A stretch of DNA of 64,000 nucleotides from Desulfomicrobiaceae bacterium (GTDB taxonomy: Bacteria > Desulfobacterota > Desulfovibrionia > Desulfovibrionales > Desulfomicrobiaceae). Below the pieces are notes generated by a model. That model was not told where the DNA came from and made no database searches. It was given only the letters and a program-made list of their open reading frames with translations. Both the position numbers and the translations under genes were made by a program. The DNA is taken from NCBI GenBank assembly GCA_041685265.1, contig JAWLGC010000005.1:178-64177 (forward strand), in the 5' to 3' direction. Of this stretch, positions 1 to 64,000 are shown one piece after another; position 1 is the stretch's first letter; the number at the start of each line of letters is the position of its first letter.

Positions 1-108
1 GGAATGACAGGGCCGGTACCGAAGTTCAGTATTGCCGTCTCGCGTCGCAGCCTACAACTCCGAGATTCCCTTCTTCTCGCTTTCCCGCGTTCCCCCTCCC
101 CTTCCGGG

Positions 109-408
109 CTACCCGTCCAGAAAGTCGACCACCACCTTGACCAGCTTTTCCATGCTCTCCCTGGAGTCTTCCTCGGACGTTCCGGCCCGGGCTGTTTCGT
201 GGCATTCCAGGAGATAGCGCTTCAAAATCTGCCCGCTGGCCGAACGCAGGGCGGACCGGACGGCCCGGACCTGAACAAGGACATCCTTACACTCTTTGCC
301 ATCCTCGATCATGCGCTGGATCCCGCGCACCTGACCTTCCACCCGCTTCATGCGGGACAGTACGTTCTGCTTGAGACGTTCCTGCTCCTGCTCCCTGTCA
401 CTCATCAT
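109..408 (-). CDS. CsoR/RcnR/FrmR-family (DUF156) transcriptional repressor
   Basis: ORF 109..498(-). The core 'LSRMKRVEGQVRGIQRMIEDGKECKDVLVQVRAVRSALRSASGQILKRYLLECH' is typical of this family. Start trimmed to the tandem Met (MMSDRE) at 408. The upstream 30 codons are Gly/Pro/His-rich and probably not translated. Confidence 0.8.
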   Translation of the reverse strand: MMSDREQEQERLKQNVLSRMKRVEGQVRGIQRMIEDGKECKDVLVQVRAVRSALRSASGQILKRYLLECHETARAGTSEEDSRESMEKLVKVVVDFLDG

Positions 409-745
409 ATGCAGTCTCCCGAAATGTTGCGCCCCCGGCCCCCCCCCGGGGCGTGCCGGCTGTGTGCGGTGGTTGTTGTTATGAAGCTGCCCGGCCACTT
501 ACCCGCAGTTCCGGCCGGCGTCGAGGACCAGTGCCCGTAAAACAGCAGAAACTCGCTCCGGGTTCACCGCAATCGACACCGCATCTTCACGCCTGTCCGC
601 CTTCTGCCCGAAACGAAAGCCTGTTTCGAGGCGGCCGCCATTACTCCTGCGTAATGCACTTTCGTACACCAGGTGTAAGAGAACATAAAATATGTTCCCC
701 TCATTTGATTATACCCCAGCAGAACGGCAACGCACAGAGGTGACC

Positions 746-1159
746 ATGACCCACCGCGCTCCGATCTCGGCACCGGTCCTTACCCGCGCGCAAAAACAAC
801 CGGTCAGGGCCGAACGACGCCGCTTTCCACGGCACCTGGTCCTTGTCGACCTCGAGTATGCCTACCCCGCAAACACCGCCTTCATCCCGGGACTTGTCTA
901 CAACTGCAGCAGGGGCGGGGTCCTGATGGGCTCGGACTTTCCATTTACTCCCGGAGAGCGGGTTCGAATCAGACTCTCGAGACCACGAACACTTCTTTCC
1001 CGGAAAGCAGACATCCTTGTGACCGGACAAATCTGCTGGACCGTTCTCAGAACCCCGGCCGGATGTCTTCCCGTTCACGAGGCCGGAGTCCTTTTCAGCC
1101 GGTACATAGACCTGAAACGGGCACCCGGCCTGCGTACCCTGCTCCCTTGCACGAAATGA
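746..1159 (+). CDS. PilZ-domain protein (c-di-GMP receptor family)
   Basis: ORF 692..1159. 'RRRFPR' followed by 'NCSRGG' matches the RxxxR plus (D/N)xSxxG PilZ signature. Start placed at MTHRAP (746); the exact start is uncertain. Confidence 0.7.
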   Translation: MTHRAPISAPVLTRAQKQPVRAERRRFPRHLVLVDLEYAYPANTAFIPGLVYNCSRGGVLMGSDFPFTPGERVRIRLSRPRTLLSRKADILVTGQICWTVLRTPAGCLPVHEAGVLFSRYIDLKRAPGLRTLLPCTK

Positions 1160-1767
1160 CGAACAGCATCATCACGGAGTCAACCATGCGCCTCATCAGC
1201 ATCCTCGCCCTCGCCATATTCATAGCCACAGGGGTTTACCGCATCGGAGTCATCCATGGAATGCAAGAAATTCAAATTATGGCCAGGGACCGGGCTGCCC
1301 GTCTGAATACGGCCATCTCCCATAGCCGACGCACTCTTGAACTGCTGCAGCGGGTCAGCGGTCTTCAAGCCAGTCTCGCGGAACTTGCCGCCCGAACCGA
1401 AGAGCTGCAGGCCCGTATTGACAAGCGATATGTTGAACAGGTCACCGTGACCGCATACACTCCACGCAGGCAGGAGTGTGACAGCGACCCCCTGATCACC
1501 GCCAGCATGCGCAAGGTCCAGGCCGGGACCGTGGCTGTAAGCAGAGACCTCTTTGAAAGAGGCTGGGTATTCGGCAGAAAAATTTATATCAAAGGACTTG
1601 GGATATACGAAATCCGGGATTTGATGAATAAACGATTTACCAAGAGAATCGACGTATTCTTCTGGGACTATCATGATGCGCAAAAGTTTGGCAAAAAAAA
1701 TACAACAGCTGCTCTTATTTTCGTTTCCGATGACTATAAACCACTTCAGTCAGCATCTTTGAATTAA
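1156..1767 (+). CDS. 3D-domain (MltA-like double-psi beta-barrel) cell-wall protein with N-terminal TM helix and coiled coil
   Basis: ORF 1063..1767. The C-terminal 'VTAYTPRRQECDSDPLITASMRKVQAGTVAVSRDLF...IYIKGLGIYEIRDLMNKRFTKRIDVFF' fits the 3D-domain pattern. The ATG at 1156 overlaps the PilZ stop (ATGA), which suggests translational coupling. Confidence 0.6.
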   Translation: MTNSIITESTMRLISILALAIFIATGVYRIGVIHGMQEIQIMARDRAARLNTAISHSRRTLELLQRVSGLQASLAELAARTEELQARIDKRYVEQVTVTAYTPRRQECDSDPLITASMRKVQAGTVAVSRDLFERGWVFGRKIYIKGLGIYEIRDLMNKRFTKRIDVFFWDYHDAQKFGKKNTTAALIFVSDDYKPLQSASLN

Positions 1768-1852
1768 ATTTAACTATTTTATCATACCTTATAAGAATAA
1801 TTCGTCTAAAAACTTTCCCATTTCACACCTTATTAGTATACATAAATCTTTA

Positions 1853-1892
1853 TTGTCATCCCTTCTTTACATCCTTGTCACGCTACAGTCAC
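1853..1892 (+). promoter_or_regulatory. Tandem Pho boxes (PhoB binding sites) upstream of alkaline phosphatase
   Basis: Four 7-bp direct repeats with 4-bp spacers (11-bp phasing): TTGTCAT ccct TCTTTAC atcc TTGTCAC gcta CAGTCAC. Compare the CTGTCAT-N4-CTGTCAY consensus. Lies about 140 nt upstream of the phoA start in an AT-rich intergenic region. Confidence 0.7.
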
Positions 1893-2029
1893 ATGCTTCG
1901 ACTACCTCTGGGGCGTCATCTAAAGGAAGTTATCCGGTCGCCTCGGGTCCGCACAGACCATCGCATCTCCACCGGATACACCGCATTTGACAAACCTTGA
2001 TCATGACACCCACCACAGGAGAAGACAGG

Positions 2030-3505
2030 ATGAAACACGTTCACGCTACGACCGCAGGAACCCTGCTCAAGGCCATTTTCGGCCTGCTGCTGGCCCTGAT
2101 GATTTCCCTGCCCGCTTACGCAGGCCAGGCCAAGTACGTTTTCATGTTCATCGGCGACGGCATGGGCATCCCCCAGCGTACCGCTGCGGCACAGTATACT
2201 GAAAAAGAGCTGCTCATGGATACCTTCCCGGCCCAGGGGGTGACCTCCACCTTTGCCGCCGACCGGTTCATTACCGGCTCCGCCGCTTCCGCCACCGCGC
2301 TGGCCTCCGGACAGAAGACCAACATCAACATGCTCGGCATGACTCCGGACATGCAGCCCCTGAAGACCATGGCCGAACTGGCCAAAGAAAAGGGAATGAA
2401 GGTCGGAATCGTCTCCAGCGTGTCCATCGACCACGCCACTCCCGCCGCCTTCTACTCCCACGTCAAACACCGAAGCCAGTATTATGATGTGGACGTGGCC
2501 CTGGCCGAAAGCGGGTTCGACTATTTCGGCGGCGGCGGTCTCAAGGACCCCACCAACAAAAAAGGAAACTCCGAAAATTTCAAGGGAGATGCCCGTGAGC
2601 TGATCAAAAAGGCCGGCTACAAATATGTGACCGACAAGCAGGAATTCCTGGGGCTGACCCCCAAGGACGGCAAGATCCTGGCTGTCAACGCCTGGCTTCA
2701 AGACGGTGGAGCCCTGCCCTACGTCATGGACATGACCGAAAAGGACATCACCCTGCCCGAGTTCACCGCCAAGGGCATCGAACTGCTGGACAACCCCAAA
2801 GGATTCTTCATGATGGTCGAGGGCGGCAAGATCGACTGGGCCTGTCACGCCAACGACGCCACAGCGGCTATTGAAAACACCCTGGCCTTTGACAAGGCCA
2901 TTGCCGAGGCCGTCGAGTTTTACAAAAAGCACCCGGAGGAGACCCTGATCGTGGTCACCGGCGACCACGAGTGCGGCGGTCTGACCCTCGGCTTCGCCGG
3001 AACCAAGTACGCTACAAACTTCGAAATTCTGGGCAAGCAGAAGATCTCCTTTCAGAAATTCACTGACGAAATCATCAAAGACCTCAAGAATTCCGGGAAA
3101 ACTGATCTCGCTTCTGCCAAAAAAATCATCACCGAACAGTTCGGCCTGAAGTTCGAAGGCGACGCCAAGGCCGATCCCATGGTCCTCAAGGCGCATGAAA
3201 TCGTCCAGATCGAGCAGGCTCTGGCCAAATCCATGAAGGGCGAGGAGGAAGGCTCCAAGAACCCCGAAACCTATATCCTGTATGGCGGATACGACCCCCT
3301 GGCCGTCTCCCTGACTCATATTCTTAACCAGAAGGCCGGTCTGGGCTGGACCTCCTACAAGCACACCGGGGTTCCCGTAACCACCGCGGCGATCGGGGTA
3401 AACGCCCTTGAATTCAATGGCTTCTACGACAACACCGATGTAGCAAAAAAAATATTCAAAATCATGGGCTTATCTCAAGAAGCGCCTGTTTTTGCCGCCA
3501 AGTAA
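2030..3505 (+). CDS. phoA: Alkaline phosphatase (PhoA family), secreted
   Basis: ORF 1997..3505. Motifs 'FIGDGMG', active-site 'TGSAASATA', 'DHATPAAF', 'EGGKIDWACHAND', 'VTGDHECGG'. Signal peptide present. Start at MKHV (2030), preceded by GGAG. Confidence 0.93.
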   Translation: MKHVHATTAGTLLKAIFGLLLALMISLPAYAGQAKYVFMFIGDGMGIPQRTAAAQYTEKELLMDTFPAQGVTSTFAADRFITGSAASATALASGQKTNINMLGMTPDMQPLKTMAELAKEKGMKVGIVSSVSIDHATPAAFYSHVKHRSQYYDVDVALAESGFDYFGGGGLKDPTNKKGNSENFKGDARELIKKAGYKYVTDKQEFLGLTPKDGKILAVNAWLQDGGALPYVMDMTEKDITLPEFTAKGIELLDNPKGFFMMVEGGKIDWACHANDATAAIENTLAFDKAIAEAVEFYKKHPEETLIVVTGDHECGGLTLGFAGTKYATNFEILGKQKISFQKFTDEIIKDLKNSGKTDLASAKKIITEQFGLKFEGDAKADPMVLKAHEIVQIEQALAKSMKGEEEGSKNPETYILYGGYDPLAVSLTHILNQKAGLGWTSYKHTGVPVTTAAIGVNALEFNGFYDNTDVAKKIFKIMGLSQEAPVFAAK

Positions 3506-3538
3506 AACCGGCCAGAACAGGTCCTGCTGTTAAAAAAA

Positions 3539-3567
3539 GGCGAAGCCGATACGGCTTCGCCTTTTTT
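3539..3567 (+). terminator. Rho-independent terminator after phoA (A-tract upstream, so potentially bidirectional)
   Basis: GGCGAAGCCG atac GGCTTCGCC followed by TTTTTT, and preceded by AAAAAAA. Confidence 0.85.
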
Positions 3568-3606
3568 CTACACCTTTCGTAATTATTCACCTCGGATAAA
3601 AAATAA

Positions 3607-3725
3607 GGGATTTAGGGAGTAGAAGGATAAATGGGATTACGGTCAAAGGCCGGATAGTCCTGTAACCCTGCGACACAGGAGCATACTCCTCTTAATCCCG
3701 GAACGGGTACCTGAATAGTTACCAC
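3607..3725 (+). other. Conserved noncoding element, copy A (candidate cis-regulatory RNA or operator region), 26 nt upstream of the YibE/F start
   Basis: 3658..3699 (TCCTGTAACCCTGCGACACAGGAGCATACTCCTCTTAATCCC) matches 29284..29325 at 37 of 42 positions, including a 17-nt identical core. The GGGAG motif lies exactly 43 nt upstream of the core in both copies. Flanks show weaker similarity. Confidence 0.55.
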
Positions 3726-3750
3726 CTTTCAAAATGGAGCGAGATTTTCC

Positions 3751-4908
3751 ATGCCTCGATTCGCACTCAAAAACATCCACTCCGACGGAATTCTGGCCAT
3801 GGTCTTCATCGTTTTGAGCTTCGTTCTTGTGCAACTTCCTTCAGGTTTCGACGATCGCATCGACCAGGATGCAATCCGCTGCAAGGGCACTATTATGGAA
3901 GTTGACGACTCCCAGATTCAACAGCTCGGGATGATTTTTACCGGCGACCAGGGGGTGGTGGTAAAAATCGAGGACGGTCCTTTCGAAGGTCGAATTCTCG
4001 AGGCGTCCAACCCGCTTCTGGGACAGATGGACAGGGATAAAATTTTCAAGCCAGGCGACATAGCCCTCATTGTCCTGACCGTAACCGACGACGAAATCGT
4101 ATACGTCAACCCCCAGGAACACTACCGCATCGACCTGGAGTTGCTTCTGCTCGGTCTATTCGTTCTGGCACTGACCTTGTTCGGCGGATGGACCGGCGTC
4201 AAAGCATTGGTCTCCTTCGGATTTTCCGCCGTGTGCATGTGGAAGGTGCTAATCCCTCTCATCCTCCTGGGATGGGCTGCCATTCCCGTGGCCCTGGGCG
4301 TCGTCACCCTGCTTACCGCAACCGTCATCTTTCTCGTGGCCGGTCTGAGTCGGAAAGGCTTCACCGCCTTTGCAGGCGCCATGCTGGGAGTACTCACCAG
4401 TTGCGTCCTGTCCGTAATCTTTACCAGAGCCTTTCATGTCCACGGGGCGATCATGCCCTTTGCCGAAACTCTGCTCTACTCCGGATTCGGGCACCTGAAC
4501 CTGACCGACATCTACTGCGCAGCCGTGTTTCTGGCAGCCTCGGGCGCAGTTATGGATCTGGCCATGGACGTGGCCGCGAGCATGGATGAAGTGGTCAGCA
4601 AAAAACCGGGAATCACCCGGCTCGAAGCGCTGCGATCCGGGCTGAGCGTGGGCAGAGTGGTCGTCGGCACAATGACAACCACCCTGCTCTTTGCCTATTC
4701 CGGTGGGTACATCACCCTGCTCATGGCCTTCATGGCCCAGGGGATCCCGCTGGTGAACGTTGCCAACCTGATCTACGTGGCTGCGGAAGTACTCAAAACC
4801 CTGGTCGGCAGCTTCGGTCTGGTCATGGTCGCCCCGTTCACCGCCCTGGTCGGGGCGATCATCCTGGTCCCCTCCGGAGACCGGAGGCAGGTCGCCCGGG
4901 AAGAATAA
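3751..4908 (+). CDS. YibE/F-family integral membrane protein
   Basis: 385-aa ORF with an N-terminal soluble beta-rich part followed by multiple TM helices. Overall sequence pattern is typical of YibE/F (PF07907-like). Function unknown. Confidence 0.7.
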   Translation: MPRFALKNIHSDGILAMVFIVLSFVLVQLPSGFDDRIDQDAIRCKGTIMEVDDSQIQQLGMIFTGDQGVVVKIEDGPFEGRILEASNPLLGQMDRDKIFKPGDIALIVLTVTDDEIVYVNPQEHYRIDLELLLLGLFVLALTLFGGWTGVKALVSFGFSAVCMWKVLIPLILLGWAAIPVALGVVTLLTATVIFLVAGLSRKGFTAFAGAMLGVLTSCVLSVIFTRAFHVHGAIMPFAETLLYSGFGHLNLTDIYCAAVFLAASGAVMDLAMDVAASMDEVVSKKPGITRLEALRSGLSVGRVVVGTMTTTLLFAYSGGYITLLMAFMAQGIPLVNVANLIYVAAEVLKTLVGSFGLVMVAPFTALVGAIILVPSGDRRQVAREE

Positions 4909-4939
4909 TCACCCGTCAACACATCAGACAGGCTCCGGT

Positions 4940-5479
4940 TCAACGACGGCGCTTCCACCACCAGCCGCAGACGAGCAGAAGGGCGAGCCCCAGCCCGAAC
5001 CCCTGAACCCCCTGCTCCAGAGATTCCACACCAAGGGCGGCCCCGGCAACCACGCCGAGCCCGGTCACCAGAATCGCCCACACCAGGGCGGTAAGCAGGC
5101 TCATTACCAGAAAAAACAGAGGCCCGACCTCAGTCATTCCCAGGGCAAAAAGAACCGCCCCCCGGGTCCCGTACAGAAACCGGTACCCAAGGAGGACCTT
5201 GGTCTTGTTGCGGTGCAGCCAGGACTTCGCCTGCCCCACCCGTCGTCTCAGTCCGGGCAGACGAAAGAGCAATCTGTCTCCCCATACCCGCCCCATCCAG
5301 AAAAAGGCCTGATCCCCGAGTACTGCGCCGACAAAGGCAAACCCGATCACGCCCCAGAAGGAAAGCATTCCCTGCCCCACTGCCAGGCCCGCCACCAGCA
5401 GGACCCCTTCTCCTTCCAGGGCCGTTCCCAGGGCCACGGCCAGATACCCGTAGGTCTCAATCATCATCACGATATCCAT
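4940..5479 (-). CDS. DedA-family (SNARE-associated/VTT domain) membrane protein
   Basis: 179-aa ORF. 'YGYLAVALGTALEGEGVLLVAG...FFWMGRVWGDRL...LLGYRFLYGTRGAVLFALG' fits the DedA pattern. Confidence 0.8.
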   Translation of the reverse strand: MDIVMMIETYGYLAVALGTALEGEGVLLVAGLAVGQGMLSFWGVIGFAFVGAVLGDQAFFWMGRVWGDRLLFRLPGLRRRVGQAKSWLHRNKTKVLLGYRFLYGTRGAVLFALGMTEVGPLFFLVMSLLTALVWAILVTGLGVVAGAALGVESLEQGVQGFGLGLALLLVCGWWWKRRR

Positions 5480-5654
5480 TATCCTCTCCTTGATGCCGAA
5501 TCCCTATCCGTTCCAGGTGACGGGGGTATGACTTTTTTCCATAGGGAAACCATCAAAACTTCACACCGGCTTCATCATCGCGTCACACGAATGTGGTGTT
5601 CTCGCGGACCATATCAACTCCTCCGGGAACGGACGAACCGCCAAGGAGAGCATC

Positions 5655-8126
5655 TTGAAACAACCCGTCGACCTGAACGACTATGCCGAACTCGGGCCGC
5701 CGGCGGCCAAACTGATCAGCCTGCTCGGCCTCGGCTCCCATGGACCTGATTCCCTGGTCGAAGCACTGCCCTTTACCCATGGAGACACCACCGTGGGAAC
5801 GGAAAACGAACTCCAGGTCGCTGTTCTTGGGAGCAGGGAGGACGTGGACCTGCCGGGGACCATTCGTGACTCGGACTATTTCAAGAACGTGCTCAAAAGA
5901 ACGGCCACCGGAGATGCTCCGGCCAACATGCTGGCCGGCCTTGAGAGTTTTCTCGACCACAACCCGGAACAGGTCTGGGAGAACAGCTGGGTCCGGTTCC
6001 CCAGGCGGACCCTGACCCGTTCGGCGGACGCCCTTCTCGAACAGGACCTGCAGGCCGACAAGAGCGAACCCGAAAGTCCGAGGCGCAGCGATTACAAAAC
6101 CTTTCTCATTTCCTCGAACGGGGAAAATTACGTACGCATCCCCATAAGTTATCTTCTCAAGCTGGCTCTAGCGGACATGATAGGAGCCGAAACGGTTCCG
6201 GATGCCGTCAAGGCGCTCGGAGAACGGTTTCTGGCCCACTTCCTGAGCGACAACACCTCCCCGGAGACCTTTTCCTTCTACCCGGCGCCCGGCGGCCGAG
6301 TCGGCATTGGAAACGCCGCAGCCAGAGAAACTGCCCAACGGTTTCTCCTGTGTCAGATCCTGGTTTCCTGGGCCAACACCAAATTCGAACTCAACGCCCA
6401 CGGCCAGCATGCCATAGTCTACTTCGCGCCCAATGCTCCTGTCCGGCAAAAAGAACTGAACACCCTGATTCCGGACTCCTTCTACCGCAGGCTTTTCATG
6501 TCGCCCTGTCTTTCGGGGTGGGACCGGGGCGAAGAAAAGCATGCCTATATGGGACTGTGCCACCGGGTCCTGTCCCGAAGCCAGCTGAATACCATCGCCA
6601 AGCTCAAGGAGGCGGGCATCATCACCAGCAACCTGGTCACCCTGCCCAACACCTCCAACACCTGCCTGGCAAACAACGGAACCCACATCAGCCTGGGGAG
6701 CAGCAGACTGACCCGACTGCACAAGAACCGTGGGTCCGGGTTTGGGCCGGCCGAAGAAAAACACCTCGGAGACCTGAGCATCAAAATCATCGAGCATTTC
6801 CTGCCCCTGTTTGCCGGCACGTATTCCGCGGCCCCGTACCGAATGGACTTTCAGGATTTTCATCCGGAAAAGGCACTGGGATTTCTCCCCCACGAACTGG
6901 ATTTCACCCACCTGCGCATGATCTGGAGACGGTGGAAAAAAAAGGCGTCCCTGAACCTGTTCGGCCATCGCCTGACCCCTTTTGGTCCCGAAATTCTGGA
7001 CAAGACCCTGAGCAGGGTATTGGGACTCAAGGGAGATTTCATACCCGATTTCAGGCTCATCGACTACCTGACCACCCTCATGAGCACCTATCAGAGTCCG
7101 GCTCTGGACGGCACCCTGCACAACGACGATCGCCTCAAGCAGGACCTGACAGATATGGGCGTATTTCACTCCTCCATGTCCACCTATCTGCTCTACAAAT
7201 TGCGCAGATTCGAAACCATGGGGTTTTCCGGGTTCGAGGGGCGGTACTACAGTCAGTTTCCATCCCTTGTCAGGGACATGGTCCCGGCCGTTGAGCTGCA
7301 GAACCTGCTTTCCGCTCTCGCCTACAAATACCTGCTCACCGGACAGATCACCCACAGGGACATCCCCGACGACCCCACCATTGAAAGTGAGCGGCGCCAG
7401 ATCTTTTTCGGCTCCGCCCTGGGTATTCCCACTTTCTATGTCTGGAAACGAACGAAAAACAAATTTCTGCGCCGGATTCTCAAGAAAACGGATCGGATCC
7501 GGAGCAGTCGTCGATACAAGGGGTATTTCCGGATCTACAACCGGGAATACCGCACCGCTCTGATTCGGCTCATCCGGGAAGACGGCGCGGATCTGGTGGA
7601 AAATCTGGGCATGGGCACAACTCTCCAGGACCTGAAACACCGCCTCGCACATCCGGAGGCTCAGGCCTCGGGCAGATTGACTGCAGCCATTATGGACCGG
7701 ACCGGGGCCGGGCACCCCCTGAAGCTCAACGGGGAACAATTCAACGCTGCCGCGGAACATTACTATCGAAACGACCTGCGCAAAACATACCTTAAAGAGG
7801 CCATGCAGTTCTTCCTTGAGGATTGCAAAACCGTGGAGGCTTTCGGATGTCTGCCGGAAAAGTTTTGCCATACCGGGCTGCACCGGTTGCTCGAAGGAGC
7901 AAACATCGTCGAGTATATCAGCCGCATCAGAGGCGACATGGTCGAAGACCGTCTCCCGCTGGCCGAGCTTGAAAAGACCGGGCACCTGCTGCTTCTGGTC
8001 ATCGGCATGCACCTGAACAATTCCATCAAACCAAGCCACAAGGAACACGCCAATGCGTCAACCACTCCGGCACCAGTACATCTCCCGGACCAGTTCCTCT
8101 CCCCGGACCGAGCCTCTGTTCTGTGA
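5655..8126 (+). CDS. Large conserved-looking hypothetical protein (823 aa), no family recognised
   Basis: Long uninterrupted ORF with normal amino-acid composition. TTG start 6 nt after AAGGAGAG. No TM segments and no motif I can assign. 'NNGTHISLGS' is only weakly reminiscent of the GS/carboxylate-amine-ligase 'GxHxHxS' motif. Confidence 0.75.
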   Translation: MKQPVDLNDYAELGPPAAKLISLLGLGSHGPDSLVEALPFTHGDTTVGTENELQVAVLGSREDVDLPGTIRDSDYFKNVLKRTATGDAPANMLAGLESFLDHNPEQVWENSWVRFPRRTLTRSADALLEQDLQADKSEPESPRRSDYKTFLISSNGENYVRIPISYLLKLALADMIGAETVPDAVKALGERFLAHFLSDNTSPETFSFYPAPGGRVGIGNAAARETAQRFLLCQILVSWANTKFELNAHGQHAIVYFAPNAPVRQKELNTLIPDSFYRRLFMSPCLSGWDRGEEKHAYMGLCHRVLSRSQLNTIAKLKEAGIITSNLVTLPNTSNTCLANNGTHISLGSSRLTRLHKNRGSGFGPAEEKHLGDLSIKIIEHFLPLFAGTYSAAPYRMDFQDFHPEKALGFLPHELDFTHLRMIWRRWKKKASLNLFGHRLTPFGPEILDKTLSRVLGLKGDFIPDFRLIDYLTTLMSTYQSPALDGTLHNDDRLKQDLTDMGVFHSSMSTYLLYKLRRFETMGFSGFEGRYYSQFPSLVRDMVPAVELQNLLSALAYKYLLTGQITHRDIPDDPTIESERRQIFFGSALGIPTFYVWKRTKNKFLRRILKKTDRIRSSRRYKGYFRIYNREYRTALIRLIREDGADLVENLGMGTTLQDLKHRLAHPEAQASGRLTAAIMDRTGAGHPLKLNGEQFNAAAEHYYRNDLRKTYLKEAMQFFLEDCKTVEAFGCLPEKFCHTGLHRLLEGANIVEYISRIRGDMVEDRLPLAELEKTGHLLLLVIGMHLNNSIKPSHKEHANASTTPAPVHLPDQFLSPDRASVL

Positions 8127-9072
8127 CCGAATCATCTCCTATCTCTATTCCAGGGTGCGGGAAAACTGCCCGGCCATGTTCAGGGCCGTGACCTCGGCAC
8201 GGACCTCCTCGCTGCTCGGATTTCTGAACTACGATCTTCCCCTGGGAGGAAGGCTGACCGGAGGGGAGCGCCTGATGCGCACCATGGGCATCGATCTGGA
8301 AGAATGCGTGCTCCCGGCCCGGTCCTACACCACCCCCAGGGCCGTCTTCGAACGCCAGATCCGGTACTGGGAAAAACGTCCCATGCCCGAATCCGTAAAA
8401 AGCGTGGTCTCCCCGGCCGATTCCCGCATGCTGGTCGGCTCTCTGGCCCGGGAATCCCACCTGTTTCTCAAGGACAAATTCTTTTCCTATGAGGAACTGC
8501 TCGGGACCCGGCACCGGAAATGGATCGAGCGGTTCTCCTGTGGTGATTTCGCTGTTTTTCGGCTCACACCCGAAAAATACCACCACAACCATGTTCCGGT
8601 CACCGGAAAGGTGGTGGACATCTACACCATCGACGGGGCCTTCCACTCCTGCAACCCGTCCGCGGTCATCGCCGAATGCACCCCGTTTTCCAAAAACAGA
8701 CGGGTTGTGACCATACTTGATACAGACATCCCCGGCGGTACCGGATGCGGGCTGGTGGCCATGGTCGAAGTGGTGGCCCTGATGATCGGACAGATCGTGC
8801 AGTGCTACAGTGAAACGGGTTACGAAAACCCGCTGGATGTCCGGCCTCAGATGATCCTGCGCAAGGGGCAGCCCAAAAGTCTGTACCGCCCCGGCAGTTC
8901 CCTGGACATTCTCTTTTTCGAACCCGGCCGCATCACCTTTTCCCCGGACCTTGTGTCCAACCAGCACCGGCTCGATGTGGAAAGCCGATTCTCCCGTTTC
9001 TTCGAACAACCCATGGTGGAAACCGACATCCAGGTCCGGGCCGAAATCGCCACGGTCAGCGGACCCGCCTGA
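8053..9072 (+). CDS. Phosphatidylserine decarboxylase-family (pyruvoyl-dependent) decarboxylase
   Basis: 'VVSPADSRMLVG', 'FRLTPEKYHHNHVPVTGKV', 'NRRVVTILD...LVAMVEVVALMIGQIV', and 'PGSSLDILFF' at the position of the LGST self-cleavage site. The ATG at 8053 has AAGGAA 8 nt upstream and overlaps the previous ORF by 74 nt. An alternative start is at 8176. Confidence 0.8.
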   Translation: MRQPLRHQYISRTSSSPRTEPLFCDRIISYLYSRVRENCPAMFRAVTSARTSSLLGFLNYDLPLGGRLTGGERLMRTMGIDLEECVLPARSYTTPRAVFERQIRYWEKRPMPESVKSVVSPADSRMLVGSLARESHLFLKDKFFSYEELLGTRHRKWIERFSCGDFAVFRLTPEKYHHNHVPVTGKVVDIYTIDGAFHSCNPSAVIAECTPFSKNRRVVTILDTDIPGGTGCGLVAMVEVVALMIGQIVQCYSETGYENPLDVRPQMILRKGQPKSLYRPGSSLDILFFEPGRITFSPDLVSNQHRLDVESRFSRFFEQPMVETDIQVRAEIATVSGPA

Positions 9073-9116
9073 GTTTTCGCCGTCCACAACAACCATCCGG
9101 CAACGAGTGCAATGCT

Positions 9117-10160
9117 ATGATCAATACCGTATTCATTCTCGTTATGACCCTGGCCCTGACCGGGATGATTTACCTGGGATTCTGGATTCTGCCCGCAGAG
9201 CGGTGGCAGATGTTCGGGGCCATCCCGTTACGCAAGAACAGCAACGGAACCTGGCAGGGACTGAACATCACCTGGTACGGGATACTGAACGGGCTCAGCT
9301 ACACTCTGGCAACGGCCCTGGTTCTCCTGCTGCTCGGCAGCATCCGCCTTCCCCTGACCGTGACCCTGTTTCTGGTCTTCGCCGTGCTCGGCCTGTGCAT
9401 TCCGGCCTCGAGTATCGTGGCCCGTATCGTCGAAAAGAAAAAACACACCTTCAGCGTGGGTGGAGCAGCCTTCGTGGGCATCCTGGCCACCCCCTGGATC
9501 GCCCTGGTCTCCATTCGTCTTCTGGCACCGCCCGATACCGCGGTCATGCCCGTACTGGCCGCCATCAGCATCGCCTACGCCCTGGGGGAGGGGACCGGAC
9601 GTCTGGCCTGCATCAGCTTCGGCTGCTGCTACGGTCGGGCCGTGCAGGATCTGCCGAAAAAATGGCAATCCCTGTTCTCCTCATTTCACCTCGTGTTTCA
9701 AGGCAAGACCAGAAAAATCGCCTATGCCGACAACCTGGACAACACCCCGGTGGTCCCCATTCAGATCATCACTTCCGCCCTGTACTGCTCAGCCGCACTG
9801 CTCGGCCTGATTCTGTTTCTCGGCTCGCATTTCACGACCGCTTTTCTGCTGACCCTGATGGTCACCCAGGGATGGCGGTTTCTTTCCGAATTCCTCCGGG
9901 CTGACTACCGAGGAGGCGGCAACACCTCCGCGTACCAGAAAATGGGTCTCATATCCATGGGCTATGGGCTGATCCCAGCCATATTCCTCGCCAACGGACC
10001 GGCTACGACCCCGAACCTCGCAGCCGGATTCGGACTGCTCTGGACCCCCGGGACCATCCTGTTCCTGCAGGGACTTTTTGTTCTGACCTCATTATACACC
10101 GGCCGCAGCGAGGTGACCGGTTCCACATTAGACTTTTACGTTGAACAGTCCCGGGTCTGA
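9117..10160 (+). CDS. Prolipoprotein diacylglyceryl transferase (Lgt)-family polytopic membrane protein
   Basis: 347-aa multi-TM ORF. 'GEGTGRLACISFGCCYGR' resembles the GRxGCxxxGCCYG motif of an Lgt subfamily. 'FLSEFLRADYRG' is also Lgt-like. Confidence 0.6.
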   Translation: MINTVFILVMTLALTGMIYLGFWILPAERWQMFGAIPLRKNSNGTWQGLNITWYGILNGLSYTLATALVLLLLGSIRLPLTVTLFLVFAVLGLCIPASSIVARIVEKKKHTFSVGGAAFVGILATPWIALVSIRLLAPPDTAVMPVLAAISIAYALGEGTGRLACISFGCCYGRAVQDLPKKWQSLFSSFHLVFQGKTRKIAYADNLDNTPVVPIQIITSALYCSAALLGLILFLGSHFTTAFLLTLMVTQGWRFLSEFLRADYRGGGNTSAYQKMGLISMGYGLIPAIFLANGPATTPNLAAGFGLLWTPGTILFLQGLFVLTSLYTGRSEVTGSTLDFYVEQSRV

Positions 10161-10184
10161 CCCCTTCCCTCCATACCATCTTCA

Positions 10185-10212
10185 GGGGCGACCCGCTGGT
10201 CGTCCCTCTTTT
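10185..10212 (+). terminator. Rho-independent terminator closing the 5655..10160 operon
   Basis: GGGGCGACC cgct GGTCGTCCC (9 bp including one G-T) followed by TCTTTT. Confidence 0.65.
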
Positions 10213-10315
10213 GATGGTTACCCGCCACAAAACCTCCTTGTCCACGTCCCCGGGCTGTCACATTCGCGCCGTAATATACAGGGATTGTCATCCATCTTTC
10301 ACCAAGTGGACCCTC

Positions 10316-12361
10316 ATGCCCCCTTTGCGCGCTTTCTTCCCGGCTCTTTTCACAGGCTCCCTTCTTCTGCCGCACCCGGCCCGTTCTCAAGCCGAACATC
10401 TCGACGCAGAAATCGCCGGCCTGGTCCACCCCACAAGATCCATCGGTGACGGGTTGATCACATACCTTTCCCAGGCCGGGACAGAAGTGATCATTCTGGC
10501 CATTTTCACCATCCTGACCCTGATCGCCCTGATCCGAACCCAGATTCTGCGCAACAGAATCTCCGCCCGATCTCAGGAGCTTCAACTGGCCAACAAGGCC
10601 CTCGAGGCAGAGATCCGGGGCAGGCGCCGGGTCCAGCAGGACCTCGACCTGGAGCGAGCCTACTTCTCCCAGCTGTTTGCCAATTCCCCCCAGGCTATCA
10701 TACTCATCGGCCGGGACGGGGCCATTGTGGATCTGAATGCAGGATTTGAAAAACTCTTCGGGGTAAGCAAAGAGGATCTGGCCCACGGGTTCGACTGGAA
10801 AAAGCTGATCCCGGGGGAGTATGTCCAGGAAGCGATCTCCATCCGCAAAACAATTCTAGGCGGAAAACCGCTTATCCGGGAAACGGTTCGGGTTCATAAG
10901 CAGGGGTATCCCATTCCGGTCTGTATGACCGGATACCCGGTCCTGCTCCAGGGCAGAATCGAGGCCATATTCTACATCTACTCCGACATCTCCGAACGAA
11001 AATCATTTGAAGAACAACTCGTCACCCGGGCCTGCTACGACACCCTGACCGGACTGCCCAACCGGAGTCTGTTCCTGGACCGCCTGAACCGGGCCATCGT
11101 CCGCAGAAAACAAAACCAGAATCCATCCTTTGCCGTACTCATGCTCGACCTGGACAGATTCAAAAGGGTCAACGACAGCCTGGGCCACCAGGCAGGGGAT
11201 GCCCTGCTTGCCGAAATCGGATCCCGCCTGCAACGCTGCGTACGGTCCATGGATACCGTTGCCCGGTTCGGGGGGGACGAATTCGCGATTCTGCTCGAAG
11301 ACCTCTCCACGGTCCGGGAGATCCTGCCGGTGATCGAACGCATCCAACGCATCATGGATCGTTCCTGCCGGATCGCGAATCGACACATTCATACGAGCAC
11401 CAGCATCGGGGTCGTTCTCGACGGTTCGCGTTATGACACGGCCGACCCCATGCTTCGGGATGCCGATATCGCCATGTACCGGGCCAAAGATCGCGGCCCG
11501 GGAAAGTTCAAGATCTTCAATCAACGGATGCACGTCCGGGCCGAAGAAAGCCTGTATATGGAAAATGCCCTGCGCCAGGCAATGGGTACAGCCCAAATCT
11601 CCCTGCATTACCAGCCCATCGTATCCGTAAGCGATGCCTCCATCATCGGATTCGAGGCACTGCTTCGATGGAACCATCCCGAAATCGGCCGGATTGCACC
11701 GGACAGGTTCATCCCTCTGGCCGAAGAAACAGGACTGATAATCCAGCTTGGTCAATGGGTTCTGCACGAGGCATGTACAATGCTCGCCAGGTGGCGATCC
11801 ATGCCGGGTAACGACAGCCTGACCATGAGCGTAAACCTCTCCACCCGCCAGCTGGAACAAAAAGACCTGGTCCCCTTTATTTCACGTCTGCTGTCGACGC
11901 ACGATCTTCCCGGGTCCGCCCTTAAACTGGAGATCACCGAAAACCTGCTCATGCAGAACAGCCGTGTCTGCCTGGAAAAACTCCAGGAATTAAAAAAACT
12001 CGAACTGGACCTGGCTGTGGACGATTTCGGCACCGGGTACTCATCACTGAGCTACCTGCAGCAGTTTCCCGTTGATCAACTGAAGATCGACAGATCTTTT
12101 GTGAGCGGACAATCCGCAACAACCAAAGGACGGGAGATTGTCCGGGCCATCATCGACATGGCCAGACATCTGAAACTCAAGGTAGTGGCCGAAGGCGTGG
12201 AGGAACAGGACCAGCTCATCAGGTTGCGCGACCAGGGGTGCGATCACGCCCAGGGCTATTTCTTTTCCCGCCCCCTGTGTCAGGAGAAGGCGGAAGGACT
12301 TCTGTGCACCCCCGGAGATCACCAGTCCGGGCCCGCCGATCTCGTCGCCCCGCACGGATGA
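10316..12361 (+). CDS. Membrane-anchored PAS-GGDEF-EAL c-di-GMP turnover protein
   Basis: ORF 10211..12361. 'GGDEFAILL', 'FEALLRW', 'DDFGTGYSSL', 'KIDRSF', a TM segment and a coiled coil. Start placed at MPPLRAFF (signal-like); the start is uncertain. Confidence 0.88.
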   Translation: MPPLRAFFPALFTGSLLLPHPARSQAEHLDAEIAGLVHPTRSIGDGLITYLSQAGTEVIILAIFTILTLIALIRTQILRNRISARSQELQLANKALEAEIRGRRRVQQDLDLERAYFSQLFANSPQAIILIGRDGAIVDLNAGFEKLFGVSKEDLAHGFDWKKLIPGEYVQEAISIRKTILGGKPLIRETVRVHKQGYPIPVCMTGYPVLLQGRIEAIFYIYSDISERKSFEEQLVTRACYDTLTGLPNRSLFLDRLNRAIVRRKQNQNPSFAVLMLDLDRFKRVNDSLGHQAGDALLAEIGSRLQRCVRSMDTVARFGGDEFAILLEDLSTVREILPVIERIQRIMDRSCRIANRHIHTSTSIGVVLDGSRYDTADPMLRDADIAMYRAKDRGPGKFKIFNQRMHVRAEESLYMENALRQAMGTAQISLHYQPIVSVSDASIIGFEALLRWNHPEIGRIAPDRFIPLAEETGLIIQLGQWVLHEACTMLARWRSMPGNDSLTMSVNLSTRQLEQKDLVPFISRLLSTHDLPGSALKLEITENLLMQNSRVCLEKLQELKKLELDLAVDDFGTGYSSLSYLQQFPVDQLKIDRSFVSGQSATTKGREIVRAIIDMARHLKLKVVAEGVEEQDQLIRLRDQGCDHAQGYFFSRPLCQEKAEGLLCTPGDHQSGPADLVAPHG

Positions 12362-12379
12362 CCGTGTCCCGGCCGAACA

Positions 12380-12419
12380 CTGTCACAAGACTTCTACCCC
12401 CCTGTCACACTCCTGTAAC
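12380..12419 (+). promoter_or_regulatory. Tandem Pho boxes of the pst promoter
   Basis: CTGTCAC aaga CTTCTAC cccc CTGTCAC actc CTGTAAC, i.e. 7-bp repeats with 4-bp spacers. A TATACT -10-like hexamer at 12432..12437 follows 12 nt later. The pstS ATG is at 12487. Confidence 0.8.
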
Positions 12420-12486
12420 ATTTCATACCTATATACTTGCGTATCGAAAGGCACATTGCTTACAACAACTCTATTTGGAGGAAATT

Positions 12487-13296
12487 ATGAAAAAAGGACT
12501 TCTTCTCTCTCTGGCCCTTCTGCTGGCCATGACCTCTGCCGCCTGGGCCAAATCCCTGCAGATCAAAGGCTCCACCACAGTTCTGCCCATCGCCCAGAAA
12601 GCTGCTGAAGCGTACATGAAGGAATACCCCGAGGTCTCCATCTCCCTTTCCGGCGGCGGATCGAGCAACGGCATCAAGGCCCTCATCGACGGGACCACCG
12701 ACATCGCCGACGCCTCCCGGTTCATCAAGGGCAAGGAAGTCAAAAAGGCCGTTGAGAACGGCAACTACCCCGTGCCCTTCGCAGTCGCCTATGACGCCAT
12801 CGTGCCCATCGTGCACCCCTCCAACCCGGTCGAAAACCTGACCACCGCCCAGCTCAAAGACATCTACATGGGCAAGATCACCAACTGGAAGGACGTAGGC
12901 GGTAATGACATGCGCATCGTGGTCATCTCCCGTGACTCCTCCTCCGGTACCTTCGAAACCTGGGAAGGAAAAGTCATGGACAAGGAACGCGTGTTCCCCG
13001 CTGCTCAGTTGGTCGCTTCCGCCGGCGCAGTCGACCAGGCCGTGGCCAAAAACAAGTACGCAATCGGCTACAACGGCATCGGCTACCTGAACGACTCCAT
13101 CAAGGGCCTGACCGTCAACGGCGTCGAGGGTACCAACGAAACCGCCCTGAGCGGCGAGTTCCCCATTTCCCGGCCCCTGTTCATGTTCACCAACGGCTGG
13201 CCCAAGGGCGAAACCGCTAAATTCATCCAGTACGTTCTGAACCCCAACAAGGGCCAGAAGGCTGTTGCTGAATCCGGTTACGTTCCCCTGTACTAG
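12487..13296 (+). CDS. pstS: Phosphate ABC transporter substrate-binding protein
   Basis: MKKGLLL signal peptide after GGAGG. 'IKGSTTVLPIAQKAAEAY', 'SGGGSSNGIKALIDGTTDIADASR'. Part of ORF 12238..13296. Confidence 0.92.
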   Translation: MKKGLLLSLALLLAMTSAAWAKSLQIKGSTTVLPIAQKAAEAYMKEYPEVSISLSGGGSSNGIKALIDGTTDIADASRFIKGKEVKKAVENGNYPVPFAVAYDAIVPIVHPSNPVENLTTAQLKDIYMGKITNWKDVGGNDMRIVVISRDSSSGTFETWEGKVMDKERVFPAAQLVASAGAVDQAVAKNKYAIGYNGIGYLNDSIKGLTVNGVEGTNETALSGEFPISRPLFMFTNGWPKGETAKFIQYVLNPNKGQKAVAESGYVPLY

Positions 13297-13340
13297 TCTC
13301 CGGGTGATACCCGTCCGGTAGAAGAGCACAACCACACAGA

Positions 13341-13375
13341 GGGACCGGTCGAAGCACACCCCTTCGGCCGGTCCC
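13341..13375 (+). other. Intercistronic stem-loop between pstS and pstC (possible partial terminator or mRNA stabiliser)
   Basis: GGGACCGGTCGAAG cacaccc CTTCGGCCGGTCCC (14 bp, one mismatch) with only a weak T tract (TTCTC). Confidence 0.5.
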
Positions 13376-13437
13376 TTCTCATGGATCAACCCCAGCCGGC
13401 ACCGGACTGCCTCCAGCCCGATGCCACGGATCACGCC

Positions 13438-14331
13438 ATGACCAACTCGCGCCAGAAAAAAGAAAAACTCATTCACTTCGGCTTCTTTTCATTGGCCTCG
13501 ATTTCCATCCTGATCCTGGCCATGATCATGGTCTTTCTCTTTTCCCAGGGAGTGCCCATCTTCGAGCATGTCAGTGTGATGGACTTTCTGTTCGGAAACT
13601 ACTGGTATCCCACGTCCGAACCGCCGAACTTCGGAATCTTTCCCCTGCTGATGGCCTCTCTGGCGGTCACCGCCCTGTCCTCGGCCATCGCCATCCCTCT
13701 CGGGGTCATGACCGCCATCTACCTGGCCGAGATCGCCTCGCCCCGAATGCGCAATTTCACCAAACCCCTGGTGGAACTTCTGGCCGCCCTGCCCTCCGTG
13801 GTTATCGGCTTTTTCGGGATGGTCATCGTGGCCCCGTTTCTTCTTGAGACCCTGGACCTGTACTCCGGGCTGAACCTGTTCAATGCCTCGCTCATGCTCG
13901 CGTTCATGTCCGTACCGACCATCTGCTCCATCTCCGAAGATGCCATCTACTCGGTCCCGGAAGAACTGCGCGAAGCCTCGCTGGGGCTCGGGGCCACGCA
14001 CTGGCAGACCATCTGCAGGGTGGTCATTCCGGCCTCCCTGTCCGGGATCTCCACGGCCATTATCCTGGGCATGTCCCGGGCCATCGGAGAAACCATGGTC
14101 GTGCTCATGGTCGCAGGCGGCGCAGGCCTGATCCCCTCGTCCATTTTTGATCCGGTCCGGCCCATGCCGGCCAGTATCGCCGCGGAAATGGCCGAAGCGC
14201 CCTTTCACAGCGAACACTACTACGCCCTGTTCGGCATCGGTCTGGTGCTGTTCATCTTCACCTTTCTGTTCAACCTGGTGGCAGATTACATCGCCAACAA
14301 GCACTCCCAGGTCGGCGCAGCCACCCTGTAG
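13438..14331 (+). CDS. pstC: Phosphate ABC transporter permease
   Basis: ORF 13381..14331. Multi-TM with the EAA-like loop 'EELREASLGLGATHWQT'. Start at MTNSRQ chosen; 13381 is also possible. Confidence 0.9.
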   Translation: MTNSRQKKEKLIHFGFFSLASISILILAMIMVFLFSQGVPIFEHVSVMDFLFGNYWYPTSEPPNFGIFPLLMASLAVTALSSAIAIPLGVMTAIYLAEIASPRMRNFTKPLVELLAALPSVVIGFFGMVIVAPFLLETLDLYSGLNLFNASLMLAFMSVPTICSISEDAIYSVPEELREASLGLGATHWQTICRVVIPASLSGISTAIILGMSRAIGETMVVLMVAGGAGLIPSSIFDPVRPMPASIAAEMAEAPFHSEHYYALFGIGLVLFIFTFLFNLVADYIANKHSQVGAATL

Positions 14332-14354
14332 CGACCGGACGGATCGAGGAATAC

Positions 14355-15221
14355 ATGCTATCCACCACATCCACGCAGCGTAAAGTCATCCAGACCATGA
14401 TGTTCACCCTGCTCAGGGGAGCCGTGCTCATCAACGGTCTGGCCCTGGCCATCATCGTCTTTTTTTTGCTCAAGAACGGCATCGGGGCAATCAGCTGGGA
14501 ATTTCTGACCGCCAAACCGTATGATTCCATGACCAAGGGCGGAATTTTCCCCTGCATCGTGGGCACCCTGATCCTCGGTGTCGGATCCATGCTCGTGGCC
14601 TTTCCCCTCGGGGTGGCCTCGGCCATCTATCTGCAGGAATACGCCCGGCCCGGAAAAACCGTGCGTATCATCCGCCTCGGCATCAACAACCTGGCCGGAG
14701 TCCCGTCCGTTGTCTTCGGGCTGTTCGGTCTGGCCTTTTTTGTGACCTGGTGCGGATTCGGAGTATCCATACTGTCCGGAATACTGACCCTCGGCTTTCT
14801 GACCCTTCCGGTCATCATCGGTACAGCCGAGGAATCCCTCCGGTCCGTTCCCCAGACATATCGGGAAGCCTCGCTGGGACTCGGGGCGACCAAGTGGCAG
14901 ACCATATCCAGGGTCGTGCTGCCGACTGCTTTGCCCGGCATGCTCACCGGTTCAATTCTCGGCCTGTCCAGAGCCGCCGGGGAGACTGCAGCCATCATGT
15001 TCACCGCCTCTGTATTTTTCTCTCCGAAAATGCCGACTTCCATTTTTAGTGATGTAATGGCACTTCCGTATCATATTTATGTCCTGGCCACGGCCGGAAC
15101 CGACATCGAAGAGACTCGGCCGCTGCAATACGGAACAGCCCTGGTGCTCATCACCCTGGTCTTCGGGATGAACCTGCTGGCCATCTGGTACCGGGCCCGG
15201 ATTCAGAAAAAAAGACGTTAA
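14355..15221 (+). CDS. pstA: Phosphate ABC transporter permease
   Basis: 288-aa multi-TM ORF. 'YREASLGLGATKWQTISRVVLP'. Paralogous to pstC. Confidence 0.9.
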   Translation: MLSTTSTQRKVIQTMMFTLLRGAVLINGLALAIIVFFLLKNGIGAISWEFLTAKPYDSMTKGGIFPCIVGTLILGVGSMLVAFPLGVASAIYLQEYARPGKTVRIIRLGINNLAGVPSVVFGLFGLAFFVTWCGFGVSILSGILTLGFLTLPVIIGTAEESLRSVPQTYREASLGLGATKWQTISRVVLPTALPGMLTGSILGLSRAAGETAAIMFTASVFFSPKMPTSIFSDVMALPYHIYVLATAGTDIEETRPLQYGTALVLITLVFGMNLLAIWYRARIQKKRR

Positions 15222-15238
15222 CCACAACCAAGACACAC

Positions 15239-15916
15239 ATGAAACGTATCCTTGTCATCGAAGACGAACCCGATATCGCCGACCTGCTCGCGTTCAACCT
15301 GAAGGCCGAAGGATTTACCCCTCTCGTGGCCCGAGAGGGAGAGAAAGGGCTGAAGATGGCGCTGAACGAAAAACCGGATCTCATTCTGCTGGACCTCATG
15401 CTTCCCGGAATCAGCGGCACGGACCTGTGCAAACAGATCAAGGGCAATCCCGGGAGCAACCATATTCCGATCATCATGCTTACGGCCAAGAGTGAAGAAA
15501 TAGACCGCATACTCGGCTTCGAACTCGGTGCGGATGACTATGTGCTCAAACCCTTCAGCCCGCGGGAACTCCTTCTGCGTATCAAAGCCGTGCTGAAACG
15601 AAGCTCCGGAGCCACACCGGCCCTGAAGCAGTGGGAAAAGGAGGGCCTGCTGGCCGATTTCGACTCCTATACCCTGACCGTGGACGGGGAGGACGCACAT
15701 CTGACTCCAACGGAATTCAATCTGTTCGCCGAATTCGTCAAAAACCAGGGCAAGGTCCTCAGCCGGGAAAAACTGCTCGTCAATGCCTGGGGGTACGACT
15801 ACGAAGGGTACAGCAGAACCGTGGACACCCATATCAGACGGCTGCGCAAAAAACTCGGACCGTATTCCCCGCTGCTGGAAACCGTCCGCGGTATCGGCTA
15901 CCGCCTCAAGGCGTAA
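15239..15916 (+). CDS. phoB: OmpR-family response regulator (PhoB)
   Basis: Receiver domain 'ILVIEDE...DLILLDLMLPG...PIIMLTAK' plus a winged helix 'LTPTEFNLF...VDTHIRRLRKKL'. Embedded in the pst operon. Confidence 0.88.
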   Translation: MKRILVIEDEPDIADLLAFNLKAEGFTPLVAREGEKGLKMALNEKPDLILLDLMLPGISGTDLCKQIKGNPGSNHIPIIMLTAKSEEIDRILGFELGADDYVLKPFSPRELLLRIKAVLKRSSGATPALKQWEKEGLLADFDSYTLTVDGEDAHLTPTEFNLFAEFVKNQGKVLSREKLLVNAWGYDYEGYSRTVDTHIRRLRKKLGPYSPLLETVRGIGYRLKA

Positions 15917-15959
15917 CAGGCACCTCACCCGTACAATATACCTGTAAAAGGAGCGGGAC

Positions 15960-17759
15960 ATGACAAGCGCATCCTCCCTCAAAGTACGACTTCTGCTTGC
16001 CTTCGGGGTGGTCCTGATCCTGGCCGTAGCGGGTCCGGGACTCTATTTCGGCAAGATGATCACTGAGGAAAGCCGCACAGAAGCCGCGACAAGTATCACC
16101 CGCGAACTACACACGATCCACTGGACGCTGAAACACCTGAACGCTCCGGCCTCGCTGCCGACCCTGAGCAGCACCATCAACGACCTGGCCCGGGCGTCCG
16201 GAGTGCGTATCACCTTTATCGAAAACACGGGGCGGGTAACCCTTGATTCGGCTACGCCCCTTGGAAGCATCGACACCCTGGACAACCATGCCTCCAGGCC
16301 CGAAGTGAGCGCCGCCAGAAGAAACGGGACCGGAACCAGCATCCGCCACAGCGGGACGCTGGATTCCTCCCTGGTTTACGCGGCCGTGCAGGCCCCGGCT
16401 CTCCCGGGCCTGCCTCCCGGCATCCTGCGCATCGCCGCTCCCTATGCCCGAACCGAGGCCTTTGCCAAACGATTGTACGGAAACACCCCGCTGGTTCTCG
16501 GGGTGACGTTCTGCCTCGGTTTTATCCTGTTCTCTCTGGTTCTACGAAACATGAACCGGTCCCTGCAGGCCATTGTCACCGTGGCCGGAGAACTGGGCCA
16601 GGGGGCCCAGGGCAAGCGCATACGGGTTTCACCGGCCCGCGAATTCGACCCCCTGGTCTCGGCCTTTAATCAGATGGCAAAACGGATCGAGCACAATATC
16701 GCCACCATCACGACCCAGAAAAAGGAATCCGAAGCCATTTTGAACGGGATGCGGGCCGGAGTCATGGTCGTGGACGGGGAAGGAAAGATTCTGCGCGGCA
16801 ACTACGCCCTTGAAGAAATTTTTCCCGGCATCCATGCCTTTGCCGGCAAAAACCCGCTCGAGGCCGTGCTCATCACCCAGCTGCAGCACATTTGCGAACA
16901 GGCACTGCACAACAGAGAACGGGGGGACTTTTCCCAGATCTCGACCCAGATCGAAGTCGGCTCGGGCCGATATTTCGAAGTCAGTGTGGTCCCGGTACAG
17001 GGAGAAAAAACCCTGGGCGCGATCCTGGTCTTTCATGACATCACGGAAATCAAGCGGGTCGAAAAGATCAGGCGGGACTTCGTGGCCAATGTATCCCATG
17101 AACTGCGTACCCCGCTGACTTCGATCAAGGGATACTCGGAAACCCTGCTGTCCATGCCCGCTCTGCGCGATGGGCAGGAAGGCAGCTTTCTGAACATCAT
17201 CCTGCGCAACGCCAACAATATGAACAAGATGCTCGACGAGCTCCTGCAGCTTTCCCGCATCGAGGCCAGACGAGACGCCATCGACCTGCGGCCCGTTGAC
17301 GTCCCGGCCTCCATCTACAGCGCATGGAAGAGCTGCGAGCACATCATCACGGAAAAAAACATCAGCTATGAAAATCTGACTCCCCGCGATCTTTCAAAAA
17401 TCAAGGCCAATTCCGAACAAGCGGTTCAGGTTTTTCGCAATATTCTGGAAAACGCCGTCAAGTACGTCGCAGAGGAAACCGGAACCATCTCGGTCCGGGC
17501 CGAGGAGGATGCCGAGTCGGTCACCGTCACCGTTACAGACAACGGCCCCGGCATCCCCGAGGAAGATCAGAGTCGAATATTCGAACGCTTTTACAGGGTG
17601 GAAAAACACCGTAACAGCAAAATCTCCGGAACGGGGCTGGGCCTGGCCATCTGCAGGCACATTCTCCTCAACCATGGCGGAACTATCAGTGTCGTCAGTC
17701 CGGTACCGGAAACCGGAACAGGAAGCAGGTTCGTCATCACCTTTCCCAAGGCAGAATGA
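15960..17759 (+). CDS. phoR: Phosphate-sensing histidine kinase (PhoR-like: HAMP/PAS, HisKA, HATPase)
   Basis: H-box 'SHELRTPLTSIKGY', 'DNGPGIP', 'GTGLGLAICR'. Confidence 0.85.
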   Translation: MTSASSLKVRLLLAFGVVLILAVAGPGLYFGKMITEESRTEAATSITRELHTIHWTLKHLNAPASLPTLSSTINDLARASGVRITFIENTGRVTLDSATPLGSIDTLDNHASRPEVSAARRNGTGTSIRHSGTLDSSLVYAAVQAPALPGLPPGILRIAAPYARTEAFAKRLYGNTPLVLGVTFCLGFILFSLVLRNMNRSLQAIVTVAGELGQGAQGKRIRVSPAREFDPLVSAFNQMAKRIEHNIATITTQKKESEAILNGMRAGVMVVDGEGKILRGNYALEEIFPGIHAFAGKNPLEAVLITQLQHICEQALHNRERGDFSQISTQIEVGSGRYFEVSVVPVQGEKTLGAILVFHDITEIKRVEKIRRDFVANVSHELRTPLTSIKGYSETLLSMPALRDGQEGSFLNIILRNANNMNKMLDELLQLSRIEARRDAIDLRPVDVPASIYSAWKSCEHIITEKNISYENLTPRDLSKIKANSEQAVQVFRNILENAVKYVAEETGTISVRAEEDAESVTVTVTDNGPGIPEEDQSRIFERFYRVEKHRNSKISGTGLGLAICRHILLNHGGTISVVSPVPETGTGSRFVITFPKAE

Positions 17760-17795
17760 CCACCCCACCAAACGTCAGCAACCCATGAGACGCAT

Positions 17796-18557
17796 ATGAT
17801 TCAGGACATCAAGATTTCTTCACAGCATCTCGATTTTTACTATTCCGACTTCCACGCCCTGCACGACATCACCATGGACTTCTATGTCAATCAGGCCACG
17901 GCCCTCATCGGACCTTCCGGATGCGGAAAATCAACCTTTCTGCGCTGCATCAACCGCATGAACGACCTCATCCCCGGCACCCGGGTGGAAGGGGCCCTTG
18001 TTCTGGACGGCAGCAACATCTACGATCCCGGGGTGGACGTCGTTGAACTGCGCCGAAGTGTGGGAATGGTTTTTCAAAAGCCCAACCCGTTTCCAAAAAC
18101 CATTTTCGAGAATGTCGCCTACGGGCTGCGGGTCAACGGGGTCACGGACAAGGAATACATCGCCGAACGGGTGGAGGAGAGCATCAAGCTTTCCGCCCTG
18201 TGGACAGAGGTCAAAGACAGACTGCACCAGTCCGCACTCGGACTGTCCGGCGGGCAGCAGCAACGGTTATGCATCGCCCGGGCCCTGGCCGTTGAGCCCG
18301 AAGTGCTGCTCATGGATGAGCCGGCCTCTGCCCTTGATCCCATCGCCACCCAGAAGATCGAAGAACTGATTCACGAGCTCAAAAAGCAGTTCACCATCGT
18401 CATCGTCACCCACTCGATGCAGCAGGCTGCCCGTGTTTCAGACCGAACCGCTTTTTTCTACATGGGCAAGCTGATCGAGGTCGGACAGACAGACAAGGTT
18501 TTCACCCGTCCGGAACAGAAACAGACCGAGGACTACATTACCGGCAGATTCGGTTAA
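17796..18557 (+). CDS. pstB: Phosphate ABC transporter ATP-binding protein
   Basis: Walker A 'GPSGCGKST', signature 'LSGGQQQRL', Walker B '[11 protein letters not shown]', and a typical PstB C-terminus '[10 protein letters not shown]'. Confidence 0.95.
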
Positions 18558-18624
18558 ACGTACACCAGGGAAGTCCCCCTGTTTCAGATCCGATCATACT
18601 TTTTTTCATAACGAGGTAACAACA

Positions 18625-19296
18625 ATGCAGTTCCACTTAGAGGAAGAGCTGAACCAGCTCAAGCTGAAGGCCCTGAGCATGGCCGCGAACACGGAACAGA
18701 TCATCCGCAAGTCCATCCGGGCCTACGAAAAACGGGATGAGTTTCTGGCCGAGCAGGTCATCGACAGTGATGCGGAGATCAACAAGCAGGAAGTCGAAAT
18801 CGATGAAATGAGCCTCCGCCTCCTGGCCCTGGAAGGACCGGTGGCCAGCGACCTGCGATTCATCCTCGGCACCACGCGAATCAGCGTGGATCTTGAACGC
18901 ATCGCCGACGAGGCCGTGAACATGGCGGAACGATCCATGCTTCTCAGTTCCCGTCCGGTCCTTCCCTTCAGAGAAGAGGTTGTCGACATGGCCGAAAAGG
19001 CCCTGGCCATGTTCAAGGAGGCTGTGCGGGCCTATGCCTCGGGCGACGCGGAGCTGGCCCTGTCCGTATGCAAAATGGATTCGGACGTGGACATGCTCAA
19101 CCATAAAAACGTGCGCAACATTATCGAGCACATGATCAAGGAGACCCCGGCCATCGAGCGGTCGGTGCACACCATCATCCTTGTCCGGCGCATCGAACGT
19201 ATCGCGGACCTGGCCACGAATATCGCGGAATCCGTTGTGTTCATGGTCCGAGGGGTAAACATCAAGCACCAGAGTTTTTTCGATACCCGGAACTGA
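18625..19296 (+). CDS. phoU: Phosphate signalling regulator PhoU
   Basis: 223 aa with two PhoU repeats ('DLERIADEAVNMAE', 'IERIADLATNIAE'). Confidence 0.9.
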   Translation: MQFHLEEELNQLKLKALSMAANTEQIIRKSIRAYEKRDEFLAEQVIDSDAEINKQEVEIDEMSLRLLALEGPVASDLRFILGTTRISVDLERIADEAVNMAERSMLLSSRPVLPFREEVVDMAEKALAMFKEAVRAYASGDAELALSVCKMDSDVDMLNHKNVRNIIEHMIKETPAIERSVHTIILVRRIERIADLATNIAESVVFMVRGVNIKHQSFFDTRN

Positions 19297-19325
19297 TTAT
19301 CCAAAAGATCCGATTCCGACTGCAA

Positions 19326-19355
19326 TGATCCCCGGGCGGCAACGTCCGGGGATCA
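19326..19355. terminator. Hairpin between convergent phoU(+) and rlpA(-)
   Basis: TGATCCCCGG gcggcaacgt CCGGGGATCA followed by TTTCATTTC. Sits between two stop codons. Confidence 0.55.
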
Positions 19356-19357
19356 TT

Positions 19358-19828
19358 TCATTTCAACCCCTCCACCTTGACCCGGACCACTCCGGTCTCG
19401 GTCATCTCCAGCAGTTCCGCCGCTCCCAGAGAGAGGTCGATGATCCGCCCGTCCCCGCGATGAAACGGCCCCCGGTCGTTGATGCGCACGATGGTCGAGG
19501 TTCCCGTATCAAGCCTGGTGACCCGGACCAGAGAGCCAAAGGGAAGCGTCTTGTGCGCAGCGGTCATGGCGTTGCAGTTATAGGGCTCGCCGCTGGCAGT
19601 CCTGCGCTGGGAACAGTCGGTCCAGGTTGCCAGTCCGTAGTCCGCGTACCCCACGGCGGAATCCCGCACCGTATACCGTTTGGATCCCATTCTGTAGCTC
19701 GGTTCGGGCATGGCCACTCCCGACCCGATCTCCTGTTTGCCGCAAGCCGACAAGGCAGGAAGCAGAAACAGGCAGAACACGACGAACAGGCCCTTCCCGA
19801 TTCCCGAGAGGGACGGTTTGCAGTTCAT
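19358..19828 (-). CDS. rlpA: Septal ring lytic transglycosylase RlpA-family lipoprotein (DPBB domain)
   Basis: ORF 19358..19966(-). Lipobox 'LSACG'. 'ASGEPYNCNAMTAAHKTLPFGSLVRVTRLDTGTSTIVRINDRGPFHRGDGRIIDLSLGAA'. Start at MNCKP (19828), preceded by AAGGAG. Confidence 0.88.
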   Translation of the reverse strand: MNCKPSLSGIGKGLFVVFCLFLLPALSACGKQEIGSGVAMPEPSYRMGSKRYTVRDSAVGYADYGLATWTDCSQRRTASGEPYNCNAMTAAHKTLPFGSLVRVTRLDTGTSTIVRINDRGPFHRGDGRIIDLSLGAAELLEMTETGVVRVKVEGLK

Positions 19829-19959
19829 GAGATGCTCCTTGTTGAAGATTGACCGAAAATTGGCCGGAAAAAGGATACCGCTCCTTTTATCGGGAGGCAA
19901 ATACAACGGCCCGGGACAGGAGATTTTGAGGAAATTCGAAAAAAAATGCAAAAAGGGGG

Positions 19960-19988
19960 TTGCCAACGAAAACGATTTTCCCTAGATA
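19960..19988 (+). promoter_or_regulatory. Sigma70-type promoter of tRNA-Phe copy 1
   Basis: TTGCCA, 17 nt, TAGATA, about 20 nt upstream of the mature tRNA 5' end. Confidence 0.5.
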
Positions 19989-20008
19989 CCCTCTTCGTCG
20001 GTTGCGGT

Positions 20009-20084
20009 GCCGAGGTAGCTCAGTCGGTAGAGCAGGGGACTGAAAATCCCCGTGTCGGCAGTTCGATTCTGTCCCTCGGCACCA
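20009..20084 (+). tRNA. tRNA-Phe (anticodon GAA), CCA encoded
   Basis: Manual cloverleaf: GCCGAGG TA GCTC AGTCGGTA GAGC A GGGGA CTGAAAA TCCCC GTGTC GGCAG TTCGATT CTGTC CCTCGGC A CCA. Confidence 0.95.
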
Positions 20085-20100
20085 TCCACGGCATTGAAGA

Positions 20101-20133
20101 CGCTTTGCCCCTTGCGGGACAGAGCGTTTTTTT
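20101..20133 (+). terminator. Rho-independent terminator after tRNA-Phe copy 1
   Basis: CGCTTTGCCCC ttgc GGGACAGAGCG (one mismatch, one G-T) followed by TTTTTTT. Confidence 0.65.
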
Positions 20134-20162
20134 GTGCCCTGAAACCGGGAGACAAATTTTTC

Positions 20163-20191
20163 TTGCCATCCTTCTCGCTTTTCCCTAAAAG
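20163..20191 (+). promoter_or_regulatory. Sigma70-type promoter of tRNA-Phe copy 2
   Basis: TTGCCA, 17 nt, TAAAAG. Same architecture and same spacing to the tRNA as copy 1. Confidence 0.45.
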
Positions 20192-20211
20192 CCAATTTCG
20201 TCGGTTGCGGT

Positions 20212-20287
20212 GCCGAGGTAGCTCAGTCGGTAGAGCAGGGGACTGAAAATCCCCGTGTCGGCAGTTCGATTCTGTCCCTCGGCACCA
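20212..20287 (+). tRNA. tRNA-Phe (anticodon GAA), identical second copy
   Basis: 76 of 76 identical to 20009..20084. The 14-nt 5' leader TTCGTCGGTTGCGGT is also duplicated. Confidence 0.95.
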
Positions 20288-20304
20288 TTGACACGACCTG
20301 TACA

Positions 20305-20338
20305 GGCCGGACAGCAGAACTGCTGTTTCGGCCTTTTT
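20305..20338 (+). terminator. Rho-independent terminator after tRNA-Phe copy 2
   Basis: GGCCGgACAGCAgaaCTGCTGTtTCGGCC followed by TTTTTCTTTT. Confidence 0.7.
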
Positions 20339-20432
20339 CTTTTCATTCCGTTTGAACATCCCTTCCTTTTCGGATACCCTCCACCGCATACAGTCCATTT
20401 CCCCGCTCCGACCGATTCCCTCAGGAGGCCCC

Positions 20433-22751
20433 ATGCCCATCCGAACCAAAAATCATTTCAATCTCCTTTGCGACATCAGCGACCTCGCCACCCTGCTGAC
20501 CGGAACCGGCGACATCTCCGCCTTTCTGCAGCAGAGCGTCGAAATGGTGGCTACGGCCCTGCACGTGCCGGTCTGCTCCATCTATCTGTTTGACGAAGAG
20601 AGAAACGAGCTGGTCCTCACGTCAACCACCGGGCTCAATCCGGCCTCCGTGAACAACGTCCGCATGCAGCCCGGCGAAGGTCTTGTCGGCCTGTGTCTGG
20701 AACAGCTTCGCCCGGTCCGGGAAGGAGATGCCTTCCGATCATCCCATTTTAAATATTTCGAAATCACCGGAGAAGACCCCTATGCCTCCTTCCTTGGCGT
20801 GCCCATCCGCCGCGGAAGAGAACGGATCGGGGTTCTGGCAGTCCAGCATCACGACAAAGACATATTCGGGCCGGTGGATGTCCGGGCCCTGCGGGCTCTT
20901 GCCTCACAGCTTGCGGGCCCCATCGAAAATGCCCGACTGCTCATCTCTCTGCACGCCCGGGAAGCCCTGGGCCAGGAAGGACTTTCCGATACTGTTCCCA
21001 GCTTTTTCAAAGGCAGACCGGTCTCTCCGGGCTGGGCCGAGGCTCCGGCCCTGATCCTGGAAAAAAACCGGGATTTTCTGACCACGGGCTATGCGGACCC
21101 CGACATCTCCTGGACCGAGAAGGATTTCGAGGACGCCCTGCAGCTCACGGGGGTGCAACTCAAGGCGTTGCAGGAAAAATTTTCCGAACGCCTTCCGGAA
21201 AGCGCCTCCCTGATTTTCACCACCCACTTCATGATGCTCCGGGACAAAAAATTCGTGGACAAAATCCGGGAAGGCCTGGGCAGGGGGTTGACGCCGCCCC
21301 AGGCGGTCCGGGCCGTTGCCAGGCACTACATCTCGATCTTTCAGGCCAGTCCCAACGAATACATCCGGGAAAAGGCCACCGACCTCGAAGACCTCTGTTC
21401 CAGACTGCTTGCCAATCTGCTGAACCGCTCCGAACCATCCTCTGTCCGGGGAGGAGAACGGATCGTGGTGGCCCGGGAACTCTATCCCTCGGAACTGCTG
21501 AAACTGGTTTCGGACAATGTCAGCGGCATCGTGCTGGTCAGCGGGGGGCCCAGTTCCCACGTGGCCATCCTGGCCAAGTCGCTGCGCGTCCCCATGCTCA
21601 TTGTCGAGCAACCGGCCCTGCTTTCCCTGCCCCGTGAGACCCGGCTCCTCCTTGACTGCGAGGCAGGCACCCTGGTTGCCGACCCATCCCTTGAAGTCCT
21701 TGAAAAATTCCGGACGCGGGTCTCCACCCAGAAAAGCGCGGAATCCTGGGCCCAGTCCATGCAGGACACGACACGGACTGCCGACGGTACCCGGGTCAGA
21801 CTTCTGGCCAACATCAATCTCCTTTCCCAGATCGAACTGGCCCAACAGCTCAAGGCCGAAGGGATCGGATTGTACCGGACCGAATTTCCCTTCCTGATCC
21901 GCTCGGGCTTTCCATCGGAGACCGAACAATTTCTCATCTATGACCGCGTGTGCCGCTCCATGCAGGACAGCCCGGTCACCTTCAGAACCCTGGATATCGG
22001 TGGCGACAAGCTTCTGCCCAGCTCCCATCCGGCCGGAGAACGCAACCCTGAACTGGGGTTGCGCTCCATTCGATTTTCCATGCGCCACCCCCACCTGTTC
22101 GAAGTCCAACTGCGGGCTATCCTGCGGGCCGGGGTAGACGCTGAAAAACTGCGGATCATGTTTCCCATGATTTCCTCTCTGGACGAATTCCGCTCGGCCA
22201 AAGCAATGGTCATGAACTGCATTGCGGCCCTGCAGGACGAAGGCGTGCCGTGCCGGGAGAATCCGGCCATCGGGATGATGGTCGAGCTTCCGGCGGTCCT
22301 GGAAACCATGGAGGAGTTTGCCGGGGAGGCCCATTTCTTCTCCATCGGCTCCAATGATTTCATCCAGTACCTTCTGGCCGCGGACCGAACCAACAGCGAT
22401 GTCGAAACCTACTACGAGGCGAGACATCCGGCCGTGCTGCGGGGGCTGGCAAACATCGTACGCACGGCCCGGGCCTTCAGCCGGGAAGTGTCCATCTGCG
22501 GCGACCTGGCCACGTCCGACACCTTTCTCCCTTTTCTGCTCGGCATCGGACTGCGCTCCTTCAGCCTGGATCCACAGTTTCTGCCCGCGGTACAGCGGCG
22601 CATCGGGGAGTTGGACCTGGACCGATGTACCGCATTCGCCGAGGAGGCCCTGACGCAGTCGACCATTGCCGGGGCCGTGGACGTATTTGATCGTTTCAAC
22701 GCATCCCGGAACAACACCCCGCTTCCGGCATCCAAAGGAGGTCCCACCTGA
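20433..22751 (+). CDS. ptsP: GAF-domain phosphoenolpyruvate-protein phosphotransferase (EI-Ntr)
   Basis: ORF 20352..22751. N-terminal GAF domain, phospho-His region 'GGPSSHVAILAKSLRVPM', 'FFSIGSNDFIQY'. Start at MPIRTK after AGGAGG. Confidence 0.9.
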   Translation: MPIRTKNHFNLLCDISDLATLLTGTGDISAFLQQSVEMVATALHVPVCSIYLFDEERNELVLTSTTGLNPASVNNVRMQPGEGLVGLCLEQLRPVREGDAFRSSHFKYFEITGEDPYASFLGVPIRRGRERIGVLAVQHHDKDIFGPVDVRALRALASQLAGPIENARLLISLHAREALGQEGLSDTVPSFFKGRPVSPGWAEAPALILEKNRDFLTTGYADPDISWTEKDFEDALQLTGVQLKALQEKFSERLPESASLIFTTHFMMLRDKKFVDKIREGLGRGLTPPQAVRAVARHYISIFQASPNEYIREKATDLEDLCSRLLANLLNRSEPSSVRGGERIVVARELYPSELLKLVSDNVSGIVLVSGGPSSHVAILAKSLRVPMLIVEQPALLSLPRETRLLLDCEAGTLVADPSLEVLEKFRTRVSTQKSAESWAQSMQDTTRTADGTRVRLLANINLLSQIELAQQLKAEGIGLYRTEFPFLIRSGFPSETEQFLIYDRVCRSMQDSPVTFRTLDIGGDKLLPSSHPAGERNPELGLRSIRFSMRHPHLFEVQLRAILRAGVDAEKLRIMFPMISSLDEFRSAKAMVMNCIAALQDEGVPCRENPAIGMMVELPAVLETMEEFAGEAHFFSIGSNDFIQYLLAADRTNSDVETYYEARHPAVLRGLANIVRTARAFSREVSICGDLATSDTFLPFLLGIGLRSFSLDPQFLPAVQRRIGELDLDRCTAFAEEALTQSTIAGAVDVFDRFNASRNNTPLPASKGGPT

Positions 22752-23022
22752 ATCTGATCTGGCCCCTCACCATCTTCGGCTTTCTGCTTGGCGGCATAAT
22801 CTGCGCGCTGCTGTTCCTGGTCGCCCGCCGCAACGGACGAAAAAAGTGATCACGGAAAGAATACTCCCATGATTCCGGTGTCAAAATATCCCTATTGACT
22901 TTCGAGTTGCCCATGTCTAGGTGGGCGCCTCACCAATCGGAAATCGCAGGGAGCGGATCGGCCGCGACCCGCTCCCGACCTGATTGCCGGCGAATCGGAC
23001 TGCTCCCCATGGAGGATAGTGC

Positions 23023-24942
23023 ATGTTGAAAAAAGGAACTTTGGAACGGTGGACCACAGAGGATGCCGTCGACGAATACGGCATCCGCAACTGGGGCAAC
23101 GGATATTTCGACATCGCCGACAACGGCGATGTGGTCATCACCCCCAACGGTTCCCACAAACCCACTTCGGTCAGCATCCCCAGAATCATTCAGGGGCTGA
23201 AGGCCAGGGGCATGGACATGCCGGTGCTGCTGCGCATCGAAAACATCCTGGACAGCCAGATCACCAATCTGCACGCCAGTTTTCACCAAGCCATCGAGGA
23301 ACATGAATACAGGGGCGCGTTCCGGGGGGTGTACCCCATCAAGGTCAACCAGCAGCAGCAGGTCGTGGAGGAGGTCACCAAATTCGGGGCCAGCATGCAC
23401 CACGGGCTGGAAGCGGGCAGCAAAGCCGAACTCATCGCGGCCCTGTCTCTGCTCAAGGATCCGGAAGCCTGCCTGATCTGCAACGGGTACAAGGATGAAG
23501 AGTTCATCGACATCGGGTTGTATGCCCGCAAGATGGGGTATAAAATTTTTTTCGTAGTGGAAATCCCCAGCGAACTCTCCATGATCCTGGCCCGGGCCCG
23601 GGCCCTGAATATCACCCCCCTTCTCGGGGTTCGCATGAAGCTCTCCACCCGGGCCGGAGGACATTGGACCGAGTCCGGCGGGGACCAGTCCATTTTCGGC
23701 CTGAACACCACCCAGCTGGTGGACGTGGTGGACCGCCTCCGCGAAGAGGGCATGCTCGACTGCCTGCAGCTCCTGCACTACCATCTCGGTTCCCAGATCC
23801 CGAACATCCGGGACATCCGTTCGGCCGTATTCGAGGCCTGCCGGGTCTATGCCGGGCTGGTGGACGAGGGTGCGCCCATGGAATATCTGGACCTGGGAGG
23901 TGGGCTGGCCGTGGACTATGACGGCACGCACACCAATTTCATGAACAGCCGCAACTATTCGGTGCAGGAATACTGCGCGGACATCGTGGAAGCGATCATG
24001 GCCACTCTGGATGAACGGGACATCCCCCACCCGACCATCATCACCGAGTCGGGCCGGGCCACGGTGGCCTACTATTCGGTTCTCCTGTTCAACATTCTGG
24101 ACGTAAGCCGGTTTGAAACCCGCCCTCTGCCCGATCCCTTTCCAGAGGACGCCCCGGAAATGATCGGCAACCTGATGGAAGTCCTTCGGTCCATCAACCT
24201 GCGCAACCTGCAGGAGTGCTACAACGACGCCATCTACTACCGGGACGAGGTCCGGCAGCTGTTCAAGCACGGGACCATCTCCCTGCGGGACCGGTCCCTG
24301 GGGGAGACCATCTTCTGGCACATCGTCAAGGCCATTGTCCGGGACACCAAAAAACTCAAGCATGTCCCCAAGGATCTCACGGACCTGGAAAACGTCCTGG
24401 CCGACACCTATTACGGCAATTTCAGCGTGTTCCAGTCCGTGCCCGATGCCTGGGCCATCGACCACCTCTTTCCGATCATGCCCGTGCATCGGCTGACCGA
24501 AGAGCCCCGGCGACCGGCCATCCTGGCCGACATCACCTGCGACTGCGACGGCAAAATCGACAAGTTCATCGACCTGCACGGCATGCGCCGGACCCTGCCG
24601 CTGCACGACCTCAAGGACGATGAGGAGTACTATCTGGGCGTGTTTCTGGTGGGAGCCTACCAGGAGACCCTCGGCGACCTGCACAACCTGCTCGGCGACA
24701 CCAATGTTGTCTCCATTCGAATATGGGACGACGATCAGTTTGACGTGGTCCGGGAGATCGAGGGCGACTCCGTGGCCGATGTCCTCAACTACGTGGAATA
24801 CGACCCCAAGGCGACCCTGATCCGGTTCCGGGAGATGGCCGAGCAATCGGTACGGGACGGCAGGATCACGGTCGAGGAACGGTATAGGATCGTCAAGGCC
24901 TATGAGGACGGCCTGCGCGGCTACACCTATTTTGAACGATAA
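23023..24942 (+). CDS. speA: Biosynthetic arginine decarboxylase
   Basis: 639 aa. 'WGNGYFDI', PLP-Lys region 'VYPIKVNQQ', 'LDLGGGLAVDYDG', and a typical SpeA C-terminus. Confidence 0.93.
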   Translation: MLKKGTLERWTTEDAVDEYGIRNWGNGYFDIADNGDVVITPNGSHKPTSVSIPRIIQGLKARGMDMPVLLRIENILDSQITNLHASFHQAIEEHEYRGAFRGVYPIKVNQQQQVVEEVTKFGASMHHGLEAGSKAELIAALSLLKDPEACLICNGYKDEEFIDIGLYARKMGYKIFFVVEIPSELSMILARARALNITPLLGVRMKLSTRAGGHWTESGGDQSIFGLNTTQLVDVVDRLREEGMLDCLQLLHYHLGSQIPNIRDIRSAVFEACRVYAGLVDEGAPMEYLDLGGGLAVDYDGTHTNFMNSRNYSVQEYCADIVEAIMATLDERDIPHPTIITESGRATVAYYSVLLFNILDVSRFETRPLPDPFPEDAPEMIGNLMEVLRSINLRNLQECYNDAIYYRDEVRQLFKHGTISLRDRSLGETIFWHIVKAIVRDTKKLKHVPKDLTDLENVLADTYYGNFSVFQSVPDAWAIDHLFPIMPVHRLTEEPRRPAILADITCDCDGKIDKFIDLHGMRRTLPLHDLKDDEEYYLGVFLVGAYQETLGDLHNLLGDTNVVSIRIWDDDQFDVVREIEGDSVADVLNYVEYDPKATLIRFREMAEQSVRDGRITVEERYRIVKAYEDGLRGYTYFER

Positions 24943-25107
24943 TCGAGACCCTGTGGATTAAACGGATTAAAACGGGAGTATCGGGGACGGCATTCTCTTG
25001 TCGGAGCGCGGATGCCGCGCCGCATCCCGATACCCCCCCATGATCCCGTTGCGTACAATCCCTGACAACAACCAATCCAAGCCCCTTCTTCACCGGAGGA
25101 AAGCATC

Positions 25108-26295
25108 ATGTCCAAAGTTCTGATCATCGGCGCCGGAGGCGTCGGCCAGGTGGTGGCCCACAAATGCGCCCAGGTCCCGGAAGTGTTCTCGGAAATCTGT
25201 CTGGCCAGCCGGACCAGATCCAAATGCGACGCCATCGCGGCTCAACTCGATCGCCCCATCCGCACCGCATCTCTTGACGCGGACAACGTGGCCGAAACCG
25301 TGGCCCTGATCCGGGACTTCCGGCCGGAGATGGTCATCAACGTGGCCCTGCCCTACCAGGATCTGGCCATCATGGACGCCTGCCTGGAGACCGGCGTACA
25401 CTACCTGGACACGGCCAATTACGAACCCCCGGAAGAGGCCAGGTTCGAATACAAATGGCAGTGGGAGTACCAGGACCGGTTCAGAGAAAAAGGCCTCATG
25501 GCTCTGCTCGGATCAGGGTTCGATCCCGGAGTGACCAACGTGTTCTGCGCCCATGCCCAGAAACACCATTTCGATGAAATCCACGAACTGGACATCATCG
25601 ACTGCAACGCCGGGGATCACGGCAGACCCTTTGCCACCAACTTCAACCCGGAGATCAACATCCGGGAGGTCACGGCCCGGGGACGATACTGGGAGCGGGG
25701 CGAATGGGTGGAGACCGATCCCCTGGCCTGGTCCATGACCTATGACTTTCCCGAAGGGATCGGCCCCAGAAAGTGCTACCTCCTGTACCACGAGGAGCTC
25801 GAATCCCTGGCCCTTAATCTCAAGGGACTGAAGCGGGCCCGATTCTGGATGACTTTTTCCGAGGCGTACCTGAAGCACCTGGAGGTCCTCGGAAACGTGG
25901 GCATGACCCGTATCGATCCCGTTCAGTTCCAGGGACAGCAGATCGTGCCCATCCAGTTTTTAAAGGCCCTGCTCCCCGACCCCGCCTCCCTGGGACCGAC
26001 CACCAAGGGGCGGACCTGTATCGGGTGCCGGATGAAGGGCATCAAAAACGGCCGGGAAAAAGAATACTACGTCTACAACATCTGCGATCACCAGGAGTGC
26101 TACCGGGAAGTGCAGGCCCAGGCAGTCTCCTACACCACGGGTGTTCCGGCCATGATCGGAGCCATGCTCATGCTCACCGGCAAGTGGACCGGCAAAGGGG
26201 TGTTCAACATGGAGCAGCTCGACCCGGATCCGTTCATGGAACACCTCAACCGGTACGGCCTCCCATGGACCGAAACGATACTTTCCGAAAAATAA
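25108..26295 (+). CDS. Carboxy(nor)spermidine dehydrogenase/synthase (saccharopine dehydrogenase family)
   Basis: 'VLIIGAGGVGQVVAHK' Rossmann motif. 395 aa, located directly upstream of nspC. Confidence 0.85.
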   Translation: MSKVLIIGAGGVGQVVAHKCAQVPEVFSEICLASRTRSKCDAIAAQLDRPIRTASLDADNVAETVALIRDFRPEMVINVALPYQDLAIMDACLETGVHYLDTANYEPPEEARFEYKWQWEYQDRFREKGLMALLGSGFDPGVTNVFCAHAQKHHFDEIHELDIIDCNAGDHGRPFATNFNPEINIREVTARGRYWERGEWVETDPLAWSMTYDFPEGIGPRKCYLLYHEELESLALNLKGLKRARFWMTFSEAYLKHLEVLGNVGMTRIDPVQFQGQQIVPIQFLKALLPDPASLGPTTKGRTCIGCRMKGIKNGREKEYYVYNICDHQECYREVQAQAVSYTTGVPAMIGAMLMLTGKWTGKGVFNMEQLDPDPFMEHLNRYGLPWTETILSEK

Positions 26296-27422
26296 AGGAC
26301 CGCGTCCCTACGCCCTCCTTTGTGGTCGACCTGGGCACCCTCCGGCGCAATCTGGCGGTTCTTGAAACGGTCAAAAAACGAACCGGGTGCCGTATCCTTC
26401 TGGCCCAGAAAGGATTCGCCATGTTTGCGGTCTACCCCCTGCTGGCACGGGTCCTGGACGGGACCTGTGCCAGTTCGCCTCACGAGGCCAGACTGGGGCG
26501 GGAGGAATTCGGGGGTGAGGTGCATGCCTTCGCCGCCGCCTACGGCGAACCGGACATCCGGGAGTTGACCGGAACCTGCGACCACATCGTGTTCAACTCC
26601 TTCGAACAATGGACCCGGTTCCGGGACCCGGTCCTCGGTGCGGACCGGACCATCCGGTGCGGACTGCGCATCAACCCGGAGCACTCGGAAGGGGCCGTGC
26701 CCATCTATGACCCCTGTTCCCCCGGCTCCCGGCTGGGTATCCGGCGCCAGGATTTTCAGGCGAAGGACCTGGACGGGATCTCCGGCCTGCACTTCCACAC
26801 CCTGTGCGAGCAGAATGCCGACGCCCTGGACCGGACCCTGGCCGTGGTGGAGAAAAAGTTCGGGAACATCATGCACCGCATGCAGTGGATCAACTTCGGG
26901 GGAGGGCACCACATCACCCGCGAGGACTACGACATCGAAACCCTTTGCAGATGCATCGAACATATCCAGCGTACCTACGGCGTCACCGTGTACCTGGAAC
27001 CCGGCGAAGCCGTGGCCCTGAATGCGGGCGTGCTGGTCACCGAGGTCCTGGACATGGTCCGCAACCGGGGCGAGATCGCCATCCTGGACACCTCGGCTCC
27101 GGCCCACATGCCCGACGTGCTTGAAATGCCCTATCGCCCCGAGGTGGTCGACGCGTCCCTGCCCGGAAAAAAGAAATGCACCTGCCGGTTGACCGGATTG
27201 TCCTGTCTGGCCGGGGACGTCATCGGAGAGTACTCCTTCGACCACCCTCTGCAGGTGGGGGACCGCCTCCTGTTCCTGGACATGGCCCACTACACCATGG
27301 TCAAGACAACCACCTTCAACGGCGTTAAGCTCCCGTCCATCCTGACCTTTGACCCGGACACGGACGAGCTGCAGCTCATCCGGAAATTCGGATACGAGGA
27401 CTTCAAGGGACGTTTGTCCTGA
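26265..27422 (+). CDS. nspC: Carboxy(nor)spermidine decarboxylase
   Basis: ORF 26025..27422, trimmed to MDRNDT. 'PTPSFVVDLGTLRRN', 'LLAQKGFAM', 'NFGGGHH', 'CLAGDVIG'. Overlaps the upstream gene by 31 nt. Confidence 0.88.
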   Translation: MDRNDTFRKIKDRVPTPSFVVDLGTLRRNLAVLETVKKRTGCRILLAQKGFAMFAVYPLLARVLDGTCASSPHEARLGREEFGGEVHAFAAAYGEPDIRELTGTCDHIVFNSFEQWTRFRDPVLGADRTIRCGLRINPEHSEGAVPIYDPCSPGSRLGIRRQDFQAKDLDGISGLHFHTLCEQNADALDRTLAVVEKKFGNIMHRMQWINFGGGHHITREDYDIETLCRCIEHIQRTYGVTVYLEPGEAVALNAGVLVTEVLDMVRNRGEIAILDTSAPAHMPDVLEMPYRPEVVDASLPGKKKCTCRLTGLSCLAGDVIGEYSFDHPLQVGDRLLFLDMAHYTMVKTTTFNGVKLPSILTFDPDTDELQLIRKFGYEDFKGRLS

Positions 27423-27448
27423 ACCCCGACCCACCAAGGACCACACCC

Positions 27449-28321
27449 ATGCACCCCTATTTTCTGGACTCGGAAATCGAGCAGCCCAGGCCCGAGCAGG
27501 CCCTGTTTCACATCATCTGTGCCCCGTACGAACAGACCGTATCCTACGGCGGGGGAACCGGAAAAGGGCCGGCGGCCATCATCGAGGCCTCCCAGCAGCT
27601 GGAACTCTTCGACGGATTCTCCATCCCGGCCGACGAAGGAATCCACACCCACCCCCCGCTGGCCTGCACCGGATCCGCCGAGCAGGTCCTGGAGGAGATC
27701 CGGGACTGCACAGCCAGAGTGGCCCGATTCGGCAAAGTCCCGGTCCTGCTCGGCGGAGAGCATACCGTGACCTGGGGGGCGCTCAAAGCGCTGCAGGAGA
27801 TCCACGGCACGTTCGGCGTCGTCCAGTTCGATGCCCACGCCGACCTGAGGGACACATACGAAGGCACCCCCTGGAGCCATGCCTGCGTCATGCACCGGGC
27901 CCTGGACCTGGGACTGCCCCTGTTTCAGGTCGGGGTGCGGAGCATGTCCTTTCCTGAAACCGAAGTCAGGACAAGGCACGGGGTAAAATTTGTGGATGGA
28001 TACGAGCTGGGAACAAAGGGGCTTCCCGAGTCGCTGCTGCCCGGAAATTTTCCGGACAAGATCTACGTAACCTTTGACGTGGACGGTCTCGATCCGAGCG
28101 TGATTCCCGGAACAGGAACCCCGGAACCGGGCGGACTGACCTGGTACCAGGCCATGCAGGCCCTGGCCGGGAGCATTGCCGGGAGGACTGTGATCGGGGC
28201 GGACGTGGTCGAACTGGCCCCGATCACGGGAGAGCATGTTTCCGACTTCGCCGCAGCCAGACTGGTTTACAATCTCCTTGGAATGATTCAAAGAAATTCA
28301 AAAAAGAGCGGGAACAGCTGA
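27449..28321 (+). CDS. speB: Agmatinase (ureohydrolase family)
   Basis: 'LGGEHTVT', 'VQFDAHADLRD', 'TFDVDGLDPSVIPGTGTPEPGG', 'ADVVELAP'. Confidence 0.9.
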   Translation: MHPYFLDSEIEQPRPEQALFHIICAPYEQTVSYGGGTGKGPAAIIEASQQLELFDGFSIPADEGIHTHPPLACTGSAEQVLEEIRDCTARVARFGKVPVLLGGEHTVTWGALKALQEIHGTFGVVQFDAHADLRDTYEGTPWSHACVMHRALDLGLPLFQVGVRSMSFPETEVRTRHGVKFVDGYELGTKGLPESLLPGNFPDKIYVTFDVDGLDPSVIPGTGTPEPGGLTWYQAMQALAGSIAGRTVIGADVVELAPITGEHVSDFAAARLVYNLLGMIQRNSKKSGNS

Positions 28322-28485
28322 AAAACGGGTTACATGAAGAAGGATTTATTGTATTTTATGAAATATTCATGTATGTGCTCTCCCGAGACTGTCCAGAACC
28401 GCGACCCGGACCCGGCCGAAGCGACATCGCTTCACGGGTCGATTTTTCCCGTACCGTTTCGGCCTGACCGTGCAAGGAGTTCTCC

Positions 28486-28653
28486 ATGAAAAAATTTCTC
28501 TACGGCTTCTTTACCCTGATCAGCTTGATCCTTCGCTTTTGCAACCGATTTCTGTCTACGATCATCATCTTTCTGGTCCTGCTGGCCACCCTGCTGCTGG
28601 TCGACTGGACCGCGGACACAGTTTTTCCCTTTGTCCGATCCCTTTTCAGCTGA
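28486..28653 (+). CDS. Small hydrophobic protein (55 aa), hypothetical
   Basis: Not in the ORF track because it is under 60 aa. The ATG lies 7 nt after AAGGAG. Translation: MKKFLYGFFTLISLILRFCNRFLSTIIIFLVLLATLLLVDWTADTVFPFVRSLFS. Followed by the terminator at 28740. Confidence 0.45.
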   Translation: MKKFLYGFFTLISLILRFCNRFLSTIIIFLVLLATLLLVDWTADTVFPFVRSLFS

Positions 28654-28676
28654 CCCCGCACATCCGGGATACGCGT

Positions 28677-29066
28677 TCAGGACTCTCCATTGCCGCTGCC
28701 TGTAATTCCCAGGCCCGGCAATCGCCCTCTGACGCTTCGGGCGCCGGATTTTACCGGCGCCTTTTTTTTCTTTTTGGCCCGAGGCAGCCTGCCGAATCGG
28801 TATGAATACAGCGGGCAGGCAGCGTGCAGCCGATACGGTTTCCCTGCCGGGCATTCCCGAACCGCGTCTTCATCTCCGGCGCACTGCAGACAGTATGCCC
28901 GGATCGCCCTGGCAACCACACGTTCGTCCTCACCCGATCCCATCCGGACCGGATGCAGGGGGCACTCCTCATCACAACAGTCTGCGACCCGCGTCCTGCC
29001 GTCTCCCTGGCACCACAGGCAGAACCTGCGGGCGGACCGTGCCGCCGATACCCTTTCTTTTGCCAT
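28677..29066 (-). CDS. Cys-rich hypothetical protein with an internally duplicated zinc-ribbon-like module and a Lys-rich tail
   Basis: ORF 28677..29273(-), trimmed to MAKERV (GGGGAAGGGA upstream). There are two repeats of the pattern (A)xRxxCLxCxG...C...CPL...RxG. Confidence 0.5.
   Translation of the reverse strand: MAKERVSAARSARRFCLWCQGDGRTRVADCCDEECPLHPVRMGSGEDERVVARAIRAYCLQCAGDEDAVRECPAGKPYRLHAACPLYSYRFGRLPRAKKKKKAPVKSGARSVRGRLPGLGITGSGNGES
28740..28769 (+). terminator. Rho-independent terminator (plus strand) lying inside the 3' end of a convergent CDS
   Basis: GGCGCCGG atttta CCGGCGCC followed by T8. Confidence 0.75.
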
Positions 29067-29232
29067 TCCCTTCCCCGTTTGCAGTCCGTTGCAGATCGAC
29101 AAGACACTGCCGTCCGCTTGTTTTCCGCTGCGATTCGTACAGATTACACCAAAAAAGTCCATAGGGAGCCTCTTTCGAGCTGACTCGAATACTTCGTCAA
29201 AAACTGACTCTTCACATCGAACAAAAAAGCCT

Positions 29233-29350
29233 GGAATTATGGGAGATAAGAGGATTAACGGGAGTATTGCCACAAGACAGTAATCCTGTAACCCTGCGAC
29301 GAAGAAGCATAATCCTCTTAATCCTTACGTGGGCATCTGCAGAATTACGT
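29233..29350 (+). other. Conserved noncoding element, copy B
   Basis: See copy A. The core TCCTGTAACCCTGCGAC at 29284..29300 is identical to A, and AGCATAATCCTCTTAATCC is nearly identical. It lies in the divergent intergenic region, 63 nt upstream of the aromatic leader ORF. Confidence 0.55.
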
Positions 29351-29412
29351 CATAAATATGTGCCATCTTTTTCCTTGACAAAACAGATGCCGAAGGAATA
29401 GCCACTGAATTC

Positions 29413-29526
29413 ATGCACAACAAGACCCAGAATATCTCTCTTTTTACCTCCTTTGAAACCAGCCTGTTCTGGTTTTTCTGGTATTTTTATTTTAGAGAGA
29501 CCTGTGGTCTGAAGGGTGCATCATAA
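29413..29526 (+). CDS. Attenuation leader peptide of the aromatic amino acid supraoperon (37 codons)
   Basis: Read manually; too short for the ORF track. Translation: [37 protein letters not shown]. Nine consecutive Phe/Trp/Tyr codons at 29467..29493. An intrinsic terminator starts 30 nt after its stop. Confidence 0.75.
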
Positions 29527-29555
29527 CGTTTTACAAACAACACAGCACACCCAAA

Positions 29556-29588
29556 GGGCCGCAGGCGAAAGCCGGCGGCCCTTTTTTT
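29556..29588 (+). terminator. Attenuator terminator upstream of aroA'
   Basis: GGGCCGCaGGCgaaaGCCgGCGGCCC followed by T7, 50 nt upstream of the aroA' ATG. Confidence 0.85.
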
Positions 29589-29638
29589 GTACCCGAAGAC
29601 CGCCGGCAGCCGGACCCGAAACCTCGGAGGATCGGACC

Positions 29639-30463
29639 ATGCATATAGGCAAAAGCATCAGACTGGAACGAATTTTCAACCGGAACACCGGACGAGCCAT
29701 CATCGTGCCCCTGGACCACGGCACCACTGTCGGCCCCATCTACGGGCTGGTCGATCTTCGGGAGACCGTAAACAAGGTTGCCGAAGGCGGTGCCAACGCG
29801 GTGCTCATGCACAAAGGCCTCCCCCGCTGTTCCCACCGCGGTCACGGCAGGGACGTCGGGCTGATCATCCATATCTCCGCCTCCACCTCCCTGTCCCCCT
29901 TCCCAAACGCCAAGACCCTTGTAGGTACCGTCGAGGATGCCATCCGCCTCGGTGCGGATGCGGTTTCAGTCCATGTCAATATCGGCGACGAAACCGAGGG
30001 ACAGATGCTCCATGACCTGGGGGAAGTAGCCTCCAAAACCACCTCCTGGGGTATGCCCCTTCTGGCCATGGTCTACGCCCGCGGGCCCAAAGTGGAAAAC
30101 GAATACGATCCCGCAGTGGTCGCCCACTGCGCCCGGCTCGGTGAGGAGCTGGGGGCCGACGTGATCAAGGTGGTCTACACCGGAGACAAAGAGTCCTTTG
30201 CCAGGGTCACGGACGGATGCTGCGTGCCCGTGGTCATTGCCGGTGGCCCAAAGATGACCTCCGCCCGGGATATCGTCCAGATGGCCCACGACTCCGTAGA
30301 GGCAGGCGGAGCCGGATTGTCCATGGGAAGGAACATTTTCCAGGCCGAAAACCCGACCCGGCTGGTGCGGGCCCTGAACGCCGTTGTCCACGAAGATTAC
30401 GATGTGGAACAGGCCATGGAACTCCTGAGCGGCCCGGACAGATCCAAAACCATCACCATCTAA
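29639..30463 (+). CDS. 2-amino-3,7-dideoxy-D-threo-hept-6-ulosonate synthase (AroA', class I aldolase/DhnA family)
   Basis: ORF 29516..30463, trimmed to MHIGKS after GGAGG. DhnA-type aldolase sequence with '[10 protein letters not shown]'. Immediately followed by DHQ synthase type II. Confidence 0.8.
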
Positions 30464-30480
30464 GCCGGAGAACCAGTATC

Positions 30481-31452
30481 ATGTCCAAAGAAATCCTGTT
30501 TCTCTGCTCTCCTTTCGACAAGAATCTGCTCACCCTGGCCCTGGAGTCCGGCGTCGACGGTATCATCACCGACACGGCCCATGTGGACGACGTCCGGGCC
30601 CTGGCCCGCTGCCGGGTACTGGACAAAGACGCTTTGACCTGGATCACCCTTGCGGCCAAGGAGGACGAGGAAGCCGCGGTGGAGGCTCTGCAACAGGGCG
30701 ACCTCGCGATCCTGACCTCGGGATGGGAAATCATCCCGGTGGAAAACATCCTGGCCCAGAGCCCGGACCTGGCCGTGGAGGCCGACTCCCTGGCCCAGGC
30801 CAGACTGGCCGCAGGCATTCTGGAGTCCGGAGTAAAAACCGTGGTGGTTCGCCCCGAGGCGGCTGCAGACCTGAAGGACATCGTCAAGGAACTCAAACTG
30901 AGCCAGGGGACCTGTGCATTGGAAACCGCCGTCGTCACCGAAGTCCGTCCCGTGGGCATGGGGCACCGGGTCTGCGTGGACACCATGACCCTGATGTCCA
31001 CGGGCCAGGGAATGCTCGTGGGCAACTCAAGCGCATTCACCTTTCTGGTCCATGCCGAGACCGAGTCCAATCCCTATGTGGCTCCCCGACCGTTTCGCAT
31101 CAACGCCGGAGGCGTCCACGCCTACACCCAGCTTCCAGGAGACAGGACCACCTACCTCGAGGAACTCGAGGCGGGAAGCGAAGTGCTGATCGTAGGGGCC
31201 GACGGCTCCACCACCATGGCCACGGTGGGACGGTGCAAGACGGAAATCCGCCCCATGCTTCTGATCAGGGCCGAGTGCGGCGACCGGCAAGGGACCATTT
31301 TTTTGCAGAACGCAGAGACCATCCGGGTGGTTCGGGAATCGGGCGAGCCGGTCAGCGTGGTCACCCTGGAGCCCGGCGATCGTATTCTGTGCCGCACGGA
31401 CCAGGCCGGACGCCACTTCGGCATGCGCATCACCGAAGAGATCAAGGAATGA
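30481..31452 (+). CDS. 3-dehydroquinate synthase type II (AroB')
   Basis: ORF 30217..31452, trimmed to MSKEILF. About 323 aa, with length and sequence typical of the archaeal-type DHQ synthase. Paired with AroA'. Confidence 0.75.
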   Translation: MSKEILFLCSPFDKNLLTLALESGVDGIITDTAHVDDVRALARCRVLDKDALTWITLAAKEDEEAAVEALQQGDLAILTSGWEIIPVENILAQSPDLAVEADSLAQARLAAGILESGVKTVVVRPEAAADLKDIVKELKLSQGTCALETAVVTEVRPVGMGHRVCVDTMTLMSTGQGMLVGNSSAFTFLVHAETESNPYVAPRPFRINAGGVHAYTQLPGDRTTYLEELEAGSEVLIVGADGSTTMATVGRCKTEIRPMLLIRAECGDRQGTIFLQNAETIRVVRESGEPVSVVTLEPGDRILCRTDQAGRHFGMRITEEIKE

Positions 31453-31456
31453 TGCC

Positions 31457-32569
31457 ATGACCACGACCGCCACCACCGAATCCGTCGCCCGCCTGGCGCG
31501 GATCAGGGCCGAAATCGATGCCCTGGACACCTCCCTGGTGCAGATGCTTTCCTCCCGGGCCGCCCTGTCCCGGGAGGTTGGACAAATCAAGGCCGACAGC
31601 CGGGAAGCAATCTTCAAGCCATTCCGGGAAAAAGAGGTTCTGGACCGACTGGCCCGGCTGGGGGACGGCACGCTGCCTGAAGAACACCTGCGGGCCATCT
31701 ACCGGGAGATCCTGTCCTCCTCCAGGCGGCTGCAGCGACCGCAGAAAGTCGCCTTTCTCGGCCCCGTGGGCACTTTTTCCCATTTCGCCGGGATGGAATA
31801 CCTCGGTCACAGTCTGGAATACGAGCCCAAACGGGACTTCAAGGCGATTTTCTCGGCCGTGGCCGCCCGGGAGGCCGACCTCGGCGTGGTTCCTCTGGAG
31901 AACTCCCTGCACGGCAGCGTGGGGCAGAGCCTGGATCTGTTCCTGCGCTTCGAGGTGTTCATCCAGGCCGAAATCTACTGCAAGATCAGCAACAACCTGC
32001 TCAGCAGGGAGCGCGACCTATCCTCCATCAAGGTGGTCTACTCCCATGCCCAGCCCCTGGCCCAATGCGCCGAATGGCTGCGCACCAATCTCGGCCACGC
32101 CCGGCTCGAGCCGGTGGCGTCCACGGCAGCTGCGGCCCAGCGGGCCGCCGTTGAACCCGGCGCAGCCGCCGTGGGACATCGCAGACTGGCCCCCATGCAC
32201 GACCTGAACATCCTGGCCGGGGCCATCGAGGACCTGCAGGACAACTGGACCCGATTTCTGATCATCGGCCCCACCCCGCCCATGGAAGGGAACCGGGACA
32301 AGACCTCCATCCTGTTCACCCTGCCCGACACCCCCGGAGCACTGGTGAACATCCTCAAGCAGCTGGCCATGGAAGGCATCAACATGAAAAAACTGGAGTC
32401 CCGCCCCCTGCGGTCCGAAAAATGGAAATACGTTTTTTTCGCGGACGTGGAGTGCGACCTGAACATGGACCAATACCAGGAGCTGCTGACCAGCCTCAGG
32501 AACCAGTGCCACACCCTGCGCGTTCTGGGCAGCTATCCTGCCGGACCGTACCTGGACATGGGGGAGTGA
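31457..32569 (+). CDS. pheA: Bifunctional chorismate mutase / prephenate dehydratase (P-protein)
   Basis: N-terminal CM helix 'RIRAEIDALDTSLVQMLSSRAALSREVGQIK', PDT domain 'TRFLIIG', ACT domain 'LESRP'. Confidence 0.92.
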   Translation: MTTTATTESVARLARIRAEIDALDTSLVQMLSSRAALSREVGQIKADSREAIFKPFREKEVLDRLARLGDGTLPEEHLRAIYREILSSSRRLQRPQKVAFLGPVGTFSHFAGMEYLGHSLEYEPKRDFKAIFSAVAAREADLGVVPLENSLHGSVGQSLDLFLRFEVFIQAEIYCKISNNLLSRERDLSSIKVVYSHAQPLAQCAEWLRTNLGHARLEPVASTAAAAQRAAVEPGAAAVGHRRLAPMHDLNILAGAIEDLQDNWTRFLIIGPTPPMEGNRDKTSILFTLPDTPGALVNILKQLAMEGINMKKLESRPLRSEKWKYVFFADVECDLNMDQYQELLTSLRNQCHTLRVLGSYPAGPYLDMGE

Positions 32570-32579
32570 AGGAAACACC

Positions 32580-33911
32580 ATGGAACACGCCAAAATCATC
32601 ATTCAGGCTCCGGCTTCCAAATCCCAGTCTCACCGGGCCCTGATCGCCGCGGCCCTGGCCGAGGGGACCTCGGAACTGACCAGCGTCCTCAAGAGCCAGG
32701 ACCTGGAACGGACCCGGGACTGTCTGACCGCCCTGGGCGCAGATATCACGGAACAGGGGAACAGCCTCACGGTCCGCGGGCTGGGCGGCAGTCATCCCCT
32801 TGCAGGCCGGGTCGAACTCAGAGTCGGCGAATCCGGGACCACCTGCCGGCTGATCATCGGGGTGGCCGCGGCATTCCCGGGGACCGTGCGGGTCTCGGGT
32901 GAAGGACGGATGCACGACCGACCGGTCAGCGACCTGACCGACGCCCTTGCCGCTTTCGGAGCGGAGTTCCTCTTCGAAGAGACGCCGGGCAATCCGCCCC
33001 TGGTCATGACCTCGCCCGGTATTCCCGGAGGGGAGACCGCAGTCAGCCTGGAGCAGAGCAGTCAGTACCTGTCCGGCCTGCTTCTGGGTGCTCCTCTGGG
33101 CCGGGAGCGGGTCCGGATCACCGTGACCGGAAACAAAGTGGTGTCCTGGCCCTATGTCGCCCTGACCCTGGCCATGATGGAGGAGTTCGGCATCCCGGTT
33201 CTGGTGGAAGAACTCCATGGATCCAAGTGGGTTGCCGCAGACTGGAACACCATGACCTCCATCCTGCCGGGCCGGGTCCGGTTCACGGTGGAGCCCGGCA
33301 CATACCGGGCCCGCACCCATCGCGTTGAAGCAGACTGGAGTAATACCTCCTACTTCGTGGCCGCCGGAGCGATCGGGCCGGAGCCGGTGACCATCCTCGG
33401 GGTCAGCCCGAATTCCCTGCAGGGAGACCGGGCCATCGTGGACATCGCCAAAGAGATGGGCGCACGAGTCGAGTGGTCCGACAACGGGCTCACCGTCTCC
33501 CCCGGACTGTTGACCGGCTGCACCCTGGACATGGGCGACTGCCCGGATCTGGTCCCCACCGTGGCCACCATGGCCTGTTTTGCACAGGGACAGACCACCA
33601 TCCGTGGCGTGGCCCACCTGCGGATCAAGGAAAGCGACAGATTGGAAGGGGTCGCCGGCGAACTGCGCAAAACCGGGGCCGCGGTGTCCACTTTTGCCGA
33701 CGGCATGACCATCACCCCGGCTGCCATGCCAGTCGGACTGGCCCTGAATATCCGGACCCACGACGACCACCGGATGGCCATGTCCATGTCCCTCCTGGAA
33801 CTGGGTGGCGTAGCCGTACACCTGGACAATCCCGGATGCGTGGCCAAATCCTTTCCCGGATTCTGGCAGGAATGGGAGAGGGTACGGGAAAACATAAAAA
33901 GAAAAAGCTGA
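32580..33911 (+). CDS. aroA: 3-phosphoshikimate 1-carboxyvinyltransferase (EPSP synthase)
   Basis: 'PASKSQSHRALI', 'RIKESDRL', 'DHRMAMS'. Confidence 0.93.
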   Translation: MEHAKIIIQAPASKSQSHRALIAAALAEGTSELTSVLKSQDLERTRDCLTALGADITEQGNSLTVRGLGGSHPLAGRVELRVGESGTTCRLIIGVAAAFPGTVRVSGEGRMHDRPVSDLTDALAAFGAEFLFEETPGNPPLVMTSPGIPGGETAVSLEQSSQYLSGLLLGAPLGRERVRITVTGNKVVSWPYVALTLAMMEEFGIPVLVEELHGSKWVAADWNTMTSILPGRVRFTVEPGTYRARTHRVEADWSNTSYFVAAGAIGPEPVTILGVSPNSLQGDRAIVDIAKEMGARVEWSDNGLTVSPGLLTGCTLDMGDCPDLVPTVATMACFAQGQTTIRGVAHLRIKESDRLEGVAGELRKTGAAVSTFADGMTITPAAMPVGLALNIRTHDDHRMAMSMSLLELGGVAVHLDNPGCVAKSFPGFWQEWERVRENIKRKS

Positions 33912-33980
33912 CAACAGGCCCAATCGATCTTAATGAATATCATTACCAGATAAGACAACAAGAGAAAGGCAAGAAATCAC

Positions 33981-34748
33981 ATGCTCACCACCGCCACCAT
34001 CGTCGGCTCCGACGGCAAAATGGGAGCCCTGTTCACCAGACTGCTCACCAGGGCCGGAATGACCGTCCGCGGCCTGGACCGCCCCCTCGCCCCCGAGGCC
34101 GTGCGACCGGCCGTGGCCGGAGCCGACCTGGTCGTGCTGGCCGTTCCGGTCCCGGCCATGGACGAGGTCGTGGCCGCGGTGGCCCCGTTCCTGGATCCGT
34201 CCACCATTCTGGCGGACATCTGTTCCCTGAAGACCCTCCCGGTCAAGGCCATGTGTTCCGGATTCGCCGGACCGGTGGTCGGAACCCATCCCCTGTTCGG
34301 CCCCGAACCCGATCCTGCGGACATGACCTGCTGCCTGACCCCGGGGCGGGACGAACACGTTCTGCCCCTTCTTGAGGAGCTGTTCACCGCCTGCGGCATG
34401 ACCCTGTTCACGGCCACGGCCGAGGAACACGACCGGGCCATGGCCTACATCCAGGGACTCAATTTCGTAACCACCCTGTCCTACCTGTCCTGTCTGCCCG
34501 AGGACGTGGACATCGACCGGTTCCTGACCCCGTCCTTCAAACGGCGGCTGAATGCGGCCAAGACCATGGTCACCCGTGATGCGGCTCTGTTCGCGACCCT
34601 GTTTGATTCCAATCCGTACAGCGGAGAGTCCGTGCGCAATTTCCGTTCCTTCCTGAACGTCGCCGCCGGCGGCGATCTCGATCTGCTGACCGAAAAGGCA
34701 CTCTGGTGGTGGCGTACGCCCGAAAACCAGGGAGGACCTCCAGCGTAA
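33981..34748 (+). CDS. tyrA: Prephenate dehydrogenase
   Basis: 'IVGSDGKMG' dinucleotide fold, 'THPLFGPE', 'EEHDRAMAYIQGL'. Confidence 0.85.
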   Translation: MLTTATIVGSDGKMGALFTRLLTRAGMTVRGLDRPLAPEAVRPAVAGADLVVLAVPVPAMDEVVAAVAPFLDPSTILADICSLKTLPVKAMCSGFAGPVVGTHPLFGPEPDPADMTCCLTPGRDEHVLPLLEELFTACGMTLFTATAEEHDRAMAYIQGLNFVTTLSYLSCLPEDVDIDRFLTPSFKRRLNAAKTMVTRDAALFATLFDSNPYSGESVRNFRSFLNVAAGGDLDLLTEKALWWWRTPENQGGPPA

Positions 34749-34765
34749 CTACATGAAATGCATAC

Positions 34766-34804
34766 AAAAAGCGCCAGAGTCTCCCGGACCTGGCGCTTTT
34801 TTTT
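34766..34804 (+). terminator. Strong intrinsic terminator between tyrA and trpE, internal to the supraoperon
   Basis: A5, then GCGCCAGaGTC tcccg GACCTGGCGC, then T8. 10 bp with one bulge. Confidence 0.85.
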
Positions 34805-34862
34805 ATCCCCTGTTCACCGCAACCAAACCATGCAAACCTTACAACCTCATTCCGGAGCCCCC

Positions 34863-36275
34863 ATGAATATCACCCTCACCCAGCAGGGAGAATGGCTGCA
34901 GGCGGATACCCAGACGCCCATCTCTCTGTACCTGAACCTGGTCGGAGCCAAAAAGGGCATCCTGCTGGAAAGTTCGGAAGTGGACGGGCGACTGGGCAGG
35001 TACAGCCTCATCGCCTGGGACTTCAAAATGACCCTGACCGCACGTGACGGCAGGCTGGACATGCACGTAACCGACCCGAGACTCGAGGGCCTGCTCGAGC
35101 ACCAGGGCGCTGAGTACCTGTCCGGTATCCGGAGCATTCTCAAGGACCTGACCGTCGCACCACCCGAGGACATTTCCGGTCTTCCGCCCATGACCCGCTC
35201 CCTGTGCGGTTTTTTCGCCTACAACACCGGCGGCATGTTCGAACCTGCTCTGGCCGAGGTTCTGCCGCCGGATCAGGCCGAGACCACCCTGGTCCTGCCC
35301 GGCCAGGTCATCCTGTTCGATCATCTCCACCACCGATGCTGCCATCTCTCCCTGGACGGCAGCAAAATCCGTTTCCGCCCCCGCCCCGGTCAGACCCCGG
35401 AGCCGACCTTCGGCCCGGTCACGGCTACCCCGACAAAAGAGGCCTTCATGGACGGTGTGCGCCGGGCGAAAGAACTCATCACCCAGGGTGAAGTCATCCA
35501 GATCGTCCTCTCCACCCAGTTCTCAACATCCTTTTCCGGGGACCCTTTTGAACTGTACCGCAGGCTGCGCCAGATCAACCCGTCGCCGTACACGTTTTAT
35601 ATGAACCTTCCGGACATCACCCTGCTCGGCTCATCCCCGGAGCTTATGGTCAAATGCACCGACGGCACCGTGGAGCTGCGCCCCATCGCCGGGACCCGGG
35701 TTCGGGGGGCTTCTCCGGCCGAAGACCGAGAACTGGGCGAAGACCTGCTGGCCGACCCCAAGGAACGGGCCGAGCATGTCATGCTCGTAGACCTCGGGCG
35801 TAACGACCTGGGGAGGGTGGCCCGCCCGGGGACGGTCAAACTGGATCAATACATGCAAGTGGAGATGTTCTCCCATGTCATGCACCTGACCTCCTACATC
35901 TCGGCCCTGGTCCGCCCGGAACTGGACGCCATCGATGTGCTCAAGGCCGCGTTCCCGGCCGGAACCGTGAGCGGGGCTCCCAAAATCCGGGCCATGCAGA
36001 TCATCGCCGAAAAGGAGACCGTGGATCGCGGGCCCTATGCCGGATGTATAGGCTGGCTGGGACTGGATTCGGACCAGGTCCAGATGGATACCGGAATCAC
36101 GATCCGGTCCCTGTGGATCAAGGATTCCACCCTGTACTGGCAGTCCGGTGCAGGCATCGTGTTCGATTCCGACCCCGAAAAGGAATGGCAGGAATGCCAC
36201 AACAAGTCCCGGGCCACGGTCCAGGCCATCAGCCAGAGAGGAGGCACCGATGATTTTGTGCATAGACAACTTTGA
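34863..36275 (+). CDS. trpE: Anthranilate synthase component I
   Basis: ORF 34758..36275, trimmed to MNITL (GGAG 7 nt upstream). 'GAPKIRAMQII', 'RGPYAGCIGW'. Confidence 0.93.
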   Translation: MNITLTQQGEWLQADTQTPISLYLNLVGAKKGILLESSEVDGRLGRYSLIAWDFKMTLTARDGRLDMHVTDPRLEGLLEHQGAEYLSGIRSILKDLTVAPPEDISGLPPMTRSLCGFFAYNTGGMFEPALAEVLPPDQAETTLVLPGQVILFDHLHHRCCHLSLDGSKIRFRPRPGQTPEPTFGPVTATPTKEAFMDGVRRAKELITQGEVIQIVLSTQFSTSFSGDPFELYRRLRQINPSPYTFYMNLPDITLLGSSPELMVKCTDGTVELRPIAGTRVRGASPAEDRELGEDLLADPKERAEHVMLVDLGRNDLGRVARPGTVKLDQYMQVEMFSHVMHLTSYISALVRPELDAIDVLKAAFPAGTVSGAPKIRAMQIIAEKETVDRGPYAGCIGWLGLDSDQVQMDTGITIRSLWIKDSTLYWQSGAGIVFDSDPEKEWQECHNKSRATVQAISQRGGTDDFVHRQL

Positions 36276-36861
36276 TTCCTTTACTTTCAACCTGGTTCAG
36301 GTTTTTCAGCAACTCGGAACCGATCCTGTTGTCCTTCGTAACAACGACCCCCGAATTCTGGACCTGGCCAGAGACCTGGCTCTCAGCGGCGTGATCATCT
36401 CCCCGGGCCCCGGGCACCCCAGGGATGCCGGATTGTGTCTGGAATTTCTGAAACGGCTTCCGCTCCACATCCCGGTCCTCGGGGTCTGCCTGGGACACCA
36501 GGTCCTCGGGGTGCATGCCGGAGCCGAGGTGTCCGGGGCCGGCCGGATCATGCACGGCAAGTCCTCACGCATCGAGCATGACGGGCAGGGGCTTTTTGCC
36601 GGACTGCCTCAAAACATGGAAGTGGCCCGGTATCATTCCCTTATCGTGCATGGAGACGGGGGCGACATCTTCGAGGTCACCTGCCGGACCGAATCCGGGG
36701 AACCCATGGGGCTCCGTTTTCTGGACCGCCCCTGGAGGGGAGTCCAGTTTCATCCGGAATCCATCCTGACCCCCCAGGGGCCCGGTCTCCTGGCCAACTT
36801 CCTGAACATGTGCAACGAACCGACCCAGGCCCCTCAACCGGGCCTGCAGGAGACAATATGA
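36250..36861 (+). CDS. trpG: Anthranilate synthase component II (glutamine amidotransferase)
   Basis: 'MILCIDNFDSFT', 'GVCLGHQ', 'VQFHPES'. Overlaps trpE by 26 nt. Confidence 0.93.
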   Translation: MILCIDNFDSFTFNLVQVFQQLGTDPVVLRNNDPRILDLARDLALSGVIISPGPGHPRDAGLCLEFLKRLPLHIPVLGVCLGHQVLGVHAGAEVSGAGRIMHGKSSRIEHDGQGLFAGLPQNMEVARYHSLIVHGDGGDIFEVTCRTESGEPMGLRFLDRPWRGVQFHPESILTPQGPGLLANFLNMCNEPTQAPQPGLQETI

Positions 36862-37859
36862 CCACCATTCATCAGACCCTGAACGACCTCGCCACAGGCA
36901 ACAACCTGGCTTCCGAACAGAGCCGGGAGATCTTCACCGCCCTGCTGACGGGCCGGCTGACCCCGGCCCAGAGCGGCGCCCTGCTCATGGGGCTGTCCGC
37001 CAAAGGGGAAACCCCGGATGAGCTCGGCGCGGCCGTGGACGCGGCCATGTCTCAGGCCCGCCTCGTGCCCGATCTCACCGGCAAGCGCATCGATACCTGC
37101 GGCACGGGCGGCGACGGCAAGAAGAGCTTCAACTGCTCGACCGCCGTGGCCCTGTTTCTGGCCGACCTCGGCCACCAGGTGGTCAAGCACGGCAACCGGG
37201 CCGTCTCCAGCCAGTGCGGATCGGCCGATGTGGTGGAGAGCCTGGGCTACCCCCTGGTGGACGACCCCGCCCTGGTGGCCGAGGAGCTGCGCAAACGGAA
37301 CTTCGTGTTTCTGTTCGCCCCCCACTTTCATCCCGCCTTCAAACATGTGGCTCCCATTCGCCAGGAACTCAGGATCCGGACCCTGTTCAACCTCATGGGC
37401 CCCCTTCTGAATCCGGCCGAGCCCACCCACCAGATCATCGGCATCCCCAATCCGCAGTTCGCCCCCATGCTGGCCAGGGTCCTGGTCAAGCGCAAGGAAC
37501 TGACTGCGGCCATCGTACATGGTGCAGGCGGCTTCGACGAAGTCACCCCGTGCGGCACCTCGAGCGTTCTCTACGTGGACCGGGGCAAGACCCGCTCCTG
37601 CTTCATCGTTCCCCGGGAGCTCGGTATCTCCCTGTGCAAGCCCGAAGAGCTGATCTGCCCCACCAAAAAAGAGGCCCTGGCCATGCAGACCGCCATCCTG
37701 ACCGGCAACGCCCCAAAAGCGGTCAAGGACATGGTCGCCCTGAACCTGGGGCTGGCCCTGCACCTCCTGGAAGACGACCTGACCCTCAAAGAGGGCGTGG
37801 ATCAGGCCCTGGAGGCCCTGAACTGCGGGCTGCGCCGGGGGAGCGAATATGCTGCTTGA
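36858..37859 (+). CDS. trpD: Anthranilate phosphoribosyltransferase
   Basis: 'DTCGTGGDG', 'KHGNRAVSS'. ATGA overlap with the trpG stop. Confidence 0.93.
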   Translation: MTTIHQTLNDLATGNNLASEQSREIFTALLTGRLTPAQSGALLMGLSAKGETPDELGAAVDAAMSQARLVPDLTGKRIDTCGTGGDGKKSFNCSTAVALFLADLGHQVVKHGNRAVSSQCGSADVVESLGYPLVDDPALVAEELRKRNFVFLFAPHFHPAFKHVAPIRQELRIRTLFNLMGPLLNPAEPTHQIIGIPNPQFAPMLARVLVKRKELTAAIVHGAGGFDEVTPCGTSSVLYVDRGKTRSCFIVPRELGISLCKPEELICPTKKEALAMQTAILTGNAPKAVKDMVALNLGLALHLLEDDLTLKEGVDQALEALNCGLRRGSEYAA

Positions 37860-38634
37860 TCGCTTCGCCGCCGCCAAGGAACCGGAGATCAGCGCTCTCA
37901 AGGCCCTCGAAACCATCGGCACCCTGCCCGTTCCCCTGTCCTGCGTGCGCCCTTCTTTTTCAGGGGCGCTGCGGGGCAGGGGCCCGGGGGCCGTCATCGC
38001 CGAGTACAAACGGGCCTCCCCGTCCAAAGGCGTCATCAACACAGAGCTCGGTCCCGAAGAGGTCACTGCGGCCTACAAAGCCGGCGGAGCAGCGGCCCTG
38101 TCCGTGCTTACCGAAGAGGAGCACTTTGCCGGGTCCCTTGAATACCTGAAGCCGGCTGCGAACACCGGGCTCCCCGTACTGCGCAAGGATTTCATCCTGC
38201 ACCCCCTGCAGATCCGGGCCACTGCCGCCACCGAGGCGTCGGCCCTGCTGCTTATCGCCCGGATGGTGGATACCGCCGAACAGCTTGCGGCCATGATCGC
38301 CCTCACCCAGGAGCTGGGCATGGAGGCCGTGGTGGAGATCTTTGACCAGGCCGACCTGGACAAGGCCGGAGCCGCCGGAGCAACCATTATCCAGGTCAAC
38401 AACCGGGACCTGGACACCCTGGCCATCGACCTGAACACCTCCCTGCAGTTCATCAAGCAGCGAAAGGATGGCGAGCTATGGATCGCGGCCAGCGGTATCA
38501 CCACTCCTGAAGACGCCGAAAAGATGCGGGCAGCCGGATTCGACGGACTGCTCATGGGCACGGTGCTCATGCAGAACGGCACTCCGGGCGAAACCCTGCG
38601 GACCTTCACGGCCGGAGCAACGGCAGATGGCTAG
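37849..38634 (+). CDS. trpC: Indole-3-glycerol phosphate synthase
   Basis: 'IAEYKRASPSKG', 'QVNNRDL'. Confidence 0.92.
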   Translation: MLLDRFAAAKEPEISALKALETIGTLPVPLSCVRPSFSGALRGRGPGAVIAEYKRASPSKGVINTELGPEEVTAAYKAGGAAALSVLTEEEHFAGSLEYLKPAANTGLPVLRKDFILHPLQIRATAATEASALLLIARMVDTAEQLAAMIALTQELGMEAVVEIFDQADLDKAGAAGATIIQVNNRDLDTLAIDLNTSLQFIKQRKDGELWIAASGITTPEDAEKMRAAGFDGLLMGTVLMQNGTPGETLRTFTAGATADG

Positions 38635-39265
38635 CCCGAAGATCCCGGAACACCGCCCCCTGATCAAGGTCTGCGGCATGACCCGGGCAGAGGATCTCAA
38701 GGCGTGCAGGGAGGCCGGAGTGGACCTGACCGGGTTCATCTTTCACCCGGGAAGCCCTCGATTCGTTACCCCGGAGCAGGCCGCCGGGCTGCCCCGGGTG
38801 GGACTGCGGGTAGGAGTGTTTGTTTCCCAGTCGGCGGAAGAAGTCCGGGAAATCATGAACACGGCCGACCTGGACCTGGCCCAGCTGCATGGAAAGCAGG
38901 ACAAGGAGTTCTGCAGGGCGGTAGGCAAAGACCGGGCCATCAGGGTGTTCTGGCCTGCCGGGTATGACTCGGTTAAAGAGTTGAACCGGGACCTGACGAG
39001 ATTCGCTCCGGTGTGCCGCATGTTTCTGCTGGACAGCGGTACCGGTGGAGGCGGACACGGGACGGCTATTGACTGGAGCGGATTACAAGGACTTGAGACA
39101 GAACGCCCCTGGCTGTTGGCGGGCGGGCTGACGCCCGGGACCGTTGCCGAGGCCCTGAGAACATGCAGCCCGGACGGACTGGACCTGAATTCGGGGCTGG
39201 AATCGTCGCCCGGATGCAAGGAGGCAGAATTGATCAGGACGGCTGTGAAGGCCTCCGGCAGGTAG
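38627..39265 (+). CDS. trpF: Phosphoribosylanthranilate isomerase
   Basis: ORF 38468..39265, trimmed to MASPKIP. 'IKVCGMT'. Overlaps the trpC stop. Confidence 0.88.
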   Translation: MASPKIPEHRPLIKVCGMTRAEDLKACREAGVDLTGFIFHPGSPRFVTPEQAAGLPRVGLRVGVFVSQSAEEVREIMNTADLDLAQLHGKQDKEFCRAVGKDRAIRVFWPAGYDSVKELNRDLTRFAPVCRMFLLDSGTGGGGHGTAIDWSGLQGLETERPWLLAGGLTPGTVAEALRTCSPDGLDLNSGLESSPGCKEAELIRTAVKASGR

Positions 39266-39311
39266 CATTTCACCTCTGGCCCACACAAACTCGCCAAACC
39301 AGGCCCCTCTT

Positions 39312-39380
39312 CCTTCGCGCCTCTTCGCGTCCTTCGCGGTAAGATTCTTTCACCGCGAAGGACGCGAAGGAATGCGAAGG
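39312..39380 (+). repeat. Long perfect hairpin built from CTTCGCG repeats between trpF and trpB
   Basis: CTTCGCGTCCTTCGCGGT (39323..39340), an 11-nt loop, then ACCGCGAAGGACGCGAAG (39352..39369): 18 bp perfect. Extended by CCTTCGC/GCGAAGG across an internal loop. No T tract. Confidence 0.8.
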
Positions 39381-39474
39381 GGGAATTTGAGCAGCGATGC
39401 GTAATTTCTGTTCGTTATAGAGCTGACGTCAATATTGCACTTTGACACCTTAACAACCAATTTCGAGAACAACC

Positions 39475-40704
39475 ATGACCTCTCAATCAAAAATCGAACG
39501 CTACTTCGGCCCCCACGGGGGGCGATATGTGCCCGAGATGCTGGTTCCGGCCCTTGAGGAACTCGAGGAAGCCTATGCGGCGGCCAAAGCCGATCCGCAG
39601 TTCCAGGCCGAACTGAACACCCTCTTCGCCACCTATTCCGGCCGCCCCACCCCCCTGACCTATGCAGGAAACCTCACCGAGGAACTCGGCGGGTGCAAAA
39701 TCTATCTGAAGATGGAAGGGCTCAATCACACCGGGGCTCACAAGATCAACAACGCCCTGGGCCAGGGTCTGCTGGCCAAGAAGATGGGGAAAAACCGGCT
39801 CATCGCCGAGACAGGTGCCGGCCAGCACGGCGTGGCCACGGCCACTGTGGCGGCCAAACTGGGCATGAAGTGCACCGTGTTCATGGGGGAAGTGGACATC
39901 CGCCGCCAGTACCCCAACGTCTATTCCATGAAACTCCTCGGAGCCGAAGTGGTCCCGGTCACCTCAGGGACGAAAACCCTCAAAGACGCGGTCAACGAGG
40001 CCCTCAAACACTGGATCGGCCACCTTGATGACACCCACTACCTGATCGGCTCGGCCCTCGGCCCCGCTCCGTATCCGGCCATGGTCCGGGATTTCCAGTC
40101 CGTGATCGGCAACGAGGCCCGTGCCCAGCTGCAGGAGGCCGAAGGTCGCCTTCCCGATCATCTCGTGGCCTGCGTGGGCGGCGGCTCCAACTCCATCGGG
40201 CTGTTCCATCCTTTCCTGCACGACACCAGGGTGGCCATGCACGGAGCCGAGGCAGGCGGACGCGGGGACGAACCCGGAGAACATGCGGCCCGGTTCCTCG
40301 ACCCCAAAATCGGCATCGTCCAGGGATACAAATCCTATTTTCTCCAGGACGAGCATGGACAGGTCCAGGCCACCCATTCCGTAAGCGCCGGCCTCGACTA
40401 CGCCGGAATCGGTCCGGAACTGGCCAGGCTGCAGGATATCGACCGGGTCGCCTTTACGGCCGTACGGGACACCGAGGCCCTGAGCGCGTTCAAACTCCTG
40501 TGCCGCACCGAAGGGATCATCCCGGCCCTGGAATCCTCCCACGCCGTGGCCCTGGCCTGCAGACTGGCACCCACCCGGCCCAAGGATGAGATCATGGTCG
40601 TGAACATCTCCGGCCGGGGTGACAAGGACATCTTCATCACGGCCAGGGCCCTGGACCGGGACAACTGGATCGAATTTCTTCGCTCGGAGGTGCAGTATGT
40701 GTAA
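39475..40704 (+). CDS. trpB: Tryptophan synthase beta chain
   Basis: 'HTGAHKINN', 'GGGSNSIG', 'AETGAGQHG'. Confidence 0.95.
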
Positions 40705-41461
40705 CCCCCTTTCCGCTCTTTTTGAAAATGAGGCGCCGGTCCGGATCATGACCCATGTGGTGGCCGGATTTCCGGATCTGGACACGACCCGGCAGCTGGT
40801 CAAAACCATGGCCGCATGCGGCGTGAGCTGCATCGAGATCCAGATCCCTTTTTCCGACCCCCTGGCCGACGGCCCGACCATCATGAAGGCCAGCCAGCAT
40901 GCCCTGGACCATGGAGTCACCCCTAAGGACTGCTTTACCCTGGCCCGGGAATTGAGTGCCGAAGTCGACATACCGCTTCTGTTTATGACCTACGCCAACA
41001 TTCCCTACGCCATGGGGGTTGAAAAATTTGTGCGCCGGAGCGCGGAGGCCGGCATCAGGGGGCTGATCATCCCGGACATGGCCTTTGACGAAGAGAACTA
41101 CGCCCCGACGGCCAGGAAGCATGGACTGTGTCCGATCCAGGTTCTCTCTCCGACCATGCGGCAGGACAGACTACGGAAGATCCTTTCCCACGGTCACGGA
41201 TTCGTGTATACAACCCTGAAAACCGGAATCACCGGGGCCGGCAGTTCCATTGCCCATGAGGGCATCGAGTTCATACACCGGGTCAAGGAGCTTTCCAACC
41301 TGCCTGTAGCGGCCGGATTCGGAATTTCCGCCCCCGAGCATGTCCGTCAGGTCATGGAAGTGGCCGATATGGCCGTCATCGGCAGCCACGTCATCAACCT
41401 GTTTTCAAAACACGGCATGGAGGCGGTCTCCGAATTTCTGAAGGAATGTACCAAAAAGTGA
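40697..41461 (+). CDS. trpA: Tryptophan synthase alpha chain
   Basis: ORF 40619..41461, trimmed to MCNPL (overlaps the trpB stop). '[17 protein letters not shown]'. Confidence 0.9.
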
Positions 41462-41622
41462 CGCAAAAAAGGGTGCTGGCCCAACAGATCCGGGCGCATT
41501 ATTTCAATTTTGTCAAAACCGACAAAAAATCCTTCCTTTTTGCACACATTTTTGTAAACTCAGTATGTTACCCGGAAGCACCGTTTCGAGCAACATTTTG
41601 AATTAAAAAAGAAATTAGAGGT

Positions 41623-41637
41623 TGGCCCGTTCTTTGT
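41623..41637 (+). promoter_or_regulatory. Weak candidate sigma54 (-24/-12) promoter of glnA
   Basis: TGGCCCGTTCTTTGT versus the consensus TGGCAC-N5-TTGC. The -12 element is GT rather than GC. Lies 62 nt upstream of the glnA ATG. Confidence 0.3.
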
Positions 41638-41698
41638 TACTTCAACACCAAGAACAGGCTTTTTTCCTTTGTGTCAAAAATCGCGGAGGATGTGGAGT

Positions 41699-43045
41699 AT
41701 GATCGAAACACCGGTTTTCAATTGCAAGAATGCGGACGATGTGCTCAAGGCGGTCAAGGACTACGATATCAGCTTTGTCCAGTTCTGGTTCGTGGATGTG
41801 CTGGGCACCCTGAAAAGCTTTCAGGTCACCCCCAACGAGCTGGAAGCCGCCTTTGAAGAGGGCATGGGCTTTGACGGGTCATCCATCGAAGGATTCGCCC
41901 GCATCCATGAAAGCGATATGGTCGCCTACCCGGACCCGAGCACGTTTCAACTGGTTTCCTGGCGGCCGACGGAGCGCCCGGTGGCCCGGATGTTCTGTGA
42001 CATCACCCAGCCCGACGGCACCCCGTACGAGGGCGACAGCCGGTATGTGCTGAAGCGCAACCTGCAGCGGGCCGCGGAAAAAGGGTATTCCTTCTATGTC
42101 GGTCCCGAACTTGAGTTCTTTTTGTTCGAAAACGACCGGGAGCCGAAAATCCTGGACCGCGGCGGATATTTTGATGCCCCGCCCCTGGACCTGGCCAACG
42201 ACATCCGCCGGGACATCATCTTCTCCCTGAACCGGATGGGCATTCAGGTCGAATACAGCCACCACGAAGTGGCCCCGAGCCAGCACGAAATCGACCTCAG
42301 GTACCAGGAGGCCCTGCGCATGGCCGACACGGCCATCACCTACCGGGTCATCGTCAAGGAATGCGCCCGCAAGCACGGGTGTTACGCCACCTTCATGCCC
42401 AAGCCCCTCTACGGAGAAAACGGTTCGGGCATGCATGTCCACCAGTCCCTGTTCAAAAACGGAAAAAACCTTTTTTTCGACGCCCATGACAAACACCACC
42501 TCAGCCATGAAGGTAAAGCCTATATCGCCGGACTGCTCAAGCACGCCGGGGAGTTGACTGCAATCTGCAACCAGTGGGTCAATTCCTACAAGCGGCTTGT
42601 GCCCGGCTACGAAGCCCCGGTGTACATCGCCTGGGCCATGCGCAACCGATCCTCCCTGGTCCGCATGCCCCTGTACAAACCGGGCAAGGAAGCGGCCACC
42701 CGCGTGGAACTGCGCTCTCCCGATCCGGCCGCCAACCCGTACCTGGCCTTCGCGGCCATGCTGGCTGCCGGACTGAAGGGAATCGAAGAAGGGTACACCC
42801 TGCCGGCCCCGGTGGAGGCCGATATCTTCGACATGGACACGGCAGAGCGCACGGCGCACGGCATCGAGAGCCTGCCCGGCTCCCTGCACGAAGCGGTCAC
42901 GGCCATGGAGCACAGCACCCTCATGCGTGAGGCCCTGGGCGACCATATCTTTGAAAAATTCATCGCCAACAAGCACCTGGAGTGGGACGAGTACCGCACC
43001 CAGATCACGTGCTTCGAACTTCAGAAATATCTGCCGCTTCTGTAG
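41699..43045 (+). CDS. glnA: Glutamine synthetase type I
   Basis: ORF 41669..43045, trimmed to MIETP (GGAGG 9 nt upstream). 'GSGMHVHQS', 'FMPKP', 'ELRSPD'. Confidence 0.94.
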   Translation: MIETPVFNCKNADDVLKAVKDYDISFVQFWFVDVLGTLKSFQVTPNELEAAFEEGMGFDGSSIEGFARIHESDMVAYPDPSTFQLVSWRPTERPVARMFCDITQPDGTPYEGDSRYVLKRNLQRAAEKGYSFYVGPELEFFLFENDREPKILDRGGYFDAPPLDLANDIRRDIIFSLNRMGIQVEYSHHEVAPSQHEIDLRYQEALRMADTAITYRVIVKECARKHGCYATFMPKPLYGENGSGMHVHQSLFKNGKNLFFDAHDKHHLSHEGKAYIAGLLKHAGELTAICNQWVNSYKRLVPGYEAPVYIAWAMRNRSSLVRMPLYKPGKEAATRVELRSPDPAANPYLAFAAMLAAGLKGIEEGYTLPAPVEADIFDMDTAERTAHGIESLPGSLHEAVTAMEHSTLMREALGDHIFEKFIANKHLEWDEYRTQITCFELQKYLPLL

Positions 43046-43163
43046 CCACTGAAAAGCGGCAGCAGCACTCTACGGCAGAACATCATGGTCCGGTTCGGGC
43101 GGCCAGGCCCGAACCGGTACCTTCTGCCAAACACCATTTCAAACCAACCCGGAGTACGACTCA

Positions 43164-45347
43164 ATGAGTGGAATCAAAGCCCGTCTGGACGCAATTTCTG
43201 CCGTAACCAACTACGCGCCCGTGGAAAAGCCCCTGGATTTCTCCAAATCCGCTGCAACGAAACTGTTCGGCTGCAATGTCTTCAACTCCTCGGTAATGAA
43301 GGCCAGACTGCCCAAGGCCGTTTACAAATCCGTCATGAAGACTATCGAGAGCGGGCAACGCCTGGACCCGTCCGTCGCCGATGTGGTCGCCGCGGCCATG
43401 AAGGACTGGGCCATCGAAAAGGGTGCCACCCACTTCACCCATGTTTTCTATCCCCTGACCGGGCTGACCGCTGAAAAACACGACAGCTTCCTGACCCCGG
43501 ACGACAAGGGCGGGGCCATGGCCGAATTTTCCGGGCAGACCCTGATCCAGGGAGAGCCCGATGCCTCGAGCTTCCCCAACGGCGGCATCCGAGCCACCTT
43601 CGAAGCCCGCGGCTACACCGCCTGGGAAGTGACCAGCCCGGCCTATATTCTGGAAACCCCCACCGGAGCCACCCTGTGCATCCCCACCGCGTTCATTTCC
43701 TGGACCGGTGAAGCTCTTGACAAAAAGACCCCGCTGCTGCGGGCCCAGCAGGCCCTGAACATCCAGGTCCAGCGCGCTCTCAAACTCTTCGGGCATGACG
43801 AGATTGCCAAAGTCTCGGCCAGTGCCGGTGCCGAACAGGAATACTTTCTGGTGGACCGTCATTTCTTCTTCAGCCGTCCGGACCTGCTCCACTGCGGCCG
43901 GACCCTGTTCGGAGCCAAGCCGCCCAAAGGGCAGGAGTTCGACGATCACTATTTCGGCGTCATCCCCGAACGGGTCATGGGCTTCATGCTCGAGGCCGAA
44001 CGGGAACTGTACAAGCTGGGTATTCCGGTCAAAACCCGACACAACGAGGTTGCCCCGGGGCAGTTCGAAATCGCGCCCATCTATGAAAGTGCCAACCTGG
44101 CCCACGACCATCAGCAATTGATCATGGGGATCCTCAAGCGAGTGGCCAAGCGGCACGGCATGGCCTGCCTGCTGCACGAAAAGCCGTTTGCCGGCATTAA
44201 CGGATCAGGCAAGCATCTCAACTTCTCCTTTGGCAACGCCACTCAGGGCAACCTTTTGGATCCTGGTGACACCCCGAGCAAGAACGCCCAGTTCCTGGTA
44301 TTCTGCACCGCAGTCATCCGGGCCGTCTCCAAGTACGCCCCCCTGCTGCGTTCCGTGGTGGCCACGGCCAGCAACGACCATCGACTGGGAGCCAACGAGG
44401 CCCCGCCGGCCATCATGTCCATCTTCCTGGGTGAAGAGCTGACCGAGGTCTTCGAGCAGGTCAAGAAGGGAGCCACTGCCGCTGTCCGGGACAAGGAAAC
44501 CCTGACCGTGGGCGTGGACACCCTGCCCCCTCTGCCCCGGGACACCGGCGACCGGAACCGGACCTCCCCCTTCGCCTTCACCCAGAACCGTTTCGAGTTC
44601 CGGGCCGTGGGTTCAAGTCAGTCCATCTCCGGCCCCACTGTGGCCCTGTCCACCATTGTCGCCGAATCCATCGACTACATCGTCACCAAGCTTGAAGCAG
44701 CCGTGGCCAAGGATCCGGCCAGCCTGAACAAAGCGGTCCAGACGATCATCAAAGAAGTTCTGGACGAGCACGGCCAGGTCATCTTCAACGGTGACGGCTA
44801 TTCCGACGAATGGCAGGAAGAGGCCGCACGCCGCGGTCTGGCCAATCTGCGGACCACTGCCGACGCCCTGCCGGCCATGAATACGCCCGAGGTGGCCGAG
44901 CTGTTCGAAAAGTACCAGGTCCTGTCCAAGCGGGAGCTGGACAGCCGGGCCGAGATCTATCTCGAGCAGTACTCCCTGGCCATCCAGGTGGAAGCCAACC
45001 TGGTGGTCAAAATGGCCAAAACCGTCATCTACCCCGCGGCAGTCAAATACCAGAAGATGCTGGCCGAGACCTGCGTGGCCCTGAAGACCATCGGCCTTGA
45101 GTACCAGACCAGGGGACTGGAAGAACTGACCGCCACCCGTCGCGCCCTGCAGAATGCCGTGGAAGACCTCAAGGCCCTGCTGGCCGCCAAGGAAGAGACC
45201 GATCCCGTGGCCGAAGCACGGTTCTACTGCGACAAGGTCCTCCCGGCCATGCTCGAAGTACGCACGTACGCCGACGAACTGGAAGGCATCGTGGACGATT
45301 CCCTGTGGGCCCTGCCCAGCTACCAGGAAATGCTGTTCATCAAGTAA
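43164..45347 (+). CDS. glnN: Glutamine synthetase type III
   Basis: 727 aa. '[10 protein letters not shown]', '[10 protein letters not shown]', and a length typical of GSIII. Confidence 0.9.
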
Positions 45348-45400
45348 TACTCCATTATATCACTCCGCGGCGGCCGGCCACCGGCCGCCATTTCCTCTGC

Positions 45401-45440
45401 GGCCTGTCCGGTTTTCCTGTTCACCGGACAGGCCTTTTTT
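45401..45440 (+). terminator. Rho-independent terminator after glnN
   Basis: GGCCTGTCCGGT tttcctgttc ACCGGACAGGCC followed by TTTTTT. A second hairpin, GGCGGCCGG cca CCGGCCGCC, lies at 45369..45389. Confidence 0.85.
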
Positions 45441-45545
45441 GTTGGTTTTTGGTTTCCGGTTTTTCGTTTCTGGTTGTTGGTTTCTGGTTTCCGGCATGTG
45501 CCTTCCTCGCTCCTGCTAAAAACCAGAAACGAAAAACCGGAAACC
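45441..45545. repeat. Heptad-periodic array (nnYnGTT x7-8) forming a perfect 25-bp inverted repeat
   Basis: gttggtt tttggtt tccggtt tttcgtt tctggtt gttggtt tctggtt. The arm 45451..45475 is the exact reverse complement of 45521..45545, with a 45-nt loop. Confidence 0.9.
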
Positions 45546-45666
45546 TTCCCCGGCAACTTGCAAAACATTGCAGAGCCTTGTACCCAATACAGACAAAGAA
45601 TCCAGCCCGCACCCGGCCACATGGTGCGGCACCGGTGTCACTCACTCAACTGAACGAGGAACCACT

Positions 45667-46221
45667 ATGCTCAACCCCAAGGACTGCATCCTCTACAGCG
45701 GCGGCGCCCAGGGCGCTGAACAGGAATTCGGCAAACAGGCAGAAGCGTACGGCATCCAGGAGGTGAATTACTCCTTTGACGGACACAAGATCGAACGCAC
45801 CCGGGGCATGCGGGTTCTGACCTCGGAAGAGCTGGCTCTCAAGGATGTCAGCCTGACCTATGTCTCCAAACTCATGAACCGGACCTTTTCCCGGGCCCCC
45901 ATCTTTCGCAAGGTTCTTCAGTCCATCTGCTGGCAGGTCAGCGGCGGCCACGAGGTGTTCGTCATCGGCACCATCCAGGAGGATGACACGGTCAAGGGAG
46001 GCACAGGCTGGGGCGCGGAATACGCTAAAATCTGCAACAAGCCCCTGTACGTATTCGGTCAGAAACGCAACGGCTGGTACAAATGGGAAAAGCAGCAATG
46101 GATCGAGGTGGCCCCGCCGGTCATCTCCCACCGCCATTTCTCCTGTACCGGCACCAGGTTTTTGGAGGACAACGGGAGACAGGCCATCGCAAGCCTGTTT
46201 GAGCGATCCTTCGGAAAATAA
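45667..46221 (+). CDS. Hypothetical protein, possibly a Rossmann-like SLOG/LOG/DprA-type nucleotide-binding fold
   Basis: ORF 45568..46221, trimmed to MLNPKD after GAGGAA. 'ILYSGGAQGAEQEFG' and 'VFVIGT...GGTGWGAEYA' resemble SLOG-type glycine-rich loops. The assignment is tentative. Confidence 0.5.
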   Translation: MLNPKDCILYSGGAQGAEQEFGKQAEAYGIQEVNYSFDGHKIERTRGMRVLTSEELALKDVSLTYVSKLMNRTFSRAPIFRKVLQSICWQVSGGHEVFVIGTIQEDDTVKGGTGWGAEYAKICNKPLYVFGQKRNGWYKWEKQQWIEVAPPVISHRHFSCTGTRFLEDNGRQAIASLFERSFGK

Positions 46222-46267
46222 AATAATACAGGGAGGATGCCTGCATAACGCCGGTCCCCACTCCAAC

Positions 46268-46306
46268 GAAAAAGGGCGAAAACCTGATCAGGTTTTCGCC
46301 CTTTTT
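46268..46306. terminator. Bidirectional rho-independent terminator between convergent genes
   Basis: A-run (AAAAA), then GGGCGAAAACC tgatca GGTTTTCGCCC, then T5. Confidence 0.85.
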
Positions 46307-46339
46307 AACTGGAAAGGAGAACAGCATGACACCGCCCCG

Positions 46340-47026
46340 TCATCCCCCCATGATCAGCGTGATGACCACCACGTACACCAGGGCCGGAAGCAGGGAACTG
46401 AGTCTGATCTGCTTGATACCCAGCAGAGTGATACCGATACCGAGAATAAGCACCCCGCCCGTGGCTGTAAGCTGGGCAATGAGCAGATCAGAGAACCAGG
46501 CCTGAAAAAATCCGGCCCCCAGTGTCAGGGCCCCCTGATAGAGCAGGACCGGAATAAAGGAAAACAGGACTCCGGTGCCGTAGCTGGAGGCCAGAGCTAT
46601 GGAAGCGAATCCGTCCAGGATGGACTTGGTGAACAAAATGGATCTGTCTCCGGTCAATCCTTCGGTGAAGGATCCGATAATGGCCATGGCCCCGATGCAA
46701 TAAATCAGGGAGGCGGTGATCAATCCGTCCGTGAACCGGACATTTTTGGACCGAATGGTCCGCTTCAGCCCGGAGGCGATCCGTTCGAACAGGTGCTCCA
46801 GGCCGAGGAGTTCACCAGTGATCCCCCCCAGCAAAACGGAACAGACCACAACCAGAGGATTTTCAACCTTCAAGGCCATCTGCATGCCGATCAGCAGCAC
46901 GCACAGGCCGAGACCCTGAAAGACCACGTCCCGGACCCGGTCCGGAAACCTGCTGTGCAGCCCTATCCCGACCAGACTGCCGACAATAATGGCCGCGGCA
47001 TTGACCAGTGACCCGACAGGAACCAT
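46340..47026 (-). CDS. DUF554-family membrane protein (YdfK/YqgA-like)
   Basis: ORF 46340..47038(-). 'MVPVGSLVNAAAIIVGSLVG'. Start at the Met with GGAGG 5 nt upstream. Confidence 0.7.
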   Translation of the reverse strand: MVPVGSLVNAAAIIVGSLVGIGLHSRFPDRVRDVVFQGLGLCVLLIGMQMALKVENPLVVVCSVLLGGITGELLGLEHLFERIASGLKRTIRSKNVRFTDGLITASLIYCIGAMAIIGSFTEGLTGDRSILFTKSILDGFASIALASSYGTGVLFSFIPVLLYQGALTLGAGFFQAWFSDLLIAQLTATGGVLILGIGITLLGIKQIRLSSLLPALVYVVVITLIMGG

Positions 47027-47105
47027 GCATACCTCCATTTACAAAAAATAAACGCCGGCAAAGGACGAATAGGGATGCATTACGTCCGGGGGCCGCTTTG
47101 ATTAA

Positions 47106-48839
47106 TCAATCCAGGCTGGCATATTGCTCCAGCTGCCGCTTGTAGGATTCGATGCCGGCCACCATACCCGTGGCGATCCGTCTCAGATAGGCATCGCTAC
47201 CGAGCCGCTTTGCCTCGGTCCTGTTGGTCAGATATCCGAGTTCCGCCAGCAGAGAAGGCATCTTGGCCCCGGTCAGGACATAAAAAAACGCCCCGCGCAC
47301 GCCGTGATCTTTTGCCGAACGGTACTTCCCACGCACCGAACGCAGGGTCGCGTCATGGACCAGGTTGGCCATCTCTTTGGATTCCTTGATCTTGGAATTG
47401 AGCATCAGGTCGGACAGGATAAACTGCATATCGCTGATCTTCTTGACCGTAACTCCGTTTTCCCGAGCCGCGACCCGGACCGCAGCTTTGGATGTGGCCA
47501 GGTTCAGATAATAAATCTCCAGCCCGCTTACGTCCCGATCCTTGTATGCGTTGCAATGCAGGGAGAGAAACAGATCCGCTCCCTTGGAGTTGGCCATGGC
47601 AGTGCGTTCATCAAGGGGAATGAACGTATCCGTGGTCCGGGTGTACAGAACCCTGTACCCTTTCTTTTCGAGCATCCCCCCGAGGATCCTGGCCATACGC
47701 AGATTGATGTCCTTTTCCAGTTTCCCGTTGGCCGTTGCCCCGGGGTCCTTTCCCCCATGTCCCGGATCGAGCATGACCGTCCGGATCTTGAGCCCCAGCT
47801 GCTCGATCAGGCTTCCGGTGAACTTCTTGTGTTCCCTGGTCACCTTGAGGGTCGGCGGTGTCACTCCGGTTGGAGAGGTCTGCTCTCCCTCGAAGGACTG
47901 CCCCGGCCTGGCGTAGACATCCACCACAATCCGATCCGGATTGGGCAGAGAAAAAACGCGGTAATCGCTGAGCTGGCCGATATCCAGCACCACCCGCGAA
48001 GAAGAGGCGGACCGTTTTCCGGTCCGAACCCGACGCAAAATCCCGTCGGCAACCAGATCCTCCGCGGGCACGTCCCCCCCAAGCCTGGTTCCGGCCAGAT
48101 CCACCACCAGACGATGCGGCGTTTTCAGCCTGGGATCGGGCTTAAGCAGCATATGGGAAAAATGCGGCTCCTGTTCCAGATCCAGAACGACCCGGGTGTA
48201 ATCGCTGCTGGTCCAGTGTCGAATGGCCAGCAGCTTCTGGACCCGTGCCCCGTCTTTCGAACTACCGGGAGGAGGAAGTGCGGCCCGCTTCCTATCCGCA
48301 GCGTCCTTCTTTGGTGCCGAAGCCCGGGCCGGATAACTGCCCTTGGCCTGATCCAGTTTTCGGAGATACTCCCTGGCCCTGGGTACCATATCCCCGTTCG
48401 GATGATCATGAACCACACGCAAAAAGGCCACGTAGGCCTGTTCCTTACGCTTCAACTGATCAAGAAGAACCTCTCCCTTTTTTAGGAGGGCGTCGTCGGC
48501 CCAGGAATGACTGGGAAATCTGGTTGCCACCCGCTGAAAATAATCCACCGCGTGCAGCCTGTCCGCATCCAGATAGGACCGCTTGCCCAGCTCCTGATAG
48601 ACCCGCCCCAGATAATAGAGGGCCTTGGGTGCATACGCCCCCCGGGGCGACTGGGTATAGGCTCGCTGGAACAGGGTCTTCAGGTCCAGCCAGTGAGAGC
48701 GGTACTTGGCCCTGCGCTCGTTCTTGACCAGGGAGTGAAATCCCTTCCACCCCTTTTGAAAGTCCCCGGCCGGAGAGGCATGCACCGACCCGACCAGGGA
48801 CACCATGACCAGAAAGGCGAGAATGATTCGATATACCAT
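47106..48839 (-). CDS. N-acetylmuramoyl-L-alanine amidase (AmiC-like) with an N-terminal TPR/YbgF-like domain and an AMIN domain
   Basis: Signal peptide. 'DPGHGGKDPGA', 'LSLHCNA', 'ELGYLTN'. Confidence 0.88.
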   Translation of the reverse strand: MVYRIILAFLVMVSLVGSVHASPAGDFQKGWKGFHSLVKNERRAKYRSHWLDLKTLFQRAYTQSPRGAYAPKALYYLGRVYQELGKRSYLDADRLHAVDYFQRVATRFPSHSWADDALLKKGEVLLDQLKRKEQAYVAFLRVVHDHPNGDMVPRAREYLRKLDQAKGSYPARASAPKKDAADRKRAALPPPGSSKDGARVQKLLAIRHWTSSDYTRVVLDLEQEPHFSHMLLKPDPRLKTPHRLVVDLAGTRLGGDVPAEDLVADGILRRVRTGKRSASSSRVVLDIGQLSDYRVFSLPNPDRIVVDVYARPGQSFEGEQTSPTGVTPPTLKVTREHKKFTGSLIEQLGLKIRTVMLDPGHGGKDPGATANGKLEKDINLRMARILGGMLEKKGYRVLYTRTTDTFIPLDERTAMANSKGADLFLSLHCNAYKDRDVSGLEIYYLNLATSKAAVRVAARENGVTVKKISDMQFILSDLMLNSKIKESKEMANLVHDATLRSVRGKYRSAKDHGVRGAFFYVLTGAKMPSLLAELGYLTNRTEAKRLGSDAYLRRIATGMVAGIESYKRQLEQYASLD

Positions 48840-48929
48840 GCGTTCGTCAGGGACCGTGTTGGTTGTGCTGCGTCGGCTGGTGCCGGACAGTGGCTCTCCC
48901 GGTCAGGAGAAAAACGGGAACGTGCAGAA

Positions 48930-50753
48930 TCATTCGACCGTCACACTCTTGGCCAGATTGCGGGGCTGATCCACATCCTTGCCCAGGTACACGGCCATCT
49001 CGTAGGCAAAAAGCTGCACCGCGGGCAGGACCAGAAAACAGGACAGAGGACCGCTCAGCCGGGAGAGCACCCAGGGATCATTCACCGTAAGATCAGTGCC
49101 GGAGTTGGTCAGGGCGATCACCCTGCCTCCCCGGGCCTGGACCTCCTGCAGGTTGGACTGCACCTTGGGCAGCAGCTCATCGTCCAGGGCCATGGCAAAG
49201 GTGGGGAAATTGGGATCGACCAGGGCAATGGGACCGTGCTTCATCTCGCCCGAGGCATACCCTTCGGCGTGGATGTAGGAAATCTCCTTGAGCTTCAATG
49301 CCCCTTCCAGGGCCAGAGGAAAATTCATGCCCCGCCCCAGGAAAAAGAAACTGCGGGCTTCGCTGTACTGTTGGCAGAGCTGCCGGGCCCGGTCCCGAAC
49401 CGCGGGCAGTTCCTTTTCCAGGAGCTCCGGCAGCAGGGCCAGGCTGGGCAGGATCTCTTTGGACGCCTCCGGGGACAGGGTGCCTTTGCGTCCCCCCCAG
49501 GAAAGCCCCAGCAGCAACAGCAGAACCAGCTGACTGCACATGGCCTTGGTGGAGGCCACACTGATCTCCGGCCCGGCCTGGGTGTAGATGACCCGATCCG
49601 ACTCCCGGGCGATGCTTGAGCCGACCACGTTGCACAGCCCGAGAATGGGCACATCCTGGTCCTTGGCGATCCTGATTCCGGCCAGAGTGTCCGCGGTCTC
49701 TCCGGACTGACTGATGGTCAGCACCAGATCACCGGATGAAAAGACCGGATCCCGGTACCTGAATTCCGAGGCGATCTCCACCTGAACCGGAATGCGGGCC
49801 CAGCTCTCAATAAGATATTTGGCCCACAGTCCGGCATGAAACGAGGTTCCGCAGGCCACGATGGTCAGTCGTTCGGGAATGTCCAGGCCCTCCAGTTCGG
49901 GCAGCACCACGCTGTTCCCGAAAGGATCAATGCGCCCGGTCAGGCAGTCCCGGATGACCTTGGGCTGCTCAAAAATCTCCTTGAGCATGAAATGCTTGTA
50001 GCCTTCCTTCTGGGCTGCCTGTACATCCCAGTCGATGCGCTGCGCCTCCTTGGCCACCGGGGCCAGCGTCGCACCATCATAAACGGCCCAGGAGTTGGCG
50101 TCCATCTCAACGACTTCTCCGTCCTCCAGAAAAACCACATCCCGGGTATAGGGCAGAAAGGCGGGAATGTCCGAGGCCACGAAATTTTCTCCGGTGCCCA
50201 CTCCGAGAAGCAGCGGGGAGGCCTGACGTCCGGCCCAGACCCGGCCTGGATGGTCCAGGGAGACAAGAGCAAAGGCATACGATCCGTCCACCAGAGCCAG
50301 AGCCCGGGACACGCACTCGAGAACCGAGCCGTCCCCGGCCAGTTCCCGGGACAGAAGCTGGACCAGAACCTCGGTGTCTGTCTCCGAGGAAAAGGTGTAC
50401 CCCTGTGATTGAAGCTCGCTCTTGAGCTCGGCATAATTCTCGATGATTCCGTTGTGCACCAGGGCCAAGCGCCCCGCCCCGTCCCGGTGCGGATGGGCGT
50501 TGCCTTCGGTGGGCAGTCCGTGGGTGGCCCACCGGGTGTGGCCGACCCCGGTCAGCGCCTGGGAACAGTCCTCCCGTTCCAGGGCGTTTTCCAGGGCGAT
50601 GAGCTTGCCCTGGGCCCGAATGACTTCCAGTTCCCCACGCTGCAAAAAGGCCACTCCGGCCGAATCATACCCGCGGTACTCAAGACGTTTCAATCCTTCT
50701 ATGATCAACGGCACGGCCGGTCTGTGCCCGGCATACCCGATAATTCCGCACAT
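48930..50753 (-). CDS. glmS: Glutamine--fructose-6-phosphate aminotransferase
   Basis: 'MCGIIGY', two SIS domains, and the C-terminal 'NLAKSVTVE'. Confidence 0.96.
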   Translation of the reverse strand: MCGIIGYAGHRPAVPLIIEGLKRLEYRGYDSAGVAFLQRGELEVIRAQGKLIALENALEREDCSQALTGVGHTRWATHGLPTEGNAHPHRDGAGRLALVHNGIIENYAELKSELQSQGYTFSSETDTEVLVQLLSRELAGDGSVLECVSRALALVDGSYAFALVSLDHPGRVWAGRQASPLLLGVGTGENFVASDIPAFLPYTRDVVFLEDGEVVEMDANSWAVYDGATLAPVAKEAQRIDWDVQAAQKEGYKHFMLKEIFEQPKVIRDCLTGRIDPFGNSVVLPELEGLDIPERLTIVACGTSFHAGLWAKYLIESWARIPVQVEIASEFRYRDPVFSSGDLVLTISQSGETADTLAGIRIAKDQDVPILGLCNVVGSSIARESDRVIYTQAGPEISVASTKAMCSQLVLLLLLGLSWGGRKGTLSPEASKEILPSLALLPELLEKELPAVRDRARQLCQQYSEARSFFFLGRGMNFPLALEGALKLKEISYIHAEGYASGEMKHGPIALVDPNFPTFAMALDDELLPKVQSNLQEVQARGGRVIALTNSGTDLTVNDPWVLSRLSGPLSCFLVLPAVQLFAYEMAVYLGKDVDQPRNLAKSVTVE

Positions 50754-50773
50754 CGGTTTCTCTCCTCAGATTG

Positions 50774-51388
50774 TTATTGCCCGGAACGGACCCAGAATCC
50801 GTCCCATTCCGCCATCAGTGAGCGCAACGCCCTGCCCCTGTGACTCCGGCCGTTCTTGACCTCCGGCGCCATCTGAGCCGCGGAGCACTGCAGCTCGTCA
50901 TCCCAGAAAACCGGGTCATATCCGAACCCGTTCTCACCCAGAGGCTCCCGGATGATCCGGCCTTCCCAGAATCCTTCCGCCACCAGAGTCGCCCCGTTGG
51001 GGGCGCAGGCGGCAATGACGCACATGAACCGGGCCGTGCGTCGGCTGTCCTCCACGCACTCCAGTTCGGCCAGAACCCTGGCCAGGTTGGAGTGGTCCGT
51101 GGCCCCTGCCCCGCTGTACCGGGCCGAGTAGACCCCGGGAGCTCCGCCCAGACCGTCCACGACCAACCCGGAATCATCGGCCACGGCCACCAGGCCCGTG
51201 GCCGCACACACGGCCCGGGCCTTGATCAGGGCATTCTCCTCAAAGGTCTCCCCGGTCTCGGGGATCTCCCCTATTTCCGGAAAATCCTTCAGCCCGAGCA
51301 CGGTCAGGTCCGGATGCGACGCCCTCAGCATTTCGGAAAGTTCCCGAATTTTTCCTTTATTTCCTGTTGCCAGCACGATTGTCGGCAT
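50774..51388 (-). CDS. rdgB: Non-canonical purine NTP pyrophosphatase (RdgB/HAM1)
   Basis: 'IVLATGNKGKIRE', 'FGYDPVF'. Start at MPTIV with AAGGAA 6 nt upstream. Confidence 0.9.
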   Translation of the reverse strand: MPTIVLATGNKGKIRELSEMLRASHPDLTVLGLKDFPEIGEIPETGETFEENALIKARAVCAATGLVAVADDSGLVVDGLGGAPGVYSARYSGAGATDHSNLARVLAELECVEDSRRTARFMCVIAACAPNGATLVAEGFWEGRIIREPLGENGFGYDPVFWDDELQCSAAQMAPEVKNGRSHRGRALRSLMAEWDGFWVRSGQ

Positions 51389-51470
51389 GATCGTTTCCTT
51401 CATATTTTTAATTCTAAGATTCTAGAATTGAAGACAAATTACAATTTTTCCGCTATGATATAAAATTTTC

Positions 51471-51595
51471 AGAATCCCAGAATCCCAGAATCCCAGAATC
51501 CCAAAATCCCAGAATCCCAGAATCCCAGAATCCCAGAATCCCAAAATCCCAGAATCCCAGAATCCCAGAATCCCAGAATCCCAGAATCCCAGAAT
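51471..51595. repeat. Octanucleotide tandem repeat AGAATCCC (15 full units plus 5 nt)
   Basis: Units 5 and 10 are AAAATCCC, which gives a 40-bp higher-order unit. The array abuts the kinase stop codon (51597) and lies about 80 nt upstream of rdgB. Confidence 0.97.
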
Positions 51596-51596
51596 A

Positions 51597-53051
51597 TCAT
51601 TCCAGCGCCAGCAGCGGCGGCATCAGGAGAATCACCGTGGTCCCTTTTCCTTCCTGACTGAGCACGGCTACGGAGCCCCCCAGCCCTTCGATGAGCTTCT
51701 TGGTCATGGCCAGCCCCAGACCTGAACCTTTCTTTTTGGTGCTGAAAAAGGGATTAAAGATCATTTCCAGATTCCCCTTAGGGATTCCCGCTCCGGTATC
51801 CTCGACCTCCACTGCCACGAAATTATGTTCGATTCCGGTTCTGACGACCAGTTCCCCCCCGTCCGGCATAGACTCGATACCGTTCTTGACCACATTGATC
51901 AAACACTGCTTGATCTGCTCGGCATCCCCATGGACCCGGGGCAGCCCCTGAGTCAATTCCACGGTAAGGCAGATTCCCTGTTTTTCACATCCGATCCGCA
52001 TCAGACTGAGTACATCATCAAGAATCGCATTCACGTCCACAGCCATGGCCTCACCCTGAACAGGCCTGGCAAACCCCAGGATAGATGTAAGAATCCGGTC
52101 CAGACGCTGGGCCTCCTCCATGATGATGCGGATCTTGTCCATATCCCGATCCTCGAGGCGCCCGGACTTGAGCAGGGTATGGGCAAATCCCCCGATGGCG
52201 AACAGGGGGTTGCGGATCTCGTGGGCGATATAGGTGGACAACTCCCCGATGGCGGCCATTTTTTCCGACTGCTGCAACCGTTTCTCCATGTCCGTCCGGC
52301 GGGTGATGTCCCGACGCATTTCCACGAACTGGACGATGGCCCCGTCTTTATCAAAGATGGGATACACATATATGCGAAAGTAATGAAGCAGCCCATCTGC
52401 ATCGATTCTGGAATGCACCGCTTCGGCCTTGCGGCCGGTTTCCAGCACGGTCTCGTAGGGACACTGCATGTCCGGGGAACCACATCCACTCCCCCCGATC
52501 TGCCAGGTGGTCCAGCACGGTCTGCCCACAATATCCTGCTTGGAACGTCCGAGGCGCTTGCATACGTTCTCGTTCACGTCGAGAATACTCTTGTCCGTAT
52601 CCAGAAGCAGAATGTCTTCCCGGACCTCATCCACAATGGTCTTGAGCATGGACTGAGCGGTTTGCAGGTCGGTCCGACAACTCAGACAGAATCGCTCCTC
52701 GACGATCAGGTCCCAAAGAAACGAGGCGGAAAAATGATCCAGCAGGGAAATATGTACCGGAAGATTTCGGCGCAGCAGGGCCAGCAGGGCGGGATCATCC
52801 TGAAACAGAGCCACGAGATTCACCTCGGGTTGTCCCGCAAGAAGGGCGACGTGGCTTGTATAGGTGGGAATTTTCAGACGCCGGGCCAGACGAATAACCT
52901 TGGGGTCCGGCTCCAAATCGGCCAGGCCCGCAATGAGCACATCGGGAAAGAGGTCGGCCAGCCGCATGGACAGGACCGCACTCAGCAGGGCGGCCACCCG
53001 ATGGTCCGCCCCCACAATCCCGATCACGAGACTTTTGTTCTCACTCTGCAT
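51597..53051 (-). CDS. Cytoplasmic PAS sensor histidine kinase with an N-terminal Rossmann-like domain
   Basis: ORF 51597..53285(-), trimmed to MQSENK. H-box 'AHEIRNPL', 'GSGLGLAM', and a Cys-rich PAS region. Confidence 0.85.
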   Translation of the reverse strand: MQSENKSLVIGIVGADHRVAALLSAVLSMRLADLFPDVLIAGLADLEPDPKVIRLARRLKIPTYTSHVALLAGQPEVNLVALFQDDPALLALLRRNLPVHISLLDHFSASFLWDLIVEERFCLSCRTDLQTAQSMLKTIVDEVREDILLLDTDKSILDVNENVCKRLGRSKQDIVGRPCWTTWQIGGSGCGSPDMQCPYETVLETGRKAEAVHSRIDADGLLHYFRIYVYPIFDKDGAIVQFVEMRRDITRRTDMEKRLQQSEKMAAIGELSTYIAHEIRNPLFAIGGFAHTLLKSGRLEDRDMDKIRIIMEEAQRLDRILTSILGFARPVQGEAMAVDVNAILDDVLSLMRIGCEKQGICLTVELTQGLPRVHGDAEQIKQCLINVVKNGIESMPDGGELVVRTGIEHNFVAVEVEDTGAGIPKGNLEMIFNPFFSTKKKGSGLGLAMTKKLIEGLGGSVAVLSQEGKGTTVILLMPPLLALE

Positions 53052-53077
53052 ACCGTCCCCCTGGCCATCAAGACTTC

Positions 53078-53302
53078 TCAACCACCGCCGACCGCCGGAA
53101 ATATGCCTACCCGGTCCCCGGCCGTTACCGCCGTATCCAGGGAGACATGCTTTCCATTCACGAACATGATCTTCACATCCTCCTCCCTGAGATCCAGCAT
53201 GGGAAGCAGCTCTCCAAGGGTCACACCCTCGACCACGGTCATCCGCTTTCCGGAAGGGGTATGCCCGGCCAGAGTCGCAAAACACTGTACTTCGATATCC
53301 AT
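53078..53302 (-). CDS. MoaD/ThiS-family ubiquitin-like sulfur carrier protein
   Basis: 74 aa ending in 'FPAVGGG'. ATG after GGAGGAG. Confidence 0.6.
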   Translation of the reverse strand: MDIEVQCFATLAGHTPSGKRMTVVEGVTLGELLPMLDLREEDVKIMFVNGKHVSLDTAVTAGDRVGIFPAVGGG

Positions 53303-53313
53303 CACTCCTCCAT

Positions 53314-55140
53314 TTATTTTTCCCGAGACTTCATTTCCTTGAGCCGACTGTTGTACACATCAATGACTGCCCGGCGATCGAGCATGCCCACAAGAAGACG
53401 GGGATCCTCCTCATCCACGACCGGGAGGCTGTCGATATTGCGCACGGTAAACTTGTGCAGCACCGTGTTCAGGTCCTCCCCGAAATTGGTGGTAATGACC
53501 TTTTTCCTCCCGATATCGCCCATGAGAACCAGGTCATCCAGGCCCTTTTCAAAAAGGACCTCCCGGATATCCGTACTTGAAAAAATCCCCTTCATGCGCT
53601 CATCCCGGTCCACCACGGGAAAATAGTGCTGCTTGGTGGTGGTGAACAGACGCTTGAACCCGGCCAGGGACATGTCCTCGGGGATGAGAATGGGCGACTT
53701 GAGCCGATCGACCATTTCCCTGACTTTGATCTTCTCCAGGATGTCCACGAAAAACGCACCGGCATGGGCCGGGGAGGCAATCCGGTTCTTGACCTGACGA
53801 TCATAGATGGTCCACCGGGACGAGGCCAGATACGAGATGGAACACACCAGCATACTGGGCAGGAGCAGCTGATAGGAATTGGTCATCTCGCTGATGAATA
53901 TGATGGTCGAGATAGGCGTATTGGAGACCCCGGCAAAAAATCCGGCCATGCCGACAATAACGAAGGAAGCCGGCTCCACGACCACACCGGGTATAAACTG
54001 ATGGAAAAGCTGTCCGACCACACCGCCCACGGCCCCGCCGATGACCACGGACGGACCGAAAACCCCGCCGCTGCCTCCCGACCCGATGGTGAAGGAGGTG
54101 GTCACGATTTTGCCCAGGGCCAGGGCCAGCAGAAACATGATGGTCACCTCCCCGTTCAGGGCCTGCTGGACATATCCGTACCCGAAGGCCAGGGTCTGGG
54201 GCAGAAAGAATCCGATGATTCCGGTCAGCAGCCCCCCGATGGCCGGTTTAAAGTGATTGGGAAGCTTCAGCTTCCTGAACGCCCGGGTCACCCCGTAAAA
54301 GGTGCGGACATACAGAAACCCGAACCCGGCCAGAACCAGTGCCAGGACACAATACGGACCGAGTTCCAATGGATTGTTGAATGCCATGGCCGGAGACTTG
54401 AAGAGCGCTCCCCACCCGAATACCACGCAAAAAACGCAGTACCCCACGATGGAAGAGATTCCGGCCGGGATGATCACCTCGGATTCCATCTCCGGATCCT
54501 GATACAGCACCTCGGCCGCAAACAGAGCTCCGGCCAGGGGAGCCCGAAAAATAGAGCCGACCCCGGCCCCCATGCCCGCGGCGAGCATGATCCGCCGCTC
54601 GCGTCTGGACAGGCCGAGCCTGGTGGCCAGAAAGGACCCGAACCCGGCTCCGATCTGGGCAATGGGTCCCTCACGCCCCCCGGACCCGCCGCTGCTCAGG
54701 GTCACGGCCGAAGCCAGGGTCTTGATGATGGGCACCCGCCCCCGGACATAGCCGCCCTTGGTATGGTAGGCGTCGATGGCTGCATCCGTGCCGTGCCCTT
54801 CGGCTTCGGGACAGTAGGTGTAAACCAGAAAGCCGCTGATCAATCCGCCCACGGCCGGAACAAGCAGCAGAATCCAACGGGAAAAAGGGTGTTCGGAAGA
54901 AGAAAACAGCTTTTCTTCTCCGGCCGGGGTCGGGGGGTGAAACCCGGCCAGAACATCCATGAACACATAGGTCCCGATCTCGCACAAATAGTGAAAGATC
55001 ACCGAACCAAGGCCGGCGACAATCCCGATGGCCACGAAATACAGGGCCCACTTTCCCATGGACAGGAACTTGAGACAGGTGTCCTTGCTCGCCATACGCC
55101 CCCCGGTCGAGATTGCTGGAGACAGAAATGTTCGCATCAA
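53314..55140 (-). CDS. ClC-family chloride channel / H+-Cl- antiporter with a C-terminal CBS pair
   Basis: 'GGSGGREGP', 'GSGGVFGPS', multiple TM helices, and a CBS-like tail. Confidence 0.9.
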   Translation of the reverse strand: MMRTFLSPAISTGGRMASKDTCLKFLSMGKWALYFVAIGIVAGLGSVIFHYLCEIGTYVFMDVLAGFHPPTPAGEEKLFSSSEHPFSRWILLLVPAVGGLISGFLVYTYCPEAEGHGTDAAIDAYHTKGGYVRGRVPIIKTLASAVTLSSGGSGGREGPIAQIGAGFGSFLATRLGLSRRERRIMLAAGMGAGVGSIFRAPLAGALFAAEVLYQDPEMESEVIIPAGISSIVGYCVFCVVFGWGALFKSPAMAFNNPLELGPYCVLALVLAGFGFLYVRTFYGVTRAFRKLKLPNHFKPAIGGLLTGIIGFFLPQTLAFGYGYVQQALNGEVTIMFLLALALGKIVTTSFTIGSGGSGGVFGPSVVIGGAVGGVVGQLFHQFIPGVVVEPASFVIVGMAGFFAGVSNTPISTIIFISEMTNSYQLLLPSMLVCSISYLASSRWTIYDRQVKNRIASPAHAGAFFVDILEKIKVREMVDRLKSPILIPEDMSLAGFKRLFTTTKQHYFPVVDRDERMKGIFSSTDIREVLFEKGLDDLVLMGDIGRKKVITTNFGEDLNTVLHKFTVRNIDSLPVVDEEDPRLLVGMLDRRAVIDVYNSRLKEMKSREK

Positions 55141-55167
55141 CAGGGTCGTCGTTCCATCTGCCTACCC

Positions 55168-55872
55168 CTATTTGAAACGAATTTCCACCTCGGCCCCGGG
55201 GGAATACCCTTTGAGCTGCTCCAGGACGACCCGCAGGTTTCCGGCCATAACGTTCTCCACGAAGGGATTCATGGCCAGGGGGTACCCGTTGACCGTAACC
55301 TCAAGAGCCGTGCGCATGGCCTTGCAGGCCCGGCAGGATGCCTTACCGGCCACGATCTCCCGCCCCAGAGAGAGACAATCGGCCCGGCCGCACGTGCCGC
55401 AGTCGAGGCCGGGCAGCCGGAATCCCTGTTCGAGAACTGCTGCGGCCATCTCCTCCACTGATCTAAAGGCATGCATCCCGGGCACGGCACACTCCCCCCA
55501 GGTCCCAAGACTGAGCCCGTTGTCCAGAGTGTCCACGTCGCCCGGTTCCTTCAGGGCCAGGACCCGGGGAAGCCAGGTCAGGAACTTGCCTCCTTCAACC
55601 AGCAGGATGTCTTCTCCGGCCAGGGGGAGCATATCCGGCAGGAACCGTTCCCGGTTCCAGTGAACCATACTCTCTTTCCTGCCCAGCCCGAACACGGTGG
55701 AGCAAACCTCCTGCAGGGCCGCGGTGTCCGTACCTTCCTTGTCCAGAGGGTGATGAGAAAATTTTGCCGCAGCAACAGAATACCCCATTTCAGTCAGGTT
55801 ACGGGCCAGATCCAGCACCAGGGTGGTCTTCCCCGACTTCTTGAATCCGACCACGGCGACAGCCTTCTGCAT
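55168..55872 (-). CDS. mobB: MobB (molybdopterin-guanine dinucleotide biosynthesis adapter) fused to a Cys-rich putative Fe-S domain
   Basis: P-loop 'VGFKKSGKTT'. The C-terminal 'LDCGTCGRADCLSLGREIVAGKASCRAC' resembles the RnfB-type putative Fe-S module. Start at MQKAVA after AAAGGAG. Confidence 0.75.
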   Translation of the reverse strand: MQKAVAVVGFKKSGKTTLVLDLARNLTEMGYSVAAAKFSHHPLDKEGTDTAALQEVCSTVFGLGRKESMVHWNRERFLPDMLPLAGEDILLVEGGKFLTWLPRVLALKEPGDVDTLDNGLSLGTWGECAVPGMHAFRSVEEMAAAVLEQGFRLPGLDCGTCGRADCLSLGREIVAGKASCRACKAMRTALEVTVNGYPLAMNPFVENVMAGNLRVVLEQLKGYSPGAEVEIRFK

Positions 55873-56066
55873 ATGCGCTCCTTTTGACATTCACAATCGT
55901 TTGTTCTAACCAATAATGCTTTTCATTCGGAAGCGAAATATTCCTCGTCCCGGTCAGAGCCGGGCAGCTCCCCGGTCGACTCTTCCTTGCCCGCTTTCGC
56001 ATTGTATCGGCCACTGATCCCGACACGCTCCGCCCCACAACGTTTCAAACGAACAGCTGAATAAAT

Positions 56067-57314
56067 ATGTCCAAAATTCAAAAAATCAAAGGGTTTTCTG
56101 ACCTGTTTTCCCCGGAAAGCGACCAGTTCCAATTTCTGGAACAGACCGCCAGAGACGTCTTTTCCCGGTACGGCTGCCGCGAACTCCGCACGCCGATCAT
56201 TGAAAAGACCAACCTGTTCGCCCGGTCCATCGGTGAGGAAACCGACGTGGTCCAGAAAGAGATGTACACATTTCCGGACCGCAAAGGGCGTTCCCTGACC
56301 CTGCGCCCCGAGGCCACGGCCGGAGTGCTTCGGGCTTACATCGAAAACAAGCTCTACGCCCGGGAACCGTTGCAGAAACTTTTCACCTGCGGCCCCATGT
56401 TTCGCTATGAACGCCCTCAAAAAGGGCGTATGCGCCAGTTCCACCAGATCAATGTCGAGGTCCTGGGCACGGATGCCCCCCAGGCCGACGCAGAAGTCCT
56501 GCTCATGCTCTGGACATTTCTTCAGTCCACCGGCCTGAAAGGACTGGCCATCGAGCTCAACTCTTTGGGGTGCGCCGAATGCCGGCCTGTTTTTCACGAC
56601 GCCCTGCGCTCCTTTCTCGACTCTCTGGACACGGACCGGCTCTGCGACGACTGCAAACGGCGCAAGGACACCAATCCGCTCAGGGTCCTCGACTGCAAGG
56701 TGCCCGCATGCAAAGAGATGACCAAAGACGCCCCCTGCATCTCCGACCACCTCTGCCCCGAGTGCAGGGAACACTTTGCCGCGGTCAGGGAAGTCCTGGA
56801 TCAGGCCGAACTCCCGTATACTCTGAATCCCCGCCTGGTCCGCGGTCTGGATTACTACCAGCGGACCACCTTCGAAATCGTATCCGGCGACATCGGATCC
56901 CAGTCGGCCGTGGCCGGGGGGGGACGATATGACGGGCTGATCGAGAAACTGGGCGGTCCCAAACTGCCCGGCATAGGGTTTGCCTGCGGCATGGAACGCC
57001 TGGCCCTGCTTCTGCCCGAGCAGGAAGAACCCCATCTGGATTTCTACCTGGCCGTACTCGATGATTCCGCCCTGAACACCTCCCTGATCCTTGCCCAGCA
57101 CCTGCGGGACAAGGGGTTCACCGGCGAGGTCGGATTCGAGACCAAAAGCGTCAAGGCCCAGCTCCGCCAGGCGAACAGAAAGCAGGCCAAGACCTGCCTC
57201 CTCCTCGGCACCGAGGAAATGGACAAGGGGCAGATTCTCGTCAAGGATATGGCCACCGGCGCCCAGCAGTCCGTCAGCCAGGACGACCTGGAACAGGCAT
57301 TGGGATTGCAATAA
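56067..57314 (+). CDS. hisS: Histidine--tRNA ligase
   Basis: 'FRYERPQKGRMRQFHQ', 'GGGRYDGL'. Confidence 0.95.
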   Translation: MSKIQKIKGFSDLFSPESDQFQFLEQTARDVFSRYGCRELRTPIIEKTNLFARSIGEETDVVQKEMYTFPDRKGRSLTLRPEATAGVLRAYIENKLYAREPLQKLFTCGPMFRYERPQKGRMRQFHQINVEVLGTDAPQADAEVLLMLWTFLQSTGLKGLAIELNSLGCAECRPVFHDALRSFLDSLDTDRLCDDCKRRKDTNPLRVLDCKVPACKEMTKDAPCISDHLCPECREHFAAVREVLDQAELPYTLNPRLVRGLDYYQRTTFEIVSGDIGSQSAVAGGGRYDGLIEKLGGPKLPGIGFACGMERLALLLPEQEEPHLDFYLAVLDDSALNTSLILAQHLRDKGFTGEVGFETKSVKAQLRQANRKQAKTCLLLGTEEMDKGQILVKDMATGAQQSVSQDDLEQALGLQ

Positions 57315-57317
57315 AAA

Positions 57318-57359
57318 CCAAGGCTATAGCCCATAGTCCATAGCCTCTTGCCCCTAGCC
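57318..57359 (+). repeat. Heptad-periodic array nnTnGCC (5-6 units) in the hisS-aspS spacer
   Basis: (ccaaggc) tatagcc catagtc catagcc tcttgcc cctagcc. TAG triplets at 57327, 57334 and 57341 are spaced exactly 7 nt apart. Confidence 0.85.
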
Positions 57360-57400
57360 CAACCATACCAACAATTTTCAGAATAAAAAGGAACCACATA

Positions 57401-59212
57401 ATGGACGAACGTCAAACCTTTCAGACCGATACCTTGAACGGCTGGAAACGGTCACATCACTGCGCCGAACTGGGCGCAGAACATGTTGACCAGGAAGTCT
57501 GCCTCATGGGCTGGGTCCAGTACCGCCGCGACCACGGAGGCCTGATCTTCATCGATCTTCGTGACGTCAACGGACTGACCCAGGTGGTCTTCTCTCCCGA
57601 GGTTGCGCCCGAGCCCCACTCCCGGGCCCACGTGCTGCGTACCGAATACGTCCTGGCCATCAAGGGCACGGTCCGCCCCCGCCCCGACGATATGATCAAC
57701 CCCAAAATGAAGACCGGGGCCATTGAAATCGAGGTCTCCGAATTCAAACTTCTGAACGCATCCAAAACGCCCCCCTTCGTCATCGAAGACCGGGCCGAGG
57801 TATCTGAGAACCTGCGCCTCAAGTACCGCTACCTGGATCTTAGGCGGTCGCAGATGACCCGCAACCTGGTGCTGCGCAACCGGACCGCCCAGGCCGTACG
57901 CCGCTACCTGGACGATCTCGATTTCCTCGAAGTGGAGACCCCGGTCCTGACCAAATCCACCCCCGAAGGCGCCCGCGACTTTCTGGTTCCCAGTCGGGTC
58001 AACCAGGGCGAGTTCTACGCCCTGCCCCAGTCCCCCCAGCTGTTCAAGCAGCTGCTCATGTGCGGCGGACTGGACCGGTATTACCAGATCGTGAAATGCT
58101 TCCGGGACGAGGACCTGCGCGCCGACCGCCAGCCCGAGTTCACCCAGATCGACATCGAGATGTCCTTTGTGGAAGAGGAAGACGTCATGTCCATGGCCGA
58201 AGGCATGGTCCGGCGCATCTTCCGGGAGACCCTGAATAAGGAGCTGGCCGAAACCTTCCCCCGCATGACCTACGACGAGGCCATGGAGCGGTACGGCGTG
58301 GACAAGCCCGACGTGCGGTTCGGCCTGGAGCTGAAGACGGTCACGGACATCGTGCGCGGTTCCGGATTCCGTCTGTTCGCCAAGGCCGAGCTGGTCAAAG
58401 GGATGCGCGTCCCCGGCGGTTCGGTCCTGTCCCGCAAGGAGATCGACGACCTGACCGATTTCGTGCGCATCTACGGGGCCCAGGGTCTGGCCTGGATCAA
58501 GATCAAGGAAGACGACTGGCAGTCTCCCATCGCCAAGTTCCTGAGCGAAGAGGAGCGGGCCGGACTCAAGGAAGCCCTGGAACTCGAAGTCGGCGACATC
58601 GTGTTTTTCCAGGCCGGTGCCCCGGACATGGTCAACGCGGCTCTCGGGAACCTGCGCCTCAAGCTGGGCGAACGGTTTGAACTCATCCCCGCAGACTCCT
58701 TCGCCCCCCTGTGGGTCACGGACTTTCCCCTGCTTGAATGGGACGCCGACGCAAAGCGGTATGTAGCCAAACACCACCCCTTTACTGCACCCCAAACCGG
58801 TCATATTGATACCCTTGGCACCGAGCCCGGCAAAGCCCTGGCACGTGCCTACGACCTGGTTTTAAACGGCAGCGAGATCGGCGGCGGGTCCATCCGGATC
58901 CACACCCCTGCCATGCAGCAGGAAATGTTCACGGCCCTGGGCATCGACGAAGAAGAGGCCCGGGCCAAATTCGGTTTTCTTCTTGGAGCCCTGGAGTTCG
59001 GCGCCCCGCCCCATGGCGGTATCGCCTTCGGGCTGGACCGGCTGGTCATGCTCCTGTCCGGAGCCAGATCCATCCGGGACGTCATCGCCTTCCCCAAGAC
59101 CCAGAAGGCGACCTGCCTGATGACCGAAGCTCCCTCGAGGGTCGCTTCGACCCAGCTCCGGGAGCTTGGACTGCGGCTCCGGGAAAACGTCAAAGAGGAA
59201 AAAAATGGCTAG
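57401..59212 (+). CDS. aspS: Aspartate--tRNA ligase
   Basis: '[18 protein letters not shown]', 'GLDRLVM'. 603 aa. Confidence 0.95.
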
Positions 59213-59702
59213 AGAAATCGTCACCTACCCTGATCCGATCCTGGCCCGGAAATCCGAGCCCGTCGCAGAAATCACCGACGAGATCAGGGAACTTGCCGGC
59301 GAAATGGCCGAAGCCATGTACGAAAACAAGGGGATCGGCCTGGCCGCACCCCAGATCGGCGAGAATATCAGGCTGGTCACAGTGGACCTCTCCGGGCCGG
59401 ACGAGCGGAACGACCTGCAGGTGCTGGTCAATCCGCGGATCACAGCCAAAAGCGGTTCCACGGAATCCGAAGAGGGATGCCTGAGTGTGACCGGATACCG
59501 GGCCAAAGTGAAGCGGGCCGAGTTTGTAACTCTTACCGCCACGGACCTGGATGGCAACGAAATCACTCTTGAAGCCGACGATCTGCTGGCCATCTGCCTG
59601 CAGCATGAACTCGACCACCTGGACGGCGTGCTGTTCATCGATCATATCAGCCGCCTGAAACGGTCTCTGTACGAGAAGAAGCTCAAAAAATGGAAAAAAT
59701 AA
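59205..59702 (+). CDS. def: Peptide deformylase
   Basis: '[10 protein letters not shown]', 'EGCLS', 'HELDHL'. Start at MAREIV, overlapping the aspS stop. Confidence 0.94.
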
Positions 59703-60646
59703 CTCCGCTGCGTATCGTGTACATGGGCACGCCGGATATCGCGGCCACCATCCTGCGCCGCCTCCTCACCTGGGAAGGCGGCCGGGTGGTGGGCGTGTAC
59801 ACCCAGCCCGACCGCCCCTGCGGCCGGGGGCAGGTGTGCAGGCCTTCGGCCGTGAAGCAGGTGGCTCTTGAACAGGGGCTGGACATTTTCCAGCCGGTCA
59901 ACTTCAAGGATGAAGCGGACCGCAAGGTTCTGGCCGACCTGGAACCCGACCTGCTGGTGGTGGCCGCCTACGGGTTGATTCTGCCCCGATCCGTACTGGA
60001 CATTGCTCGCCTCGGGGCCGTGAACGTACACGCCTCCCTGCTGCCCGGGTACCGCGGGGCCGCTCCTATCCAGCGGGTGATCATGGACGGAGAACAGGTC
60101 ACCGGCATCACCATCATGCAGATGGAGGCAGGCCTGGACTCCGGCCCCATGCTCCTGCAGCGCGCCCTGGCCATCGGCATCGACGATACTGCGGCCACCC
60201 TGCACGACGAGCTGGCAGACATGGGAGGACGGGTATTGGTGGAGGCTCTGGACCGGATGGTCGCAGGGACCCTCAAACCCATCGAACAGGATCACGAACT
60301 GGCCACCTACGCCCCCAAGCTGAAAAAAAAGGAAGGGCTCATCGACTGGAACCGCCCGGCCGAAGAGATCCACAACCGCATCCGCGGCCTGTATCCCTGG
60401 CCCGGGTCCTGGTTCGACTGGGACGGCATCCCGGGCAGGACGGTCCGGCTGACACTGTTCCCGGGCCGGGTGGGCCGGGAGCGGACCGCCGATGAAATAC
60501 CGGGCACCATCCTGGGGGAAGAGGAAGACAGCCTTGCCATCGTGTGCGCGGACAAAATCTATCTCCTGCCCGGGGTCAAACCCGCTTCGGGCAAGCCTAT
60601 GGACACCAAGGCATTTCTGTGCGGGTACATGAGCCGCTGCGGATGA
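59690..60646 (+). CDS. fmt: Methionyl-tRNA formyltransferase
   Basis: 'IVYMGTPD', 'HASLLPGYRGAAPIQ'. Confidence 0.94.
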   Translation: MEKITPLRIVYMGTPDIAATILRRLLTWEGGRVVGVYTQPDRPCGRGQVCRPSAVKQVALEQGLDIFQPVNFKDEADRKVLADLEPDLLVVAAYGLILPRSVLDIARLGAVNVHASLLPGYRGAAPIQRVIMDGEQVTGITIMQMEAGLDSGPMLLQRALAIGIDDTAATLHDELADMGGRVLVEALDRMVAGTLKPIEQDHELATYAPKLKKKEGLIDWNRPAEEIHNRIRGLYPWPGSWFDWDGIPGRTVRLTLFPGRVGRERTADEIPGTILGEEEDSLAIVCADKIYLLPGVKPASGKPMDTKAFLCGYMSRCG

Positions 60647-60654
60647 ATAAAAAA

Positions 60655-60792
60655 GGGAATAGGCAAGAGGCGAGGGGCTATAGGCAATAGGGAAGAAATA
60701 CCCCCGCCCATAGCCGGTTGCCGATTGCCTATCGCCTCTTGCCTATAGCCGATCGCCTATTGCCCATGGCCTCTCGCCCATCGCCTCTAGCC
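60655..60792. repeat. Heptad-periodic arrays in inverted orientation: GGCnnnn x5-6, then nnnnGCC x13
   Basis: Left arm (60655..60696): gggaata ggcaaga ggcgagg ggctata ggcaata gggaaga. Right arm (60702..60792): ccccgcc catagcc ggttgcc gattgcc tatcgcc tcttgcc tatagcc gatcgcc tattgcc catggcc tctcgcc catcgcc tctagcc. 60659..60673 is the exact reverse complement of 60732..60746. Confidence 0.9.
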
Positions 60793-60809
60793 CTCCCCTT
60801 CGGAGCTGC

Positions 60810-61658
60810 ATGTCAAAACAGTATTCCCCTTTAGAGCAGGAAATCCGGGACACTTTCGTGGCCCGGAAACGCGTCTTCATCGGCCTGATCTCGGGATCGT
60901 CCATTTTCATCTGCCTGCTCCTGATCCTGCTCTGGGTCATCCCCTTCGTGGGACTGGCCAACATCCACCCCTCTGCTCCCTGGATCCTCGGGACGCTCGT
61001 GATTGCAGCCGTTGGTGCCATTGTCTGGGGTGCTCTGGCCCTGGTCCTGAATATTCTTCTGGGCAGACCGGTGCTGTTCGCCAAGAAACTGCGCGGACTG
61101 ACCATCAAGTTGTTTCTGCCGTTGATGACCCTGCTCGGACGATTTGCGGGACTGTCCAAGCAGGAGGTCCGGGCCTCGTTCATCAAGGTGAACAATGAGC
61201 TGCTTCGAGGGGAGGGCAGGACCTATCCCCCGGACCGCATCCTGATGCTCATGCCCCACTGCATCCAAAACAGCCGGTGCAGATACCGCCTGACCTACGA
61301 CATCGAAAACTGCAAACGGTGCGGCAAATGCCCTATCGCCGGACTCCTGGAACTCCGGGACAAGTACGGTGTGCACCTGGCCATCGCCACGGGGGGCACC
61401 ATTGCCCGGCGCATCGTGGTCCAAACCAGGCCCAAATTCATTATCGCCGTGGCCTGCGAACGGGACCTGGCTTCGGGTATCCAGGATGTCTATCCCGTAC
61501 CGGTCTTCGGCGTGCTCAACCGCCGCCCCTTCGGTCCCTGCCTGGACACCAACGTGCCCCTGCACCATGTGGAATGGGCCCTGCAGCAGTTTCTGGTCCC
61601 GGCCTCCATTTCTTCTTCCGTGCCTGCATCCAAAGACGACAATGACAAAACAGCCTAA
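60810..61658 (+). CDS. DUF116-family membrane protein
   Basis: N-terminal TM helices plus 'PHCIQNSRCRYRLTYDIENCKRCGKCPI...IATGGTIARRIV...IIAVACERDL'. Sits in the fmt-rsmB position typical of DUF116. Confidence 0.7.
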   Translation: MSKQYSPLEQEIRDTFVARKRVFIGLISGSSIFICLLLILLWVIPFVGLANIHPSAPWILGTLVIAAVGAIVWGALALVLNILLGRPVLFAKKLRGLTIKLFLPLMTLLGRFAGLSKQEVRASFIKVNNELLRGEGRTYPPDRILMLMPHCIQNSRCRYRLTYDIENCKRCGKCPIAGLLELRDKYGVHLAIATGGTIARRIVVQTRPKFIIAVACERDLASGIQDVYPVPVFGVLNRRPFGPCLDTNVPLHHVEWALQQFLVPASISSSVPASKDDNDKTA

Positions 61659-62949
61659 GTCCGGGGCCATCCCCCCGGCCCGGCGCATGGCCCTGCGGGC
61701 CCTGACCATGACCCTGGGGCAGGGGAGAGACGTACAGTCCGCCCTGGACCGGGTGCTTGCCGAGTCCGACGAAGCGGACTCGGACCGGTCCCTGTGCACG
61801 GAGCTGGTCTACGGCTATCTGCGCTACAAAGGACGGATCGATTTTCTCCTCGCCTCGCGCCTGGATTCGAAGAAGCCCCTCCCGGCCAGGGTTGCCCGGA
61901 CATTGGGGCTCGCTCTGTACGAGATGCTGTTTTTGACCCGCATCCCGACCTATGCGACGGTAAACTGGGCCGTGAACGCAGTGCGAAAGGACGCGGGGCC
62001 CGGTCTGGCAAAACTGGCCAACGGGGTGCTCCGCTCCCTGAGCGACCTTCCTGCCGAGGGAGATGATCCCGATCTCTACCGGGACGACAACCCGCCTTTG
62101 GAGATCTTTCTCTCCCGATATTTTTCCTGCCCGAAATGGATCGTGACCCTGTGGTTGAACAGCTTTGGCCGGGAGCGGACGGAGCAATTGCTGCAGGGAT
62201 CACTGCGCCGCCCTCCCGTGAGCCTGCGGGTGAACTTGGCCCGGCCGGGCCATGCAGAACTTCTCGCCGAACTCATACCGGGTGGCAACTGCCTGGAAGC
62301 CAACGGCTCGGGTCTGGCGCTTTCCCGGCTTCCAGAAAACTTTTCAGAAATGGAACAAAGCGGCCAGGTCAGCCGGCAATCCCTTGCGGCCCAGAACGCT
62401 CTTGCTGCTCTGGCTCCCGAGACCTGGCCCACGCCCCTCCTGGACGCGTGCTGCGGCCGAGGCGGCAAGTCCCTGTTCCTGGCCGAGCAGGGCTACGCTC
62501 CGATCATGGCCTCGGACGTGAACATGTTTCGACTGCGCGGCCTTCTTGAAGAGCAGCGCCGACTGAACATCTTTTTCCCCATCTTCAGAGCCTCTGCATC
62601 CGCCCCGTTCCCTTTGCAGATCATGCCCCGCACCATCCTCCTGGACGTCCCCTGCTCCGGCCTTGGGGTCCTCTCCCGCCGCCCTGATTCCAAATGGAAA
62701 CGGACCAAGCGGGACCTGCGGGACCTGGAACGCATCCAGCTGGAAATTCTGGGCAACAGCTGGGCCCAGCTGCCGCAGGGAGGGAAGATCGTGTATCTGA
62801 CCTGCACCGTGAATGTACGGGAGAATGAAGAGCAGGTGGGGGCCTTTTTGAAGCGGGAGCCAGAGGCAAAGCTGGAGCGGGAGTATCGGACGCCGCTTGA
62901 TTCCGTGCTGGGAGAATTTTTCTATGGAGCGGTGATAAGGAAAGGGTGA
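61642..62949 (+). CDS. rsmB: 16S rRNA (cytosine967-C5)-methyltransferase
   Basis: ORF 61369..62949, trimmed to MTKQPK. N-terminal NusB-like domain, 'DACCGRGGKS', 'LDVPCSGLGV', 'VYLTCT'. Confidence 0.88.
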   Translation: MTKQPKSGAIPPARRMALRALTMTLGQGRDVQSALDRVLAESDEADSDRSLCTELVYGYLRYKGRIDFLLASRLDSKKPLPARVARTLGLALYEMLFLTRIPTYATVNWAVNAVRKDAGPGLAKLANGVLRSLSDLPAEGDDPDLYRDDNPPLEIFLSRYFSCPKWIVTLWLNSFGRERTEQLLQGSLRRPPVSLRVNLARPGHAELLAELIPGGNCLEANGSGLALSRLPENFSEMEQSGQVSRQSLAAQNALAALAPETWPTPLLDACCGRGGKSLFLAEQGYAPIMASDVNMFRLRGLLEEQRRLNIFFPIFRASASAPFPLQIMPRTILLDVPCSGLGVLSRRPDSKWKRTKRDLRDLERIQLEILGNSWAQLPQGGKIVYLTCTVNVRENEEQVGAFLKREPEAKLEREYRTPLDSVLGEFFYGAVIRKG

Positions 62950-63046
62950 TTGGTGATCAGACGCCACGCGGCAACAGACTCTGCGCCTGACTCACAAATT
63001 CAGACATTCAATCGCGGTCCCGGCAAGATCATCCTCCAAAATAAAA

Positions 63047-63072
63047 AGCGCCGTGGGTTCCCCCACGGCGCT
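63047..63072. terminator. Bidirectional terminator between rsmB(+) and pyrD(-)
   Basis: AAAAA, then AGCGCCGTGGG ttcc CCCACGGCGCT, then TCTTCTCTTTTT. Confidence 0.7.
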
Positions 63073-63103
63073 TCTTCTCTTTTTATCAGGCTCAAACCCA
63101 AAC

Positions 63104-64000
63104 TCACACCTGCAGACTCCCCCGGTATTCCTCAATTGAGGCAATCCCCAGCTCTTCCCCAAGCTCGGCCACTTCACCCACAAGGTTGAAAGCGAAGTCC
63201 GGACGCAGGAAATTTCCCGTGCCCACCTGGACCGCAGAGGCTCCCACAAGCAGGAACTCGAATACGTCCTCAACCGAGGAAATGCCGCCCATGCCCACCA
63301 CGGGAACATCCACGGCCCGGCAGACCTGATGGACCATGCGCAGGGCCACGGGCTTGATGGCCGGGCCGGACAGTCCGCCGACCACATTGGCCAGTCTCGG
63401 CGTGCGTCTTCTGATATCCACGGCCATGCCGCTCAGGGTGTTGATCAGCGAAAGGCAGTCCGCCCCGGCGTCCACGACGGCCCGGGCCACCACGGTGATG
63501 TCCGTCACATTGGGGCTCAACTTGACCATGACCGGAAGGGAGCCGGATTTCTTCTTGACCGCCTCCACGACCTTCGCGCCCATGGCCGGATCCTGCCCGA
63601 ATTGGACTCCTCCCTCTTTGACGTTGGGACAGGAGATGTTCACCTCCAGGGCCGCGATACCCTCTTCTCCGGCCAGCACCCCGGCCAAATCCGCGAATTC
63701 CTCGGCGGACTGCGCGTACAGGTTGGCGATCACGGCCGTTTCGCTGTGCGGCAGCCTGGGCAGTTTTTCCTTGAGGAACTGTTCCACCCCGATGTTCTGC
63801 AGCCCGATGGCATTGAGCATGCCTGCCGATGTTTCTACGATACGCGGTGTGGGATTGCCCAGACGCGGCTTGAGTGAAAGCCCCTTGACCGCGATACCGC
63901 CCAGCCTGGCCAGATCCCCGTAGCGCATGAACTCCAGACCGTAGCCGAACGTGCCCGAGGCGGGAATAATGGGATTTTTAAGCTCCAGCCTGCCGATGCG
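63104..64000 (-). CDS. pyrD: Dihydroorotate dehydrogenase catalytic subunit (class 1), with its 5' end outside the window
   Basis: 'NISCPNVKEGG', 'GGISSVEDVFEFLLVGASAVQVGT'. The reading frame stays open to position 64000 ('LKNPIIPASGTFGYG'). Confidence 0.9.
   Translation of the reverse strand, partial: RIGRLELKNPIIPASGTFGYGLEFMRYGDLARLGGIAVKGLSLKPRLGNPTPRIVETSAGMLNAIGLQNIGVEQFLKEKLPRLPHSETAVIANLYAQSAEEFADLAGVLAGEEGIAALEVNISCPNVKEGGVQFGQDPAMGAKVVEAVKKKSGSLPVMVKLSPNVTDITVVARAVVDAGADCLSLINTLSGMAVDIRRRTPRLANVVGGLSGPAIKPVALRMVHQVCRAVDVPVVGMGGISSVEDVFEFLLVGASAVQVGTGNFLRPDFAFNLVGEVAELGEELGIASIEEYRGSLQV

Follow-up and report, generated by a model that had tools for sequence, protein, structure and literature searches.

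A ligase-decarboxylase-transferase operon conserved across anaerobic bacteria is proposed to exchange phospholipid for a phosphorus-free cysteine glycerolipid during phosphate starvation

Phosphorus-free lipids replace phospholipids under Pho control in several described systems, including the PlcP-Agt glycolipids, the OlsBA and OlsF ornithine lipids, the BtaAB betaine lipids and SQDG, all of which proceed through free diacylglycerol or N-acylation. No enzyme family other than Lgt is known to form a glyceryl-S-cysteine thioether. In D. alaskensis G20, lipid remodelling relies on Agt and OlsF (PMC5193443). Phosphate limitation of Desulfatibacillum alkenivorans PF2803T lowers phospholipid from ~90% to <10%, and the membrane then holds ~65% N-butyramide cysteine glycerol (BACys) lipids and ~20% glucuronosyl lipids (Ding et al., PNAS 2024, PMC11181052). 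BACys lipids appear only under this limitation, and their structure, drawn as 'N-butyramide cysteine', is tentative and rests on MS2 alone: the head group gives a fragment at m/z 205.064 (C7H13O3N2S+), and the spectra were interpreted as showing unbroken cysteine together with a C4 amide (PMC11181052). No BACys biosynthetic genes are named in the main text of that report, and we did not find genes for such a cysteine-containing lipid named in the searchable literature.

In this study, we analysed 64,000 nucleotides of DNA from a Desulfomicrobiaceae bacterium (the window), within which an operon of three genes encodes an 823-aa soluble protein and homologues of phosphatidylserine decarboxylase (PSD) and Lgt (Table 1). 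We propose, at a probability of roughly 0.6 and in the absence of any genetic, expression or biochemical data for the family, that this trio is a phosphate-starvation module that converts existing phospholipid to a BACys-type glycerolipid that contains sulfur and nitrogen but no phosphorus. The trio would thus follow the same logic as the Pho-controlled systems above, but with wholly different enzyme families and product class, and with a direct head-group swap on the phospholipid and a thioether link. That these genes build an unusual amino-acid-derived lipid head group had been suggested by a sequence-only reading of the window, and this idea is supported, by inference, by synteny, folds and the match to BACys; our analysis adds the phosphate-starvation context, a predicted inverted topology for the Lgt homologue and a correspondence with lipids reported in 2024.

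The operon structure described in the sequence-only reading was borne out. The three co-directional reading frames have exactly the coordinates it gave, the ribosome-binding site ahead of the TTG start is present, the divergent DedA gene and the YibE/F neighbour are both assigned by Pfam, and the motifs it quoted (SPADS, HHNHVPVTG, PGSS, GRLACISFGCCYG and NNGTHISLGS) are all found. The 74-nt overlap that it reported between genes 1 and 2 is genuine: across 63 homologues, the N-terminus of the PSD-like protein (H7-Q8-Y9...R12...E20) varies little or not at all, and the ATG at 8053 is therefore the true start of gene 2, while the C-terminal tail of the 823-aa protein within the overlap is not conserved. 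The intrinsic terminator it placed after the trio corresponds to a terminator-like hairpin (hairpin proper 10184-10207, tail CTTTTG) that is the strongest such site within 4000-12000.

Table 1. Features of the operon and its surroundings in the window.
Feature	Position	Strand	Description
Four tandem Pho-box units	1853-1896	+	Ahead of alkaline phosphatase gene
Alkaline phosphatase gene	1997-3505	+	Context gene
YibE/F neighbour	3751-4908		Pfam
DedA-family (VTT domain) membrane protein	4940..5479	-	Pfam and NCBIfam; context gene, divergent
GTCAT-N6-GTCAC pair	5517-5532	- (strand of the DedA gene)	Read from the sequence
Three tandem 11-bp units CTTCACACCGG CTTCATCATCG CGTCACACGAA	5559..5591	+	64-96 nt upstream of gene 1; putative operator
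Ribosome-binding site AAGGAGAG	5643..5650	+	4 nt before TTG of gene 1; identical in relative L003
Gene 1	5655..8126	+	TTG start; 823 aa, soluble; GCL-like fold; proposed ATP-dependent ligase
Gene 2	8053..9072	+	ATG start; 339-aa PSD-family proenzyme; proposed pyruvoyl-dependent decarboxylase
Gene 3	9117..10160	+	ATG start; 347-aa polytopic membrane protein, Lgt family; proposed transferase
Terminator-like hairpin and T-tail	10184..10217	+	Closes operon; 10-bp stem, 7 G-C pairs, tail CTTTTGATGG
Four tandem Pho-box units	12380-12423	+	Ahead of pstS
pstS, pstC, pstA, phoB-like, phoR-like, pstB, phoU	up to 19296	+	Pfam, ORFs

Far from being an orphan, as it had been labelled, the 823-aa protein has at least 2894 homologues (E<=1e-3) and its family turns up in no fewer than 576 species-representative genomes. 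The best 80 loci belong mostly to sulfate- and metal-reducing Desulfobacterota (Desulfobacterales, Desulfomicrobium, Geobacteraceae and Syntrophobacterales), and also include Ca. Brocadia, a Blastocatellia MAG and SAR324. Synteny, the absence of which would have counted against the earlier proposal, is retained: among 68 genomes with enough flanking DNA, the PSD homologue adjoins the 823-aa gene in 67, and the adjacency and order of ligase, decarboxylase and transferase genes are kept in 64. Even the most divergent homologue, at 34% identity, lies in an intact trio.

The 823-aa protein belongs to no family in Pfam or NCBIfam and has no sequence match in the PDB, and no sequence or profile method links it to the glutamate-cysteine ligases (GCLs). 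Its predicted structure does. An AF2 model of residues 31-700 (pLDDT 95.1, pTM 0.94) was compared with the PDB by Foldseek, and the top 16 matches are all GCL, GshF or YbdK, with glutamine synthetases next; GshF 3ln7 ranks first (E 2.7e-3, probability 1.00), and the others include 3ln6, GshA 3nzt, E. coli gamma-GCS, yeast GCL and YbdK (TM 0.52). These E-values are modest, none reaching 1e-3, and TM scores lie between 0.3 and 0.5. In support of the structural match, the motifs GTE50NE52LQV, GTH344, LPLFxGxYSAAPY and FE528GR530 follow one another as their counterparts do in GshA and YbdK, and within the family the 'SAxSPY' helix is nearly invariant, as are the GxExE, GxH and ExR motifs. The faint resemblance of NNGTHISLGS to glutamine synthetase, from which an ATP-dependent carboxylate-amine ligase had been guessed, holds up in that H344 aligns with the His motif that binds metal in GshA and YbdK, and the guess itself is supported by the GCL and glutamine synthetase matches. 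We propose that the protein is an ATP-dependent ligase that makes a Glu-Cys amide in the head group, the reaction of the GCLs, although its substrates are inferred. It differs from GCL, YbdK and GCS2-type enzymes in its length (823 aa versus 370-520 aa), in its large insertions, in a helical region of ~180 residues at the C-terminus and in its constant linkage to PSD- and Lgt-like genes. The GS/GCL/PafA superfamily is generally known to include the hydrolase Dop, and PafA was among the weak matches of our first model, such that gene 1 could instead encode a hydrolase of the amidase or depupylase kind, or else a pseudo-enzyme with a regulatory role, in a module that modifies a cysteine of a peptide or protein; the native acceptor of Lgt is a protein cysteine. 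We consider this very unlikely, given that the ligase-typical metal-ligand and ExR motifs are invariant, that the high-confidence model matches GCL enzymes and not PafA or Dop, and that no candidate substrate peptide gene is conserved beside the trio.

The 339-aa protein matches PF02666 (PS_Dcarbxylase, 6e-38) and, by sequence against the PDB, E. coli PSD (E 1.6e-9) and a PsiD-like Trp decarboxylase (2.5e-3), yet it falls under every NCBIfam PSD equivalog cut-off (117 bits against 371). Its D123, H180 and G281-S correspond to D90, H147 and G253-S254 of the E. coli enzyme and are invariant across 63 sequences. It thus has in common with E. coli Psd (7cnw/6l06) and PsiD (9jer) an Asp-His-Ser triad and a Gly-Ser site for self-cleavage, which upholds the earlier assignment as a self-processing pyruvoyl decarboxylase. 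We propose that it decarboxylates the head group in a pyruvoyl-dependent manner: as in PSD, a pyruvoyl Schiff base would allow removal of an alpha-carboxyl beside a free amine, here from a gamma-glutamyl (or cysteinyl) thioether lipid rather than phosphatidylserine. Further differences from PSD are an N-terminal extension of ~75 residues, conserved and bearing an HQYxxR motif, and a cleavage motif of PGS(S/T) in place of LGST.

The 347-aa protein is likewise a distant member of its family (PF01790, LGT, 2.5e-10; TIGR00544, 29.6 bits against a cut-off of 118.9). Equivalents of Y26, G104, G142, R143, G154, R239 and E243 of E. coli Lgt (b2828) are invariant among its homologues, whereas N146 and E151 each give way to an invariant Cys, H103, D129 and Y235 are lost, and the signature motif is rewritten as GRLACISFGCCYG, with four invariant Cys. 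The phosphate-binding arginines are therefore retained while acceptor-side residues are altered, and because the equivalents of N146, E151, H103 and Y235 are missing, the donor and chemistry could differ from those of Lgt. The protein has an additional N-terminal helix and a C-terminal extension, and it lacks the K/R-rich cytoplasmic loops of Lgt: mean K+R counts are 2.9, 3.0, 7.7 and 4.0 in the even loops and 0.15, 0.31, 0.07 and 0.11 in the odd loops (~17.5 against 0.6), placing the positive charge almost wholly in loops whose counterparts in E. coli Lgt face the periplasm. From this charge bias alone, we predict an orientation opposite to that of Lgt, with the active site facing the cytoplasm. 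Lgt transfers the diacylglyceryl group of PG to the cysteine thiol of an exported protein and releases glycerol phosphate; we propose the same chemistry here, placing a diradylglyceryl group on a cysteine thiol, with a small molecule or lipid as acceptor.

These features bear on another explanation of the locus, namely that an ordinary housekeeping psd (PE synthesis) and lgt (lipoprotein maturation) happen to lie beside an unrelated conserved protein. Pfam does assign both domains, and the 64-kb window, which is not a whole genome, contains neither gene a second time. We nevertheless find this explanation barely credible: both proteins score far under their equivalog cut-offs, Lgt residues are substituted or lost, the charge distribution contradicts a periplasm-facing Lgt topology, and neither strict three-gene linkage with a GCL-fold protein nor a Pho context is a feature of housekeeping psd and lgt.

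That context is evident in the window, where the trio is flanked by a Pho-box-preceded alkaline phosphatase gene and by pstSCAB-phoBR-phoU (pstC and pstA were not scanned with Pfam directly, and were named from the matching genes of L003 and by clustering with a Pfam-checked PstC/A gene). Elsewhere, genes for Pst, PhoU, PhoH, alkaline phosphatase or Ppk lie within 8 kb in 22 of 52 loci, rising to 36 of 52 when a ~815-aa GT4 glycosyltransferase or a Zn phospholipase C is also counted; the remaining 16 have no phosphate or lipid neighbour. The Agt-like GT4 and the phospholipase C genes, frequent neighbours of the trio, recall the PlcP-Agt system, and in Trichlorobacter thiogenes the GT4 gene is inside the operon. 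A quite different product can be imagined, in which a soluble glutathione-like metabolite, either a low-molecular-weight thiol or a gamma-glutamyl compound, arises from the ligase and decarboxylase, and the Lgt homologue acts separately with no lipid pathway at all. Ligases of the glutathione pathway are indeed the closest structures, and the PSD fold already covers one non-lipid decarboxylase, PsiD, which shows that such enzymes can accept soluble amino acids. This is improbable in our view, as it leaves the association with phosphate starvation unexplained and does not account for a polytopic Lgt-family protein that stays adjacent in 64 of 68 genomes, among neighbours that include lipid glycosyltransferases, phospholipase C and MprF-type flippase domains.

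Upstream of gene 1, three tandem 11-bp units form a putative PhoB-type (Pho-box-like) operator, recognized by sequence only. This triple TCAY pattern with an 11-bp period occurs once in the window, and the units are kept in L003, an 81%-identical relative, where the flanking sequence diverges. The same core with the same period lies upstream of gene 1 in 26 of 79 genomes, compared to 22 of 196 control intergenic regions (p=3.8e-5), and there is no enrichment at other spacings. With a PWM built from the pstS and phoA boxes, the putative operator ranks 7th in the window, but its score is not above the shuffle null; control by PhoB is inferred.

The proposed product is suggested by D. alkenivorans itself, since strain DSM 16219 carries the trio. 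To make a BACys lipid, one amide bond and one cysteine-glycerol link must be formed and one CO2 lost, and these requirements correspond to the three types of enzyme; the GT4 neighbour likewise fits the glucuronosyl lipids induced alongside BACys, and the restriction of BACys to phosphate limitation parallels the embedding of the trio among Pho genes in many genomes. By elemental composition, the BACys head group (C7H14N2O3S) equals gamma-glutamylcysteine minus CO2, and the fragment formula equals this minus the thiol hydrogen. Also in favour of a cysteine-containing product, cysK and a cystathionine-lyase-family gene lie directly 3' of the operon in two genomes. The link between trio and BACys is an inference from one species and equal compositions. 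The D. alkenivorans locus has only a single Pho-box-like pair and no Pho gene within 8 kb, and the organism of the window is not D. alkenivorans (~55% protein identity).

In our model, the 823-aa enzyme would spend ATP on an amide bond between the glutamate gamma-carboxyl and the amine of a cysteine, either free or already lipid-bound. At the cytoplasmic membrane face, the Lgt homologue would move the diacyl- or dialkyl-glyceryl group of PG to the cysteine thiol as a thioether, releasing glycerol phosphate whose phosphate could be salvaged. The PSD homologue, having cleaved itself to form a pyruvoyl group, would strip the alpha-carboxyl beside the free amine and so leave a 4-aminobutanoyl group (the 'butyramide') where gamma-glutamyl had been. 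The lipid finally obtained would be S-(diradylglyceryl)-N-(4-aminobutanoyl)cysteine, with head group C7H14N2O3S; 4-aminobutanoyl-cysteine and 'N-butyramide cysteine' as drawn may be different isomers. Substrates, step order, PG as donor and the identity of the product are all inferred.

It remains possible, though we think it unlikely, that the trio remodels lipids during phosphate starvation with another head group or by another route, since fold, context and synteny fix neither step order nor substrates. For example, the Lgt homologue could form S-diacylglyceryl-cysteine, a close analogue of phosphatidylserine, the native PSD substrate; the PSD homologue would convert it to S-diacylglyceryl-cysteamine, a phosphate-free mimic of phosphatidylethanolamine, to which the ligase would add glutamate or another acid. 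Gamma-glutamyl-cysteamine has the identical formula, C7H14N2O3S, but the published MS2 interpretation, in which the cysteine is whole and accompanied by a C4 amide (PMC11181052), agrees better with loss of CO2 from the glutamyl part than from the cysteine part. In a variant, ligase and decarboxylase would act on phosphatidylserine or phosphatidylethanolamine; a phospholipid product saves no phosphorus, and the Pho context is therefore harder to explain.

In the window, in L003 and in six other loci, a gene for a DedA-family protein, possibly a lipid transporter, lies no more than ~300 nt upstream of the trio.

We propose that the operon encoding the 823-aa protein, a phosphatidylserine decarboxylase (PSD) homologue and a prolipoprotein diacylglyceryl transferase (Lgt) homologue is a phosphate-starvation module that makes a thioether aminolipid of the 'N-butyramide cysteine' (BACys) type, a reading to which we give a probability of about 0.6. 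The sequence-only reading had suggested that this trio could be a ligase, a decarboxylase and a lipid transferase acting together, and that interpretation is supported here and can now be made more specific. When phosphorus is scarce, a major response of microbes is to exchange their phospholipids for lipids without phosphorus, and the known replacement routes lead to glycolipids, ornithine lipids, betaine lipids and sulfolipids. Lipid remodelling upon phosphate starvation is already known; the trio would add a version in which three known folds are each represented by a diverged member.

The gene structure described from sequence alone was borne out: three ORFs on one strand, the first opening with TTG behind a sequence resembling a ribosome-binding site (RBS), a terminator-like hairpin that is the best such site of the region and, by Pfam, a divergent DedA gene (VTT domain) and a YibE/F gene as neighbours (coordinates are collected in the table). 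The 74-nt overlap of the first two genes is real; the N-terminus of the second product is conserved, and the overlapped C-terminal tail of the first is not. Since H7-Q8-Y9, R12 and E20 of the PSD homologue are invariant or nearly so in 63 homologues, we take the ATG at 8053 as its start. What did not hold is the description of the 823-aa protein as an orphan, as it has at least 2894 homologues. Clustered at 50% identity, the family gives 738 clusters, and at least 576 genomes that represent a species were found to encode it.

Coordinates of features in the window and in related loci of other genomes (L-numbers)
Feature	Locus	Coordinates	Strand	Remarks
RBS-like AAGGAGAG	window	5643-5650		immediately 5' of the TTG
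823-aa protein gene	window	5655-8126	+	TTG start
PSD homologue gene	window	8053-9072	+	339 aa
Lgt homologue gene	window	9117-10160	+	347 aa
Terminator-like site	window	10184-10217		10-bp hairpin, 7 G-C pairs, T-tail
Four tandem 11-bp (C/T)TGTCA(C/T) units	window	1853-1896		5' of alkaline phosphatase gene
Four tandem 11-bp (C/T)TGTCA(C/T) units	window	12380-12423		5' of pstS
Three 11-bp units, core (G/T)TCAC	window	5559-5591		5' of operon; conserved in 81%-identical relative L003
Alkaline phosphatase gene	window	1997-3505		one side of trio
pstS-pstC-pstA-phoB-phoR-pstB-phoU	window	12488-19296		other side of trio
Alkaline phosphatase gene, then YibE/F gene	window	1997-4908		beside trio
Alkaline phosphatase gene, then YibE/F gene	L035	13082-15853		beside trio
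Alkaline phosphatase gene, then YibE/F gene	L075	36-2101		beside trio
DedA gene	window	4940-5479	-
GTCAT-N6-GTCAC pair	window	5517-5532	-	DedA gene's own, on its strand
PAS-GGDEF-EAL protein gene	window	10211-12361		between operon and pstS
GAF-PtsP-type PEP phosphotransferase (799 aa), arginine decarboxylase, saccharopine-dehydrogenase-like (polyamine synthesis)	window	20352-26295		3' of Pho island
~815-aa GT4 protein gene	L029	2920-5367
~815-aa GT4 protein gene	L002	3761-6253
~815-aa GT4 protein gene	L075	4951-7449
Ligase, PSD-like, 735-aa unknown, 817-aa GT4, Lgt-like, DUF2062	L067 (Trichlorobacter thiogenes)	7932-17667	one strand
Trio, DUF2062, cysK, cystathionine gamma-lyase/synthase-family gene, then pstSCAB-phoU	L090	11184-14057
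Trio, DUF2062, cysK, cystathionine gamma-lyase/synthase-family gene, then pstSCAB-phoU	L071	12586-15473
Phospholipase C homologue (PF00882)	L041	12959-13894	trio's strand	after DUF2062

The expectation that the three genes stay together in related genomes was met. Downstream sequence of 2.4 kb or more was available for 68 loci; order and adjacency of ligase, decarboxylase and transferase genes were kept in 64 of them, and the decarboxylase gene adjoined the ligase gene in 67; the exceptions to synteny were insertions in three loci and the absence of a transferase within 8 kb in one. The order is retained in the most divergent homologue (34% identity). As read from the 80 best loci, the main carriers are Desulfomicrobium, Desulfobacterales, Geobacteraceae and other Desulfuromonadales, Syntrophobacterales and Syntrophales, with further carriers in Ca. 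Brocadia, a Blastocatellia (Acidobacteria) MAG and SAR324. Desulfosarcina widdelii and Citrifermentans bremense are among the species that have the operon. A defence system or mobile element was rejected given the lack of matches, the chromosomal context and a distribution that looks vertical; PADLOC and PHROGs gave no match for any of the three proteins.

To describe the context of the trio, all neighbouring ORFs were clustered and the cluster representatives annotated. Recurrent neighbours are PhoR-like kinases (21 loci), PhoB-like regulators (17 loci), PstB, PstS, PhoU, PstC/A, alkaline phosphatase, Ppk1 and PIN-PhoH, together with a ~815-aa GT4 glycosyltransferase whose best NCBIfam matches include lipid glycosyltransferases (20 loci), DUF2062 directly 3' of the transferase (17 loci, two clusters), a Zn-dependent phospholipase C (11 loci) and MprF-type flippase domains (4 loci). 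Counting genes within 8 kb in the 52 loci covered by 14 kb or more of sequence, we found a Pho-specific gene near the trio in 22, or in 34 when PhoR/PhoB-like pairs were counted; a Pho-specific, GT4 or phospholipase C gene was present in 36 of the 52.

The tandem repeats 5' of the alkaline phosphatase gene and pstS look like textbook Pho boxes and, as far as sequence can tell, define the local PhoB operator of this organism. Upstream of the first gene of the trio, the (G/T)TCAC core recurs with an 11-bp period in 26/79 loci compared to 22/196 control intergenic regions (p=3.8e-5), and at other spacings in only 3-5/79. When scored with a PWM built from the pstS and phoA boxes, the site 5' of the operon ranks 7th in the window, below the shuffle maximum, and we claim no significance for it; the strict pattern of three TGTCAC units is found in the window at the pstS site only. 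PhoB control of the operon is likely but not shown, and no published induction of the trio by phosphate limitation, Geobacter data included, was found in the literature searched.

The 823-aa protein had no significant match in Pfam, NCBIfam or the PDB, the latter searched with phmmer and, using a 41-sequence profile, with hmmsearch. None of 41 family members matched Pfam even at E<=10, and an exhaustive HMMER search of 1.8 billion representatives returned only the same tight family of 738 clusters and nothing that links it to a named one. Alignment with hhalign of the family profile to the single E. coli GshA and YbdK sequences gave nothing significant; the sole alignment, a suggestive 17-residue segment of YbdK, places EHFLPLFAGTYSAAPYR of the 823-aa protein against SRFVPHFIALSAASPYM of YbdK. 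The family is highly conserved, with ~55% identity from Geobacter to Desulfobacterales and dozens of invariant charged residues. An initial full-length AlphaFold model from 41 sequences was mediocre (pLDDT 71.6) and had only non-significant Foldseek matches, of which five weak ones in the PDB were ligases of the glutamine synthetase (GS) fold. It was replaced by an AF2 model of residues 31-700 from 139 sequences (pLDDT 95.1, pTM 0.94), for which the top 16 Foldseek matches in the PDB were all glutamate-cysteine ligase (GCL), GshF or YbdK. The best was GshF 3ln7 (E 2.7e-3, prob 1.00); further GCL matches were GshF 3ln6, Francisella GshA 3nzt, E. coli gamma-GCS and yeast GCL, YbdK had the highest TM given (0.52), and glutamine synthetases ranked after the GCLs. 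These E-values are modest, and the matches are consistent in direction.

Inspection of motifs, without structural superposition, gave counterparts in the 823-aa protein, GshA and YbdK, respectively, for GxExE (GTE50NE52LQV, GLE27RE29TLRV and GIE17LE19MQV), GxH (GTH344, GVH150 and GQH134) and ExR (FE528GR530, IE328VR330 and VE243VR245). In the 823-aa protein all three lie on predicted strands and are at least 90% conserved. E27, E29, E67, H150 and E328 of E. coli GshA are reportedly (Hibi et al. 2004) its metal-binding (Mg2+) residues; the counterpart of E67 is uncertain (E109?). We conclude, on the basis of a predicted structure, that the 823-aa protein has the fold and active site of a GCL-type carboxylate-amine ligase, the ligation of Glu to Cys itself being inferred. 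Because the Pfam and NCBIfam profiles and the PDB and hhalign comparisons remained unmatched, we assign the GCL fold only, and not membership of the GshA/GCS2 family.

The PSD homologue matches Pfam PF02666 (6e-38, 130.9 bits against a cut-off of 22) and, among structures, those of E. coli PSD (E 1.6e-9), with a weak match to a PsiD-like tryptophan decarboxylase. The E. coli residues D90, H147 and G253-S254 have their counterparts in D123, H180 and G281-S, which do not vary among 63 sequences; since both the Asp-His-Ser triad and the Gly-Ser site are invariant, self-cleavage to a pyruvoyl enzyme is expected. The protein carries a conserved N-terminal extension and falls below the cut-off of all seven NCBIfam PSD models (best NF001941, 117 bits against 371). 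By these scores, it is a distinct subfamily and not an equivalog-level phosphatidylserine decarboxylase.

The Lgt homologue matches Pfam PF01790 with 40.5 bits (2.5e-10; cut-off 24.9) and TIGR00544 with only 29.6 bits against a cut-off of 118.9. Across 54 sequences there is no variation at the equivalents of Lgt Y26, G104, G142, R143, G154, R239 and E243 (numbered as in E. coli); work by Pailler (2012) and Mao (2016) is said to have established the importance of the phosphate-binding R143 and R239 and of Y26, G154 and E243. The Lgt signature GRxGNFxNxExxG is not intact, N146 and E151 each being replaced by an invariant Cys; H103 is a conserved Val or Ile, and D129 and Y235 are also lost. The 347-aa membrane protein is thus, at the level of its residues, no canonical Lgt. 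Four cysteines (C94, C165, C170 and C171), including the two replacing N146 and E151, are invariant in the 54 sequences; speculatively, a metal site or one that activates a thiolate could be built from them, as would suit a protein part exposed to the cytoplasm. Reading the PSD and Lgt homologues as housekeeping psd and lgt was rejected, as both are far below the NCBIfam equivalog cut-offs. No second psd or lgt occurs within the 64-kb window, which is uninformative for the whole genome.

E. coli Lgt has seven TM segments, its N-terminus out and its active site facing the periplasm, and its cytoplasmic loops are rich in Lys and Arg (RRANR, RRTKR, RKPR). In the Lgt homologue, the loops matching these are deleted or uncharged (mean K+R 0.07-0.31), and the remaining loops, including the catalytic ones, have means of 2.9, 3.0, 7.7 and 4.0. 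The positive-inside rule would therefore place the active site on the cytoplasmic side. The GRLACISFGCCYG loop is accordingly predicted to be cytoplasmic, inverted relative to Lgt, a prediction only, without topology mapping. A ligase, a PSD-type enzyme and free cysteine all occur in the cytoplasm as well.

An intact trio (827, 344 and 358 aa) is present in Desulfatibacillum alkenivorans DSM 16219, which we take to be the type strain PF2803T studied for its lipids. Upon phosphate limitation, phospholipid in PF2803T falls from ~90% to <10%, replaced by ~20% glucuronosyl glycerolipids and ~65% previously undescribed aminolipids containing sulfur, for which N-butyramide cysteine glycerols was given as a tentative name (Ding et al., PNAS 2024, PMC11181052). 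These BACys lipids have diacyl, acyl/ether and diether cores and are defined by a head-group fragment of m/z 205.064, C7H13O3N2S+ (PMC11181052). The main text of that paper names no BACys genes, and no assignment of the trio or of BACys genes was found in the literature searched, later papers included. The calculated mass of C7H13N2O3S+ is 205.0641, and that the fragment keeps all three oxygens fits, by inference, S-C cleavage. Three bonds or losses are needed for such a head group: an amide from a C4/C5 amino acid to cysteine, which a GCL-fold ligase could supply; a cysteine-glycerol bond, which Lgt-type thioether transfer could supply; and loss of one CO2 beside a free amine, possible for a pyruvoyl decarboxylase. 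The head group, C7H14N2O3S, is exactly gamma-glutamylcysteine minus CO2. This is consistency only, with the isomers gamma-Glu-cysteamine, N-alkyl butanamide and 4-aminobutanoyl-Cys thioether unresolved. A related lipid-remodelling role by different chemistry is kept as a less likely reading.

In the most likely route, the 823-aa enzyme would make the gamma-Glu-Cys amide, the inverted Lgt homologue would use phosphatidylglycerol as donor of a diradylglyceryl group to the thiol, freeing glycerol phosphate for salvage by phosphatase, and the PSD homologue would turn the gamma-glutamyl group into 4-aminobutanoyl. Alternatively, because S-diacylglyceryl-cysteine mimics phosphatidylserine well, the steps could run through S-diacylglyceryl-cysteamine followed by glutamylation, giving an isomeric product of identical formula; yet the published reading of the head group as 'cysteine plus butyramide' favours the gamma-Glu-Cys route. 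Whether the trio is the complete pathway for BACys lipids (~65% of the membrane lipids of sulfate reducers starved of phosphate), by way of a topology-inverted Lgt, a GCL-fold ligase and a PSD-fold gamma-glutamyl decarboxylase, we regard as an even bet. If so, the acceptor would be a small-molecule or lipid-bound cysteine, alkylated on the cytoplasmic face in one step that both swaps the head group and frees glycerol phosphate, and the ligase, unrecognised by any profile library, and the decarboxylase would complete the head group. BACys would then be predicted to be S-(diradylglyceryl)-N-(4-aminobutanoyl)cysteine. Donor lipid, acceptor, topology, regulation and product are all inferences.

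The operon is a specific, testable candidate for the BACys pathway. One of its families is invisible to every profile library tried, and its proposed product class was described only in 2024. If the proposal is correct, how BACys lipids are made becomes directly testable, and their structure would be corrected to a head group of decarboxylated gamma-glutamylcysteine in thioether linkage to glycerol. Three familiar folds would gain new functions, most strikingly an Lgt homologue that apparently faces the cytoplasm and lipidates a metabolite instead of a protein, and a function would be assigned to a family of ~800 residues that counts thousands of members and is modelled by neither Pfam nor NCBIfam. 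Since carriers of the operon include Geobacter relatives, Desulfobacterales, syntrophs, anammox bacteria and an Acidobacteria MAG, its presence could mark genomes equipped for phosphorus limitation in anoxic environments; should the complete pathway be confirmed, its genes would be markers for phosphorus stress in anoxic sediments, Geobacter-dominated aquifers and anammox reactors.

Several neighbours of the trio merit separate mention. The ~815-aa protein combines a C-terminal GT4 domain with an N-terminal region of ~430 residues without a Pfam match; its gene lies inside the operon in Trichlorobacter thiogenes, and the first 26 kb of the window do not contain it. The protein is a candidate for making the glucuronosyl lipids of cells starved of phosphate, and the production of such lipids alongside BACys would, by analogy, fit this neighbour. 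Such glycolipids are the product of an Agt-type GT4 in phosphate-limited D. alaskensis G20 (PMC5193443), a strain whose replacement lipids are glycolipids and ornithine lipids alone. The phospholipase C homologue follows DUF2062 on the trio's strand in L041 and ten other loci, and could supply diacylglycerol to the glycolipid branch. A ~735-aa family, found in six loci including that of T. thiogenes, has no Pfam or NCBIfam match.

The two genomes with cysK and a cystathionine-lyase-family gene 3' of the trio are Geopsychrobacteraceae-like, and cysK scores above the equivalog cut-off (TIGR01139, 447 bits); this arrangement links cysteine supply genes to the operon. We know of no function for YibE/F; because its pairing with alkaline phosphatase recurs beside the trio in three lineages, a role in phosphate starvation is indicated. 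In the window and seven related loci (L003, L004, L005, L007, L011, L013 and L043), the trio has a DedA homologue ~300 nt or less upstream, and E. coli gshA adjoins the DedA gene yqaA (L085), which may be coincidence. That the DedA, DUF2062 and MprF-like neighbours translocate the lipid product is speculation. Polyamine synthesis genes follow the Pho island of the window, and GGDEF/EAL proteins, like the one between the operon and pstS, occur near the trio in 9 loci.

Follow-up and report, generated by a model that had tools for sequence, protein, structure and literature searches.

Putative serial attenuators of an aromatic amino acid supraoperon in Desulfovibrionales: a mixed Phe/Trp/Tyr leader and a candidate Trp sensor in the tyrA terminus

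We analyzed a 64,000-nucleotide stretch of DNA from a Desulfomicrobiaceae bacterium, hereafter the window, and found that the region preceding its aromatic amino acid supraoperon is probably a ribosome-mediated (leader-peptide) attenuator, the first of two in series on this operon. A classical leader-peptide attenuator at this first position (gate 1, 29375-29588) is strongly supported, and we infer from its sequence that the leader is translated from a leaderless start, that ribosomes stall within it, that it responds to each amino acid, and that it senses all three of Phe, Trp, and Tyr. Between tyrA and trpE, the conserved WWW tail of TyrA, its spacing, and the co-evolving antiterminator pairing downstream suggest a second, Trp-specific attenuator (gate 2, 34704-34804), whose "leader peptide" would be the C terminus of an enzyme. 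More tentatively, we propose that the trp half of the operon is run by an attenuator devoid of a separate leader peptide, in which the last 14 codons of tyrA would act as the sensor (WWW, a 9- to 11-codon spacer, and a G-rich strand over the stop), and that this element and the probably leaderless tri-aromatic leader form a two-gate circuit conserved across the Desulfovibrionales; we regard this larger scheme as plausible, if slightly short of probable.

Sulfate reducers synthesize aromatic amino acids via the archaeal-type ADH/DHQ-II route, the regulation of which is, to our knowledge, essentially unstudied. NCBIfam identified 12/12 genes of the operon (ADH synthase, DHQ synthase II, CM/PDT, EPSP synthase, TyrA, and TrpEGDCFBA), in agreement with the initial annotation, which had described a 12-gene aromatic supraoperon with its first gene at 29639. 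The genes of block one also appear in the gene calls of identical metagenome contigs. The operon yields Phe, Tyr, and Trp, the same three amino acids that the leader's regulatory codons specify. One gene boundary had to be corrected: trpE had been placed at 34758, but homology to TrpE begins 105 nt further downstream. This shift comes from the longest-ORF rule and masks the internal terminator, which was overlooked because the longest trpE ORF runs across it. The gene upstream of the leader is in divergent orientation, so the gate-1 terminator cannot be the end of another gene. The hairpin between trpF and trpB has no second copy within the 64-kb window. The features are compiled in Table 1.

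Table 1. Coordinates of the regulatory features and genes in the window
Feature	Position	Strand	Basis or remark
-35 hexamer TTGACA, T/A-rich tract before it	29375..29380	+	perfect match, kept in relatives
Weak -10-like element, AATAGC / TAGCCA	29397..29404	+	similar hexamer in relatives
Leader peptide ORF, 37 codons plus stop	29413..29526	+	translation; equivalent ORF before aroA' in relatives
Segment 1 (putative anti-antiterminator strand), AGACCCAG and UCUCUCU	29423..29441	+	minimum-energy folds; predicted to pair with segment 2 when the ribosome is absent
Candidate sensor run FWFFWYFYF (5 F, 2 W, 2 Y; nine aromatic codons)	29467..29493	+	unique in the window
Segment 2 (antiterminator strand), AGAGAGA, core CCUGUGGUCU (29501-29510), and GGGUG (29514-29518)	29494..29518	+	folds, covariation; encodes ...RETCGLKG...
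Segment 3, CACCC, AAA, and terminator 5' arm GGGCCGCAGGC	29548..29566	+	partner of segment 2
Intrinsic terminator, 11-bp G+C-rich stem, one conserved mismatch, GAAA loop, T7	29556..29588	+	fold, alignment
Block one, aroA'-aroB'-pheA-aroA-tyrA	29639..34748	+	NCBIfam
aroA' (ADH synthase), first gene of the supraoperon	29639-30463	+	NCBIfam
aroB' (DHQ synthase II)	30481-31452	+	NCBIfam
pheA (CM/PDT)	31457-32569	+	NCBIfam
aroA (EPSP synthase)	32580-33911	+	NCBIfam
tyrA	33981-34748	+	NCBIfam; stop TAA 34746-34748
WWW (TGG TGG TGG) in TyrA C-terminal tail ...DLLTEKALWWWRTPENQGGPPA-stop, 11 codons before stop	34704..34712	+	proposed Trp sensor, conserved
Internal antiterminator strand CCAGGGAGGACCUCCAGCGU	34727..34746	+	last tyrA codons, reaches stop TAA
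Internal intrinsic terminator AAAAAGCGCCAG-AGUCUCCCGGAC-CUGGCGCUUUUU, T-run to 34804	34766..34804	+	between tyrA and trpE; -22.8 kcal/mol
Block two, trpE-trpG-trpD-trpC-trpF-trpB-trpA	34863..41461	+	NCBIfam
trpE	start ATG 34863	+	SD GGAG; TrpE homology begins at 34863
trpF	to 39265	+	NCBIfam
trpB	39475-40704	+	NCBIfam
trpA	to 41461	+	NCBIfam

We then examined the leader ORF, which is present, together with its nine-codon run, just as first reported. Among the six reading frames of the whole window, no aromatic run other than FWFFWYFYF exceeds four codons; the longest run was 3 to 5 codons in sixty first-order Markov simulations of the window (versus 9 observed) and 5 codons in 5000 shuffles of the leader ORF's own bases. 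The leader thus has the hallmark of an attenuator, a short ORF rich in codons for the regulated amino acids. Public gene calls contain this ORF without a name or a Pfam family, an exact look-up of 10 leader peptides matched only the window's own, nameless peptide, and leader peptides carry no annotation in public records. An equivalent leader ORF with an aromatic run precedes aroA' in 73/80 related Desulfobacterota loci, a count that, like the others given here, comes from phylogenetically related sequences and exaggerates the number of independent events. In Desulfovibrionales and Desulfobacterales, this ORF sits ∼100 to 130 nt upstream of aroA'. The conservation of the run and leader in orthologous upstream regions, a check called for by the initial annotation, lends strong comparative support to its proposal that an attenuator with a mixed Phe/Trp/Tyr leader gates the operon. 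Compared with the E. coli models such a leader is indeed unusual, yet it is found widely among Desulfobacterota, and an attenuator at this operon position in D. vulgaris was already listed as a prediction in 2005 (PMC1173090).

The promoter hexamer TTGACA, confirmed at 29375, is perfect in 55/56 unique relatives. Its first T lies 36 to 40 nt upstream of the leader ATG in 57/58 leaders, and a TA(G/C)-containing hexamer follows 16 to 18 nt downstream of it in relatives. From the weak -10-like element of the window, transcription is predicted to start at ∼29409-29413, with a 5' UTR of about 0 to 4 nt. GGAG or GAGG precedes 1/55 leaders, versus 54/55 aroA' genes. The close promoter and the absent Shine-Dalgarno sequence indicate that the transcript is probably leaderless, which would account for the weak Shine-Dalgarno sequence that had been remarked on.

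The dominant local structure is the terminator hairpin GGGCCGCAGGC-GAAA-GCCGGCGGCCC (29556..29581), followed by the T7 tract (29582..29588) as previously described; the region 29400-29600 folds with -63.9 kcal/mol (z = -4.8). A simple terminator scanner missed this hairpin, the sole cause being an internal A.G mismatch. In 57 aligned sequences, the terminator has 92.5% of its cells paired and three covarying pairs, and the motif GGCCGC-D-GGC N3-9 GCCGGCGGCC has a single match in the window (0 expected) and a single match in each of 79 loci, every one of them just before aroA'. The 5' arm is shared with the antiterminator core proposed earlier, a 10-bp pairing of 29501..29510 with 29556..29565 that includes 3 G-U pairs, and the two structures are mutually exclusive. 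Folding and covariation analysis of orthologous leaders bore this core out, as its pairs show compensatory changes (U-A, C-G, A-U). The column of A29563 is most telling: within the terminator it is unpaired in 47/57 sequences, which constitutes the conserved mismatch, whereas against the antiterminator strand it forms U-A in 32 sequences, C-G in 15, U-G in 6, and A-U in 4, and is unpaired in none of the 57. The core is ∼95% or more paired in the alignment; for the core plus its extension, 0/500 shuffles matched the observed score, and 79.6% of the cells are paired versus at most 45% when the strands are slid by 1 to 3 columns. The extension pairs GGGUG (29514-18) with CACCC (29548-52) in the window, and because the corresponding helix (alignment columns 38 to 44 with 92 to 98) is merely 40 to 70% paired in relatives, we claim it for the window alone. 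The antiterminator is the minimum-energy fold (-26.1 kcal/mol) if the 5' part of the leader is masked and the 3' arm of the terminator is not yet made. Once complete, the terminator is the more stable of the two folds in the window (-38.2 versus -28.5 kcal/mol), so gate 1 must act kinetically.

Support for the third pairing, between segments 1 and 2, comes from the relatives. RNAalifold, applied to a whole-leader MAFFT alignment, recovered just the terminator and a trivial 3-bp stem, since segment 1 does not align by sequence, and the 1:2 pairing was assessed instead by per-sequence duplex tests. In relatives, this duplex has a median energy of -20.3 kcal/mol with a median z of -2.9, and in 42/55 it abuts the run, its end falling between -2 and +6 nt from it. 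A 9-codon insertion places segment 1 of the window 35 nt ahead of the run, and there its pairing with the antiterminator core does not outperform shuffled sequences (z = -0.1), although the leader as a whole folds with z = -4.8. The spacing of the remaining elements is regular, with 6 nt from run to antiterminator in 43/55 leaders and, in relatives, 12 to 24 nt from antiterminator to stop and 26 to 40 nt from stop to terminator.

These features can be assembled into the following model for gate 1. Transcription, driven by the promoter with the perfect -35 hexamer, would begin on the leader ATG or no more than a few bases from it, and the 37-codon leader would be translated as RNA polymerase approaches the terminator. 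Should charged tRNA-Phe, tRNA-Trp, or tRNA-Tyr be scarce, the ribosome would stall in the nine-codon run and hold segments 1 and 2 apart. The freed segment 2 (CCUGUGGUCU plus GGGUG) could then capture the emerging 5' arm of the terminator, so that the terminator would be blocked and the polymerase would enter aroA'-aroB'-pheA-aroA-tyrA. If all three aromatic amino acids are plentiful, the ribosome would reach the stop codon, where it would cover only the 3' end of segment 2; segment 1 would re-pair behind it and the terminator would form. The limited cover at the stop codon speaks against this model, as does the distant segment 1 of the window.

The initial annotation assumed that the trp genes are reached by plain read-through, a view that we abandon because a strong second terminator intervenes at 34766-34804, with three Trp codons before it. 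The C terminus of TyrA reads ...ALWWWRTPENQGGPPA-stop, and the strand formed by its last codons can pair with 34771-34787 (the 5' arm and loop of this terminator) with -18 to -20.4 kcal/mol. WW(W) is present in 118/120 TyrA homologues, 9 or 11 residues from the C terminus in 97 of them, and the WWW tail and terminator also occur in four full operons of named genera. Of the 32 unique junctions at which trpE follows tyrA by 70 nt or more, all have WWW and 29 have a terminator, 18 to 46 nt past the tyrA stop. Under conditions of Trp sufficiency, ribosomes ending tyrA would occupy the G-rich strand, the terminator would form, and the trp genes would be off; when Trp-tRNA is scarce, a ribosome would stall at WWW, 15 nt upstream of the G-rich strand, and the freed strand would pair with the 5' arm and loop of the terminator, letting the polymerase enter trpEGDCFBA. 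A 1:2 structure was also considered for this internal attenuator and was dropped, being no better than shuffles (median z, +0.8).

The main competitor of this Trp switch is that the internal element senses no Trp at all, WWW being structural in this TyrA clade and the hairpin being an ordinary partial terminator or an mRNA-stabilizing stem that sets the relative output of the two operon halves. We consider it rather unlikely, although several observations point that way. WWW is retained in TyrA of lineages without a downstream trpE (8 unique junctions), and the middle W is invariant; in the AlphaFold model of TyrA, WWW ends the last helix (residues 233 to 244), so that a partly structural role is possible. 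The lack of a supported 1:2 structure and the modest 2:3 pairing relative to shuffles (median z, -1.6) also fit this explanation. However, the third W is missing from most junctions that cannot accommodate a terminator: among 10 junctions at which tyrA abuts trpE, 8 have WW alone and 0 have a terminator. The 9 to 11 residues after WWW, modeled with low confidence and predicted to be unstructured, vary except in the G-rich codons. The G-rich strand keeps its place ∼11 to 17 nt after the W run, also in a clade where a moved stop codon leaves the strand beyond the coding sequence. Moreover, the G-rich strands of relatives co-evolve with their own terminators, pairing at -22.8 kcal/mol with the cognate terminator and at -18.4 kcal/mol with foreign ones, and 0/10000 permutations were as good. 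We favor the Trp-sensing switch. Should it prove real, attenuator leaders can also be formed by the 3' coding ends of ordinary enzyme genes; such elements are missed by searches for small upstream ORFs, and attenuation within operons may be under-counted. The logic of the two gates together would be that a shortage of any aromatic amino acid turns on the common-pathway, Phe, and Tyr genes, while the trp genes require a shortage of Trp as well, which provides a testable, concrete model for control of the ADH/DHQ-II route in which no transcription factor is needed.

We then compared the codon content of gate-1 leaders with the genes that they precede. At least one W codon is present in 43/43 unique leaders of long operons, leaders of aroA'-pheA contain F/Y with 0 or 1 W (the exception, L068, a doubtful call, has 2), and leaders of a solitary aroA' contain F only (L021, L024, L033, L047, and L073). 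Across these loci, the leader codon content evidently follows the downstream genes (F/W/Y, F/Y, or F only), a natural experiment in specificity in which one terminator/antiterminator chassis carries swappable sensor codons. Leaders whose operons lack the internal terminator, a class examined for its number of Trp codons, amount to only 2 unique cases. This distribution bears on the possibility that gate 1 is real and senses Phe alone, or Phe and one other amino acid, with the Trp and Tyr codons tolerated either because the second base alone separates them from TTY or because the RNA structure calls for them. Most leaders contain more Phe than any other residue, gate 2 would already supply Trp control, and derepression of C. 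glutamicum aroR (F-Y-F; upstream of aroF; Neshat et al. 2014, as summarized in PMC11802643) was caused by Phe limitation only, so three-way sensing at gate 1 cannot be assumed. Nevertheless, we judge such restricted sensing improbable, as W is found in every unique long-operon leader, in none before a solitary aroA', and rarely before aroA'-pheA, and as W or Y dominates some long-operon leaders (L071, L080, L041, and L126).

The pattern of substitutions bears on whether the leader is translated and whether its product matters. Variable columns at codon positions 1/2/3 number 3/16/20 in the run versus 30/27/30 before it, and 18/22 variable run codons remain F/W/Y, so that the reading frame is apparently selected for aromatic codons and not for the peptide. 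It is highly unlikely, in our estimation, that the short ORF is untranslated and that the RNA instead binds a ligand or a protein, in the manner of a riboswitch, a T-box, or a TRAP target, or is a small RNA ended by the terminator. This would fit the strong structure of the leader RNA, the unusual degree of conservation of the terminator sequence, and the lack of a Shine-Dalgarno sequence, but not the in-frame ATG, whose distance to the promoter is fixed, or the in-frame stop 12 to 24 nt past the antiterminator, both present in essentially all relatives. It would also leave unexplained why substitutions in the run alter bases while preserving aromatic codons, why insertions and deletions preserve the frame, and why codon content fits the downstream genes. 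In addition, an Rfam cmscan of 27000-45000 at E ≤ 1 yielded only chance matches, with no T-box and no known leader family. The gate-1 element would function like the Rfam leader families (Trp_leader and Phe_leader) and belongs to no curated one. Equally remote is the idea that regulation is exerted by the peptide, either through nascent-chain arrest in response to free amino acids (TnaC-like) or as a small hydrophobic protein with its own function: trans-acting leader peptides such as peTrpL exist (PMC7298713) and the tail motif ACG(L/P)xG is conserved, but the tail ACG(L/P) is conserved in relatives because the same bases are the antiterminator RNA strand, base for base and covarying with the terminator arm, while the N terminus evolves without codon-position bias and leader length and composition vary widely.

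We finally compared both gates with known systems. In ribosome-mediated attenuation, ribosome stalling favors the antiterminator, as in trpL of E. coli, which has two Trp codons and is led by a Shine-Dalgarno sequence. Gate 1 shares with trpL the short ORF with tandem regulatory codons, a predicted set of mutually exclusive 1:2, 2:3, and 3:4 hairpins, and the terminator before the first structural gene. It differs in its nine mixed F/W/Y codons, its probably leaderless transcript, and its predicted control of the common-pathway, Phe, and Tyr genes, and it matches Trp_leader neither in sequence nor in structure. In E. coli pheL/pheA (Phe_leader; PMC3082878), a Phe-rich leader likewise gates chorismate mutase/prephenate dehydratase via termination/antitermination; pheL has Phe codons only and controls one gene, and the Phe-only relatives of gate 1 precede a solitary ADH synthase gene rather than pheA. 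C. glutamicum aroR is also a mixed aromatic leader (Phe-Tyr-Phe) and is reported to gate the first common-pathway enzyme by ribosome stalling; aroR has three regulatory codons and no Trp, controls DAHP synthase instead of ADH synthase, and is unrelated in sequence. E. coli ilvL (Ile/Val/Leu) and thrL (Thr/Ile) also place codons for several products of a branched pathway in one leader, but they serve the branched-chain or Thr pathways, and there is no three-way aromatic case among them.

Literature searches on attenuation at tyrA/trpE and on leader peptides of Deltaproteobacteria returned nothing relevant, and in the papers covered we found neither the leader peptide family nor the internal tyrA-trpE switch described, although an earlier description may exist; Rodionov 2004 (PMC545781) did not treat the aromatic genes. 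The aromatic supraoperon of B. subtilis similarly contains trp genes within a larger aromatic operon, with their own internal Trp-specific terminator/antiterminator switch between aroH and trpE, but its sensor is a Trp-activated RNA-binding protein, TRAP (mentioned in PMC7755916 and PMC10327191), where we propose a ribosome translating the end of tyrA. In E. coli rph-pyrE, the intercistronic terminator is likewise governed by how the 3' end of a complete upstream gene is translated, except that UTP is sensed there by polymerase-ribosome coupling and not by tRNA charging at given codons. In C. trachomatis YtgCR, a WWW motif in a real gene links Trp supply to downstream transcription through stalling and Rho-independent termination (PMC7755916); stalling leads to termination there and affects trpBA indirectly via a repressor, whereas here it would prevent termination and act on trpE directly. 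As for the proposed leaderless start of gate 1, mycobacterial leaderless polycysteine short ORFs (bioRxiv 10.1101/834739) offer a precedent for leader ORFs at the 5' end acting as amino-acid-responsive attenuators, with Cys codons, in another phylum, and by a mechanism that does not necessarily involve an intrinsic terminator.

The attenuator interpretation of the initial annotation kept its core, through conservation and covariation, and was amended by a predicted leaderless start and a second, putatively Trp-specific gate. By translation and folding, the leader ORF, its run of consecutive aromatic codons (F, W, or Y), the terminator, and the 10-bp pairing all lie where they had been described, and NCBIfam confirmed the 12-gene aromatic operon downstream, composed of ADH synthase (aroA'), DHQ synthase II (aroB'), chorismate mutase/prephenate dehydratase, EPSP synthase, prephenate dehydrogenase, and TrpEGDCFBA, after which comes glnA. 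Across all six reading frames of the window, the second-longest aromatic run has 4 codons; the maxima were 3 to 5 in 60 Markov-simulated 64-kb sequences and 5 in 5000 shuffles of the leader ORF's own bases. The RNA fold of 29400-29600 has a z of -4.8, and the hairpin had been missed by a pattern scanner solely because of an internal A.G mismatch. Since the upstream neighbor, a small Cys-rich ORF, is on the opposite strand, this terminator closes no other gene. That ORF (MAKERVSAARSARRFCLWCQGDG..., ~28751-29107, minus strand) diverges from the leader promoter and has a strong terminator (28739-28762, +) at its 3' end; the ORFs of the six-frame translation that overlap it, on either strand, had zero Pfam or NCBIfam matches.

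Features of the two gates in the window
Feature	Position	Strand	Remarks
Leader ORF	29413..29526	+	37 codons, translation
Aromatic run FWFFWYFYF	29467..29493	+	nine codons in leader ORF
Gate 1 terminator hairpin + T7	29556-29581 (hairpin)		dominant local structure
TyrA C terminus			DLLTEKALWWWRTPENQGGPPA, then stop
Three TGG codons of tyrA	34704-34712		
tyrA stop codon	34746-34748		
Gate 2 terminator + T-run	34766-34804		AAAAAGCGCCAG...CUGGCGCUUUUU
trpE start ATG	34863		onset of TrpE homology, GGAG ahead

The nearest aroA' relatives, at 80 to 85% amino-acid identity, come from metagenome-assembled genomes that carry the labels Desulfomicrobium, Desulfomicrobiaceae, or Desulfovibrionaceae, and exact matches to the window's proteins came from metagenome assemblies only. 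Among 80 aroA' loci taken from GTDB representative genomes, 73 have a short ORF, ~100 to 130 nt upstream of aroA', in which aromatic codons form a dense run (for example, MTNFSLNHSLYFFWYFYFSRACGLRGLL in Desulfomicrobium, MQSLANLTSGFYFWFWFSHARGQGGVRSN in Solidesulfovibrio, MSNFQNQKGPDYFYSYYCFFGFFSWLCGLDGGG in Desulfocicer, and MTHNSARFFFFFSFNDRNACGLGVR in Pseudodesulfovibrio), each followed by a terminator of nearly invariant sequence. The leader in the window carries a 9-codon insertion, which adds two Phe codons. The window has a single occurrence of the motif GGCCGC-D-GGC N3-9 GCCGGCGGCC (0 expected), as does each of 79 fetched loci, where it is always immediately upstream of aroA'; the gate 1 element matches no Rfam family.

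We analyzed the leader frame among leaders grouped by equal length. Within the run, variable columns were distributed 3/16/20 over codon positions 1/2/3, and 18/22 variable run codons stayed F, W, or Y, which argues for selection on "aromatic codon" identity rather than on a particular RNA sequence or peptide; in the N-terminal part, the distribution was even (30/27/30). The 43 unique leaders preceding aroA'(-aroA')-aroB'-pheA-aroA... all contain W (mean, ~4 to 6 F, 1.5 W, and 2 to 3 Y), the 14 preceding only aroA'-pheA and then a convergent gene are F/Y-rich with 0 or 1 W (L068, a doubtful call, has 2), and the four preceding a solitary aroA' paralogue and then an unrelated mltC-like gene have Phe only, these groups representing few independent events because they are phylogenetically clustered. 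Leader codon content that tracks the regulated genes is what a codon-based sensor would predict. The Phe-only leaders (ARFFFFFSF or ASFFFFFFFF; L021, L024, L033, L047, and L073), from Pseudodesulfovibrio and one other lineage, lie ~100 nt upstream of position 3001 and share the unchanged terminator/antiterminator core, which suggests that the solitary ADH synthase could be a Phe-specific isozyme, by analogy with E. coli DAHP synthase isozymes. Some Desulfovibrionaceae (L023, L025, L034, L035, L054, L070, and L077) have two tandem aroA' copies between leader and aroB', with 64 to 70% identity to the window protein. Three atypical long-operon leaders (L071, L080, and L051), two W-rich (...TYWSSNWWIRLKGVCG... 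and ...LAAWMWSYWWTSQRGVCG...) and one degenerate (...VFAYGYYQHGSCGP...), may have shifted specificity.

The conserved peptide tail ACG(L/P) corresponds to the RNA strand GCCUGYGGYC, complementary to the 5' arm of the terminator. In the window, this antiterminator is the pairing proposed initially, 10 bp including 3 G-U, lengthened by a GGGUG:CACCC pairing. The ten core pairs are paired almost throughout an alignment of 57 sequences, and covariation analysis of these orthologous leaders revealed U-A (32), C-G (15), U-G (6), and A-U (4) at the column of A29563, with 0 unpaired; the score of the whole tested structure was matched by 0/500 shuffles, and controls slid by 1 to 3 columns had at most 45% of cells paired versus 79.6% for the true register. 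As the A29563 column is mismatched within the terminator in 47/57 sequences, this position is maintained for its role in the antiterminator rather than in the terminator. With the 5' part of the leader masked and the terminator 3' arm not yet transcribed, the antiterminator is the minimum-energy fold (-26.1 kcal/mol); once the complete terminator of the window is transcribed, its fold is the more stable (-38.2 versus -28.5 kcal/mol), so the switch must be kinetic. Across 55 unique leaders, the distance from run to core is 6 nt in 43, that from core to stop codon is 12 to 24 nt, and that from stop to terminator is 26 to 40 nt. The antiterminator strand has an alternative pairing partner immediately before the run (median, -20.3 kcal/mol; median z, -2.9), which ends -2 to +6 nt from the first aromatic codon in 42/55 leaders and would occupy the classical place for masking by a stalled ribosome; in the window, this upstream strand lies 35 nt before the run and is weaker than in relatives. 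We consider gate 1 very likely to be a leader-peptide attenuator.

A perfect TTGACA precedes 55/56 unique leaders, its first T being 36 to 40 nt from the A of the leader ATG in 57/58 leaders, which is the usual span from a -35 hexamer to the transcription start. GGAG or GAGG is found at -18 to -4 from the start codon of 1/55 leader ORFs versus 54/55 aroA' genes. The GAAGGAA initially cited as a weak or distant Shine-Dalgarno (SD) sequence sits inside the promoter spacer. The leader transcript is probably leaderless, given this predicted start site, and mycobacteria provide precedents for leaderless leader ORFs (bioRxiv 10.1101/834739). Desulfomicrobium loci L001 to L013 share a palindrome, TGACC-N5-GGTCA, in A-rich context ~10 to 25 nt upstream of the -35 hexamer, which may be a transcription-factor binding site; it is absent from the window.

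The proposal that the trp genes are gated by simple read-through from the leader did not hold, as a second terminator precedes trpE. A 505-codon "trpE" ORF starting at 34758 crosses this intrinsic terminator within its extra 5' stretch (34758-34862) and was rejected as a longest-ORF artefact, TrpE homology and SD favoring the downstream ATG; public gene calls over-extend trpE likewise in the Desulfonatronum contig L086 (515 aa). Strand CCAGGGAGGACCUCCAGCGU (34727-34746) can form a duplex with the 5' arm and loop of the terminator (-18 to -20.4 kcal/mol); the terminator alone reaches -22.8 kcal/mol in the window. We propose that a ribosome at the tyrA stop would mask this strand and that one stalled at WWW would leave it unmasked. 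Its GGGAGGA (34730-34736) resembles an SD sequence, and the partner CUCCC/CCUCC in the terminator (34782-34787, also in relatives) resembles the anti-SD of 16S rRNA.

The same 12 genes form four full operons (Desulfobaculum, a Desulfohalobiaceae isolate, Desulfonatronum, and a Desulfomicrobium-like MAG), three of which have a strong terminator in the annotated tyrA-trpE gap and a TyrA ending in ...ALWWWR plus 8 to 10 residues. WW(W) is found near the C terminus of 118/120 TyrA homologues (47 to 100% identity), at a distance of 9 or 11 residues from that terminus in 97/120. Unique tyrA 3' junctions, drawn from 85 loci, fell into three classes: where the gap before trpE is at least 70 nt, WWW is present in 32/32 and a terminator follows the tyrA stop by 18 to 46 nt in 29/32; where tyrA abuts trpE, 8/10 have WW only and 0/10 have a terminator; and eight junctions that lack a downstream trpE nonetheless keep WWW. 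A G-rich tract, usually Gly-Gly codons 5 to 15 nt before the tyrA stop, fits the pyrimidine-rich top of the cognate terminator (GGGAGGAC with GUCCUCCC; GGGGGAGGAAA with UUUCCUCCCCC), and in a clade with a 4-residue TyrA tail the matching strand GGACGCGGC directly follows the stop (partner, GCCGCGUCC), the W run lying ~11 to 17 nt from the strand in both layouts. Pairing energies averaged -22.8 kcal/mol for cognate versus -18.4 kcal/mol for non-cognate combinations, and 0/10000 random re-pairings were as good; z against mononucleotide shuffles was modest (median, -1.6). Shuffle comparison across relatives gave no support for a helix between the antiterminator strand and an upstream strand, which may be unnecessary because tyrA is always under translation. 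In the AlphaFold model of TyrA (pLDDT 91), WWW ends the last helix (233-244) and the tail beyond has low confidence; the alignment with the closest solved structure, 2pv7, stops at residue 208. We read the W motif as in part a structural element that was recruited for sensing, and the spacer and G-rich strand as regulatory. On balance, this evidence favors gate 2 being a Trp-sensing attenuator.

In L140 to L143, L150 to L152, and comparable metagenome contigs, from the human gut and elsewhere, a perfect 25-bp G/C-rich hairpin comes after a TyrA that ends in ...AQWWWKEAR; trp genes are absent downstream, so that WWW has outlived its linkage to trpE. In the Desulfomicrobium-type operons L111 and L114, AT-rich DNA with unrelated ORFs right after tyrA replaces the terminator and trpE, which looks like an insertion.

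In mechanism, gate 1 would belong with the classical trpL/pheL attenuators, its multivalent leader having parallels in ilvL and thrL. Among aromatic systems, the closest precedent is aroR of C. glutamicum (Phe-Tyr-Phe), for which an effect was demonstrated for Phe only (PMC11802643). In the sections of their article available to us, Song et al. (2005) place a putative attenuator, from Merino's prediction site, before D. vulgaris aroA' > aroB' > pheA > aroF > tyrA > [trp operon] and describe neither a leader peptide nor an internal element (PMC1173090). Gate 2 would combine three known ideas, a Trp switch within an aromatic supraoperon as in B. subtilis TRAP, an upstream gene of full length serving as "leader" as in E. 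coli rph-pyrE, and WWW inside a real protein as Trp sensor as in Chlamydia YtgCR (PMC7755916); our search of the accessible literature found no description of this combination.

Further downstream, the trpF-trpB gap (39266-39474) contains a near-perfect hairpin of ~31 bp (39308-39384), made of CUUCGCG-like repeats (fold z, -7.1), which lacks a T-run and is found nowhere else in the window. The trpB ATG is preceded, at 33 nt, by a TTGACA (39442-39447), and the gap could be an mRNA processing/stability element, an internal trpBA promoter, or both.

Follow-up and report, generated by a model that had tools for sequence, protein, structure and literature searches.

With a probability of roughly 0.7, the inverted heptad repeat that lies behind glnN belongs, as a copy without a gene, to a family of heptamer-array hairpins found throughout the genome. 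That this genome contains such a family is clear: its members lie in intergenic DNA, keep to a strict polarity and fall into several sequence dialects, among them the SGTTTYY dialect from which the present element is built. In the bacterial family, arrays of this kind enclose genes for S23p, the small protein of 23S rRNA intervening sequences. The element adds a new member to a repeat class that is already known, and both its heptad dialect and its host lineage are new for that class. It was found in a window of 64 kb (the whole stretch of DNA that was analysed) belonging to a 2.86-Mb, 58% G+C draft genome, that of a sulfate reducer, as dsrA is present. The features of the locus are collected in Table 1.

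Table 1. Features of the glnN locus and of two sibling arrays, in coordinates of the 64-kb window
Feature	Position	Strand	Description
glnN (type III glutamine synthetase), upstream gene	43164..45347	+	Pfam GSIII_N, Gln-synt_C, Gln-synt_C-ter
First glnN 3′-UTR hairpin, G+C-rich	45369..45389	+	9 G-C pairs, loop 3; terminator-like scan
glnN intrinsic terminator	45401..45440	+	12-bp stem 45401-45412/45423-45434, 100% complementary, then T6
G/T-rich heptad array (left array)	45441..45496	+	7 units nnnnGTT and 1 degenerate; TRF period 7 and 14
Left stem arm	45451..45475	+	GGTTTCCGGTTTTTCGTTTCTGGTT, exact reverse complement of 45521-45545
Loop, 45 nt	45476..45520	.	Left-array tail and unique sequence GGCATGTGCCTTCCTCGCTCCTGC
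C/A-rich heptad array (right array)	45518..45545	+	Reverse complement of four GTT-type heptads; includes right arm 45521-45545; TRF
Downstream gene, 184 aa	45667..46221	+	Own gene call; also called in public assemblies
Sibling element, GGCnAnn array facing its complement (GCC dialect)	60654..60793	.	TRF
Sibling single array, ATAGCCC type	57326..57361	+	TRF

The left array begins directly 3′ of the T6 run of the glnN terminator. Seven consecutive units (gttgGTT, tttgGTT, tccgGTT, tttcGTT, tctgGTT, gttgGTT and tctgGTT; 45441-45489) keep GTT in phase while the other positions vary, and a degenerate eighth unit, tccgGCA, ends at 45496. In an alternative register the array reads as SGTTTYY with a 14-nt super-unit, GGTTTTTSGTTTCY; TRF scores it 75 at period 14 and 56 at period 7, with 7.0 copies, and counts 3.7 copies in the right array. 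The 25-bp stem lengthens to 28 nt with one mismatch (45451-45478/45518-45545). The original prediction had described seven to eight heptads starting at the terminator T tract, exact complementarity between 45451-45475 and 45521-45545, a 45-nt loop and a position about 120 nt upstream of the gene at 45667. All of this is borne out: the heptads agree base by base, the arms pair over 25 nt without a mismatch, the loop has the length given, and the start codon at 45667 lies 121 nt past the right arm.

Unlike most members of the family, the element does not abut genes: the stop codon of glnN is 95 nt away and the following start codon 121 nt. Of the two hairpins that precede it, the one at 45369-45389 has no U tract after it, and the other is the intrinsic terminator, which in the RNA fold forms a hairpin separate from the heptad stem. 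The large heptad stem is followed by TTCCCCGG, with no U tract, and thus does not have the make-up of an intrinsic terminator. A promoter scan found no sigma-70-like promoter between 45546 and 45667, nor one adjoining the hairpin, and a search of the element against Rfam returned only generic miRNA-hairpin matches far below the gathering threshold. The 184-aa gene downstream has no Pfam match. Beyond it, between this gene and a DUF554 gene, is a bidirectional terminator in the form of a palindrome (46268-46308) whose 18-nt arms pair perfectly around a centre of 4 nt (AAAAAGGGCGAAAACCTGATCAGGTTTTCGCCCTTTTT). Four independent assemblies all stop at 46298, inside this palindrome; the shared end is probably an assembler artefact.

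The stem is far longer than expected by chance in shuffled sequence. At 25 nt it is the longest perfect inverted repeat in the 64-kb window (loop up to 150), compared with 10-14 nt in 30 block-shuffled windows; when the 115-nt segment was shuffled 1000 times, the longest run was 4-9 nt in 999 trials and 15 nt in the remaining one. The RNA fold of 45395-45560 has an energy of -83.7 kcal/mol (z = -10.7) and the DNA fold of 45436-45550 one of -31.1 kcal/mol (z = -8.0). Genome-wide, the length of the perfect stem ties at about 13th-18th place.

The element most probably belongs to a wider family. In an autocorrelation scan, period 7 was the most enriched tandem period of the genome, with 100 arrays vs 6-58 for periods 5, 6 and 8-11 (28, 44, 35, 6 and 6 arrays at periods 6, 8, 9, 10 and 11, respectively). 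Because 44 arrays have period 8, seven is the main unit length and not the sole one; a near-perfect array of the 8-nt kind, (CAGAATCC)15.8, occurs in the window at 51470-51595. TRF finds 136 period-7 arrays of at least three units, so the repeat is not unique, and 116 of them (85%) are intergenic in a genome in which codon-usage gene calls cover 86% of the sequence and only about 14% is intergenic. Copy number ranges across the family from 3 to 20. In the draft, heptad arrays stand at the ends of many contigs (C26:1-107, C164:9-94 and 93423-93521, C175:11-76, C193:3-97 and C69:101-221, for example). Since arrays break the assembly, the census is a lower bound.

The arrays are arranged according to a simple rule. 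Where two lie within 260 nt of each other, a G/T-rich array is followed by a C/A-rich one in 20 cases, the reverse order occurs once and six pairs have the same sense. Such pairs read alike on both strands, so the imbalance of 20 vs 1 is genuine and does not come from the choice of strand. Fifteen of 18 array pairs lie between co-directional genes. Arrays mostly abut genes, at 0-20 nt, and in 66 of the 71 that come within 40 nt of one the G/T-rich strand runs 5′ to 3′ away from that gene, a regularity that holds both at gene 3′ ends (43/48) and at gene 5′ ends (23/23). The element at 45441-45545 has the correct polarity for this rule, but it lies 95 and 121 nt from its neighbours. All 22 array pairs tested fold better than shuffles, with z from -2.5 to -14, and eight of the 22 contain uninterrupted helices of at least 19 bp; arm lengths and loops vary at every array-pair locus. 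In three of them (C120, C161:9537 and C170) the two arms are of different dialects. Arms of this sort pair poorly, and polarity is therefore the stronger regularity of the family, ahead of complementarity.

Several dialects coexist under this rule. AAGGGTT, AAGTGTT and AGGTTTT arrays occur alongside GGCnAnn (the GCC arrays, with two examples in the window) and SGTTTYY. The original prediction had likened the architecture of the present element to that of the GCC arrays, and the likeness is genuine: period, layout, orientation rule and genomic habitat are common to both, and to the TTAAGGG/GGTTTTA-type arrays as well. Two other groups of inverted repeats were noticed in the same genome. The CTTCGCG-type hairpins (C153:56-124, C52:53431-53497, C187:11340-11402 and C194:31185-31235) are a further short-period dialect, with perfect arms of 22-29 nt and loops of 11 nt in three and of 7 nt in C194; the window has a copy at 39311-39380, between trpF and trpB. 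A separate dispersed palindrome family, TTTCCTGCACCCTGAAGGGGTGCGACAA, has perfect arms of 23-28 nt and loops of 14-17 nt (C48:608-678, C52:1507-1577, C31:78-141 and C31:1954-2014); it is not heptad-periodic and looks REP-like.

The SGTTTYY dialect itself is represented by about ten loci in the genome, with a common 14-nt super-unit, GGTTTTTCGTTTCY. Its pairs follow the family order without exception, seven being G/T-then-C/A and none the reverse. The dialect is also found in related genomes. With four in-phase GTTT units at period 7 as the criterion, it turns up in 8 of 35 genomes of the bacterial family, spread over three of its six genera, two of them other than that of the present genome, with 51 occurrences in this genome and 21, 16 and 15 in G010, G006 and G015; a control with the reversed pattern gave about 0. 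The heptads of the relatives are identical (GTTTTAG, GTTTTAC, GTTTCTG and GTTTTTG), and the layout is likewise G/T then C/A.

The principal rival to family membership as an explanation is that the hairpin is a locus-specific RNA structure, in which selection maintains perfect pairing because the stem serves as a processing site, a stabiliser of an mRNA end, an insulator between glnN and the gene at 45667, or a structured 5′ leader. We consider this unlikely. The perfection of the stem (25 bp, or 28 with one mismatch) and its folding z-score of -10.7 are what would be expected of such a structure, and a gene for RNase III is present. Perfection is nevertheless poor evidence of selection, because the two arms share a small set of heptads. 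When the order of the four heptads in the right arm was shuffled, a run of at least 25 nt was obtained in 19% of trials (p = 0.19), and the same permutation of heptad order within an arm was not significant for any array pair in the genome. Own-locus arms showed no excess complementarity over arms taken from other loci, in a comparison that is poorly normalised for this locus and therefore counts for little. Perfect runs at sibling GTT loci are only 7-11 nt, and some family members have arms of different dialects, as noted above. The hairpin also sits behind a complete and strong intrinsic terminator and lacks a U tract of its own. The statement that a 25-bp perfect stem must be under selection or very recent is therefore not supported as it was argued.

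Comparison among strains bears on the same question. Of six independent metagenome contigs of the species, which come from four distinct samples, five have the element without any difference, and its stem is unchanged in all six. Since all six reproduce this array, it is unlikely that the other arrays of the genome are assembly artefacts. The sixth contig, L189, represents a variant strain (SRR7943696) and has 15 differences from the window over 1832 positions. The arrays and the terminator hairpins are free of them, and both arms are unchanged; the two differences inside the element, 45502 C>T and 45509 G>A, are in the loop. This pattern is compatible with constraint on arm pairing, although with one variant strain the contrast between no array changes and two loop changes is not significant (P ~0.1-0.2). 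It does indicate that the heptad array is not hypervariable in copy number. Of the comparison of closely related strains that had been proposed, presence was thus seen in 6/6 contigs, and the arms of L189 contain no changes. Eight of the 15 differences are in the 121-nt spacer. They include an 11-nt block at 45583-45593 (and 45572), upstream of the 184-aa gene, where CCCAATACAGA is replaced by GGAAATTTATC and the surroundings are identical; this may be a promoter or operator polymorphism.

Beyond the species no counterpart of the locus was found among the relatives compared. Relatives of glnN in the genome contigs, metagenome contigs and GTDB relatives reach at most 65-71% identity, and among nine same-family glnN loci checked none has the hairpin after the gene, which speaks against a selected function tied to glnN. 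A GTT-type array of G006 is similarly missing from the orthologous spacers of its congeners G002 and G010; those spacers are 58% identical, and for this reason the borders of an insertion at the G006 locus cannot be drawn. In G029, of another family in the same order, a period-6 inverted array follows the terminator of that genome's own glnN (L084:3824-3924). Here (TCGGTA)n faces (TACCGA)n across a spacer of 27 nt; the two pair over 37 nt with 92% complementarity, the G/T-rich arm comes first, and the array is analogous, not homologous, to the heptad element.

Another possibility is that the repeats are an array of sites bound by a protein that recognises single-stranded DNA or RNA in a 7-nt register, with the GTT(T) core as the contact and the variable positions as spacers. 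The constant core amid variable positions and the strict polarity would suit such a protein, as would the patchy distribution of the heptad vocabulary over 3/6 genera, as if a sequence-specific agent were shared; the TAACTGA heptamers of Beggiatoaceae have been proposed to bind a regulator (PMC4679880). Even so, a single reader is hard to reconcile with at least three unrelated dialects under the same rules in one genome and with copy numbers that span 3 to 20. No candidate protein was found, and Y1/RAYT-type transposases (PF01797) do not track the arrays: G006 has arrays without the gene, many array-free genomes have several such genes, and this genome has one weak match only. We regard a binding array as very unlikely.

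Still less probable is a mobile non-autonomous element, a MITE or REP/BIME, with terminal inverted repeats in which the heptad periodicity is a coincidence. In enterobacteria and pseudomonads, REP/BIME elements are intergenic repeats that form hairpins; they often lie between co-transcribed genes and can stabilise the mRNA upstream of them, and REPs are near-identical palindromes of 20-40 nt spread by RAYT transposases. The heptad element is likewise a hairpin-forming intergenic repeat, its layout resembles terminal inverted repeats, and the exact stem 25-mer is present a third time in the genome, at C52:7755-7779. It differs in having periodic arms, no conserved palindrome and no link to RAYT. 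As a MITE it was rejected on its unique loop and flanks and on the lack of any target-site duplication or direct repeat at its borders; as a REP/BIME, on the absence of a second full-length copy from the genome and on the lack of correlation between PF01797 genes and arrays across the bacterial family. The differing arm lengths and loops of its relatives tell against both. Finally, an 82-aa ORF on the minus strand (45320-45568), of which the hairpin would be a part, is called in three metagenome contigs and its frame is open, but it overlaps the end of glnN, reads through both glnN hairpins and the heptad hairpin, encodes a low-complexity product with no Pfam hit on record and is rejected by the codon-usage gene caller, so that the call is likely spurious and a real gene here hardly conceivable.

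We return to the heptamer-array family, for which there are close parallels elsewhere; repeats of this kind were first reported from Xanthomonas. In Rehm et al. (2015, PMC4692102), the (GGGAATC)n repeats of Xanthomonas campestris/citri and the GGGGA(C/T)T repeats of Nostoc are described as convergent, intergenic heptamer repeats; 89-93% of them are intergenic and Xanthomonas has 70-75 convergent pairs per genome. The rule given there for Xanthomonas is that the G-rich strand is sense within ~50 bp after a stop codon and antisense within ~50 bp before a start codon (PMC4692102). The arrays of the present genome share with these repeats the heterogeneous 7-nt unit (TRF period 7/14 here), the genome-wide over-representation, the mostly intergenic location, mostly between co-directional genes, and the convergent pairs with the G-rich sequence first on the plus strand and then on the minus. 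They also share the orientation relative to stop and start codons, to which the 66/71 figure above corresponds, and the arrays are not kept at the same genes between related species. There are differences as well. The host is a sulfate reducer, several dialects are found in one genome, and this particular copy lies at a distance from genes, directly behind a terminator. The SGTTTYY heptads have only GG and cannot supply the three-tetrad G-quadruplex used to define the class, whereas other dialects of the genome (TTAAGGG, GGGCTAT) do have GGG. The Xanthomonas rules thus hold in a distant lineage for heptads unable to form G-quadruplexes, which argues against G-quadruplex formation as the factor that sets the architecture. 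The rule is also geometric, in that the G/T-rich strand enters the spacer from either gene end, and this points to a process at the DNA level.

Less close are the STRR heptanucleotide repeats of heterocystous cyanobacteria and the TAACTGA repeats of Beggiatoaceae (MacGregor 2015, PMC4679880). They too are intergenic tandem heptamers of patchy phylogenetic spread, often ending a few bases from a start codon, but for the most part a single direct array repeats one fixed heptamer, and pairs in inverted orientation are seldom found (the orange Guaymas genome has one). Among long simple repeats in bacteria heptamers are the most frequent, which PMC4679880 summarises together with an explanation by slippage.

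A second parallel is with the S23p intervening sequences of 23S rRNA, known from Coxiella burnetii and Leptospira (Warrier et al. 2016, PMC4990558). In Coxiella the S23p ORF lies within a 28-bp stem that has one mismatch and is cut by RNase III, and tandem heptamers, in a number that varies among strains, adjoin the ORF inside the element (PMC4990558). The terminal inverted repeat of the present element is alike in length and in its single mismatch, and S23p genes in this bacterial family lie inside array hairpins of the same design. The difference is that the 45-nt loop here has no ORF and the element is not in rRNA. Genes for S23p (PF05635) are present in many genomes of the bacterial family, and inverted short-period arrays bracket seven of nine such loci examined (L207, L208, L211, L212, L213, L214 and L215), but such arrays occur in only one of 17 equally large control windows next to those genes (Fisher p = 4e-4). 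In G015, for instance, the gene has (AGTTTTAG)12.6 on one side and (CTAAAAC)5 on the other, and its final codons extend into the C/A arm; the arm at this locus includes an 8-nt unit. The genome studied here has a single frameshifted S23p remnant, on the minus strand of C92 at ~1620-1960, flanked by (AGTTTTG)4.6 at 1542-1573 and by AAAACTCAAAAC, a complementary CAAAACT arm, at ~1962-1985. A tblastn search with an S23p protein of the bacterial family found no remnant in the 45-nt loop of the element, and none besides C92 in the loops of the array family, the three longest included.

What these data establish is an association between arrays and S23p genes in this bacterial family (7/9 vs 1/17). 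S23p genes may simply have settled in hairpins that existed already. It is also possible, if on balance doubtful, that the gene-less hairpins derive from S23p cassettes (S23p being an Avd-like four-helix-bundle protein) as shells that have lost the gene, or are related to them as non-autonomous forms, that is, of a selfish element tolerated by way of RNase III, whose arms are made by directional synthesis.

On the likeliest account of the element, replication slippage, together with copying from one arm or locus to another, would create and remodel the arrays at the DNA level. The perfect 25-bp stem would then be a by-product of the use of the same 14-nt super-unit in both arms, with no adaptation specific to the locus, and the element would have no regulatory role specific to glnN or to the downstream gene. 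It might be transcribed by read-through of the glnN terminator or as the leader of the next gene. If so, its 25-28-bp duplex would be expected to block 3′ exonucleases and to be a substrate for the encoded RNase III, by analogy with Coxiella.

The original prediction had offered three roles: a processing site, a protein-binding cruciform or a REP-like member of a heptad repeat superfamily. The last stands, in view of the common period, architecture, orientation and habitat. A processing site for RNase III at the RNA level is plausible by the same analogy, because a duplex of 25-28 bp fits the enzyme and its gene is present. A protein-binding cruciform is unlikely; the 45-nt spacer disfavours cruciform extrusion, and no partner protein was found.

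By itself the locus matters little, being one further copy of a known and unexplained repeat class, and the element should not be annotated as a regulator of glnN, as a small RNA or as an 82-aa gene. The link between S23p and the arrays, on the other hand, holds in this bacterial family. If the gene-less hairpins are indeed shells of S23p cassettes, they would represent a selfish element that tolerates insertion between genes or into rRNA, its stem being removed or neutralised by RNase III at the RNA level. The inward polarity of the G/T-rich strand and the arms of mixed dialect would then reflect directional, templated or reiterative end synthesis and not random slippage, and the spread and decay of such elements would account for the fact that, among long simple repeats in bacterial spacers, those of 7 nt are the commonest.
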